In this document: piece by piece, positions 1 to 64,000 of the stretch
Numbering within the stretch: the first letter of the stretch is position 1
Layout of the letters: every line of letters starts with the position of its first letter
DNA from: an uncultured Actinomycetes bacterium
Lineage (GTDB): Bacteria > Actinomycetota > UBA4738 > HRBIN12
DNA: 64,000 nucleotides
Reading direction: 5' to 3'
NCBI GenBank assembly: GCA_963705545.1
Contig: CAVPJX010000001.1
Span: forward strand, 1,093,246-1,157,245
Program-made: the position numbers and the translations under genes
The notes under the pieces: generated by a model
What the model saw: the letters and a program-made list of their open reading frames with translations, nothing else
The model's database searches: none
Told to the model about the DNA's origin: nothing

Positions 1-626
1 TGCACATGGACCCGACGGACCGGGTCCTCGACGCGCTCCACGAGGTCAAGTGGCGGCACGACGGCACCCTCTCGCTCCGGCGATCGTGCGCGCACGGGGT
101 CTGCGGCTCGGACGCGATGCTGATCAACGGTCGCAACGCGCTGGCCTGCAAGGTCCTGGTCCAGGACGTCGCCCCGAAGGCGACGGTCGAGCCGATCAGA
201 GGCCTGGCCGTGCTCAAGGATCTGATCGTCGACATGGAGCCGTTCTTCGAGGGCTACAAGAGCGTGCTGCCGTTCCTGGTGAACGACGACGGCGAGCCCG
301 ATCGCGAGCGCTACCAGTCGCCCGAGGACCGGGCGCGGTACGACGACACCACGAAGTGCATCCTCTGCGCCGCCTGCACCACCTCGTGCCCGATCTTCTG
401 GGGGGACGAGGAGTACGTCGGACCGGCCGCGATCGTGAACGCGCACCGGTTCATCTTCGACTCGCGCGATACGGGCGCCCGGGAGCGGCTCAAGATCCTC
501 TCGGAGAAGACGGGGGTGTTCCGCTGCCGGACCACTTTCAACTGTACGGACGCCTGCCCGCGGGGCATCCAGGTGACGAAGGCGATCCAAGAGGTCAAGC
601 GCTCGATCCTGTTCGATCGCTTCTGA
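1..626 (+). CDS. sdhB: succinate dehydrogenase/fumarate reductase iron-sulfur subunit, 5'-truncated by window edge
   Basis: Translation has the 2Fe-2S, 4Fe-4S and 3Fe-4S cysteine motifs typical of SdhB/FrdB (CAHGVCGSDAM, CILCAACTTSCP, CTDACP). The ORF runs from the window edge to a stop at 626. Confidence 0.85.
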   Translation, partial: HMDPTDRVLDALHEVKWRHDGTLSLRRSCAHGVCGSDAMLINGRNALACKVLVQDVAPKATVEPIRGLAVLKDLIVDMEPFFEGYKSVLPFLVNDDGEPDRERYQSPEDRARYDDTTKCILCAACTTSCPIFWGDEEYVGPAAIVNAHRFIFDSRDTGARERLKILSEKTGVFRCRTTFNCTDACPRGIQVTKAIQEVKRSILFDRF

Positions 627-648
627 CGCCGTCGACCCGCGACCTCGT

Positions 649-1227
649 TCAGGCTGCCGTGATCCGGATGAGCGCCCGAGGTGTGTAGCCGCTCGCGACG
701 CCGTCCTCCACCGAGACGCCCCGGAACCGGAGCCGTCCCGCCCTCCCGGGCGTGAACCGGAACGCGGTCGCGCCCGGCTCGAGCGCCACCGTTCTCCACG
801 GCCCGGCGCCGCGCTTGCGCTCGAGGGCGAAGGTCCGTCCCGCGACCGTCGTGGACGCGAGCGTGATCGTGATCTCCGTTCCGATCGTGACCGGGCCGGC
901 GGGCGAGATCGCGAGCGGCACGACGACCACCCCGTGCATCGACGCGTGGATCGCGCAGTGATAGCGGAACGTGCCCGCCGATCCGAACGCGACGCTCGCG
1001 GACCCGCCGCCGGCGATCGTCCCCGTGTCCCAGAAGCCCTCGTCCGACGTCGAGGTATGGGCGACGGCGTAGCCCGTGTTGGAGAACGTCACGGTCTCGC
1101 CGAGGCTCGCCGTGAGGGTCGACGGGGAGAACGCGAGGTTCGCGATCACGACCGTCTGATCGGCCCGAGCGGGGATCGCCGGCACCACCACCAGGGCGAG
1201 CGTGACGAGCGCAGCGATACGTCGCAT
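649..1227 (-). CDS. secreted cupredoxin (plastocyanin/azurin-like blue copper protein)
   Basis: N-terminal signal peptide (MRRIAALVTLALVVVPAIPARA). C-terminal type-1 Cu ligand pattern YHCAIHASMHG (H..C..H..M). Confidence 0.7.
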   Translation of the reverse strand: MRRIAALVTLALVVVPAIPARADQTVVIANLAFSPSTLTASLGETVTFSNTGYAVAHTSTSDEGFWDTGTIAGGGSASVAFGSAGTFRYHCAIHASMHGVVVVPLAISPAGPVTIGTEITITLASTTVAGRTFALERKRGAGPWRTVALEPGATAFRFTPGRAGRLRFRGVSVEDGVASGYTPRALIRITAA

Positions 1228-1305
1228 GATCCCCTCCTCCGCGGATGGACCCAGGTAGTACGGACCGCGGGTGCGCCCGGTTCGCGGCGGCTAAGCTCGC
1301 GCCGC

Positions 1306-2379
1306 ATGACCCACCTCGTGACCCTGATCCCGGGCGACGGCATCGGACCGGAGGTCGCGCACGCGACGCGGCGGGTACTCGACGCCGCCGGCGCGGACCT
1401 CGAGTGGATCGAGCGGCCCGCGGGGGCTTCGGCGCTCGAGACCCACGGCGCCCTCCTGCCGGAGGAGACCGTCGACGCGATCCGCGCCTGCCGGGTGGCG
1501 ATCAAGGGGCCGATCACGACCCCCGTCGGAACCGGCTTCCGCAGCGTCAACGTCGCCCTCCGCCAAGATCTGGACCTGTTCGCCGCGGTCCGGCCCGCGC
1601 GGGCGCTCCCGGGCGTGACGGTCCGCCATCCCGGCGTGGACCTGGTCGTGATCCGAGAGAACACCGAGGACCTGTACCAAGGCGTGGAGTTCGCGGCGGG
1701 CTCCCCCGAGGCCGTCGAGCTGCGGCGCGAGCTCCACGAGCTCGCCGGGTTCGACGTTCCACCCAGCGCCGGCATCACCGTCAAGCCCATCTCGGTCACG
1801 GGCACCGAACGCATCGTGCGGTTCGCGTTCGAGTACGCGCGCAACCATGGACGTCGCTCGATCACCGTGGGCCACAAGGCGACGATCATGCGGTACTCGG
1901 ACGGCGTGTTCGTGCGGACGGCCGAACGCGCAGCGTCCGACGAGATGCTTCGCGGGAACATCGCCTACGAGGAGGTCCAGATCGACCACCTGTCGATGCG
2001 CTTGGCCCTCGATCCGAGGGCGTTCGACGTCCTGTTGCTGCCGAACCTCTACGGCGACATCCTCTCGGACCTCTGCGCGGGACTGGTCGGCGGGCTCGGC
2101 CTGATCCCCGGCGCGAACATCGGGTGGGAGTACGCGGTGTTCGAGCCGGTGCACGGGAGCGCTCCGGACATCGCGGGCCGGGGCCTCGCGAACCCCATCG
2201 CGATGATCCTCTCCGGCGCCATGATGCTGCGCCACCTCGGGGAGCTCGGAGCGGCCGGCCGGGTCGAGCGGGCCGTGGACCAGGTCCTCGAGGCCGGCGA
2301 GCCGCGAACGCCCGACCTCGGCGGGACCGCGAGCACCGACGACGTCGCGACCGCGATCGCGCGTCTCGTCGCGGACTGA
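1306..2379 (+). CDS. isocitrate/isopropylmalate dehydrogenase family, NAD-IDH-like paralog 1
   Basis: MTHLVTLIPGDGIGPEV N-terminus, and NLYGDILSDL plus GSAPDIAG motifs of beta-decarboxylating dehydrogenases. ATG at 1306 is in frame with the long ORF 934..2379. Neighbours are TCA genes. Confidence 0.85.
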   Translation: MTHLVTLIPGDGIGPEVAHATRRVLDAAGADLEWIERPAGASALETHGALLPEETVDAIRACRVAIKGPITTPVGTGFRSVNVALRQDLDLFAAVRPARALPGVTVRHPGVDLVVIRENTEDLYQGVEFAAGSPEAVELRRELHELAGFDVPPSAGITVKPISVTGTERIVRFAFEYARNHGRRSITVGHKATIMRYSDGVFVRTAERAASDEMLRGNIAYEEVQIDHLSMRLALDPRAFDVLLLPNLYGDILSDLCAGLVGGLGLIPGANIGWEYAVFEPVHGSAPDIAGRGLANPIAMILSGAMMLRHLGELGAAGRVERAVDQVLEAGEPRTPDLGGTASTDDVATAIARLVAD

Positions 2380-2447
2380 CCCCGAGGGTCGAGCGTGAGG
2401 GCGATGGGTGCTTCGCCCCTGGCCGTGCAGGTGCGAGACTCCCGTCG

Positions 2448-3092
2448 ATGCTTGCCGTGGTGAAGCCGAGCCCGCTCCGCCTGTGGGGCTTCCTGCTGAC
2501 GGTGATCGGGGGGGCGGCCCTCGCGTTCGGCTCGGTCTCGGACTGGGCCGCCGTCAGCCTCGGCGGGACCGATGAGGGTGCCGTCGCGACGAAGGGGATC
2601 GACGTGTGGCAGGGCAAGGTCACGCTCGCCCTCGGCGTCCTGATCGTCATCGGGATCCTCGTGCTCCGGTTCGTGCGCCCCGAGCGGCGGACGGGGCTCG
2701 CCGTGGCGATCATCGCGATGGGGTTCGTCGCGCTCGCGATGGCCGTCTGGTGCCTCTCGTCGCTCGAGGCGGTCGTGACGGACACCGGGGTCGACGCGCT
2801 CGTCCAGACGATCGTGACACAGCTCGGGTTGACCGAGTCGCAGGCACGCCAGCTCGTCGAGCAGGCGCTCGGGACGGCCGGCATCGAGGTCAAGGCCCAG
2901 GCCGGTCTCTGGGTCGCGCTGTTCGGCGCGGTCCTCGCCACGATCGGAGGCCTCGTGGACCTGGCGTGGGTCCGTCGGAAGCGCGAGCTCGGAGACGCGA
3001 TCGACGTCGACACGCACCCGGAGCCCCCGACGGCGACCGGCGACGCGGGGACGGCACGCCTCGACCCGAGCGATCCGGAACCCGGCTCCTAG
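2448..3092 (+). CDS. hypothetical integral membrane protein (4 predicted TM segments)
   Basis: ATG at 2448 in the frame of ORF 1245..3092. Hydrophobic segments LWGFLLTVIGGAALAF, LALGVLIVIGILVL, AVAIIAMGFVALAMAVW and LWVALFGAVLATIGGLV. No recognisable family. Confidence 0.5.
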   Translation: MLAVVKPSPLRLWGFLLTVIGGAALAFGSVSDWAAVSLGGTDEGAVATKGIDVWQGKVTLALGVLIVIGILVLRFVRPERRTGLAVAIIAMGFVALAMAVWCLSSLEAVVTDTGVDALVQTIVTQLGLTESQARQLVEQALGTAGIEVKAQAGLWVALFGAVLATIGGLVDLAWVRRKRELGDAIDVDTHPEPPTATGDAGTARLDPSDPEPGS

Positions 3093-4012
3093 AGCTTCGC
3101 CAGGTCGGCGCACTTCTCCCGGATGCCCTCGGCGGCACCCCGGAGCGAAGCGAGCTCGTCGTCGTTCAGGTCGAGCTCCACGATCCGCTCGACGCCGCCG
3201 CGCCCGAGCTTCGCCGGAACGCCGACGTAGACGTCCGAGATCCCGTACTCGCCCGTGCACCACGCGCAGACGGGCAGCACGTCGTCGACGTTCCCCGCGA
3301 TCGCTGCGACCATCCGCGTGACCGACGCACTCGGTGCGTAGTACGCGCTTCCCTTCTTGAGCAGCGACACGATCTCGGCACCGCCGTCGCGCGTCCGTCG
3401 GAACAGCCGCTCGAGCGTGGCCTCGTCGACCAGCTCCGGGAGCGGCTTCCCATCCACGGTCGCATGACGCGGGAGCGCGATCATGGCGTCGCCGTGCGAG
3501 CCGAGCGTCATCGCCTCGACGACCAGGGGCGAGACGCCCAACTCCTCGGCGATGAAGAACCGCAGGCGGGCCGAGTCGAGGACCCCGGCCATCCCCATCA
3601 CGCGCTCCTTCGGGAACCCGCTCACATCGGCCGCCAGGAACGTCATCTCGTCGAGCGGGTTCGTCACCACGATCACGATGGCGTCGGGCGAGCCGGGCGC
3701 AACCTGTTCGACGACGCTCCGCATGATCGCGGCGTTCTTGCCGAGGAGATCCATGCGGCTCATCCCCGGCTGGCGGGGGAACCCGGCCGTGATCACGACG
3801 ACGTCCGACCCCGCCGTGTCCGCGTAGTCGTTCGTGCCCACGATCGCCGGCTCGAAGCCCTCGACGGGGGATGACTCCTTGAGGTCCAGGGCGAGGCCCT
3901 GCGGGAGGCCTTCGACGATGTCGATCAGGCACACCTCGGCGATGCCCTTCTCCACCAGGCGCATGGCGGTGGTCTGGCCCACGAATCCGCTGCCGACGAC
4001 CGTGACCTTCAT
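3089..4012 (-). CDS. mdh: malate dehydrogenase (LDH-like MDH family)
   Basis: MKVTVVGSGFVGQTTA Rossmann N-terminus and VITAGFPRQPGMSRMDLL...TNPLD motifs. Start ATG is the complement of 4010-4012. The long upstream ORF extension is GC artefact. Confidence 0.9.
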   Translation of the reverse strand: MKVTVVGSGFVGQTTAMRLVEKGIAEVCLIDIVEGLPQGLALDLKESSPVEGFEPAIVGTNDYADTAGSDVVVITAGFPRQPGMSRMDLLGKNAAIMRSVVEQVAPGSPDAIVIVVTNPLDEMTFLAADVSGFPKERVMGMAGVLDSARLRFFIAEELGVSPLVVEAMTLGSHGDAMIALPRHATVDGKPLPELVDEATLERLFRRTRDGGAEIVSLLKKGSAYYAPSASVTRMVAAIAGNVDDVLPVCAWCTGEYGISDVYVGVPAKLGRGGVERIVELDLNDDELASLRGAAEGIREKCADLAKL

Positions 4013-4178
4013 GTTGGTTCCGCTCCTCGTTCCGCTGGTCGGAGCCATGCTACCCACCCGGTGCTCGCCGACGGTCTGAAGGAGGTCCGCGAGCGATCCG
4101 ACCGTGCCGGGCCACGAGCGGAGGCCCAGAATCCCGGGGGCCCCCTGTGCCCGCACCCCCCCGGATGCCGATACAGCG

Positions 4179-5288
4179 ATGATGGCCTCGCAACCGACCA
4201 CCCGTCCCGAGACGTGGGTGCCCGCCGGCGCCGAGCGGGGCGGTGCCCCGGCGACCGCTCCGAACGGGGGCTCGACGGTGACGGAGGGGCCCGCGGCCCG
4301 GCGCAGCCCGTCCGTGCCGCGCCCGCCGAAGGAGTCCCGGGAGCCCGAGCCGAAGCGGGCGTCGAGCGTCGGGCGACGGCTCGCGGACCTGCGGTGGGTC
4401 GCCCTGGGGATCGCGGTCCCGTGGGCCTGGTACCTGGTGCGCGATCTCGGCCCTGCGATGCAGCTGGTCGCGTTCGCCCTGCCGCTGGTGGTCGCCGCGT
4501 GCCTGGTCGGCCTGATCGTCGCCGCGTTCGACGGGAAGCGGATCACGACGGTGTTGGTCGCGATATCGGTGGCGCTGTTCGGATGGGTGACGATCATGGG
4601 ACCACGGAGCGCACAGCCCTCCCCCCTCCCCCAGGATCCGGTCCGTGTCGCCACGATCGCGACCGGGGATCGGCCCCTGGATGCCAAGACGCTCGCGGCC
4701 GCGGTGTCGCGCTCGCGCGCCGATGTCGTCCTGATCGCGTCCGCGTCCAAGCGGCAGCGGGAGTTGGCGTCGGGCCTGAAGGGCTTCGAAGGACGCCTGG
4801 TGCGTGCTCCCTTCGTGGTGCTCTCCCGGTTCCCGGTCGATGAGCTCCCGCTCGCGAAGGGGCTCGCGAAGGACCTGACGATCCGGGTCCAGGTGCAGCG
4901 CCCCGGCGGCACGTTCATCCTCTACGGCGTGAACAGCGGCACCTCACCGCTCGACGCCGCGCTCCACATCCCCGTGCGTCCCGATCGGCTGCGCCAGGCG
5001 ATCGTCACGGAAGACCTTCCGGTCGTGCTCCTGGGCGATCTGGGGATCACGGATCGTTCCACGGAGTACCGCGACCTGATCGAGGTCCTGCGGGACGCGA
5101 TGCGGGCCGGCGCTTCCGCGCAGAGCACCCTCGTCTCGCCGGTCTGGACCCCGCTGCTCCTGCGGGTGGATCACGTGCTGACGTGGGCGTCGTGGTGCGC
5201 GCGCGGCGGCGAGTCGTTCGACGTGCCGGGCTCGGAGCACGTCGGGCTGTCGGTCGCGGTCGGACCGTGCCCGACCCGGCGGGCCTAG
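4179..5288 (+). CDS. membrane-anchored endonuclease/exonuclease/phosphatase (EEP)-like protein
   Basis: Three N-terminal TM helices followed by a domain with VVLLGDLGITDRS and VDHVLTW motifs reminiscent of the EEP fold. Its stop (5286-5288) overlaps the stop of the convergent gene. Confidence 0.5.
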   Translation: MMASQPTTRPETWVPAGAERGGAPATAPNGGSTVTEGPAARRSPSVPRPPKESREPEPKRASSVGRRLADLRWVALGIAVPWAWYLVRDLGPAMQLVAFALPLVVAACLVGLIVAAFDGKRITTVLVAISVALFGWVTIMGPRSAQPSPLPQDPVRVATIATGDRPLDAKTLAAAVSRSRADVVLIASASKRQRELASGLKGFEGRLVRAPFVVLSRFPVDELPLAKGLAKDLTIRVQVQRPGGTFILYGVNSGTSPLDAALHIPVRPDRLRQAIVTEDLPVVLLGDLGITDRSTEYRDLIEVLRDAMRAGASAQSTLVSPVWTPLLLRVDHVLTWASWCARGGESFDVPGSEHVGLSVAVGPCPTRRA

Positions 5289-6370
5289 TCCGACAGCGCC
5301 GCGACCACCGCGTCGGCAACCTCGATCGTCGTCGCGGGGGCCCGGTCGTCCGCCGGTACCCGAAGATCGCGGGTGACGTGCGTGCCCTCCGCGAGCACGG
5401 CGGCGATCGCGGCCTCGAGCCGGTCGCCCGCCTCCGTCTCCGTGAGGTGACGGAGCATCATCGCGCCCGACAGCATCAGCCCGACCGGGTTCGCGAGGTG
5501 ACGCCCGGCCAGGCGCGGCGCCGTGCCGTGCGTCGCCTCGAAGACGGCGATCGTGTCCCCGAAGTGTCCGCCCGGGGCGACCCCCAGGCCGCCGATCAGG
5601 CCCGCTCCCAGGTCCGACACGATGTCCCCGTAGAGGTTCGGCATGACCAGGACGTCGAACCGCTCCGGCGTGCGGATCAGCTCCATGCAGAGCGCGTCGA
5701 TGATGCGGTCCTCGAACGCGACGTCGGGGAACCCATCGGCGGCGACCAGCCGGGCCACCTCCAGGAAGAGCCCGTCGGTGACCTTCATGATGTTCGCCTT
5801 GTGGCTCGCCGTGACGAGCCGCCGGCCACCCGACCGCGCGAGCTCGAAGGCGTAGCGGACGATCCGCTCGCTCCCCTCCCGACTGATCGTCTTGATCGAC
5901 ACACCGCTGTCCTCGCGGATCCTCCGGCCCGTCGCCGCCTCGATGAACCGGATCAACTCCTTCGTGTCCGGCTCTCCCATCGCGAACTCGATGCCGGTGT
6001 ACATCCCCTCGGTGTTCTCGCGCACGACGATCAGGTCGACGTCCCCGTACACGCTCGGCACGCCGGCGTACCGACGGCACGGACGGACGCACGCGAACAG
6101 GTCGAGTTCCTGCCGGAGCGTGACGTTCACGCTCCGCAGCCCGCTCGTCACCGGCGTCTCGACGGGCCCCTTCAGCGCCACGCCGGTGCCGCGGATCGAG
6201 GTGATGGTGGCATCCGGGAGCGGGGATCCGGTCCGGGCGAACGCGCCCGCCCCCATCTCCCGGCGGTCCCACTCGATCCGCACCCCGGTGGCCTCGACGA
6301 CGCGTCGCGTGGCCTCCACGACCTCGGGCCCGATCCCGTCGCCCGGGATCAGCGTCACCCGATGGCTCAC
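5285..6370 (-). CDS. isocitrate/isopropylmalate dehydrogenase family, NAD-IDH-like paralog 2
   Basis: MSHRVTLIPGDGIGPEV, NLYGDIVSDL and GTAPRLAG motifs. About 50% identical by eye to the 1306..2379 product. Transcribed divergently from citrate synthase. Confidence 0.85.
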   Translation of the reverse strand: MSHRVTLIPGDGIGPEVVEATRRVVEATGVRIEWDRREMGAGAFARTGSPLPDATITSIRGTGVALKGPVETPVTSGLRSVNVTLRQELDLFACVRPCRRYAGVPSVYGDVDLIVVRENTEGMYTGIEFAMGEPDTKELIRFIEAATGRRIREDSGVSIKTISREGSERIVRYAFELARSGGRRLVTASHKANIMKVTDGLFLEVARLVAADGFPDVAFEDRIIDALCMELIRTPERFDVLVMPNLYGDIVSDLGAGLIGGLGVAPGGHFGDTIAVFEATHGTAPRLAGRHLANPVGLMLSGAMMLRHLTETEAGDRLEAAIAAVLAEGTHVTRDLRVPADDRAPATTIEVADAVVAALSD

Positions 6371-6420
6371 CCAGCTTCCTCCAGCGTCGCGTCGTCGGCC
6401 CCGCCGGTATCCTGGCAGAC

Positions 6421-7539
6421 GTGACGGAGAAGGGCCTCCGCGAGGTCATCGCCGCCGATACGAACATCTCCGACATCGACGGGGAACGCGGACGCCTGTG
6501 GTACGTCGGATACGAGATCGGCGACCTGGCCGAGCACATCAGCTACGAAGAGGCCGTCTACCTGCTGCATCATCTCGACCTGCCGACGAAGGACCAGCTC
6601 GAGGGCCTGAACGAGTTCCTCGTCCGCGAACGCGAGCCATCGCCGTTCCTCGCGCGGCTGATGCCGACCCTCGCCCAGCAGGCGTCGCCCATGTCGATGC
6701 TCCGCACGTCGATCTCGGCCGCGTCCACCTACGACCCCGACGGATGGGACGAGTCCGCCGAGGCGCAGCTGCGCAAGGCGTTGCGCCTCGTGGCGAAGAC
6801 CCCGACGCTCATCGCGAGCTACCACCGACACCGGACCGGGCAGGACGTCCTGCCGTCCAACCCGAAGCTCTCGCACGCCGCGAACTTCCTGTGGATGCTG
6901 CTGGGCGAGGAGCCCGACCCCGAGGACGCGCGAGCCCTCGACGCCACGTTCGTCCTGTACGCCGACCACACGATGAACGCCTCGACCTTCACGGCGCGGA
7001 TCATCGCCTCGACCCTCGCCGACATGTTCTCGGCGATCACCGGCGCGATCGCCGCCCTGAAGGGTCCGCTCCACGGCGGGGCGAACGAGGAGGCGATGAA
7101 GATGCTCGAGGAGATCGGCTCGCCCGATCGCGCCGAGGCCTACGTCCGCGACCGCCTCGAGCGCCACGAGAAGATCATGGGGTTCGGCCACGCCGTCTAC
7201 CGCACGATGGATCCGCGTGCGACGGTGCTGAAGCGACTCTCGCGCGAGGTCTGTGAGCGCGCTCACGACCTGCGCTGGTACGAGATCTCGGAGGCGATCG
7301 AATCCACGGTGCACGAGCAGAAGGGCCTGTGGCCGAACGTCGACTTCTATGCGGCGAGCGTGTACCACGTGCTCGGCATCCCGACGGACCTGATGACGCC
7401 GATCTTCGCCCTGGCTCGGATGGCGGGGTGGACCGCGCACGTCCGCGAGCAGTACGCCGACAACCGGGTGATCCGCCCGGGCTCGGTGTACATCGGGCCG
7501 ACCGACCGCGCCTGGGTGCCCGTGGAGGAGCGCGGCTGA
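6421..7539 (+). CDS. gltA: citrate synthase (short, about 370-aa type)
   Basis: GFGHAVY motif, the catalytic His/Asp region and the full-length citrate synthase fold (372 aa). Confidence 0.9.
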   Translation: MTEKGLREVIAADTNISDIDGERGRLWYVGYEIGDLAEHISYEEAVYLLHHLDLPTKDQLEGLNEFLVREREPSPFLARLMPTLAQQASPMSMLRTSISAASTYDPDGWDESAEAQLRKALRLVAKTPTLIASYHRHRTGQDVLPSNPKLSHAANFLWMLLGEEPDPEDARALDATFVLYADHTMNASTFTARIIASTLADMFSAITGAIAALKGPLHGGANEEAMKMLEEIGSPDRAEAYVRDRLERHEKIMGFGHAVYRTMDPRATVLKRLSREVCERAHDLRWYEISEAIESTVHEQKGLWPNVDFYAASVYHVLGIPTDLMTPIFALARMAGWTAHVREQYADNRVIRPGSVYIGPTDRAWVPVEERG

Positions 7540-7550
7540 CCACGCCGGCG

Positions 7551-7575
7551 CAGGTAGTCTGACGCAGACTACCTG
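7551..7575. terminator. perfect 11-bp stem hairpin (caggtagtctg-acg-cagactacctg) between convergent gltA and the amidohydrolase gene
   Basis: Inverted repeat read directly. Lies between convergent stops and overlaps the amidohydrolase stop codon. Confidence 0.4.
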
Positions 7576-9203
7576 GCGAACACCTCGACCCCCCCGACGA
7601 TCGTCCGCTCGATGCGCACGTCCAGGATCGCCCGCGGATCGTCCGACGCGGACAGATCGGTGGAGCAGACGGCCAGGTCCGCCACCTTCCCCGGCGTGAT
7701 CGACCCCCGGTCGTCGTCCACGCCGACGGCCCAGGCGGACCCCAGCGTGTACGCGCGGATCGCCGTCGCGAGGTCCACGGTCTCCTCCGGGACCCATGCA
7801 CCCGTGCCGTCCAGATCCGCCCGGGTGAGTGCCGTGTAGATCCCGATCATCGGATCCATCTCCGCGACGTTCCAGTCGGACGAGAAGGCGAGCGTGGCAC
7901 CCGAGTCCCGGAGCGAGCGGAACGCCCACGCGTGTGGCCACCGGCTCGGACCGACGTTCGCACGCCAGTCCGCCACGATCGACGGGGCGCAATGACGGGG
8001 CTGCATGCACGCCGCGACGCGCAACGCGGCGAATCGGCCCACGTCGTCCGGATGCAGGCACTCCACGTGGACGATCAGGTGCCGCGGGCCGGTGTCGCCG
8101 TTGGCCTCCCGCGCCGCCGCGAACGCGTCGAGCGCGATCCGGATCCCGCGGTCGCCCGTCGCGTGGATGTGACACGGCCAGCCTCGCGCGTCGAGATCGG
8201 TGACGACCGCGGTGAGCTCCGCCGGGTCCCAGAACGGCTCCCCTCGCTCGTCGGGGCGGTTCGCGTAGGGCTCGAGCATCGCCGCCGTCCACGGCTCGAT
8301 CACGTCGTCGGCGTACAGCTTGATCGCCCCGACCCGAAGCCGGTCGTCGTCGAACCGAGCGCGGGCCGCATCGAACTCCCGGCGCTCGGTCTCGGTGGTC
8401 CCCACGGGATGGAACATCGCCGCGACCAGCCGAGAGCGAAGGCGACCCTCGGCGCGGGCGCGTTCGAAGATCCACAGGTCGTCCGGCGAGTTCTGGGGTT
8501 CGACCACGGTCGTGATGCCGTAGCCGATCGCGAGGTCGAGGCTCTCCAGGGTCCGCTCGTACTGGAGTTCCCGCCCGTAGCCGGGGACCACGGCCTCGAG
8601 CGCGGCCTGCCCCCGCCGGCTGATCCCCATCACGGCGAAGTCCGTGAGGAACCCGGTCGGTTCGCCCGCGTCGTCCAGCCGCACCCGCCCGAACGGCACC
8701 GATCCGACGCCGCGCTCGATCCCGAACGCGGCCATCGCCTCGCGGTTCAGCCAGACGTTGTGAACGTCGTAGGAGAACAGGAAGGCCGGGCGCCCGTCCG
8801 TCAGGCCCTCGAGGTCCTCCCAGGTCGGCAGCCGGCCGCCCGGGAGCGCCGCGTAGTTCCAGCCGACCCCCTCGATCCACGCGTGCTCGGGGTGCGCGTC
8901 GGCGAAGGCGCGCACCCGGGACCGGAGCTCGTCGAGCGTGGCGGCACCGGCGAGGTCCACCTCGAGGGGGTTCGAGCCCAGCCGCACGTGGTTGTGGCTG
9001 TCGACGATGCCCGGGAGGACCGTGGCGCCGCGCGCGTCCACGACCTCGGTGGCCGCACCGACGTGCGCTCCGGCGTCGCCGTCGGCGCCGACCCAGGCGA
9101 TCCGGTCGCCCGCGACGCCGACCGCCGAGGCGGTCGGCATGCGTTCGTCCACCGTGACGACCGCGGCGTTGCGGATCACGAGGTCCACGGCGTCACCAGG
9201 CAC
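7569..9203 (-). CDS. amidohydrolase family protein (YtcJ-like amidohydrolase 3)
   Basis: GIVDSHNHV metal-binding motif near the N-terminus, HIHATGD and HVECLH motifs, 544 aa. Confidence 0.8.
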   Translation of the reverse strand: MPGDAVDLVIRNAAVVTVDERMPTASAVGVAGDRIAWVGADGDAGAHVGAATEVVDARGATVLPGIVDSHNHVRLGSNPLEVDLAGAATLDELRSRVRAFADAHPEHAWIEGVGWNYAALPGGRLPTWEDLEGLTDGRPAFLFSYDVHNVWLNREAMAAFGIERGVGSVPFGRVRLDDAGEPTGFLTDFAVMGISRRGQAALEAVVPGYGRELQYERTLESLDLAIGYGITTVVEPQNSPDDLWIFERARAEGRLRSRLVAAMFHPVGTTETERREFDAARARFDDDRLRVGAIKLYADDVIEPWTAAMLEPYANRPDERGEPFWDPAELTAVVTDLDARGWPCHIHATGDRGIRIALDAFAAAREANGDTGPRHLIVHVECLHPDDVGRFAALRVAACMQPRHCAPSIVADWRANVGPSRWPHAWAFRSLRDSGATLAFSSDWNVAEMDPMIGIYTALTRADLDGTGAWVPEETVDLATAIRAYTLGSAWAVGVDDDRGSITPGKVADLAVCSTDLSASDDPRAILDVRIERTIVGGVEVFAR

Positions 9204-10113
9204 CGGTGGGACGCGGGAACAGGCCCGCGCCCTCGACCACCTTCACCACCAGGTCGTCGCGGCCCATCCCCATCAGGTGGATCCCGGCGACGCCCTCGAT
9301 CCGGCGCACCGCGTTCACGACGCCGATCGTCAGCTCGAGGCCGGCCGCCTCCGCTTCATCACCCGCCGCGTCGAGCGCCCGCAGCAGCTCCGCCGGGATC
9401 CGCACACCGGGCAGGTGCTCCTGCATGGAACGGGCGCCGGCGGCGCTGCGCAACGGGACGAGCCCGACGATCACGCGCGCTCGCTCGAAGACGCCCAGCC
9501 CGCGGATCCGGTCCGCCCACGCGGCGAGAAGTTCCACGTCGTAGGCGATCTGCGTCCAGATCACGTCGGCCCCGGCGTCGAGCTTCGACTCGAGGCGCGC
9601 AGGATCGTACGGATCGGCGAGCGGGAGGTCGGCGACGCCGATCAGGTAGCGAGGAGGCTCGGCCAGCCCCGCCCCGGAGAGCAGGGTGCCCTCGTCTCGC
9701 ATCCGGCGCGCCAGCGCGACGACCTCGTTCACCGTGAGATCGCCGACCGCCACCGCATCGGGATGGTCGCCGACCGCGAGCGGATCGCCCGAGAGGCAGA
9801 GCACGTTGCGCGCACCGAGCGCCCACGCGCCCAACAGGTCCGCGGTGATCGCCAGGCGGTTGCGGTCGCGGCAGGTCAGCTGGACGGTTGGCTCGAGCCC
9901 GGCGTCCGCGACCGCGCGGACGCCGGCGAGGGGCGACATGTGCGCCGAGGCCGTCGGGTTGTCCGTGAGGTTCACGGCGTCCACGTAGCCGACGAGCGCG
10001 CGGGCGTGCGCGGTGACGGGCGACGCGTCGGCCGAGCGCGGCGGCACCACCTCGCTCGTGACGCAGAACTGGCCGGAGGCGAGGAGCGCGGCCAGCCGCC
10101 CGCCGGCGGTCAC
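9193..10113 (-). CDS. metF: methylenetetrahydrofolate reductase
   Basis: MTHFR-like sequence (about 306 aa). Proposed GTG start (complement of 10111-10113) overlaps the folD stop as GTGA. The ORF-track extension to 10989 runs through folD in another frame and is rejected. Confidence 0.8.
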   Translation of the reverse strand: MTAGGRLAALLASGQFCVTSEVVPPRSADASPVTAHARALVGYVDAVNLTDNPTASAHMSPLAGVRAVADAGLEPTVQLTCRDRNRLAITADLLGAWALGARNVLCLSGDPLAVGDHPDAVAVGDLTVNEVVALARRMRDEGTLLSGAGLAEPPRYLIGVADLPLADPYDPARLESKLDAGADVIWTQIAYDVELLAAWADRIRGLGVFERARVIVGLVPLRSAAGARSMQEHLPGVRIPAELLRALDAAGDEAEAAGLELTIGVVNAVRRIEGVAGIHLMGMGRDDLVVKVVEGAGLFPRPTGAW

Positions 10114-10979
10114 CGGCCGCCGTACGCCTGGGTCTCGGCGGCCGACACCGTGTTCACCAGGAGCATCGCGACGGTCATCGGGCCGACGCCGCCCGGGACC
10201 GGCGTGATCAGCCCCGCCACCTCGCTCGCCTCGCCGAAGCGCACGTCGCCGACCAGTCCCTCGTCGGTCCGGTGCATCCCGACGTCGATCACGGTGGCGC
10301 CCGGCTTGATCATGTCCCCGCCGATCAGCTCCGGGACGCCGGCGGCGGCGACCAGGATGTCGGCGCGTCGGGTGTGGTCGGCGAGCCCCTTCGTCTTCAC
10401 GTGACAGATCGTGACGGTGGCGTTCCCACGGATGGAGTCCTGCGCCAGCATGATCGAGAGCGGCGCGCCGACGAGCTCCCCGTAGCCGACGACGACGACC
10501 TCGGCGCCCTGCAGCTCGGTCCCGCTGCGGAGCAGGAGCTCCACGATGCCGTAGGGCGTCGCCGGCGGGAACGTGGGCTCCCCGCGGACCATCATGCCGA
10601 CGTTCGTCGGATGCAGCCCGTCGACGTCCTTGGCCGGATCCATGGTCCGCTGCACCTCCAGCTCGCGCACGTGCGGCGGCATCGGGAGCTGGACGATGAT
10701 CCCGTGGATCTCGGGGTCGCGGTTCAACCGCCGGATCGTGGCGTGCAGCTCTCCCTCGGTCACGTAGGCCGGCATATCCACCTGTTCGGACCGGATCCCG
10801 ACGTCCGCGCAGGCCTTGTGCTTCGAGCCGACGTAGATGCGAGAGGCCTGGTCGTCGCCCACGAGGACGGCGGCCAGGCCGGGGGTCACGCCCCGTTCGG
10901 CGAGCGCGCGTACGCGCTCCGCGACCTCCGAGCGGATCTGCGCGGCGATCGCCTTGCCGTCGAGGATCTGGGCGGTCAC
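10110..10979 (-). CDS. folD: bifunctional methylene-THF dehydrogenase/methenyl-THF cyclohydrolase
   Basis: MTAQILDGKAIAAQIR N-terminus, YVGSKHKAC and VVVVGYGELVGAP motifs, 289 aa. Confidence 0.9.
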   Translation of the reverse strand: MTAQILDGKAIAAQIRSEVAERVRALAERGVTPGLAAVLVGDDQASRIYVGSKHKACADVGIRSEQVDMPAYVTEGELHATIRRLNRDPEIHGIIVQLPMPPHVRELEVQRTMDPAKDVDGLHPTNVGMMVRGEPTFPPATPYGIVELLLRSGTELQGAEVVVVGYGELVGAPLSIMLAQDSIRGNATVTICHVKTKGLADHTRRADILVAAAGVPELIGGDMIKPGATVIDVGMHRTDEGLVGDVRFGEASEVAGLITPVPGGVGPMTVAMLLVNTVSAAETQAYGGR

Positions 10980-11022
10980 GGTGGAGCATCCTATCGGGTG
11001 CGACGCCCCCGGCCGGGCACGC

Positions 11023-12564
11023 TCAGTGGCGGAAGTGCCGGACCCCGGTGAGCACGACCGCCATCCGTCGGGCCTCCGCGGCGGCGAGGACCGCCTCGTC
11101 GCCCTTCGATCCCCCCGGGTGGATCACCGCGGTGCAGCCCGCGTCCGCGGCCACCTCCAGGGCATCGGGGAACGGGAAGAACGCGTCGCTCGCGAGGACG
11201 GCGCCCGCGGCCCGTCCCCCCGCCTTGCGCGTCGCGATCCACGAGGCGTCCACCCGCGACATCTGCCCGGCGCCGATCCCGACGGTGGCGCCGTCCCTCA
11301 CCAGCACGATCGTGTTCGACTTCACGCGCCACGCGATCGTCCAGGCGAGCGCGAGATCCGCCCACTCCCGCTCCGTGGGCTCACGGCTCGACACCACCTT
11401 CCAGTCGTCCCGGGTCTCGGTCACCACGTCCCGGTCCTGGATCAGCGCCCCGCCGGGCAACGGACGCACGTCGGGTCCGGCATCTCGCTGCAGCGGGGCC
11501 CGGACCACGCGGAGGTTGGGCCGCTCCGCGAACGCGGCGAGCGCCTCGTCGTCGAATGCGGGGGCGATCACCACCTCGGTGAAGACATCGCGCATCGCGG
11601 CTGCGGCCGATCCGTCGCACGTCCCGTGGAACGCCACGATCCCGCCGAACGCGCTGACCTCGTCGCACGCGAACGCCGCGGCGTACGACGCCGCAGGCGT
11701 GCCGAGCGCCGCGGCGCCGCACGGGTTGTTGTGTTTGACGATCGCGGCGGAGCCCGCGGGCATCGCCGCGACCAGCTCGGCGGCGGCGAAGGCGTCGAGC
11801 CAGTTGTTGAACGACATGTCCTTGCCCTGCAGGACCTCAGCGCCGCCGAGCGGTCCCGTTCCGGCCACCGCTCGGTAGAGGGCGCCCCGCTGGTGCGGGT
11901 TCTCGCCGTACCGAAGCTCGCCGAGCTTCTCGTAGGCGAGCCCGACGAAGCTGGGGAGCTGCTCCCCCGCCTCTCGCGCGGCGAACCAGCCGGCGACGGC
12001 GGCGTCGTAGGCCGCGGTGTGGGCGAAGGCCTCGGCCGCCAGCGCACGACGCGTCGCGTCGGACAGCCCGCCGTCGCGTCGGAGCTCGTCGACGATCCCC
12101 GCGTAGCGAGTGGGGTCCGTCACGACGCCGACCGACGCGTGGTTCTTCGCGGCCGCGCGGATCATCGCGGGGCCACCGATGTCGATCTGCTCGATCACGT
12201 CGTCGGGTCCCGCGCCGCTCGCGACCGTCTCGCGGAACGGGTACAGGTTCACCACGACCAGGTCGAACGGCTCGATCGCGTGCGTGGCGAGCTCCGCCTC
12301 GTGCTCGGGTCGCCGGCGGTCGGCCAGGATCCCGCCGTGGATCTTCGGATGCAAGGTCTTCACGCGGCCGCCGAGCATCTCGGGCGATCCCGTGACCTCC
12401 TCGACCGAGGTCACCGGCAGGCCCGCGTCGCGGAGGGTCGCGGCGGTGCCCCCCGACGACACGAGCGCCACCCCGAGCTCGTCCAGCGCGCGGGCGAGGC
12501 CGACGACCCCGGCCTTGTCGAAGACGGCCAGCAGCGCCCGCCGCACCGGCCGGACGTCGCTCAT
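11023..12564 (-). CDS. purH: bifunctional AICAR transformylase/IMP cyclohydrolase
   Basis: MSDVRPVRRALLAVFDK start (complement of 12562-12564), MGS-like N-domain and AICARFT C-domain (about 513 aa). The ORF-track N-terminal extension to 13515 is rejected. Confidence 0.9.
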   Translation of the reverse strand: MSDVRPVRRALLAVFDKAGVVGLARALDELGVALVSSGGTAATLRDAGLPVTSVEEVTGSPEMLGGRVKTLHPKIHGGILADRRRPEHEAELATHAIEPFDLVVVNLYPFRETVASGAGPDDVIEQIDIGGPAMIRAAAKNHASVGVVTDPTRYAGIVDELRRDGGLSDATRRALAAEAFAHTAAYDAAVAGWFAAREAGEQLPSFVGLAYEKLGELRYGENPHQRGALYRAVAGTGPLGGAEVLQGKDMSFNNWLDAFAAAELVAAMPAGSAAIVKHNNPCGAAALGTPAASYAAAFACDEVSAFGGIVAFHGTCDGSAAAAMRDVFTEVVIAPAFDDEALAAFAERPNLRVVRAPLQRDAGPDVRPLPGGALIQDRDVVTETRDDWKVVSSREPTEREWADLALAWTIAWRVKSNTIVLVRDGATVGIGAGQMSRVDASWIATRKAGGRAAGAVLASDAFFPFPDALEVAADAGCTAVIHPGGSKGDEAVLAAAEARRMAVVLTGVRHFRH

Positions 12565-13169
12565 GCCGCCCCCTCGTCGATCGTCACCGAACGTCCCTCC
12601 ACGCGGAGCCCGCCGCGCAGCAGCGCTCGGATCGCCGCCGGGAGCAGCCGGTGCTCCACCTCGTGGACCCGGGCCTCCAGGGACTCCCAGTCGTCGTCGT
12701 CGCGGATCGGGATCGCCTCTTGGAGCACGACGGGCCCGGTGTCGACGCCGGCATCGACCAGGAAGACGGTGACGCCGGTGACCTTCGCCCCGTAGGCGAG
12801 CGCGTCGCGGACACCGTGCATCCCGGGGAAGGCCGGCAGGAGCGACGGGTGAACGTTCAACCATCGGCCGGCATAGGCATCGAGTACGGAAGCGCCCAGC
12901 ACGCGCATGTATCCCGCGCTCACGATCACGTCGATGCCGCGATCCCGCAGCAGGGTCGCCACGGCCTCCTCGAAGGCCGCCCGATCCCCGAAGTCCGCCG
13001 GAACGATCACCGCGCCGTCCACCCCGGCGGACGACGCGCGCTCCAACGCGAACACGCCGGGCCGATCCGACAGGACGAGCGCGACGTGCGGGCGGATCTG
13101 CGGGTCGTCGAGCAGCGCCTGCAGGTTCGTCCCCGAGCCGGAGACCAACACCGCGACCCGCTGACCCAT
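12561..13169 (-). CDS. purN: phosphoribosylglycinamide formyltransferase
   Basis: VLVSGSGTNLQALL and NVHPSLLP motifs. Stop overlaps the purH start (ATGA). Confidence 0.9.
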   Translation of the reverse strand: MGQRVAVLVSGSGTNLQALLDDPQIRPHVALVLSDRPGVFALERASSAGVDGAVIVPADFGDRAAFEEAVATLLRDRGIDVIVSAGYMRVLGASVLDAYAGRWLNVHPSLLPAFPGMHGVRDALAYGAKVTGVTVFLVDAGVDTGPVVLQEAIPIRDDDDWESLEARVHEVEHRLLPAAIRALLRGGLRVEGRSVTIDEGAA

Positions 13170-13209
13170 GACGGCGGCATGCTACCGAACCGCCCCCTAA
13201 GCTTGCCCC

Positions 13210-13803
13210 ATGCCGCCCGACGATCGCGTCACGAAGGTCGCCGATCGGTGCGCGTCCCACCCGGGACGCCCCAAGGCCGCCGATTGCGAACGATGCGGCC
13301 GGGCGCTCTGCATCGTCTGCGCCGTGCCGGTACGCGGGGTCGCGTACGGCCCGGAGTGCCTGGATACGGTGCTCGGCGACGACGCGGTGCTCGTCGAAGC
13401 CCCGAAGCCGACGCGGGCCCCGGCGGATCGCGCGGCCGGCGTGGCGCTCGCCGTCGCCCTGATCGCCACCTTCGCGCCGTGGACGCGCTTCGGGACGGGT
13501 TCGGGCTGGTGGCACGGGGCGTGGAGCCCCGACGTTCGGTGGTCGATGCTCGCCGCCGTCGCCGCGGTCGTCGCCGTGGTCGCGTGGGTCGTCGCCGGGC
13601 CGGGGCGCAGGCGCGCGCGGCTGGGTCGACGGGTATGCATGGTGGCGTGCGTGGCCGTCGCGATCGGCTCGCTCTTCGCGTTCCTCAACCCGCCGCCGTT
13701 CACCAAGCCTGCCTCGGCGCCGTGGATCGCGCTCGCGGCGTCCGTGGCAGCGCTCGTCGCGCTCGCGATCGTCCCGCGACGTCCGGATCCCGGCGAGGCC
13801 TGA
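13210..13803 (+). CDS. hypothetical zinc-ribbon plus 4-TM membrane protein
   Basis: N-terminal Cys cluster (CERCGRALCIVCAV...GPEC) followed by four hydrophobic helices. May be a GC shadow ORF, hence low confidence. Confidence 0.35.
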   Translation: MPPDDRVTKVADRCASHPGRPKAADCERCGRALCIVCAVPVRGVAYGPECLDTVLGDDAVLVEAPKPTRAPADRAAGVALAVALIATFAPWTRFGTGSGWWHGAWSPDVRWSMLAAVAAVVAVVAWVVAGPGRRRARLGRRVCMVACVAVAIGSLFAFLNPPPFTKPASAPWIALAASVAALVALAIVPRRPDPGEA

Positions 13804-13925
13804 GGCCTCGAAGCGGCCCGGCTCCCCGGTCGAGTGTTTGACTCGCCCCCGGACGAGGGCTTCAATCGTTCCGGTCGCGACGGTGGTCGTCGCGTCATTC
13901 GCGACGTGCCCCGAAAGGAGCCGGC

Positions 13926-14429
13926 ATGGAGAACAAGCCTGCAGGGGGGTTCGATATCTCGGGCCTGACCACGGCCAGCAAGATCATGCTCGTGAGCGGG
14001 ATCCTCCTGCTGATCGACAGCTTCCTGAGTTGGCAGCGCGTCTGCGTCGATTTCGGCGATTTCGGCGGCGGGTGCGCCGGGGCGAGCGCCTGGGCCGGCA
14101 GCGGGAGCTTCGCCGGCGTGATCATGGGGATCCTGCTGATCGTGCTCGTCATCTGGGAGGTCGTACAGCTCGCCAACATGGCGGGGAACATCCAGATCGG
14201 GATCCCGCCGACGAAGGGGAGCGCCTACCTAGGGTTCGCGGTCGTGGGCTTCGGCGTCCTGAAGTTCATCATCGTGCTGTTCAGCTCGGTCAAGCCGTCG
14301 CTCTTCGGGTGGATCGGACTGGTCCTGCTCGTGATCCTCGGCTACGGCTCGTGGATGAAGTACCAGGAGGTCGAGGCGGGCTCGATGGGCAGCAGCAGCC
14401 CTCCCGGCGACTCCGGATTCAGCGCCTGA
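13926..14429 (+). CDS. hypothetical small integral membrane protein
   Basis: ATG start, 4 TM helices, slightly lower GC than the surroundings, followed by a strong hairpin. Confidence 0.55.
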   Translation: MENKPAGGFDISGLTTASKIMLVSGILLLIDSFLSWQRVCVDFGDFGGGCAGASAWAGSGSFAGVIMGILLIVLVIWEVVQLANMAGNIQIGIPPTKGSAYLGFAVVGFGVLKFIIVLFSSVKPSLFGWIGLVLLVILGYGSWMKYQEVEAGSMGSSSPPGDSGFSA

Positions 14430-14446
14430 ACCGAAGACCCTCGTCC

Positions 14447-14477
14447 GAAGGGCGGCCGCACGCTGCGGCCGCCCTTC
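14447..14477 (+). terminator. 14-bp perfect stem hairpin (gaagggcggccgca-cgc-tgcggccgcccttc)
   Basis: Inverted repeat read directly, 18 nt downstream of the stop at 14429. Confidence 0.45.
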
Positions 14478-14587
14478 GCGCATCCGCGATCCGCGGGCGC
14501 TCCTCGGTCGCGCGGATGCGGCGAGAGGAGCCCGCCGGGCTCGTTCCGGGTAGCCTGTAGACCCCGACGAGCGGAAAGGCGTCGAGC

Positions 14588-15310
14588 GTGAAGAAGTGCC
14601 CCTACTGCGCGGAGATGATCCAGGACGAGGCGATCAAGTGCCGCTACTGCCTCAGCGATCTGACCGTCCCGGCCCCCGGTGCGTCCCCCGGTTCATCCGA
14701 CGCCGACACCGCCGTCGCGGCCGAGACGCAGGAGGGGTCGAGCCCGGCACAGACCGACGCCGGCGCCACCGCCGAACCGGCGAGCGCGACGGAGGTCGCG
14801 TCGGCGCCGAGCGAACCCGTGGCGGCCGAGCCGACGTCGGGCGGAGCGCCCCCGTCCGGATCCGCCACCACCACAGAGGTTCGGTACACCCACTCCGGAT
14901 ACCGGTACGTCCTCGGCTACGGCGACGACTTCTTCGGGATCTGGGACCGTCAATCGCCGTCGGTCGCCGCGGAGCGGTTCCCACGGACCGACGATGGGTG
15001 GCAGCGTGCCTGGACCCGGTTCATCGGTCTCGAGCCGAACCACGTCGCGGTCCCGGCCTCCGGTGGCGGCACCACCTCACCGGTGGACAACGACGTCCTG
15101 CAGTACACGCACTCCGGCCAGCGGTACCTGCTGGGGTACGGCCGGGGCTTCTTCGGGATCTGGGACCGGCAGGCGCCGGCGGTGCCGGTCGAGCGCTTCA
15201 GCCGCGACGACGCCGGATGGGCGGCCGCGTGGCACCGGTACAACCAGCTCGAGACGCACTACACGGAGGTCGGGCTCTCCTCGACCTCCGGCGGCGACGC
15301 CTCGGGCTGA
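14588..15310 (+). CDS. hypothetical protein: N-terminal double zinc ribbon, Ala/Pro/Ser/Thr-rich linker, and two tandem ~60-aa repeats (YTHSG.RY.LGYG..FFGIWDRQ)
   Basis: MKKCPYCAEMIQDEAIKCRYC zinc ribbon. Internal duplicated domain visible in the translation. Stop abuts the sucD stop (tgatca). Confidence 0.6.
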   Translation: MKKCPYCAEMIQDEAIKCRYCLSDLTVPAPGASPGSSDADTAVAAETQEGSSPAQTDAGATAEPASATEVASAPSEPVAAEPTSGGAPPSGSATTTEVRYTHSGYRYVLGYGDDFFGIWDRQSPSVAAERFPRTDDGWQRAWTRFIGLEPNHVAVPASGGGTTSPVDNDVLQYTHSGQRYLLGYGRGFFGIWDRQAPAVPVERFSRDDAGWAAAWHRYNQLETHYTEVGLSSTSGGDASG

Positions 15311-16180
15311 TCAGCGGAGCGCGTCGCGGACCAGCTCGCCTACCTGGGTCGGCGTGCGGCCCACGCGGACGCCGACCGCCTCGAGCGCATCGGCCTTCGC
15401 CGCCGCCGTCCCCACCGAGCCGGTGACGATGGCGCCGGCATGTCCCATGCGCTTGCCGGGTGGCGCCTCGAAGCCCGCGATGTAGCCGACCACCGGCTTC
15501 GAGACGTGGCCGGCGATGTAGGCGGCGGCGCGCTCCTCGTCGTCCCCGCCGATCTCCCCGACCATCACCACGAGATCGGTCGCCGCGTCCTCCTCGAAGC
15601 GCGCGAGCGACTCGACGAACCCGATCCCGTGGACCGGATCGCCGCCCATGCCGACGCACGTCGATTGCCCCAGGCCGAGCTGCGTCAGCTCGTGGACGAT
15701 CTGGTAGACGAGCGTGCCCGAGCGGGAGACGAGCCCGACGCGTCCCGGCGCACAGATCTCGCCGGGGATGATCCCCACGTTGGCCGCGCCCGGCGAGATC
15801 AAGCCTGGACAGTTCGGCCCCACCAGCGTCGTCCCGGTGGCCCGCAGGTAGCTGTGGACGATCGCCATGTCGCGGACGGGGATCCCCTCGGTGATGCAGA
15901 CCACGACGTCGATCCCGGCGTCGGCCGCCTCGAGGACCGCCTCGGCGGCGAACCGCGGCGGCACGAAGACCATCGAGGTGTTCGCTCCGGTCTCCCGGAC
16001 CGCGTCGGCGACCGTGTCGAACACCGGGATCCCCTCGACCGACTCCCCCGCCTTGCCGGGCGTGACCCCGGCGACGACCGCGGTCCCGTAGGCCCGGTTG
16101 CGCACCGTGTGGAACGTCCCCTCGCGCCCGGTGATCCCCTGCACGACGAGGCGCGTCTCGGCTCCGATCAAGATGCTCAT
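15311..16180 (-). CDS. sucD: succinyl-CoA synthetase alpha subunit
   Basis: CoA-binding N-terminus and phospho-His loop MGHAGAIV. Overlaps sucC by 4 nt. Confidence 0.9.
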
Positions 16181-17322
16181 ACCGGCCCCCCGGCGGCCAG
16201 CCGCGTCGCCGTCTCCGCGGCCTCGAGCATCGTCGCCGCCGCCACGATCCGCGGATGTGCGGCCTCGGTCAGGATCCGGCGACCCTCCTCGGCGTTCGTC
16301 CCGTCGAGGCGCACGACGATCGGCACGCTCGCCTCGACGCGATCGAGCGCCTCCAGGATGCCCCGCGCCACGAGGTCCCCGCGAGTGATCCCGCCGAAGA
16401 TGTTCACGAAGACGGCCCTCACCGCCGGATCGGAGAGGATGACCTGCAGCGAGGTCGCCATCGTGTCGGCGCTCGCTCCGCCACCGACGTCGAGGAAGTT
16501 CGCCGCCTTGCCGCCCGCCTGCGCGACCACGTCGAGCGTGGACATCACCAACCCCGCCCCGTTGCCGATGATCCCGACGTCGCCGTCGAGCTTCACGTAC
16601 TGGAGGCCCGCCTCCTTCGCGCGCGCCTCGACGGGATCGATCGGGAACGACGCCTTCAACGCCTCCAGGGCCGGTCGGCGCGAGAGCGCGTTGTCGTCGA
16701 TCGTGACCTTCGCATCGAGCGCCACGACGCTCCCGTCCTCGAGCTGCACGAGCGGGTTGACCTCGAGCAGGGTCGCGTCCTGGTCCTCGAGCAGCCCCCA
16801 GAGCCGGCGGAGCACGTCCGACGCGCCATCCCGAGCATCCGGCGGCAAGACGGCGGTCAGCTCGCGGAGGTGGTAGGCCCTCAGGGACAGGAGCGGGTCC
16901 ACGTGGACGCGACGCAGGGCCTCCGGGCGCGTCCGGGCGAGCTCCTCGATGTCCACGCCGCCCTCGGCGGTCATCATCGCCAGGTAGTCCCCGGCGGAGC
17001 GGTCGAGCAGGATCGAGGTGTAGAACTCGCGCGCGATCGGCAGGAGCTCCTCGACGAGCACGCGGGTCACCGGAAGGTCCTTGAAGCCCTCGCTCAGCAT
17101 CCGGTCGGCCTCCGCGGCCGCGCGCTCCGGCGAGTCCACCAGCACCACGCCGCCGCCCTTGCCGCGACCGCCGATCTGGACCTGCACCTTCACCACCGAG
17201 CGGCCGCCGAGCTCGCGCGTGGCGGCGGCCGCCTCGTCCGCGCTCGTCGCGACGATCCCACGCGGCGTGGGGATCCCGGCCGCGCGGAAGAGGTCCTTCC
17301 CCTGGTGCTCGTAGAGGTCCAA
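16177..17322 (-). CDS. sucC: succinyl-CoA synthetase beta subunit (ATP-grasp)
   Basis: [12 protein letters not shown] start, ATP-grasp domain and C-terminal ligase-CoA domain. Confidence 0.9.
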
Positions 17323-17323
17323 C

Positions 17324-17728
17324 TCAGGCGGTCCCGCGCTCGAGGCGGTCGCGGAGCCATGCGGCGATGTCTTGCGTCGAGGCGCCCGGGGTGAAGATCT
17401 TCTCCACGCCCGCCTCCGCGAGCTTCGGGATGTCGCCGGCCGGGATCACGCCGCCACCGAAGACGAGGACGTCGCCCACCCCGCGCTCCTCGAGCTGTTC
17501 GACCACCCGGGGGAACAGGGTCATGTGCGCGCCGGAGTGACAGGAAAGCCCCACCGCGTCGGCGTCCTCTTGGACCACCGCCTCGGCGATCTGCTCGGGC
17601 GTCTGCCGCAGGCCCGTGTAGATCACCTCGAAGCCGGCGTCGCGGAGGGCCCGGGCCACGATCTTCGCGCCCCGGTCGTGCCCGTCGAGCCCGGGTTTCG
17701 CGACGATCACGCGGTACGTCTCGGCCAT
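17324..17728 (-). CDS. methylmalonyl-CoA mutase small (B12-binding) subunit, stand-alone
   Basis: [17 protein letters not shown] cobalamin-binding DxHxxG-type motif. 134 aa. Stop lies 1 nt before the sucC start. Confidence 0.8.
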
Positions 17729-17832
17729 CGCGCGGCAGTCTAGAAGAAGGCCCCGGTTGCGGCCCGAACGGCCCGCGGGACAAGATGCCGCGTGGACCGA
17801 CCGGAGACGCGTTACGCCAAGACCGCGGACGG

Positions 17833-17963
17833 GGTCTGAGGTGCTGGTCTCCCAGACCGTCAAGGAACTCACCGCAGGGTCCGGCTTGGCGTTCGAAGAC
17901 GCCGGCGAGCATGGGCTCAAGGGCGTCCCGGACCGCTGGCACCTGTATCGGGTGGCGGGCTGA
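17833..17963 (+). pseudogene. C-terminal remnant (about 43 aa) of a class III adenylate/guanylate cyclase
   Basis: [40 protein letters not shown] matches the conserved extreme C-terminus of cyclase homology domains. No upstream cyclase body in frame. Confidence 0.35.
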
Positions 17964-18727
17964 TGGGAAGGCTCGATGGGAAGGTCGCGCTCATCACCGG
18001 CGCCGGGAGCGGCATGGGGCGGGAGGCCGCCCGGGTCTTCGCGAAGGAGGGGGCGGGGATCGCCGCGCTCGATCTGGACGCCTCGTCCCTCGAGGCGACG
18101 GACGCGGCCGTCCGAGCCGCCGACGGAGAGATCGCGACGTTCGTCGCTGACGTCGCGGACGAGGGGCAGGTGCGAGACGCGATCGCGGGGGCCGTCGAGC
18201 GGTTCGGCGCGTTGCACATCCTCTACAACAACGCGGGCGTGCTCTGGCGCGACCGTGACCTCGGCGTCCTCGACACGGACGAGGCCGTGTGGGACCGCGT
18301 GATGGCGATCAACCTCAAGGGCATGGTCTGGGTGTGCAAGCACGGGGTCCCCGAGCTGATCCGCGCGGGGGGTGGCTCGGTCGTGAACGTCGGCTCGGTC
18401 TCGGCGTTGCTCGGCGACACGGTGCCGCAGGACGCCTACACCGCCAGCAAGGGCGCCGTGATCTCGCTCACGCGCTCGCTCGCCGTGCAGTTCGCCCCCC
18501 AGGGCGTCCGCGCGAACTGCATCCACCCGGGGTTCATCGACACGCCGCTGCAGACCGTCCGGACGACCGATGCGGCCTGGGTCGCAGGGGCGAGGGCCGC
18601 GATCCCGCTCGGACGGCTCGGGACGCCGGGCGATGTCGTGAACGCCGCGCTGTTCCTCGCGAGCGATGAATCCTCGTACATCACGGGGGCCGAGCTCGTG
18701 GTCGACGGCGGCACGATGGTCGTGTGA
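17963..18727 (+). CDS. SDR family NAD(P)-dependent oxidoreductase
   Basis: TGAGSGMG Rossmann motif, NNAG motif and YTASK catalytic motif. Confidence 0.85.
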
Positions 18728-18730
18728 GCG

Positions 18731-19480
18731 ATGGCCGAGCTCGACGACATCCGGCGACCGATCGTCGACTACGTGGAGTCGTGGCTGGACGCCGACGCGG
18801 AGCGGATGGGGTCATGCCTGCATCCCGCCCTCGCCAAACGCGCGATCGTCGACCCCGATTCCGGGGCCTTGACGCTCGACGAGGCGCCCTTCGCCGTGAT
18901 GACGACCGATGCCGTCGCGGGCGGACCCAAGCCCTACAGGAAGACGATGGAGATCGACCTCCTCGATCGGACCGGCGACATCGCCTCCGCTCGGGTCGTC
19001 TCCGAGCCCTTCGTGGATCACCTGCATCTCGCGCGCTTCGGCGATCGCTGGCTGATCGTGAACGTGCTCTACCGACGGCGCCCGGCGGCGGACGCCCCCG
19101 GCGACCCGGTCCCTGCCCGGCTGGTGCTCGACGCCTACGCGTCCTCGTGGTTCGACCGCGACGTGGAGCAGGCCCGCGCGGTCTACCACCCCGACTTCGT
19201 CGAGCGCCGCGACGCCCTCCCCGACGACGGGCTCGAACTCGAGGAGGTCTCGATGCAGGACGTGGTCGACGAGGTGACCGAAGGCGCGCCCCATGGGGTC
19301 GAGCGGAGCTGGGACGCCCGCGTCCTGAGCATCGACGGCGACGTGGCGAGCGGCGTCGTGTCGGTCGGGCCGTGGGACGTGGACGCGCACCTCGGGCGGT
19401 TCGGGGACCGCTGGCTGATCGTGAACATCCTGTACAGGACGAACGCGGAGACCGCCCGGCGAGGGGCCTCATTAGACTCC
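18731..19480 (+). CDS. tandem NTF2-like (putative lumazine-binding family) domain protein
   Basis: Two repeats of a ~120-aa unit ending [16 protein letters not shown] and [16 protein letters not shown]. The frame reads on without a stop into the DMFase-like N-domain, so the 3' boundary is uncertain. Confidence 0.55.
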
Positions 19481-19773
19481 TCCGTGCTCGAGGCGTACTG
19501 CACACCGCTGTCGGTCGCACCCGGGGACGCGGTCGGGCTCCACGTCTCGACGGATGCCGACACGTTCGACGTGGAGATCGCTCGTGACGGGGCGAGCCGA
19601 CGTGGTCTGGCAGACCGGGACGTCGCCGGTCGCGCCATCGAACCCCCGACGACGCGAGCGCGAACGGTTGCGGGTGGCCAGCGACGCTCGAGATCCCGGT
19701 CGACGCAACGTGGCGCTCCGGGTACTACGCCGTCACGCTGACCGCCGGGGACGAGCGCGCGGACGCCTGCTTC

Positions 19774-20943
19774 GTGGTTCGACCCTCCACGACCGACCGC
19801 GCACCGATCCTGCTCGTGCTCGCGACCTCCACGTGGAACGCGTACAACGACTGGGGGGGACCGTCCCTGTACACGGGCGGGACGCGGGTGTCGTTCGAGC
19901 GGCCGTTCGCGAAGGGGTTCCTGGTCAAACCCGAGCCCGTCGGCCGGATGATGCAGCCGGTGCCGGACCGCGAGGCGATGGGATATCGCACGTGGGCGCG
20001 ACCCCTGGGCCTGTCCGACTGGAGCGGAGGCGCCGGCTGGTGGAACTGGGAGCGGCCGTTCCTGCGCTGGGCCGAGGCGAACGGGTACCGGATCGACGTG
20101 GCGACCTCCCAGGATCTGGACGCGCAGCCGGAGCTCCTCGACGACTATCGGCTCAGCCTGCACGTGGGGCACGACGAGTACTGGTCCCGCGGGATGCGCG
20201 ACGCCCTCGATCGGTTCGTCGCGGCGGGAGGCAACGCCGCGATCTTCAGCGGGAACACCTGCTTCTGGCAGGTCCGCTTCGACGACGACCGCCGGGCGAT
20301 GACGGGCTTCAAGTACCGCGCCGACGAGGATCCGGTCCTCGGCACCGCCGACGAGCACCTGCTCACCGGGGCGTGGTCGGACCGGAGGGTCGGGCATCCG
20401 GAGACCTCGACGATCGGCCTCACGTTCACCCGTGGCGGCTACTCCCGGTACGGGCTGGGTGCGCCGGAGGCATCGGCCGGCTACACGGTCCATCGGCCCG
20501 ACCACTGGGCCTTCGCCGGGACCGGCCTGGGGCGTGACGACGTCTTCGGGGCGCGCGACGCGATCGTCGCGTACGAGGTGGACGGCTGCGCCCTCAGACC
20601 GCGCGACGGGCTCCCCGTCCCGACCCACGAGGACGGTGCCCCGGAGTCGCTCGAGATCCTCGCGACCGCCCCCGCGAGCCTCTGGACCCAGGACGAGCAG
20701 CCCACCCGCTACGCCCACGAGCCGGGCGAGCGTGAGCATGTGGCGGCGGCGCTCTTCGGCGACGCGTCACCCGGACACGTCGCGGCCCTCGCGGACAACC
20801 ACGCCGTGATGGGCGTCTTCGATCGGCCGGGCGGCGGGACGGTGTTCAACGCCGGGGTGATCGACTGGGCCTTCGGGCTGAAGCACGGCGATCCGGTCGT
20901 CGAGCGCATCACCCGCAACGTGCTCGACCGGCTGAGCGGCTGA
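19774..20943 (+). CDS. N,N-dimethylformamidase large-subunit-like (DmfA2-like) C-terminal domain protein; the intact ORF portion of a frame-disrupted gene
   Basis: STWNAYNDWGG and following conserved blocks. The N-terminal domain (SVAPGDAVGLHVS...FDVEIARDG) lies upstream in another frame, with the break near the C5 run at 19643-19647. Confidence 0.6.
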   Translation: MVRPSTTDRAPILLVLATSTWNAYNDWGGPSLYTGGTRVSFERPFAKGFLVKPEPVGRMMQPVPDREAMGYRTWARPLGLSDWSGGAGWWNWERPFLRWAEANGYRIDVATSQDLDAQPELLDDYRLSLHVGHDEYWSRGMRDALDRFVAAGGNAAIFSGNTCFWQVRFDDDRRAMTGFKYRADEDPVLGTADEHLLTGAWSDRRVGHPETSTIGLTFTRGGYSRYGLGAPEASAGYTVHRPDHWAFAGTGLGRDDVFGARDAIVAYEVDGCALRPRDGLPVPTHEDGAPESLEILATAPASLWTQDEQPTRYAHEPGEREHVAAALFGDASPGHVAALADNHAVMGVFDRPGGGTVFNAGVIDWAFGLKHGDPVVERITRNVLDRLSG

Positions 20944-21048
20944 CCATCCGATCGCGGAGCCGCCGGACGATCTGGATGGACTAGCCTCCCCGGCATCGGA
21001 TCGAGGGAGGGTTCGCGAGATGAGGAGGTCTGCGCGACCGGCGCGATC

Positions 21049-22494
21049 GTGCTCGTCGTGTGGATATCGCTGGGCGTCGCGTTCTCGGCCGGCGCACCCG
21101 CCTCGGCCACGGCGAGCGCAACGACCGGACATCGATCCGAGCGCCGGGATCTCGAACCTCGACCACCTGATCTTCGTCGTGCAGGAGAACCGATCGTTCG
21201 ACCACTACTTCGGAACCTTCCCCGGCGCGGACGGCCTGCCGAGGCGGCCGACGGCACGCATGGCGGCATGCATCCCCGACCCCGAGGCCGGCCGGCTGCT
21301 TCGCGCCCGTACCACGACCGGGACGTGTACGACGAGGGAGGGCCGCACAACCAGGCCGCGTCACGGATCACGGTTCACGGTGGTGCGATGGATGGGGCGA
21401 TCCGCGCCCTGCAGACGATCCCCACGTCCTGCCGGAAGCACCCGCGCCCCGCGTGCGCGGCGGCCAAGCGCGGACCGCAGGGGCAGCCGGACCTCCTCGG
21501 CTACCACACCGCGCACGAGATCCCGAACTACTGGGCGTACGCGCGAACCTACGGCCTCCAGGATCGGATGTTCGCGCCGTCGGACTCGTGGACCCTGCCG
21601 TCGCACCTGTACCTGGTCTCGGCCTGGTCGGCCACCTGCCCCCGGCCGATGGACCCGATGAGCTGCCGGTCGGATCTGAAGTTGCCCGGCAACAACGTCG
21701 CCGGCAACGGGAGGATCTGGACGCCGGCAGACGGTGCGCCGCGACCCTACGCATGGGCGGACATCACCTGGCTGCTCTCGAACGCCGGCGTCAGCTGGGG
21801 TTACTACGTGGGACGCGGGACCTGCATCCTGCCACCTTGTGAACCTCGCCAACCCCCGAACACGAACCCGATCCAGAACCCGCTTCCCGGGTTCCGTACG
21901 GTGAAGGCGACGGACGGGTTCGTGAACATCAAGTATCACGGGAGGTTCTTCGAGGCGGCCGCGAACGGGAACCTCCCGGCGGTGTCGTGGGTGATGTCGT
22001 CGTACGGCGACAGCGAGCACCCGCCGGACTCGATCTGGAACGGCCAGGCCTGGGTCACGCGTGTCGTGAACGCGGTGATGCAGGGCCCCGAGGAGCAGTG
22101 GCTCCACACGGCGATCTTCATCACGTGGGACGACTGGGGCGGGTTCTACGATCACGTGCGGCCGATCCGGATCGACCCGAACGGCTACGGGATCCGCGTC
22201 CCGGGCATCGTCGTGAGCCCGTGGGTCCGACCGGGCTCGATCGATCACCAGACCCTGTCGTTCGACGCGTACCTCAAGCTGATCGAGGATCGGTTCCTGG
22301 CCGGCCAGCGACTCGACCCCGCGACCGACGGCTGGCCCGACGCCAGACCGTCCGTTCGGGAGGAGGCGGCTCGATTGGGTGACCTCGCGCTGGAGTTCGA
22401 CTTCTCGCAGGACCCGATCCCACCACTGATCCTCGAGCTGTGGCCGAACGGGGCCGTGCCGGACGCCCATCCCGCCCCCTGGAGCGGCGGATGA
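21049..22494 (+). CDS. phosphoesterase family protein (phospholipase C/acid phosphatase AcpA-like), 5' region frame-scrambled
   Basis: Downstream motifs GDSEHP and [12 protein letters not shown]. The signature N-terminal block [29 protein letters not shown] is in a different frame (21128-21300), as is the RBS-preceded ATG at 21020. Confidence 0.65.
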
Positions 22495-23414
22495 GTCGGA
22501 TCCGGCGGCTGGCGGAGCGCACGGCGGCGGCCGGGCTGGCGATCGCCCTCATCCTCGGCTGCGCCACGATCGCGCACGCCGGAGCCCCGCGCGGTCAGTT
22601 CGTGTCCCGTTGCGGGTACTCGCACTCCCTGCCCGACGACCCGATCCTGCATCCGGACATGCCCGGCATGTCGCACCGCCACGACTTCTTCGGCAGTACC
22701 GAGACGGCGGCGAGCGCCACCGCGCAACAGCTGATGCGAGGAGGCTCGACGTGCCGGCTGGCCAAGGACACCGCCGCGTACTGGTTCCCGTCCGGGTACG
22801 CCGGGGGGGAGGTCTTGATCCCGACGTTCGCGAAGGCGTACTACTTCGGCCTGCCCCTCCGGGAGGTCGTCGTTCCGCCGTTCGGGCTCCAGATGGTCGC
22901 GGGCAACCCCGACGCCCTGGCGCCCGGCGAGAACCCTCACGCCACCTGGTCCTGTGGAGCGGAGGGCGTGCGCCGAACGCCGGTCGCCGACCATCCGTAC
23001 GACTGCACGCCCTACGCCGAGCGATGGGCGTTCGTCGACAGCGTGGTCGCACGCTTGCAGTTCCCGAACTGCTGGGACGGGCAGGGACTCGGACCGGAAG
23101 CGGTCGTGTACACGACGGATCGCCGATGCCCCGAGGGGTACCGGGTCCGCCTCCCGGCCTTCCGGACGCAGATCCACTTCGGGATCCTGGATCCCTGTGG
23201 GGCGGGGGCGGACTGCGCACCGGGCTCGACCGGCGACGGCGTGACCCTCCATCTCGCGAGCGGTCCTTACTACACGCTGCATGCCGACTTCTGGAACACG
23301 TGGCGTCCCGGTGTCCTGGCACGGCTCGTGCGGACCTGTCTCAACGTCCACCGGGCCTGCGGGACCGTCGCCGACCGGCCGGCGCTGGCTGAGGTCCGCA
23401 GGCTCCGCGGATGA
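22491..23414 (+). CDS. DUF1996-like secreted protein
   Basis: Signal peptide [30 protein letters not shown]. Conserved Cys/His-rich blocks typical of DUF1996. ATG overlaps the upstream stop (ATGA). Confidence 0.7.
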
Positions 23415-23463
23415 TCGTCCCGACGCGGCCCGCCCGAGGGGGCGGCCCTATACTCGGGACCCG

Positions 23464-23625
23464 ATGCCCAAGCGGTTCCAGATCCGCCCGCCGGGCCTCA
23501 AGCCCACCACGAAGGTCGGCACGTTCGGACCGTACCGGGGCCGGCTCGGCCTCGCATGGGTGATCGCCCCGTTGATCGCCGGGGTCCTGATCCTCGTCGC
23601 CGGATACCTCGCGCTCTTCCGCTGA
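23464..23625 (+). CDS. small hypothetical membrane protein (53 aa, one TM)
   Basis: MPKRFQIRPPGLKPTTKVGTFGPYRGRLGLAWVIAPLIAGVLILVAGYLALFR. ATG in frame within ORF 23281..23625. Confidence 0.4.
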   Translation: MPKRFQIRPPGLKPTTKVGTFGPYRGRLGLAWVIAPLIAGVLILVAGYLALFR

Positions 23626-23631
23626 TCCGGG

Positions 23632-24114
23632 ATGCGCTGGGACGCGTTCGCCTCCGCGTGCCCCGAGATCGCGGACCTCGCCCTGGAGCGGCTGACGGCC
23701 CACGAGCTCTGCATGCTCGGCACGCTCCGCGCCGACGGCTCGCCGCGGATCACCCCGTGCGAGTTCGACGTCGCGGCGGGCGAGCTCATGCTCGGCATGA
23801 TGTGGCAGAGCCGCAAGGCGCTCGACCTGCTCCGTGACCCGCGGTGCGTCGTCCACAGCTGCACGAGCGATCGGATGGGGACCGAGGGCGACGCCAAGCT
23901 CTACGGAACGGCGATACGGGTCGAGGACACCGAGCGGCGCGGGGCCTACCGCGACGCGATCCGGCGGCGGATCGACTGGGCACCCGACGAGCCGAACTTC
24001 CACCTCTTCGCGCTCGACGTGACGTCCGCGGGGTTCATCACCTTCCAGGAGCCCCGGCGAGCGCTGGCGTGGGACGAGGGCACGGGGCTCCGCGAGCTCG
24101 CCCACCCCGGCTGA
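23632..24114 (+). CDS. pyridoxamine 5'-phosphate oxidase family protein (PPOX-class, possibly F420-dependent)
   Basis: Split-barrel FMN/F420-binding fold signature, 160 aa. Confidence 0.65.
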   Translation: MRWDAFASACPEIADLALERLTAHELCMLGTLRADGSPRITPCEFDVAAGELMLGMMWQSRKALDLLRDPRCVVHSCTSDRMGTEGDAKLYGTAIRVEDTERRGAYRDAIRRRIDWAPDEPNFHLFALDVTSAGFITFQEPRRALAWDEGTGLRELAHPG

Positions 24115-24124
24115 GCCGGCCGGG

Positions 24125-26395
24125 TCACCCAACCTTGCGCAGCGGCGCGTAGGCGAGCAGCACGCGCTTCTCCCCCACGTCGCCGAACCGGATCGTCGCC
24201 TCGGCGTCGTCGCCGGCACCGGAGACGGTCAGCACCACGCCCTCGCCCCAGCGCTCGTGCGCGACCGTGTCGCCGGCCACGATGGCGGGCGCCTCGCGCC
24301 GCGGGACCCCGACCGGGCGCGGAGGCGACCAGCCGGGCGCCACCTCCACGGCCTCGCCGCGACCGGGAAGCCCAACGACCGAGTACCCGCGTTGGGCTTC
24401 GGCGTGGATCGCAGCCCCGGCACCACGCCCCCGATGTCGGCTCCGTGCCTCCGCCTCGCGTACGTCCAGCAGGTGCTCCGGGATCTCGGACAGGAACCGC
24501 GAGGGCGGGTTGTACTGGGTCTGGCCGAAGAGCGTCCGGCTCCATGCGTAGGCCAGGTACAACCGCTGCTGCGCCCGGGTGATGCCGACGTAGGCGAGGC
24601 GGCGTTCCTCCTCGAGCGCGGCCGAGTCGGTCATCGACCGGTAGTGCGGGAAGATCCCATCCTCCAGCCCCACGATGAACACCACGGGGAACTCGAGGCC
24701 CTTCGCGATGTGCAGCGTCATCAGCGTGATCGCGGACTCGTCCTCGTCGTACTCGTCCTGCTCCCCGACCAGCGAGACCTGCTCCAAGAAGCCCGCGAGG
24801 TCCGTGTCCGGCTCCCGCGCGACGATCTCGGCCGCCACCCCGGCGAGCTCCTGGAGGTTCTCGATCCGGCCCTGCGCCTCGATCGTCCGCTCCTCCTCGA
24901 GCTCGGCGAGGTAGCCGGACTCCTGGGTAGCGAACTCGACCATCCGGGCCGGACCCGCGCCGTCGTCCAGGTGCCGCTGGAGCGCCTCGACCACCTGGAC
25001 GAAGCCGAACACCGCGCCCTTCGCGCGCGTACCGAGCGTGGCGATCCGGTCCACCTGCCGGCACGCGTCGAGCACGTGGATCCCCTCGTCGTACGCGAAC
25101 GTCTCGACCGAGGCCACGGTCGCGTCGCCGATCCCACGCTTCGGTGTGTTCACGACGCGCCGGAACGAGATCACGTCCTGCGGGTTCACCAGCAGGCGGA
25201 GGTACGCGAGGATGTCCTTGATCTCCTTGCGCTGGTAGAAGCGCACGCCGCCGAACACGCGGTACGGGGTGCCGATCCGCATCAGCACGTCCTCGAGCAC
25301 CCGGCTCTGGGCGTTCGTCCGGTAGAAGACGGCGACGTCGCGGTAGCGGAACCCCTCGGACGCTCGCAGCCGTTCGATCTCGTCGGCGACGAAGAACGCC
25401 TCGTCGTGCTCGTCCTCCGCCCGGTAGCGGACGGTCAGCTCGCCGTTCGGCGCCTCGGTCCACAGGCTCTTCGGCTTGCGCTGGACGTTGTTCGCGATCA
25501 GCGCGTTCGCGATCTCGAGGATGTTCTGCGTGGAGCGGTAGTTCTGCTCCATCAGGAACACCGCCGCGTCGGGATAGTCGCGCTCGAAGTCCAGGATGTT
25601 CTGGATCGTTGCTCCGCGCCACGAGTAGACCCCTTGGTCGGCGTCCCCCACGACGCAGACGTTGCGATACTTCGCCGCGAGCTGGTTCACGAGCTCGTAC
25701 TGCGCTCGGTTCGTGTCCTGGTACTCGTCCACCAGGATGTAGCGGAACCGCTCCTGGTAGTGCTGCAGCACCTCCGGATGCTCGTCGAACAGCCGCACCA
25801 TCTCCGAGATCAGATCGTCGAAGTCGAGCGCCCCCGCGGCCTTCTTGCGCCGCTCGTACTCGGCGTACACCTTCGCGATCGTCTCCTCGTAGAAGTTGCC
25901 CGCCTGCTCGGCGAACCGGTCCGGGCCGATCACCTGATCCTTCGCCCGGCCGATGCCGGCGGCCATCGCCTTCGGCGGGAACCGCTTCGGGTCGAGGTCG
26001 AGGTCCTTCAGGACCTGCGCGATCAACCGCTCGGTATCGCCGTCGTCGTAGATCGTGAAGCTCGACGGGACGCCCAGGTGCGCGTGCTCCCGTCGGAGGA
26101 TCCGCGCGCACGCCGAGTGGAACGTGAGGATCCACATCCCGTGGGCCATCCGAGCGCCCATCAATCCCTCGACGCGCTCGGCCATCTCGCGGGCGGCCTT
26201 GTTCGTGAACGTGATCGCGAGGATCTGACCCGGTGAGACGTCGCGCTCGCGGATCAGGTACGCGATCCGGTGCGTCAGGGCTCGGGTCTTCCCCGACCCG
26301 GCGCCGGCGACGATCAGGACCGGGCCATCGGTGTGCAGCACGGCCTCGGCCTGGATGTCGTTCAGGCCTTCGAGGAGGGGGGACACGGTCGCCAC
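24125..26395 (-). CDS. pcrA: ATP-dependent DNA helicase PcrA/UvrD
   Basis: GAGSGKTR Walker A, the UvrD helicase motifs and 756 aa. Confidence 0.9.
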   Translation of the reverse strand: MATVSPLLEGLNDIQAEAVLHTDGPVLIVAGAGSGKTRALTHRIAYLIRERDVSPGQILAITFTNKAAREMAERVEGLMGARMAHGMWILTFHSACARILRREHAHLGVPSSFTIYDDGDTERLIAQVLKDLDLDPKRFPPKAMAAGIGRAKDQVIGPDRFAEQAGNFYEETIAKVYAEYERRKKAAGALDFDDLISEMVRLFDEHPEVLQHYQERFRYILVDEYQDTNRAQYELVNQLAAKYRNVCVVGDADQGVYSWRGATIQNILDFERDYPDAAVFLMEQNYRSTQNILEIANALIANNVQRKPKSLWTEAPNGELTVRYRAEDEHDEAFFVADEIERLRASEGFRYRDVAVFYRTNAQSRVLEDVLMRIGTPYRVFGGVRFYQRKEIKDILAYLRLLVNPQDVISFRRVVNTPKRGIGDATVASVETFAYDEGIHVLDACRQVDRIATLGTRAKGAVFGFVQVVEALQRHLDDGAGPARMVEFATQESGYLAELEEERTIEAQGRIENLQELAGVAAEIVAREPDTDLAGFLEQVSLVGEQDEYDEDESAITLMTLHIAKGLEFPVVFIVGLEDGIFPHYRSMTDSAALEEERRLAYVGITRAQQRLYLAYAWSRTLFGQTQYNPPSRFLSEIPEHLLDVREAEARSRHRGRGAGAAIHAEAQRGYSVVGLPGRGEAVEVAPGWSPPRPVGVPRREAPAIVAGDTVAHERWGEGVVLTVSGAGDDAEATIRFGDVGEKRVLLAYAPLRKVG

Positions 26396-26478
26396 GACCC
26401 GATGCTAACGCGCCCTCGGGACGCCCCCCGCCGGACGTTCGTTGTGCACCTCGCGGACCGGCCGTACCCTGGACCGAC

Positions 26479-27126
26479 GTGGACGCCGAAGCCCTTCCCC
26501 GCACCCAGGCGCCTGCAGCCCGGCGACGGCCGCTCTGGAGCACGATCCTGCATTGGTTCGGCATCGCCTGCCTCATGCTCGCCGCGGGCGTCGCCGGCTA
26601 CATCGGCTGGCTCCTGTGGGGAACCGGGCTCGAGACGACGGCGGCCCAGGCGGACCTCAAGCAGGGCTTCGAGGCGGTCGTGGACACGCAGACGCCGGAG
26701 CAGGCGCCGCCTCCGGGCGTGGCGCCGCTCCGCGGCTCGGCCTACGCGGAGCTCGTGATCCCCCGGATCGACCTCGACATGATCGTCGTGCAGGGGACGG
26801 ACACCGAGTCGCTGAAGAAGGGTCCGGGCCACTACCCGGACACCGCCGACCCCTGGGACGGCACCGGCCGGGTCGGCATCGCCGGGCACCGCACGACCTA
26901 CCTCGCCCCGTTCCACGATCTCGACGCGATGCGGCTGGGCGATCCGATCACCTTGCGGACGGAGTTCGGCACGTTCGAGTACCGGGTGACGGAGGTCTTC
27001 GTGATCGCGTCGGAGGGCTCGGGCGTCGTGCTCAGCCAGACGACCGAGCCCACGTTGGTCCTGACGACCTGCCACCCGAGGTACTCCTCGAGCCAGCGGC
27101 TGATCGTGACGGCCGAGCGGCTCTGA
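26479..27126 (+). CDS. class E sortase
   Basis: N-terminal TM anchor and catalytic TLVLTTCHP (TLxTC) motif. GTG start chosen just downstream of the pcrA start. Confidence 0.75.
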   Translation: MDAEALPRTQAPAARRRPLWSTILHWFGIACLMLAAGVAGYIGWLLWGTGLETTAAQADLKQGFEAVVDTQTPEQAPPPGVAPLRGSAYAELVIPRIDLDMIVVQGTDTESLKKGPGHYPDTADPWDGTGRVGIAGHRTTYLAPFHDLDAMRLGDPITLRTEFGTFEYRVTEVFVIASEGSGVVLSQTTEPTLVLTTCHPRYSSSQRLIVTAERL

Positions 27127-27159
27127 GCCGAGCCGATCACCGATCCGGCGTGGTCCGGA

Positions 27160-27852
27160 TCAGCCTCCGTCGTCCGTCGAGCGGCAGCCGACGACGGCGG
27201 GCCACAGATCCACGAGCCGGTGGAAGCACTGGTTCACCTTCACCCAGGGCTGGAACGTGAGGTCGGCCGTGCGCAGGTCGTCGAAGGGGCACGGGTCGTC
27301 GATCACCCGCAACCGCAGCGCACCCGCCGCCCGCTTCCATCGATAGCTGCCCTCCATCGAGGAGCAGTTCGAGTCGTTGAACAGGGTGAGCGTGCCGCCG
27401 TCGACCGTGAAGTGACCCGACGCACGGAACCCGGAGATCTGGTGCTCAAGGAAGTACCGGCCCTCGAAGAAGATCAGCGTCGACAGGCCCGCATCCCGCC
27501 GGAACGGGATGCAGCGCAGGCACCGGTACGGCAGCCCCACCAGCGGTCCCCCCACGTCGTCGATCGAGGTCACACGCAGGTACGTCCCGTCGATCGGCGT
27601 GGCCGCGCGCGGCGGACCGGGCCGCGTGTAGGCGTACGGCTCGACCTCGGGCGGCAGGTCGAACGACCGCGCCGCCATGTAGACGCCGCCCACCTTGACC
27701 AGGTCCACCGGGGAGGGTGAGGCGGACGGGCGGACGGGCGGACGCGCCGCGGGCGTCGCGTCGCGCGTCGCCGTCGCCGACCCCACCCCGAACCCGATCG
27801 CGACCCCGAGCGCCAGGGCGACGACGGCCGACGCGCTCGTCCGCTTCGCCAT
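27160..27852 (-). CDS. secreted hypothetical protein
   Basis: Signal peptide MAKRTSASAVVALALGVAIGFGVGSATA. Cys-containing mature domain with no recognised family. Confidence 0.55.
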   Translation of the reverse strand: MAKRTSASAVVALALGVAIGFGVGSATATRDATPAARPPVRPSASPSPVDLVKVGGVYMAARSFDLPPEVEPYAYTRPGPPRAATPIDGTYLRVTSIDDVGGPLVGLPYRCLRCIPFRRDAGLSTLIFFEGRYFLEHQISGFRASGHFTVDGGTLTLFNDSNCSSMEGSYRWKRAAGALRLRVIDDPCPFDDLRTADLTFQPWVKVNQCFHRLVDLWPAVVGCRSTDDGG

Positions 27853-27907
27853 GGCTGCAGGCTATCGGTGTGGCGCGAGACCTGTCAAACCGCTACGCTG
27901 GTCTCGC

Positions 27908-28495
27908 ATGGACCCGGCGCGCATCGCCCGGCTGGGCGAGACCGAGGAGCCCGGCGACCGTCCCACCGCTCCCGGCTCGCTCCGGCTGATCCAGCGGTTC
28001 CTGAACTCGCACAACCACGAGTTCCCGCCCGAGGCGGATCGGCTGGGCACGCCCGCGCGGGCGGCCGCGTGGCTGTCGGCGAGCGGATCGCTGGGGGCCG
28101 GCGAACGCGTGACGGAGGCCGACCGGCGGCGCCTGGTCGCGCTCCGCGGTGCGCTCCGCGAGCTCGTGGCCACGGCGGGCCCGCCGCCTCCGGCCCTCCG
28201 TCGCGAGGCGGCCACCCCGATCGCCGTCGCGTTCGACGATCGAGGGCTCCCGGTGCTCGTCGCGAGCGGGAGCGGCATCGACGGCGCGATCTCGGCGATC
28301 CTGGCCGCCGTCGCGGCGGCATCGCTCGAGGGCTCGTGGGGGCGGCTGAAGACGTGTCGCGAGTGCCGGTGGGCGTTCTACGACCGATCGAAGAACCGGT
28401 CGGGGACCTGGTGCGCGATGCGGATCTGCGGCAACCGGACGAAGAACCGCAGCTACCGCCGGCGGCGCGGCGGCGCGGTTCGGGAGACCGGCTGA
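27908..28495 (+). CDS. CGNR zinc-finger (ABATE domain) putative stress-response regulator
   Basis: C-terminal CRECRWAFYDRSKNRSGTWCAMRICGNRTKNRSYRRRR matches the CGNR zinc-finger signature. Confidence 0.75.
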   Translation: MDPARIARLGETEEPGDRPTAPGSLRLIQRFLNSHNHEFPPEADRLGTPARAAAWLSASGSLGAGERVTEADRRRLVALRGALRELVATAGPPPPALRREAATPIAVAFDDRGLPVLVASGSGIDGAISAILAAVAAASLEGSWGRLKTCRECRWAFYDRSKNRSGTWCAMRICGNRTKNRSYRRRRGGAVRETG

Positions 28496-28514
28496 TCGCC
28501 TCGCACGAACGGGC

Positions 28515-30101
28515 TCACTCCCACTCGATCGTGCCGGGCGGTTTCGACGTGACGTCGTAGGCGACCCGGTTCACGCCCGGCACCTCGCGGATGACCCGTT
28601 GGGCGATCCGGTCGAGCACGTCGTACGGGAGCCGCGCCCAGTCGGCGGTCATCGCGTCCTCGCTCGTCACGGCCCGGACCACGACCGGGTGCTCATAGGT
28701 CCGGCCGTCGCCCATGACGCCGACGCTCCGCACGTCGGCGAGCAGGATCGCGAACGCCTGCCAGGTCTCGCGCTCGAGACCCGCACGCTTGATCTCCTCG
28801 CGGACGACGCGGTCGGCGCCACGCAGGACCGCGAGCCGTTCGGCGGTCACCTCTCCCATGATCCGCACGGCCAAGCCGGGGCCGGGGAACGGCTGGCGCT
28901 GCACGATCTCCTCGGGCAGCCCCAGCTCCGCGCCGACGACCCGGACCTCGTCCTTGAACAGGTCGCGGAGCGGCTCGACGAGCGCGAGGTCCATCTCCTC
29001 GGGCAGCCCACCCACGTTGTGGTGGCTCTTGATGTTGGCCGCCGTCGCCGACCCCGACTCGATCACGTCCGGGTAGAGCGTCCCCTGGACCAGGAACCGC
29101 GCGTCGGCGTGATCGCGGGCGACCTCCTCGAACACCCGGATGAACTCCTCGCCGATCACCTTGCGCTTGCGTTCGGGGTCGGTAATGCCCGCCAATCTCT
29201 CCAGGAACCGATCGGTCGCCTTCACGTGGATCAGCGGCACGTGGAAGTGGCGGCCGAACGTCTCCTCGACCTGGTCCGGCTCCCCTTCGCGGTTGAGTCC
29301 GTGGTCCACGAACACGCACGTGAGCTGGTCCCCGACCGCCCGGTGCACCAGGAGCGCGGCGACGGCCGAGTCCACGCCGCCCGAGAGCGCGCAGAGCACC
29401 TCCGCGACGCCGACCTGCTCTCGGATCTGGGCGACCGCACGATCGATCACGTTCGCGGGCGTCCAGTCGGGCAGCAGGCCACACCCCTCGTAGAGGAAGC
29501 GCTTCATCACCTGCGGCCCCCTCGGGGTGTGGGCCACTTCGGGGTGGAACTGGACCGCGTAGAGGCCGCGCTCCGGGTCCTCCATCGAGGCGATCGGGAT
29601 CGCCTCCGTGTGCGAGGTGACCCGGAACCCCTCCGGGGCTCGGACGACGGCGTCGCCGTGCGACATCCAGACCGGCTCCTCGGCCGAGAGGTCCTGCAGC
29701 AGCACGCCCGGGGCGTCCACGATCACGGTCGTCCGGCCGTATTCGCGCTGACCCGTGGCGGCGACCTCCCCGCCGAGGTCGCGCGCCATCAGCTGGTGCC
29801 CGTAGCAGATCCCGAGGACCGGGACGCCGAGGTCCAGGATCCGCGGATCGATGGCCGGCGCGCCGTCCTCGTACACCGACGCCGGCCCGCCCGAGAGGAT
29901 CAACCCGGCCGGGCGCATCCGCCTGAGCTCACCGATCGGCGTGTCGTGCGCGACGATCTCGGAGTACACGTGACACTCGCGGACCCGGCGCGCGATCAGC
30001 TGCGCGTACTGCGCCCCGAGGTCGAGGACGAGGACGGGACGCGGATGGCCTCGGTCGCCGTCCCGCGCGCCGGTCACGGCCTCAGTGGCCCATCCCGACA
30101 C
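28515..30101 (-). CDS. guaA: GMP synthase (glutamine-hydrolysing)
   Basis: Class I amidotransferase domain (GICYGHQ), ATP-PPase SGGVDS motif and C-terminal dimerisation domain ending PPGTIEWE. The true start may be a few codons downstream of 30101. Confidence 0.9.
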
Positions 30102-31242
30102 GTTGCTGGGTCTGGTACGTCTTGCCCTCGGTCTTGATCGCGGGCGCCATCACCAGCTCGGCCTTCTGGAACTCCTTCACGTTCGCGTAACCCGTCGTCG
30201 CCATGCTGGTCGCGAGCGCACCGAACAGGTTGAACGTGCCGTCGTTCTCGTGAGCGGGACCGATCAAGATCTCCTCGAGCGACGCGACCTGCTGCGTCTT
30301 GACGCGCGCGCCGCGCGGGAGCGTCGGATGGAACGTGGCCATCCCCCAGTGGTAGCCGCGGCCGGGCGCCTCGTAGGCGCGGGTGAGCGGCGAGCCGATC
30401 ATCACGGCGTCGGCGCCACAGGCGATCGCCTTGGCGATATCGCCCCCGGTCCGCATCCCCCCGTCCGCGATCACGTGCACGTACCGTCCGGTCTCGTGCT
30501 GGTGCTCACGCCTGGCGGCGGCGGCGTCGGCGATCGCCGTCGCCTGGGGGACGCCGACCCCGAGCACCCCGCGCGTCGTGCACGCGTTCCCTGGCCCCAC
30601 GCCCACGAGCACCCCGACCGCCCCGGTGCGCATCAGATGCAGGGCCGTCGAGTACGACGCGCACCCGCCCACGATCACGGGGATGTCGAACGCCGGGACG
30701 AACTCCTTCAGGTTGAGCGGCTCCGAGCGGCTCGAGACGTGCTCGCCCGAGACCACGGTGCCCTGGATCACGAGTACGTCGAGTTCGGCCTCGAGGACGA
30801 GCGTCGCGTACCGTTCCACCCGAGCGGGCGTGAGCGAGGCGCAGGCGGTCGCGCCACCCTCCTTGATCTCGCGGATCCGGCGACCGATCAGCTCCTCCTT
30901 GATCGGCTCGAGGTACAGCTCCTGCATGCGGCGGGTCGCCTTCTCGTCGGGGAGCGACGCGATCTCCTCGTAGATCGGGGTGGGGTCCTCGTACCGCGTC
31001 CAGAGGCCCTCGAGGTTGAGGCAGGCGAGCCCACCCAGACGCGCGACCTCGATCGCCGTCGCCGGCGAGACGCTCGCGTCCATCGCGGAGGCCATCATCG
31101 GCAGCGGGAACGTGTAGGCGTCGATCTCCCAGCTGATATCGACGTCGTCGGGGTCGCGGGTCCGCCGTGACGGGACGATCGCGACCTCGTCGAACCCGTA
31201 GGCGCGCCGCGCCGTCTTCCCGATCCCGATCTCGACCTCCAT
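30082..31242 (-). CDS. IMP dehydrogenase family protein lacking CBS domains (GuaB3-type)
   Basis: [31 protein letters not shown]-terminus and TIM-barrel IMPDH motifs. 386 aa with no CBS insert. Confidence 0.85.
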
Positions 31243-31344
31243 GGCCTACCCCCGCTCGCCCGCCGCCGGTCCCGGGAACGCGAGACGCCCACCCGTTGCC
31301 GGATGGGCGCCGCGAACCTGCATGGCCTCAGGGTAACAGGTCGC

Positions 31345-31968
31345 TCAGGCCTCCTTGGCCACGTGTCCCGTCTCGGTGACGCGGAGGTCGGTGAGACCGG
31401 AGTGCACCCGATCGCCCTCGATCATCACGCTCGCGTCCTCGAGGTAGCCGAGCTCGGCCAGCGTCTCCAAGACGTGCACCAGCGACTCCTCGGGAGCCTC
31501 CGCGAGCGTGTCGATCACCAGCTCCGGATGCTCGGGCGCCTCGTAGGGGTCGTCCACCCCGGTGAAGCCGGTGATCTCGCCGGCGAGCGCCTTCTTGTAC
31601 AGGCCCTTGGGATCACGGTTCGCGGCGATCTCGTCCACGGTCGCGTGCACGTAGACCTCGACGAACGCGCCGATCTGCGCGCGGGCAGCGTCCCGGGTCT
31701 CCTTGTACGGCGAGATCGGACAGCAGATCGTGGCGACGCCGTTGCGGGTCAACAGGTCCGCCACGTACGCGATCCGCAGGATGTTCGTGTCGCGGTCCTC
31801 CTTCGAGAACCCCAGACCCTTGGAGAGGTTCTTGCGCACCTCGTCGCCGTCGAGGATCTCGGTCTGCATCCCTCGCGCCTGGAACTCGTGGTAGAGCATC
31901 TCGGCGATCGTCGACTTGCCGGCGCCGGACAGGCCGGTGAACCAGACGGTGAACCCCTCTCGCGTCAC
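31345..31968 (-). CDS. cysC: adenylylsulfate (APS) kinase
   Basis: GLSGAGKST P-loop and DGDEVRKNL motif. AAGGAG RBS 6 nt upstream of the GTG (complement of 31966-31968). Start overlaps the upstream stop (GTGA). No cysD/cysN or sat in the window. Confidence 0.85.
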   Translation of the reverse strand: MTREGFTVWFTGLSGAGKSTIAEMLYHEFQARGMQTEILDGDEVRKNLSKGLGFSKEDRDTNILRIAYVADLLTRNGVATICCPISPYKETRDAARAQIGAFVEVYVHATVDEIAANRDPKGLYKKALAGEITGFTGVDDPYEAPEHPELVIDTLAEAPEESLVHVLETLAELGYLEDASVMIEGDRVHSGLTDLRVTETGHVAKEA

Positions 31969-33362
31969 AGGAAGCTCCTTCCGGCGGCACCCTCGAGCGG
32001 CGGGGCGCCGTACAGATCCAGGATCGTCGGTCCCACGTCGACCAGGTTCAGCCCGCCGACGCGGCCGCTCCGCTGACCCGGCGCGCCCGACATCACGAGG
32101 ACGCCGTCGCGATCGTGGTTGGCCCCGTCGGGGCCCGTGTCGTTCTCGTACGTGTAGAGGCTGGGGTTGCCCACCGACCCGACCGACCTCCAGGCGAGAT
32201 CCCCGAAGTAGACGATCAGATCCGGCGCCACGCCCTTGACGTCGGGGTAGACGTCCTGGGGCTTGAGGACCTTGGTCCCCAAGGGCTCGCCGTCGGGCCC
32301 GAGCTGCGCCTCGAGCTTCGCGATCAGCTCGTCGCGCACCTCCTCGTAGCGCGCCGGCTCGATCACACCCTGCGGCTCGCGCCCCTTCACGTTGAGGAAG
32401 CATCGCCCGTAGTACCCGCCGTCGCCCCAGACCAACGTGCGGCTCCAATCGATCTGCGCATCCTTGATGGGAACCGGGCCGTTCACCGGCTCGGTGAGCG
32501 TCAGGTACCCCTCCTGGATCAACCAATCGTTGAAGCAGAGCCCGCCCATCATCGGGCGGGCGCCGTGGTCCGACATCAGCATCGTGACCGCGTCGCCGGG
32601 GATCAGCTCCATCAGCGACCCGATCTCACGGTCCAGGAAGCGGTAGTACTCGCGGAAGATCCCCTCGTACTTGTTCCCGGGCTCGTAGAGGGGATGGACC
32701 GGATCGACGTACTGCCAGAAGACGTGATGGAGCCGGTCGGGTGCGATGTCGCAGACCATGAAGAAGTCCCAGGGCTTCTCCTTGATGAGCCGCCGCGCGA
32801 CCTGGAACCGTCGCTCCGTCATCCGGAACACCTGGTCGAGGGTCACGTCGAAGCCGGCCTCGCGGAAGTTCGGGATGTCGAAGATGTAGTTGCCCGGACC
32901 TCCCAGCTCGTCGTCGATCTCGACCTCGAGCTCCTGCGGATACGCCCACCGCTCCGCGGACGGCGGCGTCAGGAAGCAGCCGACGCGCCAACCCGGGAAC
33001 TCCTTGGGCGGCGGGAACGACGGCGGCACGCCGATCAGGCACGATCGCTTGCCCATCGCGCCCAGCACATCCCAGACGGCGGGTGCCTTGATCGAGCCCG
33101 CATGCGCGATCGACAGCCCGTCGTACGAGGCGTCCTTGCGGTTCCGGAACCCGTAGATGCCGAGCTCGCCCGGCGTCTTGCTGGTGAGGGCGCAGGCCCA
33201 GGCGGGCACGGTGATCGGCGGGGTGATGCTCGCGAGGTCGCCGAACATCCCGCCTGCAATCAGCGATCGGATGTTCGGCACCTCGTCGGCCAGGTCGCGG
33301 AACAGGAGCTGGGGCGTGGCACAATCGAGGCCGATCACGGCGACCCGGGGTCCTTGCTGCAT
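31965..33362 (-). CDS. alkaline-phosphatase-superfamily type I phosphodiesterase/nucleotide pyrophosphatase-like protein
   Basis: MQQGPRVAVIGLDCATPQL (NPP-family metal-site start) and HGARPMMGG motif. AAGGA RBS upstream of the ATG (complement of 33360-33362). 466 aa. Confidence 0.8.
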   Translation of the reverse strand: MQQGPRVAVIGLDCATPQLLFRDLADEVPNIRSLIAGGMFGDLASITPPITVPAWACALTSKTPGELGIYGFRNRKDASYDGLSIAHAGSIKAPAVWDVLGAMGKRSCLIGVPPSFPPPKEFPGWRVGCFLTPPSAERWAYPQELEVEIDDELGGPGNYIFDIPNFREAGFDVTLDQVFRMTERRFQVARRLIKEKPWDFFMVCDIAPDRLHHVFWQYVDPVHPLYEPGNKYEGIFREYYRFLDREIGSLMELIPGDAVTMLMSDHGARPMMGGLCFNDWLIQEGYLTLTEPVNGPVPIKDAQIDWSRTLVWGDGGYYGRCFLNVKGREPQGVIEPARYEEVRDELIAKLEAQLGPDGEPLGTKVLKPQDVYPDVKGVAPDLIVYFGDLAWRSVGSVGNPSLYTYENDTGPDGANHDRDGVLVMSGAPGQRSGRVGGLNLVDVGPTILDLYGAPPLEGAAGRSFL

Positions 33363-33490
33363 CGGGAACGTCCTTCTGTCGGTCGGGTCCGTCTGTCCCC
33401 GGGCGCGCTCGCGCGACGGGGCGATCCGGCGGTTCACGTATCCTACCAACCGCCCGAAACCCCCCACCAACCTGCGGAGATGGCGATCCG

Positions 33491-33889
33491 GTGAAGGTGC
33501 TGCGCACGACGCTGTACACGGGCGCGGTCGTCTGGGCAGCCTCGGGGATGGCCCTCGCGATCGCCCCTCACTACCTCATCCACGAGCTCTTCCGGAACGC
33601 GTTCATCCGAGACTGGGCCCTGATCCGGACCCTGGGGGTCGTGGCGATCGGCATGGCGATGCTGATGGTCCTGGTCGCCCAGCGGCTCGAGGACGTCTGG
33701 TGGTGGGCGTGGGCGTTCATCGTCACGACCGCCGGCGTGGCGACGGTGAACGGCCTGCACGCTGCGTTCGGCGATCGCTCCGGTCGGGCGCAACTCATGT
33801 TCTGGCTGATCGCCGGCATCAACGCCGCTCTGTGTGCCGGGCTGCTCCTCGGCATGGGCCGGACCGCGCAGGAGCAACCCTTCGCCTGA
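33491..33889 (+). CDS. hypothetical small membrane protein (4 TM)
   Basis: Four hydrophobic helices, 132 aa, no family recognised. Confidence 0.5.
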   Translation: MKVLRTTLYTGAVVWAASGMALAIAPHYLIHELFRNAFIRDWALIRTLGVVAIGMAMLMVLVAQRLEDVWWWAWAFIVTTAGVATVNGLHAAFGDRSGRAQLMFWLIAGINAALCAGLLLGMGRTAQEQPFA

Positions 33890-33901
33890 GCCGGGCCCGG
33901 A

Positions 33902-34960
33902 TCAGGCCCTCGTGCGCACGGTCTCGATCCGCTCCAGCGCGAGGCGGGTCGCCGCCACCTGCGGCGTGATCGCGTCTCGCTCGGCCAGCTCGAGCACGCG
34001 CTCGAGCGTGCCTCCGATCGCCGCGAGCCTCGCCGCCATCTCCTCCGCCGACCACCCGAGCCGCTCGTACCCAGCCAGGTGCAGCACACCACCGGCGTTC
34101 ACCACGAAGTCGGGCGCGTACAGGATGTCGCGCGCCGCGATCCGATCGGCGTCCTCTGGGTCCGCGAGCTGGTTGTTCGCGGCGCCCGCCACGATGGCGC
34201 AGCGGAGGCGCGGGACCGTCTCGGCGTTCAGGACCCCGCCCGTCGCGCACGGGGCGAGGACGTCGCACTCCGCGTCGATGATGGCTTCCGGCGCGACGAT
34301 CGAGGCGCCGACGTCGTCGGCCACTGCCGAGGCGCGCCTGCCGTCGACGTCCGCGAGCGTGAGCGCCGCGCCCGCGTCGGCGAGGAGGCGGGCGAGCGGT
34401 CCGCCCACCGCGCCTGCGCCCTGGATCGCGATCGTGCGGTTCCCGAGGTCCGGCGATCCGAACACGTGAGCGACGGCGGCCCGGATCCCGTGGAACACCC
34501 CGAGCGCCGTGTCCGGCGCCGAGGTCCCCGAGCCGCCGGCCGCGACGCTCCGACCCATCACGTGCGGACATCGCTCCCACACGACGTCCATGTCTCGCTC
34601 GCCGGTGTTCATGTCACAGGCGGTCACGTAGCTCCCGCCGAGCGAGTCGACGAGGTCCGCGTACCGCTCGAGGAGGAGCCGGCGCGCGTCACCGTCCGGG
34701 ATCGCCGGGACGGCCAGCACGGACTTCCCGCCTCCGAAGTCGATGCCCGCGAGGGCGTTCTTCCACGTCATCGCCGACGACAAGCGGAGGACGTCACCGA
34801 GGGCGTCTTCGACGCTCGGATAGACCTTCATCCGGGTGCCGCCGAACCCGGGACCGAGGGCGGTCGAGTGCACGCCGACGAACAGCCATGCCTCGGTCGC
34901 CGCGTCGAACCGCGAGGCCACGAACTCACCATCCCAGCCCCGGAGCAGCTCCTCGAACAT
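33902..34960 (-). CDS. Glu/Leu/Phe/Val dehydrogenase family (leucine/valine dehydrogenase-like)
   Basis: GGGKS active-site Lys motif and Rossmann GAGAVGG motif, 352 aa. Confidence 0.85.
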   Translation of the reverse strand: MFEELLRGWDGEFVASRFDAATEAWLFVGVHSTALGPGFGGTRMKVYPSVEDALGDVLRLSSAMTWKNALAGIDFGGGKSVLAVPAIPDGDARRLLLERYADLVDSLGGSYVTACDMNTGERDMDVVWERCPHVMGRSVAAGGSGTSAPDTALGVFHGIRAAVAHVFGSPDLGNRTIAIQGAGAVGGPLARLLADAGAALTLADVDGRRASAVADDVGASIVAPEAIIDAECDVLAPCATGGVLNAETVPRLRCAIVAGAANNQLADPEDADRIAARDILYAPDFVVNAGGVLHLAGYERLGWSAEEMAARLAAIGGTLERVLELAERDAITPQVAATRLALERIETVRTRA

Positions 34961-34994
34961 CGCGGGCGAAGTCTAGTGAGCGGGACGGATCCGG

Positions 34995-35537
34995 CTAGTC
35001 GCCGCCGGCCGCGCGCTCGATCGCGGCGACCCCGGCGGCCCACGCCGCGTCGACGTCGGCACCCGGAGGGAACCGGCCGTTCAGCTCGAGCATGACGAGG
35101 CCGTGCGCCATCCCCCAGGCGGCCCGCGCGAGCTCGCGCGTGCCCGTGGCCGCCAGGAGCGGCGCTGCTGCCCGTGCCTCGACACCATCGGGCAACCGTT
35201 CGCGCCGCAGCGGTCGATCGTTCATCAGTCGGTACAGGTCCGGGCGGTCGTGCGCGAACCTCCGGTACGCGCCGGCCACGGCCCGCAGTGGCCGGCGGCG
35301 GTCGCGGCGAACGGCCGCCTCGAAGCGCACCGCGACGTCCTCGAACCCGAGCGCGATCAGCTCGAGCTCCACGGCCTCCTTGTCCGGGTAGTGCTTGTAG
35401 AGCGACGAGGCCTTGATCCCGAGCTCCGCGGCGAGCCGACGCATCGTCAGGGCGGATCCACCGTCCTCCTCGAGGATCGTGAGCGCCGCGTCGACGATCT
35501 GGCGTCGTCGCTCGGTCGGGACGGGATCGCTCGCCAT
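34995..35537 (-). CDS. TetR/AcrR family transcriptional regulator
   Basis: N-terminal HTH (ALTMRRLAAELGIKASSLYKHYPDKEAV). ATG is the complement of 35535-35537. Confidence 0.8.
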   Translation of the reverse strand: MASDPVPTERRRQIVDAALTILEEDGGSALTMRRLAAELGIKASSLYKHYPDKEAVELELIALGFEDVAVRFEAAVRRDRRRPLRAVAGAYRRFAHDRPDLYRLMNDRPLRRERLPDGVEARAAAPLLAATGTRELARAAWGMAHGLVMLELNGRFPPGADVDAAWAAGVAAIERAAGGD

Positions 35538-35569
35538 CGGCTGATCCGGACCGACCGCGCTCGCCGGCC

Positions 35570-36028
35570 TCACGCCGACACCCGGCGAGCGCTCACCTGC
35601 TCGGCGAGCGCGCGGTTCATCGCCTCGAACCCCCGCAGCGTTCGCGGCAGGAGCGACCGGCGCAGCGGCCGCACCAACGCTCCGCGGAACCGCTCGGACT
35701 GGACGAGCCGGGTGCCACGTCCTGCGTCGATCGGAACCAGCTCGAATCGGTGCGCGCCGTCGAACAGATGCGGCACACCCAACACGCCGAGCCACGCGAA
35801 GGTCCGATCGGGATCGTGATCGGTGACCTTCGGGTGCATCGTGATCCCCCGACCGCCCGGCGGCTGCAACCGCACGAGCAGCCGGTCCCCCACGTCCGCG
35901 GTGCCCTCGATCCTCGTGATGAACGGGTTCCAGCGGCCATAGGACCCGAAGTCCATCAGGACGCTCCAGACCTCCGCCGGGCTCGCGGCGATGTCGATCT
36001 GCGCGTGCAGCTCGTTCGTCCCCGTCAT
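35570..36028 (-). CDS. SRPBCC (polyketide cyclase/dehydrase-like) family protein
   Basis: About 150 aa with WSVLMDFGSYGRWNPF, a typical SRPBCC N-terminal block. Confidence 0.7.
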   Translation of the reverse strand: MTGTNELHAQIDIAASPAEVWSVLMDFGSYGRWNPFITRIEGTADVGDRLLVRLQPPGGRGITMHPKVTDHDPDRTFAWLGVLGVPHLFDGAHRFELVPIDAGRGTRLVQSERFRGALVRPLRRSLLPRTLRGFEAMNRALAEQVSARRVSA

Positions 36029-36133
36029 GTGCCGCTCCTCTCGCCACGGCTAACACTGTTAGCCTCGTGGGCGCAGCATAGGCTAACGTCGTTAGCCTGT
36101 CAACCCGCGACGGCTCGGCCGGGGGACGCGAAC

Positions 36134-36158
36134 GGGGCGGGCCGAGAAGGCCCGCCCC
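36134..36158 (-). terminator. perfect 10-bp GC hairpin (ggggcgggcc-gagaa-ggcccgcccc) downstream of groEL
   Basis: Inverted repeat read directly, 25 nt past the groEL stop. Confidence 0.55.
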
Positions 36159-36182
36159 GCGGACAGCGCGTCCGTTCCGGAC

Positions 36183-37826
<1,644 letters not shown>

Positions 37827-37886
37827 TCAGATGGAACGGGCCCCGGCGCGTGTCCGCGCGCGAGGCCCCGTCCCGACGCTTGGGCG

Positions 37887-38195
37887 CTACTTCTTGTTGA
37901 CGACGGCGAGCACGTCGCGGGCCGACAGGATCAGGTACTCCTCGCCCTCGACCTTCACCTCGGTGCCGCCGTACTTCGAGTAGATCACGGTGTCGCCGAC
38001 CTTCACGTCGACCGGGATCCGCTTCTCGCCGTCCTCGTCCCAACGGCCCTCGCCCACGGCCACGACGGTGCCCTCCTGGGGCTTCTCCTTCGCGGTGTCG
38101 GGGATCACGAGACCCGACGAGGTCATCTCGTCACCCTCGTTCGCGTGGACCACGATGCGGTCCTCGAGCGGCTTCAGGCTGAAGTCCTTCGCCAT
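37887..38195 (-). CDS. groS: co-chaperonin GroES
   Basis: [16 protein letters not shown]. 102 aa. Confidence 0.95.
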
Positions 38196-38214
38196 GCTGG
38201 TTGCCCTCCTCGCG

Positions 38215-38241
38215 TTAGCACTCGACCTGCTTGAGTGCTAA
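38215..38241 (-). promoter_or_regulatory. CIRCE operator (HrcA binding site) TTAGCACTC-N9-GAGTGCTAA, proximal copy
   Basis: Perfect match to the CIRCE consensus, 20 nt upstream of the groES start. Confidence 0.85.
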
Positions 38242-38342
38242 CAGGATAGCGACGAGAGTCACCCTCGTTCGCGTGGACCACGATGCGGTCCTCGAGCGGC
38301 TTCAGGCTGAAGTCCTTCGCCATGCTGGTTGCCCTCCTCGCG

Positions 38343-38369
38343 TTAGCACTCGACCTGCTTGAGTGCTAA
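38343..38369 (-). promoter_or_regulatory. CIRCE operator, distal copy created by the 128-bp duplication
   Basis: Sequence identical to the proximal CIRCE, 128 bp further upstream. Confidence 0.7.
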
Positions 38370-38415
38370 CAGGATAGCGACGAGAGTGCCAAGGGTCAAC
38401 GCGGCCGGAGGCGGG

Positions 38416-39216
38416 TCAGTCTCTCGGCTCGAAACTGATGCGTCCCCGCTTCTTCGCGAGGAGCCAGCGCGGGTTGGCCGCGTTCAGCCGGAGGCTCAGG
38501 AGGCGGCCCCGGATGGTCTCGCCCAGGTCGCCGCGGCCGTGCTGGTCGCGGACCATGCGACTCTCGCGTTCCATGGCCTCCGCATCGAGGGAGATCTGTG
38601 CCGGGTGGAGACGGAATCGACCTAGGGTAGCCCGCATGATCCTGGGGTGCTGGAGTCGGAGCGCGCGCGCGTACCAATCGTAGTCCCCGCAGTTCCGGTA
38701 CGCGAGATCGAACGTCCCGACGAGGTCGACGAAGGACCGGCGGGCCCACACGGTCTGCTGAGGGATGCACGACCAGCCGAGCCCCAGGTACGAAGGGAGC
38801 GAGAGGTGAACGGGCGTCATCCGACCGAGGACGTCGCCGTGCTCATCGATGTACTCCACCCGACCGCAGAGCCACCCGAGGCCCGGGTCGCGGGCGAACG
38901 CCGACGCGATCCGCGAGAGCGCCTCGGGCGCGATCTCATCGTCGGCGTTGATGTACCCGACGATCGACCCTCGAACGAGCGACATCCCTCGGTTGATCGC
39001 GTCGTACATCCCTTGGTCTTCCGTGGAAGTGACGACCCTGGTCGGATAATCGGAGGCGATCTCTGTCGTCCGGTCCGTGGACCCCCCGTCGACCAATACG
39101 TGGTCGATGCGGATCGTTCCGTCTTGCTGGTCCCAGATCGAGCGAAGCGTCGACGCAAGGAACTCCTCGCCGTTGAGGGTCGGCGTCACTACCCCAACCG
39201 TCACCGGCTCAGACAT
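38416..39216 (-). CDS. family 2 glycosyltransferase
   Basis: VVTPTLNGEEFL, DGGSTD and DDE motifs of GT-A fold GT2 enzymes. ATG is the complement of 39214-39216. Confidence 0.8.
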   Translation of the reverse strand: MSEPVTVGVVTPTLNGEEFLASTLRSIWDQQDGTIRIDHVLVDGGSTDRTTEIASDYPTRVVTSTEDQGMYDAINRGMSLVRGSIVGYINADDEIAPEALSRIASAFARDPGLGWLCGRVEYIDEHGDVLGRMTPVHLSLPSYLGLGWSCIPQQTVWARRSFVDLVGTFDLAYRNCGDYDWYARALRLQHPRIMRATLGRFRLHPAQISLDAEAMERESRMVRDQHGRGDLGETIRGRLLSLRLNAANPRWLLAKKRGRISFEPRD

Positions 39217-39317
39217 CGTGAGTCCTCTCCACGTTGGACTTCCTCCGCCGCAAGGCACTGCGGGAACGAGACGTCATGTATCGTAACGTCCGCGTCCGAA
39301 CCTGACCGGATGAGTCG

Positions 39318-40262
39318 ATGACCCAACCGATCTTCTTGCTCTCACTGCCGCGTTCGGGGTCCACCCTCGTGCAACGGGTCCTCGGGATGCATCCCGACGT
39401 GGCGACGGCGCCCGAGCCCTGGCTCCTGCTTCCCCAGGTGTACGCACTCCGCGAGCGCGGTGCGGCGGCGGAGTACGCCCACGTCTCGGCCGCTCGGGCG
39501 ATCACCGCCTTCGCGGACGGTCTCCCGAACGGGCTCGACGACTACCTCTCCGAGATCCGAGGATTCGCGTTGAACCTCTATGGCCTCGCGGGAGGCGGGA
39601 CCGCCTACTTCCTAGACAAGACCCCGCGCTACTACTTCATCGTGGATGACCTTTACCGGCTCTTCCCTGAGGCTCGTTTCGTATTCCTCTGGAGGAACCC
39701 ACTGAGCGTCGTCGCATCGATCGTGGAGACCTGGGCGAAGGGGCGGTGGGCGCTGGACCGATGGACCGTGGATCTCCACGAGGGCGTCGAGCGTCTCGTG
39801 GAGGCGTCCGCTGAGGCTCGGCCCGGCACCAGCGCGACCCGGTTCGAGGATCTGATCGGGACCCCGGAGGTGAGCTGGCCGCGACTCTTCGGAGAGCTTG
39901 GTCTGGACTTCCAACCCGACATCCTGCAGCGCGTCGGCGACCGGAGGCTGACCGGCAGGATGGGCGATCCAACGGGCCAACATCGATACGAGCTGATCGA
40001 CCGCGAGCCGCTCCAGAAGTGGCGAGCGACGATCTCGACGCCCGTGCGGAAGCGGTGGATGAGGAGCTACCTGCGCTGGATCGGTCGCGCACGACTCGCC
40101 ACCATGGGGTACGAACTCGACGAACTGGAACGGGACCTCGAGACGTCTCGCACCGATCTCCGAAGCGTGGCTTCAGATGCCATCTTCGGAGTGGGCAGTC
40201 GGGCCAACGGATTCGCACGAGATCGCGCCGCACGGTTCGCGTGGCACCGCCCTCCCAGGTGA
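39318..40262 (+). CDS. sulfotransferase family protein (ST-A)
   Basis: 5'-PSB motif LSLPRSGSTLV and 3'-PB motif LWRNPLSVVAS (R.P....S). Confidence 0.75.
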   Translation: MTQPIFLLSLPRSGSTLVQRVLGMHPDVATAPEPWLLLPQVYALRERGAAAEYAHVSAARAITAFADGLPNGLDDYLSEIRGFALNLYGLAGGGTAYFLDKTPRYYFIVDDLYRLFPEARFVFLWRNPLSVVASIVETWAKGRWALDRWTVDLHEGVERLVEASAEARPGTSATRFEDLIGTPEVSWPRLFGELGLDFQPDILQRVGDRRLTGRMGDPTGQHRYELIDREPLQKWRATISTPVRKRWMRSYLRWIGRARLATMGYELDELERDLETSRTDLRSVASDAIFGVGSRANGFARDRAARFAWHRPPR

Positions 40263-40302
40263 CGGCTGCCGGACGAGCTCCTTGAGCAGGATCGACCGGG
40301 CA

Positions 40303-41097
40303 TCAACGATCCGATCTTCGCGTCAGCTCCTCGTACAGCTCGCCCGCTTCGAAGCGAAGGCGTCGTAGTCGATCGACCTCGTATCGGGTGCGAAGCTCGG
40401 CCTTGGCCCCCTCCCGCTCCGCGGTCGGCTTGGCGACCCATCGCACATCTCCCGTGCCTCCGAACATCGCTCTGTCCAGCTCGCCGATCCGCTGGAACAC
40501 GCGATCGACGTTCTCGGGCGTGTGCTCGAACTCGGCGAACCGCGTCCCGAACCTCTGGTTGACGCGACGGATCACACCGCTGAAGTCAGACGTGACGTCT
40601 TCGAACGTGCACACCGAGAGGTGCTCCCGCCAGGGCAGGATCCGACGATGGAAGCGGATCCAGGCGTGCAAGGGGGGCGAAGGAGGGATCCCCCGGAGGA
40701 TCATCTGAGAAAGCACGACGGCTGAGGGCTCCCGCACGATCACCAGAACCGGCCGACGAAGACGGACCGCGCGGATGACCTGCGCGGCGGAATGAGTGTG
40801 ATGAACCACTCGGACGGGCGACGGCTGAGCGAGTTGGAAGGCGGCGACTGCGAACGTGTTACCTGATCGCCCCATGCCCTCGATCACGAGTTCGGTCGAG
40901 GGATCGACCATCCACATCTCGTCGTGTCGATGACGGATCCAGATGAGAGGCGCGTAGACGGATGGATACGCGTTCAGGAGATACCTGACCGAATACGGAA
41001 CGCCGCGGATCCACTCGCGTAGGGGTTCAGACGAAGTCGGGGGCATCTGAACCTCAGGATATGCGGTCGAGATACAAGCGGTCGAGCTTGCGTTCAT
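40303..41097 (-). CDS. sulfotransferase-like protein (ST-B, paralog of 43864..44715)
   Basis: GMGRSGNTFAVAAFQLAQ P-loop-like 5'-PSB and VIVREPSAVVLS 3'-PB-like motifs. Start possibly at the internal Met (41046). Confidence 0.6.
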   Translation of the reverse strand: MNASSTACISTAYPEVQMPPTSSEPLREWIRGVPYSVRYLLNAYPSVYAPLIWIRHRHDEMWMVDPSTELVIEGMGRSGNTFAVAAFQLAQPSPVRVVHHTHSAAQVIRAVRLRRPVLVIVREPSAVVLSQMILRGIPPSPPLHAWIRFHRRILPWREHLSVCTFEDVTSDFSGVIRRVNQRFGTRFAEFEHTPENVDRVFQRIGELDRAMFGGTGDVRWVAKPTAEREGAKAELRTRYEVDRLRRLRFEAGELYEELTRRSDR

Positions 41098-41282
41098 CCG
41101 TTCACGGCCCCAGTCCAGCGTCGCTCACGGCCGATCCGCGACGCCATCGGGCGAGCCTTCGCAGAGAGGCTCGGGGGCGATGCGTGCGATCGGTCTAGGC
41201 CGTATCGACGGATCGTCCCGAGGTTGGTTCAACTATCCTTGGTCGGACGCCCGGAGGACTCGATGACGAGGATTGCGCCGGC

Positions 41283-42723
41283 TTGAACCCAGCGGATGGA
41301 CATCGCGCCAACGAGCCCGCACCCCAGCTTCGCGCGGCGAGCGATGCTGAAGGCGCGTTGGAATCCATCCGGAGACGCCTCATCCGCGGCTCCGGATGGG
41401 TCTTGCTCGCGCGAGGCATCGGGATACCCCTCGGGGTCCTGATCAACGCGCTCCTAGCCCGCATGCTCACGAAGACGGAGTTCGGTGCCTACCTCACGTC
41501 CTTCACGTTGGTGATCATCGGCAGCGTGGTTGCGCAGCTCGGGCTGGATCGAGCCATCGTGCGCCTGGTTTCCGAGTCCCTCGGCGATCTCGCAACCAGG
41601 TCGCGCTCGTCAGACGATCCATCGGTCGTTCATGATCGGGGCGGCATCCTCGGCGACGGTGGCGATCGGGCTGATGCTCGTAGGCCCATACTTCGCGCGG
41701 ACCGTTCTCGATTCCACCCTGGTGGCGGCTGTGATGCCGCTTACGGCTGGCTGGTTGGCGGCATACTCGATCCAATCCCTCGTCGTGGAGTCGTTCCGAG
41801 GACTCCAGGACTTCCGTAGCGCGAACATGTACGACACGATCCTCACGGATGTGGCCCTGGCAACGGCCTTCGGGGTCATGTGGGTCTTCGGGCCGCGCCA
41901 AGCCACGCTCAACACGATCATCCTGATCATCTGTGCGATCACCGCGATCATCGCAACCATCGCAGGCATGCGCTTGCGTAAGCAGATCAGGATCATCCAC
42001 GGATCCGGACAGCTCCTGAGCGGCGAGATCTTCGCCATCGCGTGGCCGTCGCTCATCACGAACATCGCGAGCTACTTGCTGTCGAGCGGAACGGATCTGC
42101 TGATCCTTGGCGCCTTCCGACAACAGTCGCAGGTCGCCGTGTACGGGGCCGCGACCCGCCTGGTCATCCTCGTCGCTACCCCGCTCTGGATCCTCCGCGG
42201 GGTGTTGCCCCCGATGATCTCGGAGCTGTACGCACAGGGACACAAGCGCGAGCTCGAGCGAACGCTCCGTGCCGGGGCAACGATGGCGGGGCTCCCGTCC
42301 TTCGCTATCCTCGTGGTGTTCCTGCTCTTCGGTGGACCGGTGATGGGCCTAGCCTACGGAGCGAACTACGAGTCCGGAGCCACGGTCCTCGCGGTGCTGG
42401 CGGTGGGGAGGATGGTCGCCGTCTGGGCTGGGGCGAGCGGCGTCACGCTGCTGATGACGGGCCATCAGAAGGCGATGATGACCATCACCGTCTGCACGGG
42501 CATCGCGTCCCTGTGCGGAGGCATCCTCGTCGCTCCTCGTTTCGGATCTCTCGGGATCGCCACCGTCACCGCCACCGTCGCCGTGGTGCAGAACCTCCTC
42601 CAGATCGCGGTGGTCCGACGGAGGGTCGGCGTTTGGTCACAGATGCAGTTCTCCCCTCGGATGCTGCACCGGTTCCTCCTCGGCAGGAGGACTCAACGTG
42701 ATGTGGATGCGTCCAACGGGTAG
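41283..42723 (+). pseudogene. Wzx-type polysaccharide flippase (MOP superfamily), disrupted by a frame change near 41600-41610
   Basis: The N-terminal ~105 aa (IRRRLIRGSGWVLLARGIGIPLGVLINALLARML...LGDLATRSR) are in the frame of ORF 41283. The remaining ~375 aa (QTIHRSFMIGAASSATVAIGLMLVGPYF..., 10+ TM) are in the frame of ORF 41530. Confidence 0.7.
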
Positions 42724-43763
42724 CCGAACCGACGCATGAGGGGCCAGGCGGTCGCCGTTACGCCTCGAAGCTGGCCCCGGCTCAGTTTGCGCCTCCACTC
42801 ATCGTCGACCTGGAATCGGATCTCTCCCGTCGCCGACCGCATCCGGTTCCCTGCGATCAGGTGATCCTCTCGAAAGCGGAGCTCTCCGGACGGACCGATA
42901 GCGACATGCGAATCTTGTATGTCGATCCCGGCGAACCTCGCGACCCGACGACATTCGACCCAGGGGTCCTGGACGAAGGATTCGTACCGAAGCACTTCGG
43001 TCGGCACGCCTCGACGAGCGAGGAAGCCGAAGGACGAGTTGATCCAAGTCCACCGCAATCCGGTCTTGGAAGGGCGACGACGTACCCGATAGTCGCTGCC
43101 CTGTCTCTTGACGACCTTGAGGTTGGAATAGGCGACGCCTCGAGGGTCTCGCACGAGATGGACCACGCGGGTATCGATCGTCGGATCCAGGCTCATGGCG
43201 AACACGTGGACGGGGACCTTCATGGAGTCGACGATGACGGCGCCGCCGGCGACATCGGAGATCGCGAGATAGAGACGTGTCATCAGGTGTCGATACGCGT
43301 CGAGCTTTCGCCGAAAACTCGAGGAGAGGGAGGGGTACGTGATCAGCGGGAGTGCGAAGGGCTGCGGGAACGGAAGGTCCTTCAAGACGAGCGAGTTCCG
43401 GAGCGCGGTCGCCGCCTCGGCGTCGAATCCGGCCCACCCTCCGAAGGCGCGATCACCGACGCTCGACCAGAACGGACAATCTCGAACCGAGGATCCACAC
43501 CCGCAGGCACGCCCGTCGATCAGCGCCTTGTCCCAGAGATGGCCGATCTCCCCGATCGCGCAGAAACCGGGTATCCCTCCGATGATCCGAGAGAAGACGG
43601 TCGCCCCGTTCTGCCCGGTCCCCGCCACCAACAAGACACGAACGCTCCCGACCCCCACCGATCCCCTTCGTTCCGTACATGACCCGGAGTCTGAGCAACC
43701 ACGGGTTGTATCGAAGTCTACTGTTATCCTCCGACGGTGAGAGGAGACGGACGCTTGGATCAA
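42693..43763 (-). CDS. sulfotransferase family protein with Cys-rich insertion (ST-C)
   Basis: LLVAGTGQNGATVFS 5'-PSB-like and HLVRDPRGVAYSN 3'-PB motifs. Insertion GRACGCGSSVRDCPFW. The N-terminal ~35 aa of the ORF are probably not translated. Confidence 0.65.
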   Translation of the reverse strand: MIQASVSSHRRRITVDFDTTRGCSDSGSCTERRGSVGVGSVRVLLVAGTGQNGATVFSRIIGGIPGFCAIGEIGHLWDKALIDGRACGCGSSVRDCPFWSSVGDRAFGGWAGFDAEAATALRNSLVLKDLPFPQPFALPLITYPSLSSSFRRKLDAYRHLMTRLYLAISDVAGGAVIVDSMKVPVHVFAMSLDPTIDTRVVHLVRDPRGVAYSNLKVVKRQGSDYRVRRRPSKTGLRWTWINSSFGFLARRGVPTEVLRYESFVQDPWVECRRVARFAGIDIQDSHVAIGPSGELRFREDHLIAGNRMRSATGEIRFQVDDEWRRKLSRGQLRGVTATAWPLMRRFGYPLDASTSR

Positions 43764-43863
43764 CCGCCGTTGCTCCCACGAACACGTTCTCTCGAGCGAC
43801 CGTCGGCGAAGTGGGAGAGAGGGCGGACTCCATCTCGAACGGTGGCAGGATGAAGCCCCGGAG

Positions 43864-44715
43864 TTGACGCTGACTCCTCGATCCGTCGGTCGGACCGTCG
43901 AGGACCACAGCCTGGGAGCGAGGCTTCAGGCTGCGCGCTGGGTGTTACGGAACCGCATCGCCGAGCACCCGCGCCTCTATCTACCGGTCGCTGGTCGCAG
44001 GTATCCGGACGCGGTTCTCACCGACGAGACCGACCTGGTGATCGACGGTTTCACCCGCTCGGCTGTGACCTTCACATCGATCGCTTTCCAGCTGGCGCAG
44101 AGCACGCGGGTGCGTGTCGCGTTCACCCTCCATTCGGTTGGTCACATCCTCGCCGCGGCTGAGCGTGGCGTTCCAGCGCTCGTCACGATCCGGGACCCGG
44201 ACCAAGTCGCCCTCTCCGCGGTCATCCGGGAGCCCTTCCTCTCCATCGGCGACGTCATGGCAGCCTATTCGCGCTTCTACGGCAGACTCTGGCCCGTTCG
44301 ACGATCCCTCGCGGTCGTCAGTTTCGACCAGGTCGTTACCGATCTCGGATCCGTGATCAGACAGCTCAACGCCCAGTTCAGCACCTCCTTCGACGAGTTC
44401 GAACACACGGAACAGAACGTGCGTCTGTGTTACGGCATCATCGACGATCGATCCAAGCGGGAACCGTGGCTGCGTGCGATCGGTTGGTTCCAAGGGGGCA
44501 AGATCACGTACGAGGCGTATCTCCAGGCGGTGGAATCCAGGAGATCAGCCGCGGGGCCGGACCGACAGGTCCCGGAACGGAGCGTCCCTCGACCCTCGCG
44601 CCAACGGGAGGCCTTCAAGGACAGGATCCGAGAAGCGCTCGGGGATCCTCGGATCATGGGCGTTCGCACCAGGGCGCTGCTGACGTATCGGTCATTCCTT
44701 CAAGACGAGCGGTAA
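43864..44715 (+). CDS. sulfotransferase-like protein (ST-D, paralog of 40303..41097)
   Basis: LVIDGFTRSAVTFTSIAFQLAQ and LVTIRDPDQVALSAV (RDP....S) motifs. Blocks alignable with the ST-B product. Confidence 0.6.
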   Translation: MTLTPRSVGRTVEDHSLGARLQAARWVLRNRIAEHPRLYLPVAGRRYPDAVLTDETDLVIDGFTRSAVTFTSIAFQLAQSTRVRVAFTLHSVGHILAAAERGVPALVTIRDPDQVALSAVIREPFLSIGDVMAAYSRFYGRLWPVRRSLAVVSFDQVVTDLGSVIRQLNAQFSTSFDEFEHTEQNVRLCYGIIDDRSKREPWLRAIGWFQGGKITYEAYLQAVESRRSAAGPDRQVPERSVPRPSRQREAFKDRIREALGDPRIMGVRTRALLTYRSFLQDER

Positions 44716-44787
44716 TCCTGGGTGCGATCGTCGCGATCCGCCGGAGCTAAGGAGTCCCGCGTCGTCGCGCGCGATCCCCGATCAGCT

Positions 44788-45759
44788 TCAGAACGGCCAG
44801 ATCTCGAGCCCGTGGATCGCGTTCCTCAGGTCCATCGAGAGGTTGACGGTCGCGATCACTTCGGGGGGGTCGAAGCGGTACAGCGAGACCGTCGCCGGTG
44901 AGGATCCGGCCACGAAGGTATCGCCATCGCCAACCACCGCCAGCCCGCGGCCGAACGCCTGCCGAGCCATGTCCCGCGTGACGTCGGAGTGCCGCAGATC
45001 CTCCCTCGCGTATCGCTTGATCGGCCAGGATCGCAGAAGCCGACCTCGACGATCAACGTACGCGACCCGGTCGGTGGCGGTGTGATTCATGAGGGCGCCC
45101 GCTCTGAACGGCCGTGCGTTGTGCGTCCCGTAGGGGACGTGTGCGTAGCGGGTCAACCGGTCCTCGCCGATCCTCCATAACGTCCCGGCGTTCACTCCGC
45201 AGCAGAACAACCCCGAAGCTTCTGCCACCACGCTGTTGATATGGATCGTGTCTCCGGCCGCAGGGCCGTCATCCGCCTCGGGATCGAACGAGACGAACGA
45301 AGGTCGGGGCCTCACCCCGAGCCGGCGCCGACCCTTCCAGGCGGAGCCGTATCGCAGCACGTAGCCACGTGTGAACCGCTCTGCCAAGAGATCGTATTCC
45401 AGCACGCTGTCGAAGCCGGTTGAGGTCACGAACAGGCGATCGCCCGCGACGCAGATCTCGTGACAATGACGAAGGTATCGATTGCCGAATGAACCGAGCG
45501 GCTCCAATTGGCGATCGAACACGAAGATCTCGTCGCTAGCCGCAAGGAAGACTCGCTCCCGATGGAACGCGATCCCGCGGAGACCGCGGTCCCCACCACG
45601 GCCCTCCCAGTCGATCGACGCTGCGTTCCAGTCGATGCGTTGATCCACCGACCCGGTCGCCATATCCACGAGGTAGACACCGCCGTGACTCTGACCTTGA
45701 TCGGCGGACCGAACGACCGAGCTCACGATCACCTTGGGTGGCCTCTTACTCGACGCCAT
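44788..45759 (-). CDS. conserved hypothetical protein (possible beta-propeller-like fold)
   Basis: 339-aa ORF without stops in the glycan locus. Start taken at the internal Met (MASSKRPPK); the alternative start is 45807. Confidence 0.45.
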   Translation of the reverse strand: MASSKRPPKVIVSSVVRSADQGQSHGGVYLVDMATGSVDQRIDWNAASIDWEGRGGDRGLRGIAFHRERVFLAASDEIFVFDRQLEPLGSFGNRYLRHCHEICVAGDRLFVTSTGFDSVLEYDLLAERFTRGYVLRYGSAWKGRRRLGVRPRPSFVSFDPEADDGPAAGDTIHINSVVAEASGLFCCGVNAGTLWRIGEDRLTRYAHVPYGTHNARPFRAGALMNHTATDRVAYVDRRGRLLRSWPIKRYAREDLRHSDVTRDMARQAFGRGLAVVGDGDTFVAGSSPATVSLYRFDPPEVIATVNLSMDLRNAIHGLEIWPF

Positions 45760-45828
45760 CGGTTGCTCAGAAGGTGCCGTATTCAACGGTCCCCTCGGCC
45801 CCGTCATGCAACGACCCGGCAGCGCGCA

Positions 45829-47127
45829 TCACCATCGGACGCTCCCGCCAGCGAGCGCTGGAGGGGTTGTCGAGACGCCTCGGCCAGGCTCCTGAGTCTC
45901 CCGATCGTCCGCATCCTCCCCTTCCTCGCCGGACGTCCTGCCATCTCGCACGACCAGCATGGCCAAGCCGTACGTCATGCCGATCACGGCGGAACGCGAC
46001 ATCCCCTCCAAGACCGGATTGAAGGCAGCCGCCACGAAGAAACAGTTGAAGCCCACCAACAGGAGGCGCACGAGCCCGGCACGTGTGTCTCTCGCCTGGG
46101 CCACGAAGTTCCTGTGTGCCCGTGTCAGGGTGATGTTCAACGTCAGGATGAAGGCGAGCAAGAGACCGAGCCCGACCAGTCCGCCCTCTCTCAGGAAGAG
46201 GACGTAATCGTTGTGGAACGGAAGCTGGATGACCGTTCCATTCCGCGATCTGATCGTCTGCGCCACCGTCCCGCCGGTGAACGCATTGCCGAAGAAGGGG
46301 GACGTCTTCCAATCCTCGATCCCGGAACTCCATATCGCCACCCGAACACTGCTCGCGTTCGACTTGCCGACCGCGACGAAGTAGTCCCCGGTGACCTCTT
46401 CAACGCGCGACACATGAGCGAGCGCGAAGAGGGTCGCCAGCAAGGCGATCGACGCGAAGACGTAGGGCCGTGCTCGCGAAGCCCGGGGTTTCGTGACGCT
46501 GAACGTAACGATGGTCGCGATCACACAGAGGATCGATGTAGCCGATGGATAGGCGGCGAAGTTCGCTGCCTCCAGCCCGCAGAGAGCCACAAGCAACCAC
46601 CGTCGTCTCGCCACGATCGCCCCGGCGATCCCGAACATGACGAAGGTGAACTGCGCATTCCGGAATTGCTTGTACTTGGCAAGATCCGGAAGGACGCCGG
46701 AGTTGACGAGCGCCGCAACGAGGAGGTACAAGGCCCCGACCAGGGTGATCGCCAGGAGGATCCTCTTGCACTCGTCATCCGTCGGCGACCGAAGGACGAG
46801 CAGGTAGAGGATCGCGAGCGACAACGGCAGGAACACGACCCTCGCAGAGGTACCCGATCCCTGGATCATCGACGCGTACAGGGACCCGGCGAGCCCCATG
46901 AGCAAGATCGCGAGGAAGATCTTGTCGGTAACGGTCGTCGTGCGCACGTATGGGGTTCTAAGGCGGGTCCAGTCGTAGAGAACGACGATCACGGGCACCG
47001 CGAGGATCAGGTACTTCTTCGAGCCGCCACGGTCGAAGAAGTTGAATATGTCCATGGCCGTAACGAACATGATGAAGACGGTGACCCTCGCGTACCGGTA
47101 GCCTTCTGTCGATGGGCCTCGACCCAT
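45829..47127 (-). CDS. O-antigen ligase/polymerase (Wzy_C) family membrane protein
   Basis: About 10 TM helices with a large periplasmic loop carrying AIWSSGIEDW...NAFTGG...HNDYVLFL, typical of the O-antigen ligase family. Start chosen downstream of the convergently overlapping ORF head. Confidence 0.7.
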   Translation of the reverse strand: MGRGPSTEGYRYARVTVFIMFVTAMDIFNFFDRGGSKKYLILAVPVIVVLYDWTRLRTPYVRTTTVTDKIFLAILLMGLAGSLYASMIQGSGTSARVVFLPLSLAILYLLVLRSPTDDECKRILLAITLVGALYLLVAALVNSGVLPDLAKYKQFRNAQFTFVMFGIAGAIVARRRWLLVALCGLEAANFAAYPSATSILCVIATIVTFSVTKPRASRARPYVFASIALLATLFALAHVSRVEEVTGDYFVAVGKSNASSVRVAIWSSGIEDWKTSPFFGNAFTGGTVAQTIRSRNGTVIQLPFHNDYVLFLREGGLVGLGLLLAFILTLNITLTRAHRNFVAQARDTRAGLVRLLLVGFNCFFVAAAFNPVLEGMSRSAVIGMTYGLAMLVVRDGRTSGEEGEDADDRETQEPGRGVSTTPPALAGGSVRW

Positions 47128-47224
47128 GGCCCTCGCGCTCACAGGATCACCCGCCCGGACAAGGCTGTTCGCGCAGCCCGAGCGCGACGTCCCGTGGGCA
47201 GCTCGAACGCATACCGTGACGCCG

Positions 47225-48397
47225 TCACCGTGACCCCGCCAAGTCGAGTCGATCACCCATCGCCATCCGATACTCGGATTCCAGGGCGGCCAGCCCTCGC
47301 TCAGGAGTGAATCGATCACGCCACGCCCTCAAGGCTTCGTTCCCCATCCGTTCGCTCTCGGCGTCGTCGAGCAATCGTCCCACGACTTCCGCCCACGCCG
47401 CCGGGTCGTCGACGGTCGCGAGGTAGCCGGTCTTCCCGGATTCCACGGCCTCTGGCAGTGCGCCGACATCACTCGCGATCACCGGAACCCCGGCGGCATA
47501 CGCCTCGGTGATCACCCGGGGGGCTGCTTCGTACCACCGCGAGGGGATGAGAACCGCGCGCGCCGAGGCCAGGAGATCTGGCACTTCCTCGGCAGCCACC
47601 GCTCCGAGGAACGACACGCCGGGCGGGGCCTCAGACCGAAGCTTCGGCGCTTCCGGTCCATCTCCTGCGATCAAGAGCCTCGCCTTCGGGCTCGACCTCC
47701 AAGCCGATATCAGCGTGTCGACACCCTTCTCGTGAGCGATCCTTCCGAGGAAGAGGAAGTAGTCACCGGCTCCTCGCCTGATCCGCGCCGGGGGTGTGAA
47801 GTTCGGTTTGACTCCGATCGCCCCTGGCGCGATGCCCGCATCGATGTGTCGATCTCGAACGAAGTTGCTCACCGCTAGGTACCTGGAGACGGAGTCGAAC
47901 GTTCCGATCCCTCGATGGAGGGTGACGGACGCAGCCACCGCGGCGCTCCCTGCGACCGACCCTCGGTAACAGCGGTGAACGACACCCCTCCATGGCACGT
48001 GGCCGAGACAGTCCTCGCATGGGCGATCTCCGCGGAGGAGATTGGCTGGGAGGCACATCAGCCGGTAGTTGTGGAGTGTGATGACCGTCGCGGCGCCCCC
48101 GCGTCTCCCAGCCCGCAAGACCGCCGGCGACAATGCCGGGAAGAGGTTGTGTGCGTGAACGATGTCCACGCTCTCTTTGGCCACGAAATCCCGTACGACG
48201 CGGTAGGCGTGTGAAGACCAGATCGTCGAGATCCCGGCCCGCACCTGCTCCGAGAACGTCGATGCGACGGGCTCCGGCGTGAATCGCCACACATCGTGGC
48301 CGGCCCGTCGCAGCAACGCTGCTTCATCCTCCAGCACGCGGTTCTCACCCGAGGTCGGCCCGGAGAGGTATCGCGAGTGGACGAGGAGGATGCGCAT
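47225..48397 (-). CDS. family 4 (GT-B) glycosyltransferase
   Basis: MRILLVHSRY N-terminus and the C-terminal EAAPRVITEAYAAGVPVIASDVGALPE (EX7E-like) motif. Confidence 0.8.
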   Translation of the reverse strand: MRILLVHSRYLSGPTSGENRVLEDEAALLRRAGHDVWRFTPEPVASTFSEQVRAGISTIWSSHAYRVVRDFVAKESVDIVHAHNLFPALSPAVLRAGRRGGAATVITLHNYRLMCLPANLLRGDRPCEDCLGHVPWRGVVHRCYRGSVAGSAAVAASVTLHRGIGTFDSVSRYLAVSNFVRDRHIDAGIAPGAIGVKPNFTPPARIRRGAGDYFLFLGRIAHEKGVDTLISAWRSSPKARLLIAGDGPEAPKLRSEAPPGVSFLGAVAAEEVPDLLASARAVLIPSRWYEAAPRVITEAYAAGVPVIASDVGALPEAVESGKTGYLATVDDPAAWAEVVGRLLDDAESERMGNEALRAWRDRFTPERGLAALESEYRMAMGDRLDLAGSR

Positions 48398-48759
48398 CGT
48401 AGTATCCGCTGTCATCGAGGCAGCGATCGCGCGCGGGATCGTTTCCAGACACGTGGCGGATGGTAGTCGGTTGCCCTCGGCCCAGGCATCGGTCCCAAGA
48501 CTCCGGCGTTCGGCCACGTCTCACCATCCGCCCTAGAACCATCCCCATGGATCGCGAACCGATTTGCCTTTCGGCGCGCCACCGGATCGTGTTCCGTCGG
48601 ACGCATCTCTCTCGCGCATGCGCAGAGCGTGCGGGCCGACACGTCCGTTGACGCGGACCCCGCAACCCGTGCCCTCGGTCGACGGATCCGGGAGCAGGTC
48701 CGCGCGGATCTGCAACGGCGCCCCTGATATCCTTCCCTGATGACTACCTCGTTGCCTTC

Positions 48760-49647
48760 GTGACGGGAGCGACGTCCAGCCGGCGACGAGAGGACCCTGT
48801 CGTGATCTTCCTGCATGTCGGGAAGACGGCTGGCACGACCATCAGGCAGATCCTTCGGAGACAGTATCCGCCACGAGACACCCTGGTCATCCTGAATCCT
48901 CCGCTCCGAGACGCGGGAAGATCGGAACGGCTGACACGGGAGCGGACGCTAGACTACTTCGCTTCCCTGCCCGAGGCGGAGCGCAACCGGCCCTCGTTGA
49001 TCATCGGACACATCGTCTTCGGCTTACACCGGTTCATCAGTCGTCCCGCCACCTACTTCACCCTCCTCCGCGACCCGGTAGCGCTGACGGTCTCGCAATA
49101 CAACTTCGTGCGTCGGACGCCTAACCATCCGCTTCATGATGATGCCCGCACCCGATCCCTAGAGGACTACGTCAAGAGTGGGATCAGCCTTGAGACCGAC
49201 AACAGCCAAACGCGAGCGCTCTCCGGAGACCGAACGACACCGTTCGGTGGGTGCACCGAGCGATTGCTCTCGGAAGCGAGATCGAACGCTGAGGCGTCGT
49301 TCGCCGTCGTCGGCCTCGTCGAGCGGTTCGACGAGTCCCTACTGCTGCTCAAGGATGCCTTCGGTTGGAGAGACCCCTTCTACCTGCGAACCAACGTGAG
49401 CCGCGCTCGGAAGGATCCACTCCCCTCCGGCGTTCGAGCGCGGATCGAGGAGCAGAATCGGTTCGATATGGAGCTGTACTCGTGGGCGACAGCCCGCTTC
49501 CAACGGACCGTCGAGGAGACGCCCGATCTCGAGGACGCTCTCCAGAGGTTCCATCGGGCGAACCGATCCCATGCCCCGATCGGCTGGCTGACCGAGGCGC
49601 TCCCGAGACAGATCGTCCGTAGCGCTAGGAGGGTCGCCAAGAAGTAG
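48760..49647 (+). CDS. sulfotransferase family 2-like protein (ST-E)
   Basis: IFLHVGKTAGTTI (HxPKTGGT-type 5'-PSB) and LLRDPVALTVSQY (RDP....S 3'-PB). GTG start. Confidence 0.7.
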   Translation: MTGATSSRRREDPVVIFLHVGKTAGTTIRQILRRQYPPRDTLVILNPPLRDAGRSERLTRERTLDYFASLPEAERNRPSLIIGHIVFGLHRFISRPATYFTLLRDPVALTVSQYNFVRRTPNHPLHDDARTRSLEDYVKSGISLETDNSQTRALSGDRTTPFGGCTERLLSEARSNAEASFAVVGLVERFDESLLLLKDAFGWRDPFYLRTNVSRARKDPLPSGVRARIEEQNRFDMELYSWATARFQRTVEETPDLEDALQRFHRANRSHAPIGWLTEALPRQIVRSARRVAKK

Positions 49648-49692
49648 GCGCAGCCCGAGGCCAACCGAGGTGCGGTCGAGCGGACAACCCCC

Positions 49693-51207
49693 TCACGGAA
49701 TCGACTTCACGCTCTCGCAGTCCACCGCGACGTCGTTGCCGAGTCCCCCGATGCAAACATCGAAGCCTGGGCCGCCGATCAGGAGGTCGTTGCCGTCTCC
49801 GCTCGTCAGCCTGTCGTCGCCGTCCCCGCCCTCCAAGCGGTCGTCGTCGGGCCCACCGAGGAGCACGTCGGCGCCACCGCGTCCGTAGAGTCCGTCCGCG
49901 CCGACGGCACCCTTCAGCGTGTCGTCTCCCTCCCCTCCGTCGATCACGTCATTTCCCGCAGACCCGACGATCAGGTCGAGCCCTACCTCTCCCATCAGCG
50001 TGTCGTCGCCACCTCCACCGGTCACCGAATCGTCGTCCGAACCCGCGCAGATAACGTCGTGTCCACCGCGACCTTCTACGTCGTCATTGCCCGCGAGGGT
50101 GGAGATGACATCCGCCTGTGCGGTTCCAAGGATGGCGTCGCCTCCCGCCGTTCCGATGATCGTGGCAGGCAAGCCCGCACAGGTCTCCGGCAGCACGGCG
50201 TCCACCTGGTGGTTCGAGACGACCACCTCGATCGGATCGTGGAACGTGTCGACCACGCCGGGGACAGGAGAGACGGGCGTCTGGGTCCCGGTAAAGGGGT
50301 CGACGCGAACGATGCCGCCCCCGACATCTCCGTACGTACCGTCACCCGCGAAACCGTCTTGGCTTGCCACGAGGATCTGACCTTGTCCGTCCACCGACAC
50401 ACCGGAGGTGGCGTGGAGGAAGCCATCTGAGGTGAGCTTCGATTGGCCCCCGGTGGTCCGATCGACGCGGATCACGCCGCCACTCGAATTGGTGTAGGCG
50501 TTCTCGTCTCCGACGATGACGTTCCCCGAGGGCTCGACCGCGATGCCGAGCGGGGTGAGGAAGTCGCCCTGCGGGGAAACCACGGCCTGAGCTCCGGTCA
50601 CGGGGTCGATCCCGATCACCCGACCCCCACCCCCGCCCGCCGTGTGTTCATCGGCGACCAGGATGTATCCGCTCGGGTCGAGCGTGACGCCCCTCGGGTT
50701 CCGCAGGAAGCCATCGTGGGCGAGGACGGTCTGCAACCCGGTCACGGGATCGACGCGGAAGACCGCTCCGTTCCCCTGGGGAGGGATCGCCGCCGGATCC
50801 ACGACGATGAGGCTCCCATCGGCCTCGATAGCGACGTCGGAGGGGGCCTTGAACATTCCTCCCTCGGATATGATGGTCTGCAACCCCGTCGCGAGATCGA
50901 GGCGGATCAGCGCACCCGGGCCTCCTCGCGCATCTTGATCAGCGATGATGAGTCGCCCGCCGGCATCCATCGCAGCTCCGAAGGGGTCCTTGAGGTACCC
51001 ATCCGCGGCGATCAGGGTCTGCGTCCCCGAAACCGGGTCGACCTTGAGGACCTTCCCGTTACCCGAGATGTCACGGTCGACGACGATGAGATCCCCGATG
51101 TTGACGACAGGCTCCGCCGACGCTACGGTCGGCGCGAGGAGCGTTGCGGAGAAGATGATCCCGCAGACCGCGATCCGCAGGATGTTGAGCCGAGTAGGGA
51201 AGGTCAT
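49693..51207 (-). CDS. secreted NHL-repeat beta-propeller protein with C-terminal RTX-type Ca-binding beta-roll repeats
   Basis: Signal peptide. Six repeats of VDPVTG.QT...DG.L..P.G.. and about eight nonapeptides GGxGxDxL/V ([31 protein letters not shown] and others). Confidence 0.7.
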
Positions 51208-51391
51208 GCGAACTCCTTGATCCGGGTGACGCGAACCCCTACCAACGACCGACGTACCATCGAGGGGGGACGATAGGGCCAGGCGAACACGTTACCGCGG
51301 CCGGACCATGCGTGACATAGGCCTTCTGGCTCGACCTTCGAAGGGGTCGAACATCCGATCACTGCCGCTCCGGACCGGGGCTCGCTAGCGG

Positions 51392-52160
51392 TCACCGGCG
51401 CCCCGATCCGGCGGGAGCCCGGCCCCGCTTGAAATGGAGACGATCGGACACGACCCCGGCGACGAACCGAGGATTGCCCACGAGGTATCGACCCGCAGAG
51501 CCGGCGAGGCTCCGATGCGAGTCGGAAGAGCCACTCGAGGCCGGCGTCCTGCATCCAGCGGGGGGCCCTCTGGCTCGTCCCCGCCAGGAAATCGAACGCC
51601 GCTCCCACGCACAGGATCACCGGCGCCGCGTCGAGCCCGCCAGGCGCCCGGCCATGACGTCCTGCTTCGGCGCCCCCAGGCCGATCCACAGCACCTGCGC
51701 CGCTGAGTCCCGCATCCGCTGAGCGCTCGCCTCGACTTCATCGTCGGAGAGCGTTCGGAACGGGGGCGACTCCGCTCCGACGATCTGGATGCCTGGGTAT
51801 GACCCGTCCAGCGTCGCTCGAGCCGCGCGAGGGTCTCCGGACGCCCTCCGTAGAGGTAGTGCCGCAGGCTCGGTCGACCCCCCAGTCGGAGAGGAGCTCC
51901 GTGCCATCGGCACCGGCCAGCCGCTCCGTCTTCGACCCGAACATCCGGGCGGCCCATGCGACCGGCATCCCGTCCGGGACGTTCAGCGAACCCACGTTCA
52001 AGACCTCTCGATAGGCGGGGTCGGTCCGCGCTTCGACGGTGGGATGGGCAGCGCAGAAGTGAACGACGTGGCTGTGACCGCACGGAGGAACCCAGAGATC
52101 GCGTCGATGAACGTCCCGGGCGTGACCGGATCGATCCGGACACCGTTCACTTTCGGCCAC
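51392..52160 (-). pseudogene. WecB/TagA/CpsF-family glycosyltransferase, broken into at least three reading frames
   Basis: LNVPDGMPVAWAARMFG, then [12 protein letters not shown], then [21 protein letters not shown]...[13 protein letters not shown], then RYLVGNPRF, each in a different frame of the same strand. Confidence 0.65.
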
Positions 52161-52294
52161 TCGACTCGCTCGCGGCAGCGACGCTCCGCGCCAACGAGGA
52201 CGGACGATCGGTCGGGGAAGGGCGGCTGCTCACTCGCCCTTCACCGACTTGCGGCGACCTGCTCGGACGCCGGTGGGCGGCGTGCCGCGGCCGG

Positions 52295-53312
52295 TCAGCA
52301 TGAAGTCGAGGATCGCCCCGAACCTCGTCGGCGTCCTTCGTCGCGAAGTACCAGTCGAACGTCCGCTTCAGTCCGTCCGCGAACGGACACCTGCGGCTCC
52401 CATCCGAGGAGCTCCTTCGCCAGCGAGTTGTCGGCAACGCGATTCATCGGTCCGACCGGCATGTCGAGCTGCTTGACGATCTCCGGCTCGTACCCGGCCA
52501 GCTCACACACCATGCGGACCGCGTCGATCACCTTCACCCGCTCCATCGTTCCCAGGTTGACCGCGGTGCCGTCGTCGATGCGTTCGGCCGACCGGATCGT
52601 TCCTTCGACGATGTCGTCGACGTACGTCCAGTTCCGGATCTGCTCGCCGTTGCCCCAGACGAAGAACGGGTCCTGCTTCAGGAACGCCCGGGCGATCATC
52701 GCGATCACGGCGTGGTTCTCGACTCCGCGTGGCCCGTACACGGTGAAGTATCGACACGATGCGGTCTTCATGCCGTACTCGGCGTGCATCGCCCGCAGCG
52801 TCAGCTCGCCGGCCATCTTCGCGAGGCCGTACAGGCCGTCCGGGTCGTACCCGGGCGCCTTCTCCATGTCCTCGGTGAGGAACAGCGTCTCCCCGGGATC
52901 CGCCTGGAGGTAGAGCGGGTAGATGCAGCCGGAGGACGCGTAGACGATCTGCTCGACCGCCGGCGTCCAGCGCCGAGCGGAACAGGACCGCGTCCAAGCC
53001 CAGGTTCGTGGAACATGCGTACTGATGGAGGTCGACGTACCCGCGACCGCCGTGATCGGCCGCGAGGTGGAAGATCACATCGATACCGTCGACGGCCGGC
53101 GCGCGACATCAGGGTCTCGGAGATCGCCGCTGGATCAGCTCGACGGATCCGTCGTCGACGACTCCCTGGATGTTGCTCAGGACGCCGCTCGAGAGATCGT
53201 CGACCACGCGGACCGACGCACCACGGGCGAGCAACGCATCGACCAGCGTCGACCCGATGAACGAGGCCCCGCCCGTCACGAGGACCTTCTTGGATGCCCA
53301 CGTGTATCCCAT
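52295..53312 (-). pseudogene. NAD-dependent epimerase/dehydratase, in-frame TGA at 53109-53111 plus a frame change near 52880
   Basis: KKVLVTGGASFIGSTLVDALL ... [TGA] ... DGIDVIFHLAADHGG...NLGLDAVLF, then YGLAKMAGE... in another frame. Confidence 0.65.
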
Positions 53313-53404
53313 GAGATCGCTCCTTCTCCCGCTTCGCCGCTCCAGGCCGCTAACCCCGCTGCGCCGCCCCGGGAGAACTCCCGCAGGCGGCGCGACGACA
53401 GCGG

Positions 53405-55060
53405 CTACGGGGTGACCTTGAACTTCATCCCGGTGCTCTTCGCCGAACCGCCCGGCGTCGTGATCTTGATGATCCCCTTGGAGAAGCCGGCCGGGACGAT
53501 CGCCGTGATCTGCACGTCGGAGTCCACGGTGAAGCTCGTCGCCGGAACGTCCCGAACGTGACGACCGGTGCTCCCGTGAAGACCGGTTCCCTGGATCACG
53601 ACCGGGGTCCCCATCGGACCGGACATCGGCGAGAACGTCGTGATCGTCGGAACCGGCGGCGGCGGTGGCCCCTCCGACGAGCACGAAGCGGGCGAACCCC
53701 GATTGCGGCAGCCCGTCGAGATCGACGTGAACCACCCCCGACGAAGAGGTGTCGCTCGTGATCTGCATCGCCCAGGCGCCGATGTAGTTCTCGGCGCCGA
53801 CGCCCGACCCGGGTGCGCTCTGGCCGCGGAAGGGGTACATCTGCGGGAACCAGTCGCAGTAGAAGGCGCCGGTCGCCGGGTTGACGCTGACGAGACCGTG
53901 CGCCCACACGTTGCTCCCGCACGAGGTGATCCGGTAGTCGAGGACGGCGGTGCCGAAGTGGCCGCCGACGAACAGGCGCGTGCCGTCCGGCGACAGGGCC
54001 AACGCTTCGCGTTCCCCGGCGATCCTTGTGACCAGATCCGCATCGCGCAGCCCCCGCCGACGGAGCACTCGTCCGGAGCCGCTGGTCGTCATGGTCTCGT
54101 TGAACGCGTGAACCCGTTCGGCGTCCTGCCCCACGCGACGAAGACGCGACTGGCCGTGGACAGGATCGTCCCAGGTGATGTTCGGGACCGTCGTACGGGT
54201 TGCTCGGACGACTCGCCGGGGATCGTCGCCCACGGGACCCTCCAGCGAGGAGCGAGCCGTCCGTCAGCGTGACTCGAGCGATCGTGTTGCGCGGCGTGCC
54301 GTTCACGTAGAAGTAGTTCCCGCCGACGAACAGGCTGTTGCCGTCGTGAGCCAGCGAGCCATGCATGGACGTTCCCGGTCCCGCCGTTCGTGACGGGACC
54401 ACAGCTCGTGCCGGGCGGGAACTGGCTGGGACACGGGTTCGTCCCTGCGGTCGCCGATGGGACCCAGGCGTTGCTGAGGCTCCCGTCGACCGCGGAGATC
54501 GCCGCGAGGTGCTCACGGGTCGAGCCGTTGACCCGCGTGAAGTTGCCGCCCAGGTAGACGAGATCGACCGTCGCGATGGATCACGTTGCACCGTGCCGTT
54601 GGGCGAGATCGTCACGGACGGGGTCGACCTGGGTTCCGGTCGCGGCGTCGACGGCGGCGAAGTATCTGCGCGCTGCGCCGTTCACGGCATCGAACTTCCC
54701 GCCGAGTAGAGCGTCTGACCGTCCGATCGAAACGGCGAGCGCTTGATCCTCGTCGGCTCCGCTGCTGTTGGTAACAGCCGCGGTGAAGCGCGGGATGTAG
54801 GCCCCGGTATCGTGTCGAAGGCGGCGAGGTTCTGCACTGGAACCGTCTGCCCGGGGGCCTTCGCCAGAATCGAACGTCCCACCCACGTAGAGCACGTTCC
54901 CGGATCGAGCCAACGCGTAGGTCTTGCCGTTCGTGCTTCCACGTGCGGGTCGGGCGAGTTCGACAGCGCGGAAGCGGGCTCCGCAACGACGACGAGCCCA
55001 GCCACCAGGGCGAGCAGGCGCCGCGATCCGCACGGACCGGGGAAGCTTCATCTCCATCAC
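53405..55060 (-). pseudogene. secreted beta-propeller repeat protein with C-terminal IPT/TIG domain, multiply frame-disrupted
   Basis: The signal peptide, repeat blocks (GKTYALARSGNVLYVGGTF; AHDGNSLFVGGNYFYV) and a clean C-terminal IPT/TIG domain (SGPMGTPVVIQGTGLHG...ITTPGGSAKSTGMKFKVTP) are spread over four frames. Confidence 0.5.
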
Positions 55061-55297
55061 TCCTTTGTCCTACATCGTGACAACCGCCAGGTCTGCTGTA
55101 CGTCCGACACGGGGGAGGCCGTTCGAGGGGCACATGGTATCGGCTGGGGGAGGCGACCAGCATCCGCCATTCGGGCGATTCGACCCCCTGCCGGCTAGGC
55201 CATCTGCCATGGGAGGGCCTTAGGGTCTTCGCCAGCACGCGACGGACCCTCCGCCCTATTGAGCTGGTCGAACCAAGGACCTACACTCCTCGGCCGT

Positions 55298-56330
55298 ATG
55301 AAGATCAAGATCCTCTGTACGCTCGGCCCGGCCTCGCTCGAGACCGAGGTCCTGCGCGGGATGGACGAGCGCGGTGTCGATCTCTTCCGCATCAACCTGT
55401 CGCATACGCCCGTTGGACGCCGTCGATCCGACGATCGCTGAGGGTCCGTCCGTGCATCGTCGACGCCCATCTCCCTGGACACCGAGGGCGCGCAGGTCCG
55501 CTGCGGGTCGATGCCGGATGGCGTCGCCCTCGAGGAGGGCCAACAGGTCCTCCTGACGCGCGAGGCGATCGTGGGCGATCGTGAGAGGTTCACCCTTTGG
55601 CCGAGCGTCGTCTTCGAGACACTAGCTCCAGGGACGTTGATCGGAGTGGACTTCGACGGGGCCATGCTCGAGATCACGCGGCGTGGGGGGATCCGAGGCG
55701 TGGGCTTCAGTGGTCCACGGAGGTCGGGTCCGCTCGAACAAGGCGGTGACCGTCGACCCGCCTCCTTCGCTGCCTCGCTCTCCGAGAAGGACGAGTCGGC
55801 GATCGCGATCGGTGCACGTCTCGGCATCACCCACTACGCACTCTCGTTCGCGAGCGTGCGCGCGGACGTCGATCGCATCCGGAGCTTGGCACCGGCCGGG
55901 GCACACATCATGGCGAAGCTCGAGAGCCGGGCAGGCGTGCGCCACATGGACGGCGTGATCGAGGCGGCCGACTCGATCGTGATCATCGACCGCGGGGACC
56001 TCTCACATGACCTCCCCTTCGAATCGGTCCCGTACTACCAGAAGGCGATCGTGAGACGCGCGAACCGGTGGAACCGACCGGTCTACGTCGCGACGAACCT
56101 CCTCGAATAGCTTGGTGACGAGCCAGACGCCGACGATCGCCGAGGCCAACGACATCGCGAATACACTGCTCGATGGGGTCCACGGGCTCGTGCTTGCCGC
56201 GGAGACGGCCATCGGACTCGATCCCCTGGGCTCGATCGATCTCGTCCGACGAGCGATCCGCGCCTTCGAGCAGGCGAGCGAAGCGGGATTGTTGCTCGAC
56301 GATCGCACTCGACTCGAGGTTGCCACGTAG
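55298..56330 (+). pseudogene. pyruvate kinase-like (barrel domain only) gene with in-frame TGA (55439-55441), TAG (56108-56110) and a +1 shift
   Basis: MKIKILCTLGPAS..FRINLSH; ISLDTEGAQVR; AKLESRAGVRHMDGVIEAADSIVIIDRGDL; TPTIAEANDIANTLLDGVHGLVLAAETAIG. No allosteric C-terminal domain. Confidence 0.6.
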
Positions 56331-56542
56331 CCGAGGCCCCAGCGATCGAAGTGACGATGGAGATTCTGTGCTGAGCTCGACGCATCCTGGAGACTCCGGC
56401 GGCCCGCTTCCGACGACCGAAGACGACTGGTCTAGGCCGTTCCGCTACATCCTCGACCATCCGTCCCTTGGGTCACCTCTAGGGGCGTCGTATCATCGGG
56501 TCGCCGCTCCACCCATGACCTAACCCGACGCAAGGAGTTCGC

Positions 56543-58330
56543 GTGCAGCCCCTGCATTCCGCCAAGCAGAATGAGGAGTACGTCGATCTTCGTGGCTACC
56601 TCGCGATCCTGCGCCGGCGAGCGCCGGTCATCTTGGGGATCGCGGCTATCTGCTTGGGACTCGCGTTCGCCTACACGAGGCTCCAGACCCCCATCTACAC
56701 CTCGACGGCTCGGGTCCTCCTCAAGCCCCCTCCAGGGAACACGGTCGAGAACCTGAGCAACGTCATCAGCGTCGAAACCGAGGCACAGGTCGTCAAGTCC
56801 GAGGTAGTCGCGGTTGCCGCGAGCGAGACGCTCGACACGACCCTCGAACCGCTCCAACTCCTCAAGCGCGTGTCGGTGCAGACGACGCCGGGGAGCTTCA
56901 TCATGGCGATCTCGTTTTCGTCACCGGACCCAGAGCGCGCCGCGCTCGGCGCGAATGCGTTCGCAGAGGCATACATCAGCTTCCGTCGCAAAGAGTACGA
57001 AGACCAGATCGCGAGTCAGGAAAGATCGATCGAAGCTCAGATGCATGATCTGCAACGCGAGCAGACGGAGCAGAACCAGATCCTCGAGGAGAATCCCCCG
57101 GGTACGATTGCCTATCGCACCGCCCAGGACGCGCTCAGCCAACTCAGCATCAGGCTAGCGGTCCTCGCCTCGGCCCTTAGCGAGCTCCCCCAGGTCGTCG
57201 ACACCGGCCAGGTGATCTTGTCCGCCTCGGTGCCAGTTTCGCCGTCCAGCCCGAATGTCCAGCTGAACCTCGCGATCGGCCTTCTTCTCGGCGTGCTCGC
57301 CGGGGTGGGCGCTGCCCTCGTGGCAGAGCGGATGGACGATCGCGTTCACGACTCATCGGAGCTCTACCGATTCACGGACGCTCCGGTGCTCGCGTACGTG
57401 CCCCACACCGGGGAGAGGAAGAAGCCCAGACGGAGCACCCAGCTCGTGGTTCGCCTGCAGCCTCATAGTCCTGCGGCCGAGGCCTACAGGACGGTCCGCA
57501 CAGGCATCTTGAGCATGGCCCAGCGTCGAGGCCTCGTCGTGATCGCCTTCGTCAGTCCTGTCCAGGGTGAAGGTAAGTCCATGACCTGCGCGAACATCGC
57601 CGCGGCGCTGGGGCAGACCGGGAGGCGTGTCCTTGCGATCTCGGTCGACATCCGTCGCCCAACCCTTCACGAGTTCCTCGGTGTACCGAACGAGCTGGGC
57701 CTCACCGAGGTCCTGGCCGGCGAGGTGGCGTTCGGGGAGGCGGTCCAGCGATCCGAGATGGGAGGGATCTGGCTCCTCAGCGGCGGCCAACAATCCTCCG
57801 AGCCAGCCGAGCTCCTCCAATCGCCCGCGATGGGGCAACTCTTGACATCGGTTCGAGATAGCTTCGACTTCGTGATCCTCGACTGTCCTCCGATACTCGG
57901 GCTCGCCGACTCGCTCTCGATCCTCCCACTCGCCGATGCGACGCTACTTGTCGTGGCGGCGGGAAGGACACAAGGCGGTGCTCTCGTGGAGGCGAACGAG
58001 CGGCTCGCCCGGGTCGGCGTCGCGATCGAAGGCGCGATCGTGAACGACGTCCGCATCCGTCGGGGTCATCCCGGACACCGGGCGTACGGCTACTACCGCT
58101 CGGTGGCGGAGTACTTGGACGTCGGCGAACCGCGTCAGGGCGTGGATAGGGACGACCAAGCGGTGAGGACCCCCCGCCGAGTGGTGTCGAAAATGGTCGT
58201 CGGCGCGACATCTGATGCCAACGGGAGCGAAGCCTCGGGGCAGAAGACCGAAGTCACCGAGCCACTCGGGAACGGGATCCATTCAGGCTCCGGCGTGTCC
58301 GAACCGGAGACGGAAGCGACGCCCCGCTAG
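56543..58330 (+). CDS. polysaccharide co-polymerase (Wzz) fused to BY-kinase (tyrosine autokinase)
   Basis: Two TM segments flanking a coiled-coil periplasmic region. Cytoplasmic ATPase with Walker A SPVQGEGKS and Walker B/DxD. 595 aa. Confidence 0.85.
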   Translation: MQPLHSAKQNEEYVDLRGYLAILRRRAPVILGIAAICLGLAFAYTRLQTPIYTSTARVLLKPPPGNTVENLSNVISVETEAQVVKSEVVAVAASETLDTTLEPLQLLKRVSVQTTPGSFIMAISFSSPDPERAALGANAFAEAYISFRRKEYEDQIASQERSIEAQMHDLQREQTEQNQILEENPPGTIAYRTAQDALSQLSIRLAVLASALSELPQVVDTGQVILSASVPVSPSSPNVQLNLAIGLLLGVLAGVGAALVAERMDDRVHDSSELYRFTDAPVLAYVPHTGERKKPRRSTQLVVRLQPHSPAAEAYRTVRTGILSMAQRRGLVVIAFVSPVQGEGKSMTCANIAAALGQTGRRVLAISVDIRRPTLHEFLGVPNELGLTEVLAGEVAFGEAVQRSEMGGIWLLSGGQQSSEPAELLQSPAMGQLLTSVRDSFDFVILDCPPILGLADSLSILPLADATLLVVAAGRTQGGALVEANERLARVGVAIEGAIVNDVRIRRGHPGHRAYGYYRSVAEYLDVGEPRQGVDRDDQAVRTPRRVVSKMVVGATSDANGSEASGQKTEVTEPLGNGIHSGSGVSEPETEATPR

Positions 58331-58486
58331 AACGGTTTCCGCATCCGAGGACGCTGACACCACCTCGCCCGAGGGCGAACCCGGAACGGGCCCTCTGGGG
58401 GGTCATGGCTCCGCCGGCCGCCGCGACCGCACCGGATCGGGAGCGCCCGCCGGCCCACACGCCTCCGGGCCGGCGGCCCCCTCCCG

Positions 58487-59431
58487 TCAGATCCCCTTCA
58501 GGTAGGCGACGGTCTCCGCGAGGCCGTCCTCGAGATGGGTCCACGGCTTCCACGCGATCGCGCTCGCGGCGGCCGAGATGTCCAGGGCGATCCGGCGCAG
58601 CTCACCCGGCGGGAGCGGCCCGCGCTCGGGCTCCCGGTCGAACCCGATGATGTCGGCGAGCAGCCGATAGAGGTGGTTCACGCTCGTCTCTAGTCCCGTG
58701 CCCACGTTCACGAGCTTGCCCGAGCCGCGGTCGATCGCCTGCACGAACGCGTGGACCGTGTCGTCGATGAACACGTAGTCACGCGTCTGGTTCCCGTCCC
58801 CGAAGATCGTCGGCGTCTCCCCTGCGAGCATCTTGGCGGAGAAGATCGAGATCACCCCGGCCTCACCGTAGGGGTCCTGCCGAGGTCCGTACACGTTGCC
58901 GAGGGCGAGCGCGGTGTGTTCGAGGCCGCGGTAGCGCTGGTAGAAGTCGAGGTAGTCCACCGAGACCTTCTTGGAGATGCCGTAGGGCGAGGTGGGGCGG
59001 GAGCCCTGGGCGCTCGTCTCCTTCGCAGGAACGCGCTTCGGCTCCCCGTACAGCGTGCCCCCGCTCGCGGCGTAGATCACCTTGCGGACGCCGGTCTTGA
59101 CGGCGCACTCGAGGACGTTCAGCAACCCCATCACGTTGATCGAGGCGTCCCTCACCGGATCCTCGAGCGAGGGCCGCACGCCGGACTGCGCGGCGAGGTG
59201 GAACACGATCTCTGGCCGGTGGCGTTCGAACAACGGCAGGAGCCCCTCGGCGCGCACGTCCATGTTGAAGAACGTGAACTCCTTGCCGTAGCCGCGCGCC
59301 TCCGCGAGGTTCGCGATGCGGCCCGTCGCGAGGTCGTCCACGCTGACCACGCGGTAGCCCTCCGCCAGGAGGCGGTCGGCGAGATGCGAGGCGATGAACC
59401 CGGCGCCCCCGGTCACCAGGACGGTCGTCAC
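58487..59431 (-). CDS. NAD-dependent epimerase (UDP-glucose 4-epimerase GalE-like)
   Basis: VLVTGGAGFIASH, YGISK catalytic motif. GTG start (complement of 59429-59431) overlaps the tsaD stop (GTGA). Confidence 0.85.
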   Translation of the reverse strand: MTTVLVTGGAGFIASHLADRLLAEGYRVVSVDDLATGRIANLAEARGYGKEFTFFNMDVRAEGLLPLFERHRPEIVFHLAAQSGVRPSLEDPVRDASINVMGLLNVLECAVKTGVRKVIYAASGGTLYGEPKRVPAKETSAQGSRPTSPYGISKKVSVDYLDFYQRYRGLEHTALALGNVYGPRQDPYGEAGVISIFSAKMLAGETPTIFGDGNQTRDYVFIDDTVHAFVQAIDRGSGKLVNVGTGLETSVNHLYRLLADIIGFDREPERGPLPPGELRRIALDISAAASAIAWKPWTHLEDGLAETVAYLKGI

Positions 59432-60438
59432 GAGGCCAACCTTAGGTTGGGATCGGCCCCGGTGTCGAACGAGGTCCGTTCTCCCCGAGCGAGTCTCGCG
59501 GCTCCGATGCATGCGATCATCGCGGCGTTGTCGGTGCACAGGTCGAGCGGGGGGAAGAGGACCCGGACCCCGGCGACCGCACCGTCGCGCTCCATCCGCT
59601 CACGCAGGCGGGTGTTCGCCACGACGCCGCCGCCCAGCAACACCGTGCCCACGCCTCGCTCCGTGGCCGCCCGCAAGGTCTTCGACACCTGCACGTCGAC
59701 GATCGCTTCCTGGAAGCTCGCCGCCAGATCGGCGGCATCGATCGTCCGGCCCGCGGCGCGCTCGCCCTTCACGTGTCGCAACACGGCCGTCTTCAACCCG
59801 CTCATCGAGAAGTCGAGATCGCCGGAGTCCTCCATCGCGCGCGGGAATCGGATCGCGTCCGGATCGCCGTCGCGCGCCAGCCGGTCGAGCGCCGGGCCGC
59901 CGGGGAACCCGAGACCCAGCAGGCGCGCCACCTTGTCGAACGCCTCCCCCGCCGCGTCGTCGAGGGTCTGTCCGAGGACCTCGTGCCGGTGCATCTCGGG
60001 GATGTGGACGATCATCGTGTGCCCGCCCGACACGATCAGGGCCACGTAGGGAGGCTGCGGTCGGCCGTGGACCAGGAAGTTGGCCCACACGTGCCCCTCG
60101 AGGTGGTTGACGCCGATCAGGGGCGCCCCGGTGGCGAGCGCGACGGCCTTCGCGCCCGCCATCCCGACGAGCAGGGCCCCGACGAGGCCGGGACCCACCG
60201 TCACGGCGACCCCGTCCAGCGCGCCGAACCCCGAGAGCCCCGCGCCGACGAGCGCCTCCTCCATCAGCGGGTTCAGCGCCTCCACGTGGGCGCGCGCGGC
60301 GACCTCTGGAACGACCCCACCGAACCGCTCGTGCAGGTGCGCCTGGGCGGCGATCAGGTTCGCGCGGACGAGGTAGCCATCCTCCACCACCGCGACGGCC
60401 GTCTCGTCGCATGAGGTCTCGATACCGAGGGTGATCAC
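59428..60438 (-). CDS. tsaD: tRNA N6-adenosine threonylcarbamoyltransferase
   Basis: ITLGIETSCDETAVAVV N-terminus and HLEGH motif. GTG start overlaps the rimI stop. Confidence 0.9.
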   Translation of the reverse strand: MITLGIETSCDETAVAVVEDGYLVRANLIAAQAHLHERFGGVVPEVAARAHVEALNPLMEEALVGAGLSGFGALDGVAVTVGPGLVGALLVGMAGAKAVALATGAPLIGVNHLEGHVWANFLVHGRPQPPYVALIVSGGHTMIVHIPEMHRHEVLGQTLDDAAGEAFDKVARLLGLGFPGGPALDRLARDGDPDAIRFPRAMEDSGDLDFSMSGLKTAVLRHVKGERAAGRTIDAADLAASFQEAIVDVQVSKTLRAATERGVGTVLLGGGVVANTRLRERMERDGAVAGVRVLFPPLDLCTDNAAMIACIGAARLARGERTSFDTGADPNLRLAS

Positions 60439-60929
60439 CTCGGGCGCACGCCCTCGGGCAGCTCGTCCGCGATCTCCCGGAGCCGGGCGGCGTAGGCGCG
60501 CGTGCGGACGTCGTCGGTCCACATGATCAGCGCGTCCTCGTTCAGCTCCTGGTAGTAGTTGCGTCGGATCCCGACCGGGCGGAACCCGAACCGGCCGTAC
60601 ATCCGCTGCGCGCCCCAGTTCGAGACCCGGACCTCCAACGACACGGCATGCGCGCCCATCGCGATGCCCCCGCGCATCAGCTCGAGCAGCAGCCGGGAGC
60701 CGATCTTGTGGCGATGCTGGTTCGGATCCACCGCGATGTTCGTCACGTGCGCCTCGTCGCCGTAGCAGATGAGTCCTCCGTACCCCACGACCTCGCGCTC
60801 GACCCGCGCCACCAGGTAGGAACGGTTCGCCGGATCGGTCATCTCCGCGATGAACAGGTTCGGGGACCAGGGGCGCGCGTAGACCTGGCGCTCGATGACC
60901 ATGACGCCGCGCAGGTGGCGGCGGCGCAT
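60435..60929 (-). CDS. rimI: ribosomal-protein-alanine N-acetyltransferase
   Basis: GNAT acetyl-CoA fold. Typical position between tsaB and tsaD. Start codon uncertain (alternatives at 60986 and 60938). Confidence 0.75.
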   Translation of the reverse strand: MRRRHLRGVMVIERQVYARPWSPNLFIAEMTDPANRSYLVARVEREVVGYGGLICYGDEAHVTNIAVDPNQHRHKIGSRLLLELMRGGIAMGAHAVSLEVRVSNWGAQRMYGRFGFRPVGIRRNYYQELNEDALIMWTDDVRTRAYAARLREIADELPEGVRPR

Positions 60930-60945
60930 CCGGGTCACCTCGAGC

Positions 60946-61647
60946 CTAGGCGCCTCGGGCTCGCTGATCCCAAGCGATCTCCGCATCCGATCTCCTCAGG
61001 TACAACGGGACGACATCGAACGGCCGGTCGAACTCCTCGCGCAGGAACCGGGGCGCGGCGAGCTCGACCAGCGCCGCGGCGTCCGGATGGGCGACCGACG
61101 GCGAGGCGAACTCGACCTGGCTCCCCAGCTGTTCGATCTCACGCCGGTACAGGATGGCACCGTTGCCCACGCACAACACCTCGCCGGGGAGCGCGGCGAG
61201 CTCGGCCACGAGGTGGTCCACGTGGCCGACGGCGTGGTCGGTCTCGCGGATCACGCCGCCCGGAAGGGGTTGATAGAGCGACCAGAAGATCTCGTTGCGC
61301 CGGGCGTCGATCACGGCCGCGATCCGCCGAGGGGTGTAGCGAACGCTGTAGGCGAGCGCGTCGAGGCTGGTGATCCCCACGATCGGGAGCGTGAGGACCT
61401 GGGCGAGGGTCTTCGCGGTCTCGACCCCGACCCGCAGCCCCGTGAACAGACCGGGGCCGATGCCGACGGCGATGCCGCCGACCCGGGAGAGGTCGAGGCT
61501 CGTGAACCGGAGCAGCGCCTCGAGGGCCGGGGTCACGGATTCCTGACGGGCCGCGCCCGCGATCCGGATCGAGCCCAGCACCTCGGTGTCGCTCCCGAGG
61601 GCGACCGAGGTCTGGGGCGTCGAGGTGTCGATGCCGACGACGATCAT
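60946..61647 (-). CDS. tsaB: tRNA threonylcarbamoyladenosine biosynthesis protein TsaB
   Basis: MIVVGIDTST start and YeaZ-like ASKHA fold. ATG overlaps the tsaE stop. Confidence 0.85.
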   Translation of the reverse strand: MIVVGIDTSTPQTSVALGSDTEVLGSIRIAGAARQESVTPALEALLRFTSLDLSRVGGIAVGIGPGLFTGLRVGVETAKTLAQVLTLPIVGITSLDALAYSVRYTPRRIAAVIDARRNEIFWSLYQPLPGGVIRETDHAVGHVDHLVAELAALPGEVLCVGNGAILYRREIEQLGSQVEFASPSVAHPDAAALVELAAPRFLREEFDRPFDVVPLYLRRSDAEIAWDQRARGA

Positions 61648-62141
61648 GCCGTCGCCCCCCACGCCGCGACGCCGTGTTCGAGCCGTTCCCACCGCTCCGC
61701 CCAGGAGGGACCGCTCGCTGAAAGGACGACGCGCCGCACGTCGGAACCGGGATCGGGCTCGGACAGCTCCACCTGCAGGCGCTCGGGGGGCAGCACGTCG
61801 CCGACGGCGTCGCCCCACTCGACGAGGAGGATCGTGTGGCCCGCGTCGAGCAGCTCGTCGAGTCCGAGGTCGAGCACGTCCTGCACGCGGTCCAGGCGGT
61901 AGACGTCCGCGTGGATCATGTCGAGGCGCCCGCCGCCGTACTCCCGGACCAGCGTGAACGTCGGCGACGCGACCGGATCCTCGGACCCGAGCCCTTGCGC
62001 GATGCCCTGGACGAGGGTCGTCTTCCCGGCCCCCAGCTCGCCGGTGAGGATCCCCGTGTCGCCGGCACGGAAGACGTCGGCGAGCGCGCGGCCGATCGCC
62101 CGCGTTTCGTCCGCCGTCGCCGACCGGAGCTCGATCCCCAT
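61644..62141 (-). CDS. tsaE: tRNA threonylcarbamoyladenosine biosynthesis ATPase TsaE
   Basis: GELGAGKTT Walker A and conserved SPTFTL motif. ATG is the complement of 62139-62141. Confidence 0.85.
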   Translation of the reverse strand: MGIELRSATADETRAIGRALADVFRAGDTGILTGELGAGKTTLVQGIAQGLGSEDPVASPTFTLVREYGGGRLDMIHADVYRLDRVQDVLDLGLDELLDAGHTILLVEWGDAVGDVLPPERLQVELSEPDPGSDVRRVVLSASGPSWAERWERLEHGVAAWGATA

Positions 62142-62773
62142 CAGAAGAGCCCCAGCTGCTCCTCGGGCTCGGGGGGCAGGACGACGGTCTCGGGCGTGGG
62201 CGGGTTCAGGGTCCGATCGATCGTCGCGCGGACGATCCCGAAGTCGTCCTGCAGCTCCTGGAACTGCCGCGAACCCTCGCCGCCTCCGTGCAGGATCGCG
62301 GCGGGGTGGAACGTGGGGATCACCCAACGACCGTGCCAGGGGAACGTCTGACCTCGCACGCGCGTGATCCCCTGCTTCGTGTTCAGGACGAACCTCGTGG
62401 CGAAGTTCCCGAGCGTGACGACGACGGACGGCTGCACGATCGAGATCGTCTCCACGAGCCAGGGCGTGCACGCCTCGATCTCGTCCGGCAAGGGATCCCG
62501 GTTGCCGGGCGGGCGGCATCGCAGGACGTTCGCGATGTATACCTCGCGACGCTCGAGACCGATGCCGTTCAGGACCTTCGTCAGCAGCTGACCTGCGGCG
62601 CCGACGAACGGCTCGCCCTGCTTGTCCTCGTGGAACCCCGGCGCCTCGCCGATCAGCATCAGGTCGGCGTCCGCGGCGCCGACGCCGAAGACGACCTGGG
62701 TGCGGGTCTCCGACAACCGGCATCGGGTGCACGTGGATGCCTCGAGGGCGACCTCGGCGAGCGCCCGGGTCAC
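62141..62773 (-). CDS. uracil-DNA glycosylase, family 4 (Fe-S type)
   Basis: [18 protein letters not shown] and GEAPG motifs plus the HPAAILH C-terminal motif. GTG start. Confidence 0.8.
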
Positions 62774-63810
62774 GTGACTGCCCCGTCCGCGACCGCCGGA
62801 GCCCCCGGGACGCCGGTCGCCGCCCGGACGCCGCGCCGGATCGCCTCGGCGACCGCCTCGGCCGCGAGCTCGGGGAGCCTGGTCCGATCGGCCTCGGCCT
62901 CGCCCGTCGCGAGGGCGAACGCGACGTCGCCGTCCCAATGGGTGTGGGCCGGGCGAACGGCGAGCGCCAACCCGTCGTGAGCCGCGTAGGTCAGCCTGAG
63001 GGCGTGCGGGAGCGAGAGCCGGGCGTTCGTCGCCACGCAGACGAGCGTGGTGTTCGCGATCGGCCACATCGTCGGCGTCGCATCGGGGTCACCCCGGTTC
63101 GCGGCGAGCGACGAGCCGTCCTCCTCCACGATGCGCCCCAGCGCGTTCACGGCCGCCAGCGCCCCCACGATCACGTCACCGTACCGCGTCGAGGCCGACC
63201 CCACGCCGCCCTTCATCCCCATGCGGGGGTCCGGGAGCTTCGCGACGGTCGCGCCCGTTCCCGCACCGACCGAGCCTTCGAGGGGCGGCCCCTCGTCGGC
63301 CGCCTCGCAGGCGGCGTAGCCCGCATCCGCGTCCGGCCGGGCGTTCGGGTCTCCGACGCCGAGGTCGAACAGCACGGCGCCCGCGACGATCGGGATCCGT
63401 GCCGGGCCCGCCCGGAACCCTCGGCCCCGCTCCTCGAGCCAGCGCTGGACCCCGACCGCGGCCGCGAGCCCGAAGCCGCTGCCGCCGGTCAACAGGACCG
63501 CGTCGACCCCCGTCCCGATCGACCCGGGACGGAGCCCGTCGGTCCCGACGGTCGCGGGGGCTCCGCCGCGGGCCTCGGCGGCGCCGACCGTGCCCTCGGG
63601 CGTGAGGATGACGGTGCAGCCGGTGATCCCCACCGGATCCGTCCAGTGCCCGACCCGGATCCCGGGGACGTCGGTGATCAAGCGGTGCCCCGCTCGCCGG
63701 CCGGGCGACGGCGCGCCTTCGGTGGCGACTTCGGGTCGCCCGTCGCCGAGGTGCCGGAACGCGCCCGACGACGCGACGTGGGCTTCGTCGCCGTCGGCGC
63801 GCGCACGCAT
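62770..63810 (-). CDS. P1 family peptidase (DmpA/L-aminopeptidase-like, Ntn hydrolase)
   Basis: [15 protein letters not shown]-terminal block and self-processing GxT region. The true start is probably downstream of 63810 because the ORF head overlaps the next gene's tail. Confidence 0.65.
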
Positions 63811-64000
63811 CGATCGGCGAACCGCTCGATGGCCCGGTTCAGCTCCTCGGGCCGCTCCAGCATCGCGATGTGGCCGGCGCCGGGCAGGATCGTGAGCTCA
63901 CCCTGCGGCAGCCCCCCCGCCAGCTCGACGGCCGCGGCCGGCGGGGTCACGCGATCGTGCTCCCCCACGATCACGAGGGCCGGCACCACGACCCGCGGCA
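63678..64000 (-). CDS. alpha/beta hydrolase fold protein, 3' part only (start lies beyond the window)
   Basis: PALVIVGEHDRVTPP...LPGAGHIAMLERPEE is the conserved C-terminal His region of alpha/beta hydrolases. The exact stop is uncertain. Confidence 0.45.
   Translation of the reverse strand, partial: PRVVVPALVIVGEHDRVTPPAAAVELAGGLPQGELTILPGAGHIAMLERPEELNRAIERFADRCVRAPTATKPTSRRRARSGTSATGDPKSPPKARRRPAGERGTA

Follow-up and report, generated by a model that had tools for sequence, protein, structure and literature searches.

Results

An NPP-like gene and cysC form a translationally coupled pair

The window, by which we mean the whole 64-kb stretch of DNA analyzed here, carries on its minus strand an NPP-like gene of the AlkP superfamily whose stop codon overlaps the start codon of cysC (Table 1). 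Read from the sequence, the NPP-like frame runs from an ATG at position 33362 to a TGA at 31965-31967. A longer, TTG-started frame reaching to 33470 was rejected as the gene, since the homologues are 465 aa in length and align from residue 1. The GTGA-coupled cysC and NPP/AlkP genes reported in the earlier note are present with the coordinates and content claimed, and both the AAGGAG ribosome binding site and the P-loop GLSGAGKST of cysC were confirmed on reading the sequence and its translation.

Table 1. Coordinates of the coupled pair, its junction and the sulfotransferase genes in the window
Feature	Position	Strand	Description
cysC, adenylyl-sulfate (APS) kinase	31345..31968	-	207 aa, GTG start; PF01583, TIGR00455, NF002059
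Translational-coupling junction	31965..31980	-	AAGGAG 31980-31975, 6-nt spacer, GTG 31968-31966 over TGA 31967-31965
NPP-like AlkP-superfamily gene	31965..33362	-	465 aa + stop; proposed TON_1705-type cytoplasmic inorganic pyrophosphatase
Sulfotransferase (PF13469)	39318..40262	+	Pfam 107 bits; lower-GC polysaccharide island
Weak sulfotransferase-domain protein	42693..43763	-	PF00685 24.7 bits (cut-off 22); PF13469 26.8 bits (cut-off 27)
Gal-3-O-sulfotransferase-like protein	48760..49647	+	PF06990 56 bits; same island

The cysC product scored 202.8 bits against PF01583 (Pfam cut-off 21.1), 205.8 bits against TIGR00455 apsK (NCBIfam cut-off 138.7) and 244.2 bits against NF002059 (NCBIfam cut-off 244). 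In addition to the P-loop (Walker A), its translation displays ILDGDEVR (LDGD), CPISPY (ISPY) and RDPKGLY, which are presumably APS-binding motifs. CysC is 67-92% identical across related actinobacterial loci. While CysC homologues that act on other substrates are known (e.g., Cj1415), the protein encoded here is predicted by profile and motifs to be a canonical APS kinase.

We compared the pair with the best 80 related loci from species genomes of uncultured Actinomycetota. In all of these loci, wherever the contig was long enough, cysC lay directly 3' of the NPP-like gene. The junction was a 4-nt overlap (NTGA) in 62 of 76 cases, a 1-nt overlap in 4 and a direct abutment in 6, such that the genes overlapped or abutted at 72/76 junctions, and all of them carry a conserved GGAAGGAGCTTCCT box. 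The pair is located within a strongly syntenic groESL-guaB3-guaA-uvrD housekeeping block. Insertions are occasionally found right behind cysC in the related actinobacterial loci; among them are a GT2 gene together with a sulfotransferase gene, and a sulfatase-family gene. Promoter and terminator scans around the pair recognized none, and the operon boundaries are putative. We conclude that the NPP-like gene and cysC constitute a real translationally coupled unit, not a local accident.

Other sulfate assimilation genes are absent from the window

Domain scans of the genes called in the 64-kb window identified none of the following: Sat, CysD/N, CysH, sulfite reductase, CysQ, and DHH or PHP phosphatase domains. 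Likewise, tblastn over the window using Sat and PHP queries revealed neither; the absence of DHH is based on the Pfam scans, as the DHH tblastn query was run against metagenome loci only. Gaps left unscanned in the window are too short to hold Sat-, CysDN-, CysH- or phosphatase-type genes, and tblastn using pyruvate-kinase and second-NPP-paralogue queries retrieved just a disrupted pyruvate-kinase-like gene. The claim that sat, cysDN, cysH and sulfite reductase genes are missing nearby was thus upheld within the 64-kb window, by domain scans and, for Sat, by tblastn as well. In the ~1.2 Mb of flanks belonging to the 80 actinobacterial loci, a search for Sat and PHP found neither of the two. 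Since no Sat adjoins the pair in either the window or the 80 loci, the source of PPi is unlinked here. The NPP-like enzyme of this lineage is more tightly tied to CysC than to Sat.

The NPP-like protein is predicted to adopt an NPP-type fold

The NPP-like protein matched the entire PF01663 (Phosphodiest) profile over residues 7-412 (131.4 bits, Pfam cut-off 23). This was its sole Pfam match, placing the protein outside the known pAp phosphatase families (IMPase/CysQ, DHH/NrnA and PHP), and the NCBIfam scan matched 0 models. A sequence search against PDB chains returned nothing below E 0.01, a profile search gave marginal partial matches only (sulfatases, NPPs and phosphonoacetate hydrolase), and a literature search on COG3379 found nothing relevant. 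We used the AF2 model (pLDDT 94.7) for a Foldseek search of the PDB, in which the best 50 matches were all ENPP, Xac NPP or autotaxin (probability 1.00, TM 0.52-0.60), headed by ENPP1/3/5/6 and Xac NPP. The modeled protein is consistent with an NPP-type fold.

In an alignment of 60 sequences (45-92% identity), D13, T51, D209, H213, D265, H266 and H416 are invariant, as are N74 and the extra arginines around it (R73-N74-R75). Positions 205-270, which cover the D/H pairs, match Xac NPP by profile. The Thr nucleophile and the six ligands of the bimetal site appear to be conserved, and would map residue for residue onto those of the NPPs. We also considered whether the phosphoryl-binding Asn was missing (TVPAW versus TFPNH), and rejected this possibility because the Asn corresponds to the invariant N74, ~22 residues past the nucleophile.

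Canonical NPPs (Xac NPP and ENPP1/3/5/6), which are the best structural matches (TM 0.53-0.60), share the Thr nucleophile, the six metal ligands and the Asn with the window protein. However, the window protein is just 12-16% identical to them, possesses ~80-100 extra residues, and carries an arginine on either side of the Asn (R73 and R75). It also bears a Val (V52) in place of the base-stacking Phe beside the nucleophile of NPPs such as Xac NPP. In contrast to the secreted or ecto location of canonical NPPs, the window protein lacks an N-terminal hydrophobic segment or signal peptide, with its first (catalytic) strand beginning at residue 7 in the translation and the AF2 model, and is predicted to be cytoplasmic.

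A homologous gene precedes APS kinase in an archaeal sulfate activation cluster

By BLASTP, the NPP-like protein is 45% identical to P0403 of Ferroglobus placidus over its full length (451 aligned residues, E 2e-152). The F. placidus genes are ordered Sat, DHH, P0403, APS kinase (4-nt overlap) and TauE. PMC8268124 reports the cluster from P. yayanosii, F. placidus and T. onnurineus, among others, and proposes that its 'type I phosphodiesterase/nucleotide pyrophosphatase' degrades PPi. For T. onnurineus, PMC4463584 lists TON_1704 as APS kinase, TON_1705 as pyrophosphatase, TON_1706 as PAP phosphatase and TON_1707 as Sat. TON_1705 has thus been characterized as an inorganic pyrophosphatase, and the neighboring DHH protein is the pAp phosphatase, characterized in T. 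onnurineus and P. yayanosii (PMC4463584, PMC9653972 and PMC8268124). Table 1 of PMC9653972 credits the TON_1705 PPase with a kcat of 2.1 s-1 and a Km of 18.8 uM at pH 9.5, citing Lee et al. 2009. For a pyrophosphatase this kcat is low, and the enzyme may therefore prefer a substrate other than PPi.

Based on the gene order of TON_1704-1707 and the annotation of PYCH_17550, rather than on the TON_1705 sequence itself, we propose that the NPP-like protein is the counterpart of TON_1705. As in the archaeal Sat-DHH-NPP-APSK clusters (TON_1704-1707, PYCH_17530-17560 and Ferp_2428-2433), where an NPP-family gene lies directly upstream of the APS kinase gene, the NPP-like gene adjoins APS kinase in the window, throughout its lineage and in F. 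placidus. The F. placidus member further resembles the window protein with respect to its 4-nt overlap with APS kinase, its cytoplasmic nature and its length class. In contrast to the archaeal clusters, the window contains the NPP-like and cysC genes only, Sat and pAp phosphatase being unlinked, and the clustering with ATP sulfurylase and pAp phosphatase typical of TON_1705 is not seen. Moreover, the host is bacterial and the pair resides in a groESL-guaB3-guaA block, whereas the archaeal cluster is self-contained. Given that the same module is present in archaea, the pair in the window is real but largely ordinary.

The NPP-like family is widespread and repeatedly linked to Sat and CysC

At E <= 1e-30, some 2,400 representatives belong to the NPP-like family, and 469 species genomes contain relatives. 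Fusions include Sat::NPP-like (P0128, P0271 and P0278), CysC::NPP-like (P0131), NPP-like::PK::Sat, which contains a pyruvate-kinase barrel (P0242), and a PPi-releasing MobA-like nucleotidyltransferase::NPP-like protein (P0243); fusion of a family member to GT2 is also present. Sat and/or CysC adjoins the NPP-like gene in 38 of 80 diverse metagenome loci. Gene order varies: KSB1 displays Wzz - sat - NPP-like - cysC - sulfotransferase, Rokubacteria carry cysC - NPP-like within an EPS cluster, and at locus L088 the NPP-like gene is followed by cysC. Roughly half of the family members are without sulfur genes nearby, so that sulfate activation is not the dedicated role of every member.

In bacterial clusters, a separate PHP-type phosphatase lies beside Sat and the NPP-like gene, and the best NCBIfam match of this PHP protein is 3',5'-nucleoside bisphosphate phosphatase. 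With DHH or PHP co-occurring, the NPP-like gene is not the sole pAp phosphatase candidate in sulfate activation clusters. CysQ (inositol monophosphatase fold), NrnA/DHH and PHP Cv1693-type enzymes belong to the same pathway and clusters, but their folds are unrelated to that of the NPP-like protein. Since pAp phosphatases and the NPP-like protein co-occur in one cluster, they are best regarded as partners, not equivalents.

The pair is conserved without the nearby sulfotransferase island

Three sulfotransferase genes in the window (Table 1), which are candidate consumers of PAPS, are situated in an island with a GC content of 64-67%, compared to 70-73% elsewhere in the window. The earlier note had placed sulfotransferases downstream of the pair. 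Three such genes are indeed present, but relative to the direction of the operon they are upstream, on the far side of groESL. The further suggestion that the pair dedicates PAPS to these sulfotransferases was too strong: the pair is part of the conserved core of the lineage, whereas in related loci the island does not accompany it, and we rejected a dedicated link on these grounds. The proposed non-assimilatory context holds in part, in that a link to sulfation, as opposed to assimilation, is plausible; the same NPP-like/CysC module is found together with sulfotransferases in sulfated-polysaccharide clusters across phyla. Sulfation is therefore a plausible use of the PAPS made by this module.

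Discussion

We favor, at a probability of roughly 60%, a model in which the bicistronic pyrophosphatase and APS kinase pull sulfate activation toward PAPS. ATP sulfurylase, which in this genome would have to be encoded outside the 64-kb window, forms APS and PPi in a reaction with a very unfavorable equilibrium. The NPP-like protein would act as a cytoplasmic two-metal, Thr-nucleophile inorganic pyrophosphatase of the AlkP superfamily and remove the PPi, while CysC would phosphorylate APS to PAPS. Overlap of the stop and start codons, together with the internal Shine-Dalgarno box, may hold the two products in fixed proportion. The resulting PAPS would presumably feed sulfotransferases (the three of the nearby polysaccharide island among them) and/or PAPS reduction. 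Homology and position relative to TON_1705 point to PPi as the probable substrate of the NPP-like protein.

Fusions of ATP sulfurylase to inorganic pyrophosphatase in stramenopiles and haptophytes have been explained as a means to shift the equilibrium (PMC2275785). The logic would be the same as that proposed here, PPi removal being physically tied to sulfate activation; the candidate described here differs in having an AlkP-superfamily NPP-like fold and in its partner, with coupling to CysC taking the place of fusion to Sat. The pyrophosphatase domain of the stramenopile and haptophyte proteins, which we take to be of the classical soluble type, is termed just 'inorganic pyrophosphatase' in that paper.

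Other substrates for the NPP-like protein were weighed. According to the earlier note, it may be a non-canonical PAP/PAPS/APS hydrolase that stands in for CysQ. In such a role it would clear pAp, a by-product of sulfotransferases, or trim sulfonucleotide pools. NPP-type enzymes can cleave nucleotide phosphoanhydrides, the abundance of invariant arginines would fit binding of a polyanionic nucleotide, the window is without a CysQ, DHH or PHP phosphatase, and the lineage couples the NPP-like gene tightly to CysC, not Sat. We nevertheless regard this role as quite improbable, and the claim as unsupported: the protein shares 45% identity with the NPP-like member of the Ferroglobus cluster, separate DHH or PHP pAp phosphatases sit beside the NPP-like gene in the archaeal and bacterial clusters, the T. 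onnurineus sources assign PPase activity to TON_1705 and PAP phosphatase activity to TON_1706, and fusion to a non-sulfur nucleotidyltransferase fits PPi rather than pAp. Alternatively, the NPP-like protein may remove ADP produced by CysC or NDP produced by glycosyltransferases, or may cleave nucleotide pyrophosphates broadly, hydrolyzing PPi only as a side activity. We consider this unlikely. Its closest folds are nucleotide-cleaving NPPs, the reported kcat on PPi is low, family members are fused to a pyruvate-kinase barrel and to GT2, and the Actinomycetota linkage is tighter to CysC than to Sat; however, the product common to Sat and the nucleotidyltransferase fusion partners is PPi, not NDP, and V52 replaces the base-stacking Phe that follows the nucleophile in NPPs.

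A non-orthologous sulfate adenylyltransferase, with an adenylyl group carried from ATP to Thr51 and then onto sulfate to yield APS, would explain a cysC without sat. NPPs form covalent Thr-NMP intermediates, and neither the window nor the ~1.2 Mb of related flanks contains Sat/CysDN. Yet the family is repeatedly fused or adjacent to bona fide Sat, so that a redundant Sat function is hardly to be expected; we rejected the protein as a Sat replacement on this basis and view such chemistry as highly improbable. More broadly, we give little credence to an NPP-like enzyme that has been uncoupled from Sat, locked to CysC within an operon of the housekeeping core and turned to a substrate other than PPi, whether as a sulfonucleotide/ADP hydrolase or as a Thr-adenylyl APS maker; were it so, the hydrolase would tune APS/PAPS flux, or the enzyme would make APS in genomes without Sat/CysDN. 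Finally, the adjacency could be devoid of functional meaning, reflecting a lineage-specific frozen order of two unrelated housekeeping genes. Although the pair does lie inside a strongly syntenic housekeeping block, its independent recurrence in archaea, KSB1, Rokubacteria and metagenomic lineages, in varied orders and as fusions, renders this scarcely credible.

Taken together, the analysis corrects a plausible but probably wrong CysQ-like functional guess, and provides a usable name for a very large family whose sole database label is 'alkaline phosphatase family protein'. The module consisting of Sat, an AlkP-type pyrophosphatase, APS kinase and a pAp phosphatase was earlier known from a few hyperthermophilic archaea; our searches find it to be widespread in bacteria, often in sulfated-polysaccharide clusters and sometimes fused. 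In this uncultured soil and hot-spring actinobacterial lineage, the ability to make PAPS seems to belong to the core traits, with sulfated glycans as a likely product.

The NPP-like gene and cysC are a conserved, coupled pair

The pair and the features around it, located by a GC3-based gene call and Pfam scans covering almost all called genes, are summarized in the table. Along its full length the NPP-like protein matched Pfam PF01663 (type I phosphodiesterase/nucleotide pyrophosphatase) with 131 bits, and none of the NCBIfam models searched with it matched. The downstream protein carries the P-loop GLSGAGKST and matched PF01583 with 203 bits and TIGR00455 with 206 bits (cut-off 139); it is by its sequence a canonical APS kinase. 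The earlier note's observation of an overlapping cysC was therefore accurate. CysC extends ~30 residues past the 177-position NF002059 profile, an extension that seems to be conserved because tblastn matches in relative loci span nearly its full length.

Features of the pair and its surroundings (window positions)
Feature	Position	Strand	Remarks
NPP-like gene	ATG 33362 to TGA 31967-31965	minus	465 codons, read from sequence
cysC	GTG 31968-31966 to end at 31345	minus	207 codons, read from sequence
Junction		minus	cysC start and NPP-like stop share four bases, GTGA; read from sequence
AAGGAG	31980-31975	minus	6 nt ahead of the cysC GTG
CysC C-terminal extension	31345-31437	minus	residues 178-207
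Small membrane protein gene	33491-33889	plus	132 aa; between Glu/Leu-dehydrogenase-like and NPP-like genes
Polysaccharide island	38.4 to about 58.3 kb (38400-58330)		GC 64-67%, against 70-73% elsewhere in the window
Pyruvate-kinase-barrel-like gene	55298-56330	plus	inside island, adjoins Wzz/BY-kinase gene; in-frame TGA 55439-55441, frameshift near 56108

On the minus strand the pair is preceded by groES, groEL, an SRPBCC protein gene and a Glu/Leu-dehydrogenase-like gene, and followed by an IMPDH-like gene (guaB3-type), guaA, a hypothetical gene and uvrD/pcrA. Within the 64-kb window we found no Sat, CysD/N, CysH, sulfite reductase, CysQ, PHP phosphatase or, by Pfam scans only, DHH phosphatase, bearing out the earlier statement that no assimilatory genes lie nearby. 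The small membrane protein, encoded divergently from the NPP-like gene, has several hydrophobic segments and no match in a Pfam scan; its position is kept in most relative loci (29-90% identity). Three ORFs called from their first start, 3089-4918 (-), 934-2379 (+) and 11023-13515 (-), have long N-terminal stretches before their Pfam domains (the first domain residue is 303 for malate/lactate dehydrogenase, 129 for Iso_dh and 337 for the PurH domains); these extensions of housekeeping ORFs are probably over-extended starts in high-GC sequence, not real fusions.

When one genome per species was scanned, relatives turned up in 469 genomes; the 80 best, nearly all labelled uncultured Actinomycetota MAGs, were taken with their flanks. 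The NPP-like protein is unusually conserved, with more than 120 clusters at 75% identity or above, nearly all of 465 aa. cysC directly followed the NPP-like gene in every one of the 80 loci that extended far enough, within the same block groESL ... guaB3-guaA-uvrD. The genes overlapped by 4 nt (NTGA) at 62 of 76 junctions and by 1 nt at 4, abutted at 6 and were separated by a short spacer at 2, the other 2 being assembly frameshifts; the box GGAAGGAGCTTCCT was kept across related junctions. Sat was never found in the flanks of the 80 loci, and the island, sulfotransferases included, showed no conservation or synteny beside the pair. The coupling is genuine and maintained by selection, and the pair belongs to the core of the lineage, not to the polysaccharide island.

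Relation to an archaeal module, and the active site

A conserved archaeal cluster combines ATP sulfurylase, a DHH pAp phosphatase that the same paper characterised, the 'type I phosphodiesterase/nucleotide pyrophosphatase' PYCH_17550, for which PPi degradation was proposed, and APS kinase; its hosts include T. onnurineus and F. placidus (ferp_2428-2433) (PMC8268124). PMC4463584, with reference to Lee et al. 2009, assigns the APS kinase to TON_1704, the pyrophosphatase to TON_1705, the PAP phosphatase to TON_1706 and the ATP sulfurylase to TON_1707, and PMC9653972 lists TON_1705 pyrophosphatase kinetics (pH 9.5, kcat 2.1 s-1, Km 18.8 uM). Our profile search led to P0403 of F. placidus, which bears the same name as PYCH_17550, lies in the order Sat - DHH - P0403 - APS kinase (4-nt overlap) - TauE, and aligns over 451 residues with the window protein (45% identity, E 2e-152). 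The tie to TON_1705 is by gene order and annotation, not by alignment. The window pair is a bacterial member of the archaeal module but, in contrast to it, has neither Sat nor a pAp phosphatase linked to it and lies within a housekeeping block.

An AlphaFold2 model of the NPP-like protein, built on 60 homologues, was confident (pLDDT 94.7, pTM 0.93). Its best PDB matches were ENPP1/3/5/6, autotaxin and Xanthomonas NPP (TM 0.52-0.60, 12-16% identity), and sequence, profile and fold searches against the PDB found no close relative with a solved structure. Residues D13, T51, D209, H213, D265, H266 and H416, invariant across 45-92% identity, would by position be the NPP metal ligands and Thr nucleophile. 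N74, flanked by invariant R73 and R75, is itself invariant and lies 23 residues past T51, the same spacing as the phosphoryl-binding Asn of NPPs; together with the further invariant arginines R210, R320, R328 and R392, it would fit a small polyanion, for example PPi. No signal peptide was found.

Fusions and neighbourhoods across the family

Searching 1.84 billion representatives gave 2,362 relatives with E <= 1e-30. The NPP-like domain is fused to Sat in P0128, P0271 and P0278, to APS kinase in P0131, to a MobA-like nucleotidyltransferase in P0243 and to GT2 in P0152, and P0242 is a triple fusion, NPP-like::pyruvate-kinase barrel::Sat. A Sat::NPP-like fusion gene has cysC directly after it, sulfotransferases around it and a PHP phosphatase nearby; a PHP phosphatase also comes after the triple fusion gene. 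A KSB1 genome carries Wzz - sat - NPP-like - cysC - sulfotransferase, followed by a second NPP paralogue - epimerase - sulfotransferase - flippase; in a Rokubacteria genome, cysC - NPP-like lies within a polysaccharide cluster, and contig L088 has the NPP-like gene, then cysC. In 80 diverse metagenome loci, Sat lay beside the NPP-like gene in 31 and CysC in 31, with at least one of them in 38 and both in 24.

A PHP protein directly followed the NPP-like gene in 5 of these 80 loci. The best NCBIfam match of the PHP proteins was 3',5'-nucleoside bisphosphate phosphatase (225 bits, under the equivalog cut-off), and in the Sat/NPP-like/CysC module of bacteria they probably take the place that the DHH pAp phosphatase has in archaea. 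PHP-domain proteins of ~280 aa after Sat and NPP-like genes were seen at L098, L108, L114, L116, L123, L085 (18754-19632) and L086 (10911-11756).

Sulfur genes are missing from the surroundings of about half of the family members, which often stand in tandem with paralogues. A second, distant NPP-like paralogue (26-31% identity, ~450-530 aa), sometimes adjoining a sulfotransferase, is frequent in the same sulfated-polysaccharide/sulfate-activation clusters (L082 11306-12652, L085 7079-8671, L093, L100, L106, L107, L123, L125, L126 and others; further L003, L042, L048, L052 and L055), and three or four tandem paralogues occur at L154, L162 and L170.

Proposed function and alternatives

We propose, with a probability of roughly 0.6, that the NPP-like protein is a pyrophosphatase that acts with CysC to pull the Sat reaction to PAPS. 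ATP sulfurylase yields APS and PPi at a very unfavourable equilibrium; removal of PPi by the NPP-like enzyme and of APS by CysC would draw the reaction forward, and overlapping translation would hold the two pulling enzymes at a set ratio. This reasoning also accounts for the fusions of ATPS with pyrophosphatase in stramenopiles and haptophytes (PMC2275785), and for the fusion of this family to Sat as well as to a nucleotidyltransferase that is unrelated but likewise releases PPi. The weak points of the proposal are the unlinked Sat in this lineage, the low reported kcat, the indirect tie to TON_1705 and the half of the family that lacks sulfur context. An ADP, NDP or general nucleotide hydrolase with PPi as a side activity is an unlikely alternative description of the enzyme.

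The earlier note had cast the NPP-like protein in the CysQ role, as a pAp/PAPS/APS hydrolase. Separate DHH or PHP pAp phosphatases occupy the same clusters, and the reported activities are split between TON_1705 and TON_1706; both points contradict that role, which we regard as quite improbable. That the protein is a non-orthologous sulfate adenylyltransferase is very improbable because the family is so frequently fused to or adjoining Sat, and a meaningless adjacency is scarcely credible given that the pairing recurs independently across phyla.

Use of PAPS

The lower-GC island encodes GT2, GT4, Wzy, a MATE-like flippase, Wzz/BY-kinase, epimerases, an RTX/NHL-repeat protein and three sulfotransferase-type genes, a probable sulfated exopolysaccharide pathway. 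Its pyruvate-kinase-barrel-like gene is either a pseudogene or affected by assembly errors, given the in-frame TGA and the frameshift; P0242 too has such a barrel, between its NPP-like and Sat domains.

Sulfation is a plausible use of the PAPS because family members sit in sulfated-polysaccharide clusters, because the three sulfotransferase-type genes lie 6-18 kb from the pair, and because two relatives carry same-strand insertions directly after cysC, a GT2 + Sulfotransfer_3 protein gene in L023 (12066-13969, +) and a sulfatase-family gene in L014 (12086-13309, +). PAPS may also serve assimilation through a PAPS reductase encoded elsewhere. Directly downstream of cysC, and convergent with it, a TreT-like trehalose-synthase GT4 gene is present in 13 of the 80 actinobacterial loci (L080 2819-4237, -; L003, L007, L012, L016, L028, L033, L034, L036, L038, L040, L045 and L061), which raises a sulfated trehalose product as a possible candidate. 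The suggestion that the pair supplies PAPS to sulfotransferases holds as regards a PAPS-supply module, plausibly for sulfation, but not as regards dedication to the neighbouring island, which is not conserved beside it. The pair represents a bacterial form of a module for which hyperthermophilic archaea had already provided a description and a partial characterisation.

Follow-up and report, generated by a model that had tools for sequence, protein, structure and literature searches.

Organisation of the groES locus

We analysed a stretch of DNA of 64,000 nt (hereafter the window), in which an intact groES and the downstream groEL are preceded by a single complete σ70-type promoter and by two copies of the CIRCE operator (Table 1). 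The CIRCE consensus, TTAGCACTC-N9-GAGTGCTAA, is matched perfectly twice, as against 0 matches expected in shuffled sequences. In the element, two inverted 9-bp arms enclose a spacer of 9 nt. It lies within the groES promoter/leader, 46 nt ahead of the ATG, a placement that is conserved at orthologous loci. The predicted transcription start (~38364) falls inside the left arm of the distal CIRCE. Each copy resembles the textbook CIRCE/HrcA operator of groESL, with the perfect consensus located after the -10 box and before the groES Shine-Dalgarno sequence (SD), and the same holds for the relatives. Such operators serve class I heat-shock regulation in Gram-positive bacteria and Actinomycetota, and hrcA, the gene of the cognate repressor, is usually unlinked. 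The difference from the textbook arrangement is the exact tandem, which supplies the predicted operator, -10 box, SD and 22 codons in duplicate. No Rfam family matched the leader or any other part of the 64-kb window.

The duplicated unit begins within the promoter spacer, so that the -10 box lies inside it and the -35 box outside. The complete promoter is confined to the distal copy, whose gene is a stump; the proximal copy has the intact gene and an incomplete promoter. Upstream of the proximal -10 box we found no usable -35 element, the hexamers there matching TTGACA at no more than 2 of 6 positions, and this box is possibly a weak -10-only promoter, as judged from its sequence. The stump opens an orphan ORF encoding the first 22 residues of GroES followed by 27 out-of-frame residues, with its stop codon 22 nt inside the real groES.

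Table 1. Position of the features at and around the groES locus (window coordinates).
Feature	Position	Strand	Remarks
groEL	36183–37808	-	541 aa; co-transcribed with groES
groES, intact	37887–38195	-	ORF of 102 aa; identical protein on 4 other contigs
Proximal copy of the 128-bp unit	38130–38257	-	Runs on into intact groES
Orphan ORF	38174–38323	-	49 aa; own SD GGAGG at 38333–38337
Extended hairpin (predicted)	38202–38261	-	CIRCE stem plus CUCUC/UCGC pairing with GCGA-GAGGG; real groES SD at 38205–38209
Proximal CIRCE, perfect match	38215–38241		Fully transcribed if the transcript comes from the distal promoter
Duplicated -10 hexamer TATCCT	38243–38248	-	Read from the sequence; no call by the promoter scan
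Distal (upstream) copy of the 128-bp unit	38258–38385	-	Part of promoter spacer, -10 box, CIRCE, SD, ATG, groES codons 1–22
Distal CIRCE, perfect match	38343–38369		First base 2 nt past the -10 box
-10 hexamer TATCCT	38371–38376	-	Promoter scan; belongs to the only complete σ70-type promoter; 17-nt spacer
Junction microhomology, AC on the minus strand	38386–38387	-	TRF array ends at 38387; recurs at 38258–38259 and 38130–38131
-35 hexamer TTGACC	38394–38399	-	Single-copy, outside the repeat; conserved in L001–L004
Lower-GC polysaccharide/sulfotransferase island	38404–58420		~20 kb; absent from relatives, where ~1 kb stands instead
GT2 glycosyltransferase, last island gene	38416–39216	-	Stop 17 nt upstream of the groES -35 box
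Frame-broken genes	51498–56273		WecG-type transferase 51498–52070; epimerase 52904–53291; PK-barrel 55298–56273

A perfect 128-bp tandem repeat

The two copies of the unit are identical base for base (100 % identity in a repeat search), and TRF reports them as a single array (38130–38387) with a period of 128, 2.0 copies, 100 % matches and 0 indels. In a 40-mer census the 128-bp pair was the sole repeat of at least 40 nt, direct or inverted, within the 64 kb, and a chance origin of the repeat is excluded. The window contains 0 ambiguous bases (Ns). The initial annotation had reported that 128 bp are perfectly duplicated in tandem, that this creates two perfect CIRCE elements at a distance of 128 bp, and that an orphan groES start runs out of frame; repeat search and TRF, the consensus matches and the 49-aa ORF bear out all three. 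It had also placed the groES start within the unit, correctly, and counted 21 codons there, where we count 22 complete codons when the microhomology described below is included.

The copies lie head to tail with a defined junction, as in a genuine tandem duplication. Identity continues for 2 nt beyond the two units, giving a junction microhomology of 2 bp. The arrangement is like that of spontaneous short-junction tandem duplications in bacteria, which combine head-to-tail copies with minimal junction homology, and a 2-bp junction is plausible for such an event. However, the microhomology carries no weight, because ~16 % of random junctions show at least 2 bp, and it is uninformative on the origin of the repeat. 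The common de Bruijn overlap sizes are 127 and 141; since the period of 128 bp is neither, we do not argue for a k-mer-overlap origin.

Single-copy relatives and natural double operators

An exact look-up retrieved an identical GroES from four metagenome contigs (L001–L004), each with the same promoter, one CIRCE and one start. At one position of the CIRCE spacer both window copies have T where L001–L004 have C, a private C-to-T substitution common to the two copies. A scan based on GroEL, in which each species was represented by one genome, gave matches exclusively in uncultured Actinomycetota/Acidimicrobiia-like MAGs, the best of them at 85–87 % GroEL identity, and each of the six closest relatives has one CIRCE upstream of groES. 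We then surveyed 50 related loci with enough sequence upstream of groES: CIRCE is present in 49 of them, once in 36 and twice in 13, and absent from one. The duplicated groES 5' end was absent from all 50 surveyed loci, from L001–L004 and from the six closest relatives. Comparison with related strains, which the initial annotation had proposed, gave a single copy in every relative examined, and the two readings between which it had hedged, a very recent event or an assembly artefact, both survive.

Further traces of the duplication were sought in sequence collections. The junction had no match in a metagenome collection, which is itself incomplete. A relaxed leader pattern had no match in scans of public genomes or metagenomes, a weak result, as is that for the junction, in that one scan missed L001–L003, which are known to contain the pattern. 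The orphan ORF was found neither in a gene-position index nor in an exact-sequence collection of 15 billion proteins, where a 49-aa ORF may never have been called; the latter collection does hold GroES, GroEL, GT2, a sulfotransferase and another neighbour from the same contig. When GT2 homologues were used to look for a sister assembly of the island-groES junction, the next-best match had only 75 % identity and stood in another context.

Two operators are not unusual per se. Two CIRCE elements lie upstream of Streptomyces groES1 and groEL2 (PMC13284173), and the 13 loci of our survey appear, from their sequences, to reflect a dual-operator layout conserved in part of the Acidimicrobiia-like clade (L016, L028, L030, L034, L040, L042, L046, L049, L057, L064, L075, L079 and L084). 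Seven of these 13 CIRCE-like pairs are spaced about 49 bp apart. The window shares with these natural double-CIRCE promoters the presence of two HrcA-type operators upstream of groES, and one could therefore propose an evolved, selected architecture in which two HrcA sites and a regulatory upstream ORF tune groESL. We regard this as very improbable. The natural pairs are diverged, 29–49 bp apart, confined to promoter and leader and conserved within their lineages, and the gene start is never duplicated; the copies here are identical, 128 bp apart and accompanied by a second gene start. The layout is missing from all close relatives, which are single-CIRCE, including the four with identical GroES and promoter, and there is no sign of age or conservation. 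What is unusual, on this comparison of sequences, is the identical 128-bp copy that is private to this one.

Two further tandem repeats were noted beside groESL. L015 has a perfect repeat of 42 bp x 2.6 directly upstream of the groES CIRCE (L015:3534-3641), and L019 one of 31 bp x 2.2 just downstream of groEL (L019:2651-2718). No further perfect repeat whose period was at least 30 turned up in the 742 kb examined, in which all loci are groEL-centred, so that sampling is biased to this region.

The adjoining island and local sequence quality

In relatives, ~1 kb, containing a DUF7144 gene and a small ORF, separates groES from a tsaE-tsaB-rimI-tsaD-epimerase block on its upstream side. In the window the same block is found at 58.4–62.8 kb, ~20 kb away from groES, and the interval is occupied by an island with a GC content of 64–65 % compared with 69–72 %, and a GC3 of 0.72–0.84 compared with 0.90–0.97. 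The island encodes GT2 and GT4 proteins, four sulfotransferase-type proteins, a MatE-like flippase, Wzy, a Wzz/AAA_31 kinase and an RTX+NHL protein, and from its gene content looks like a horizontally acquired sulfated-polysaccharide cluster. Its composition indicates that it is foreign, not that it is recent. Homology to relatives ends at ~38403, and the distal edge of the repeat (38385–38387) is 16–20 bp away.

Given its nearness to the island edge, the repeat might be read as an att-site or target-site duplication, formed when the 20-kb island inserted site-specifically at the 5' end of groES. Repeats formed by integration flank the element, whereas here both copies stand in tandem on one side; no third or partial copy is present at the far edge (~58.4 kb) or elsewhere in the window, and no integrase or recombinase was found among the annotated island genes. 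We rejected an att-site origin for want of a third copy at the other island boundary, and the whole proposal is scarcely credible.

The window also has local defects. At least 7–8 single-base frame switches interrupt otherwise well-conserved genes between 51.5 and 56.2 kb. The epimerase alone has three switches within 175 nt (53130–52957), with flanking peptide segments that stay well conserved; a GCCGGC context is seen at two of these three sites. Such a pattern points to indel errors in the local consensus, or to mixed haplotypes, rather than to old pseudogenes. The core genes on both sides of the island are intact and give single-frame matches to the proteins of relatives.

Sequence conservation varies sharply along the locus. 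Among five lineages, groES with its leader differs at 0–2 of 309 nt, groEL at 3–7.6 %, mostly synonymously, and the tsaD side at ~13 %; compared with L001–L004, the near-invariant segment spans window positions 37887–38406. Codon bias alone fails to explain the invariance of groES, because groES and groEL both have a GC3 near 0.96–0.97. To judge from these alignments, either recombination spreads the segment or its synonymous sites are constrained. We considered the repeat as a marker of a mosaic or haplotype switch specific to the window and rejected this, because the near-identity of groES is common to all five lineages.

Predicted effects on transcription and translation

If the duplication is real, transcription would proceed mainly from the one complete promoter under control of the distal CIRCE and HrcA, and the transcripts would start inside the distal CIRCE. 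Their 5' end would be weakly structured, which should allow efficient translation of the orphan ORF from its own SD. The transcribed proximal copy would fold into an extended hairpin that buries the real groES SD. RNA folding gave −29.7 kcal/mol (z −2.4) for this hairpin in the duplicated mRNA, compared with −10.3 kcal/mol (z +0.5) for a wild-type-like 5' end, a specific and sizeable effect that counts in favour of a genuine duplication. Ribosomes on the orphan ORF would melt the hairpin and terminate just inside groES; because they would cross the hairpin and stop at this point, translation of GroES is predicted to be coupled to the orphan ORF. The layout is like that of translational coupling by upstream ORFs, in that the predicted ORF ends just inside the next gene and crosses a structure that masks its SD. 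Both effects suggested in the initial annotation, tighter HrcA repression and a decoy translation start, would need refining. On this model the orphan ORF is more likely to be a coupling or unwinding upstream ORF than a simple decoy. Alternatively, the proximal -10 box, if it is a weak -10-only promoter, could yield a wild-type-like mRNA under the second CIRCE. Lying ~130 nt downstream of the transcription start, the proximal CIRCE with HrcA bound to it could act only as a roadblock to transcripts from the distal promoter, or could be the operator of that -10-only promoter.

The groES SD region, GCGAGGAGGG, has a complement in CUCUCGUCGC, which immediately precedes the -10 box, and an equivalent is present in L001–L004. 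The CIRCE is therefore nested within a longer, interrupted inverted repeat extending across the -10 box. By our folding model, the longer stem would form only in RNA initiated upstream of the usual promoter. We detected no terminator in the interval from the GT2 stop codon to the groES -35 box. It is conceivable from the co-directional arrangement that read-through from GT2 enters the groES leader and transcribes the full CIRCE together with the SD-masking stem.

These predictions could be combined into a real one-step rewiring, with a hairpin-locked SD, GroES and GroEL dependent on the 49-codon orphan ORF, and two HrcA operators, one of which would block initiation while the other would serve as a roadblock or control the -10-only promoter; the allele would perhaps be retained because of read-through from the newly adjacent island gene. 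We consider such a rewiring unlikely.

Origin of the second copy

Our preferred reading, adopted with some caution, is that the second copy is probably a false tandem duplication that arose in assembling a metagenome-derived genome. In its favour are the single copy in L001–L004, in the six closest relatives and throughout the survey of 50 loci, and the failure of both the junction and the orphan ORF to appear in the collections. The locus varies between related populations and has consensus defects nearby; this adjacency to a variable junction, together with the defects, tilts the balance towards an artefact and is readily explained by false duplication. We infer a long-read assembly from the single NCBI/ENA contig of 1,677,817 bp, the MAG-only relatives and the indel-type frame breaks. 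The error would be located where the ultra-conserved segment of groES and its leader meets the strain-variable 20-kb island. In a mixed community this shared ~0.5-kb segment would act as a short shared node of the assembly graph, and the sequences of reads or graph edges would have been mis-stitched at the haplotype branch point. A spurious insertion of 128 bp would be too large for polishing to remove. If the repeat is an artefact, the copies would be identical, down to the private C-to-T substitution, because the same reads served to polish both. In that case the true locus would be ordinary, with TTGACC-17-TATCCT, one CIRCE overlapping the transcription start, one SD and groES-groEL under textbook HrcA repression.

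Errors of this type have been documented. Many MAGs of the clade are nanopore assemblies produced with Flye and Medaka (PMC12313526), and long-read metagenome assemblers have been found to create direct duplications without any supporting read, to make haplotyping errors at variable loci where these adjoin conserved flanks, and to break ORFs with unsupported indels (bioRxiv 10.1101/2025.04.22.649783). The present case is like those false duplications in being a perfect direct repeat seen only in an assembly, at a population-variable locus with indel-broken ORFs nearby. The published examples are mostly longer and were found by read clipping, whereas this one is known from the assembly alone.

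Several observations speak against an artefact. Genuine duplications of 128 bp are normally resolved correctly by long-read assemblies. Around the repeat, the assembly of groES-groEL and of the core genes on the tsaD side is clean, and the edge of the repeat is near the synteny break, not exactly on it. The arrangement is biologically tolerable, as one full promoter and one full essential gene are kept. Zero divergence fits any genuine young tandem repeat equally and is expected for one of this size; tandem repeats of ~128 bp should disappear or become homogenised sooner than they diverge.

The tolerable layout, the well-assembled core genes and the zero divergence also count in favour of the opposing reading, a genuine and very recent tandem duplication private to the strain or population, which is a serious possibility that we nevertheless place on the improbable side. 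Illegitimate or microhomology-mediated joining at the 2-bp AC would have produced it, perhaps with help from the CIRCE palindrome or from the recombination event that brought in the island. The other perfect tandem repeats beside groESL, in L015 and L019, are in its favour. Against it stands the fact that no other sequence, in relatives or collections, contains the duplication. It also adjoins a strain-variable island with consensus errors, which would require either coincidence or an extremely recent acquisition of the island; as a scar of that acquisition the event must be extremely recent, and the composition of the island says foreign, not new.

Significance

The duplicated groES 5' end is most likely not biological; should it be biological after all, it is a one-off mutation of recent date, a variant of the known double-CIRCE layout. 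As an artefact, it would call for a curation flag, to warn of 128 bp spuriously inserted at an essential operon and of a run of genes broken by indels, and would be an example of how assembly errors can mimic regulatory innovation at strain-variable junctions. If real, it would be a small natural experiment in which a single mutation provided both an upstream ORF and a further HrcA operator, and masked the groES ribosome-binding site. Its interest for heat-shock regulation would then be modest, because double-CIRCE promoters are already known.
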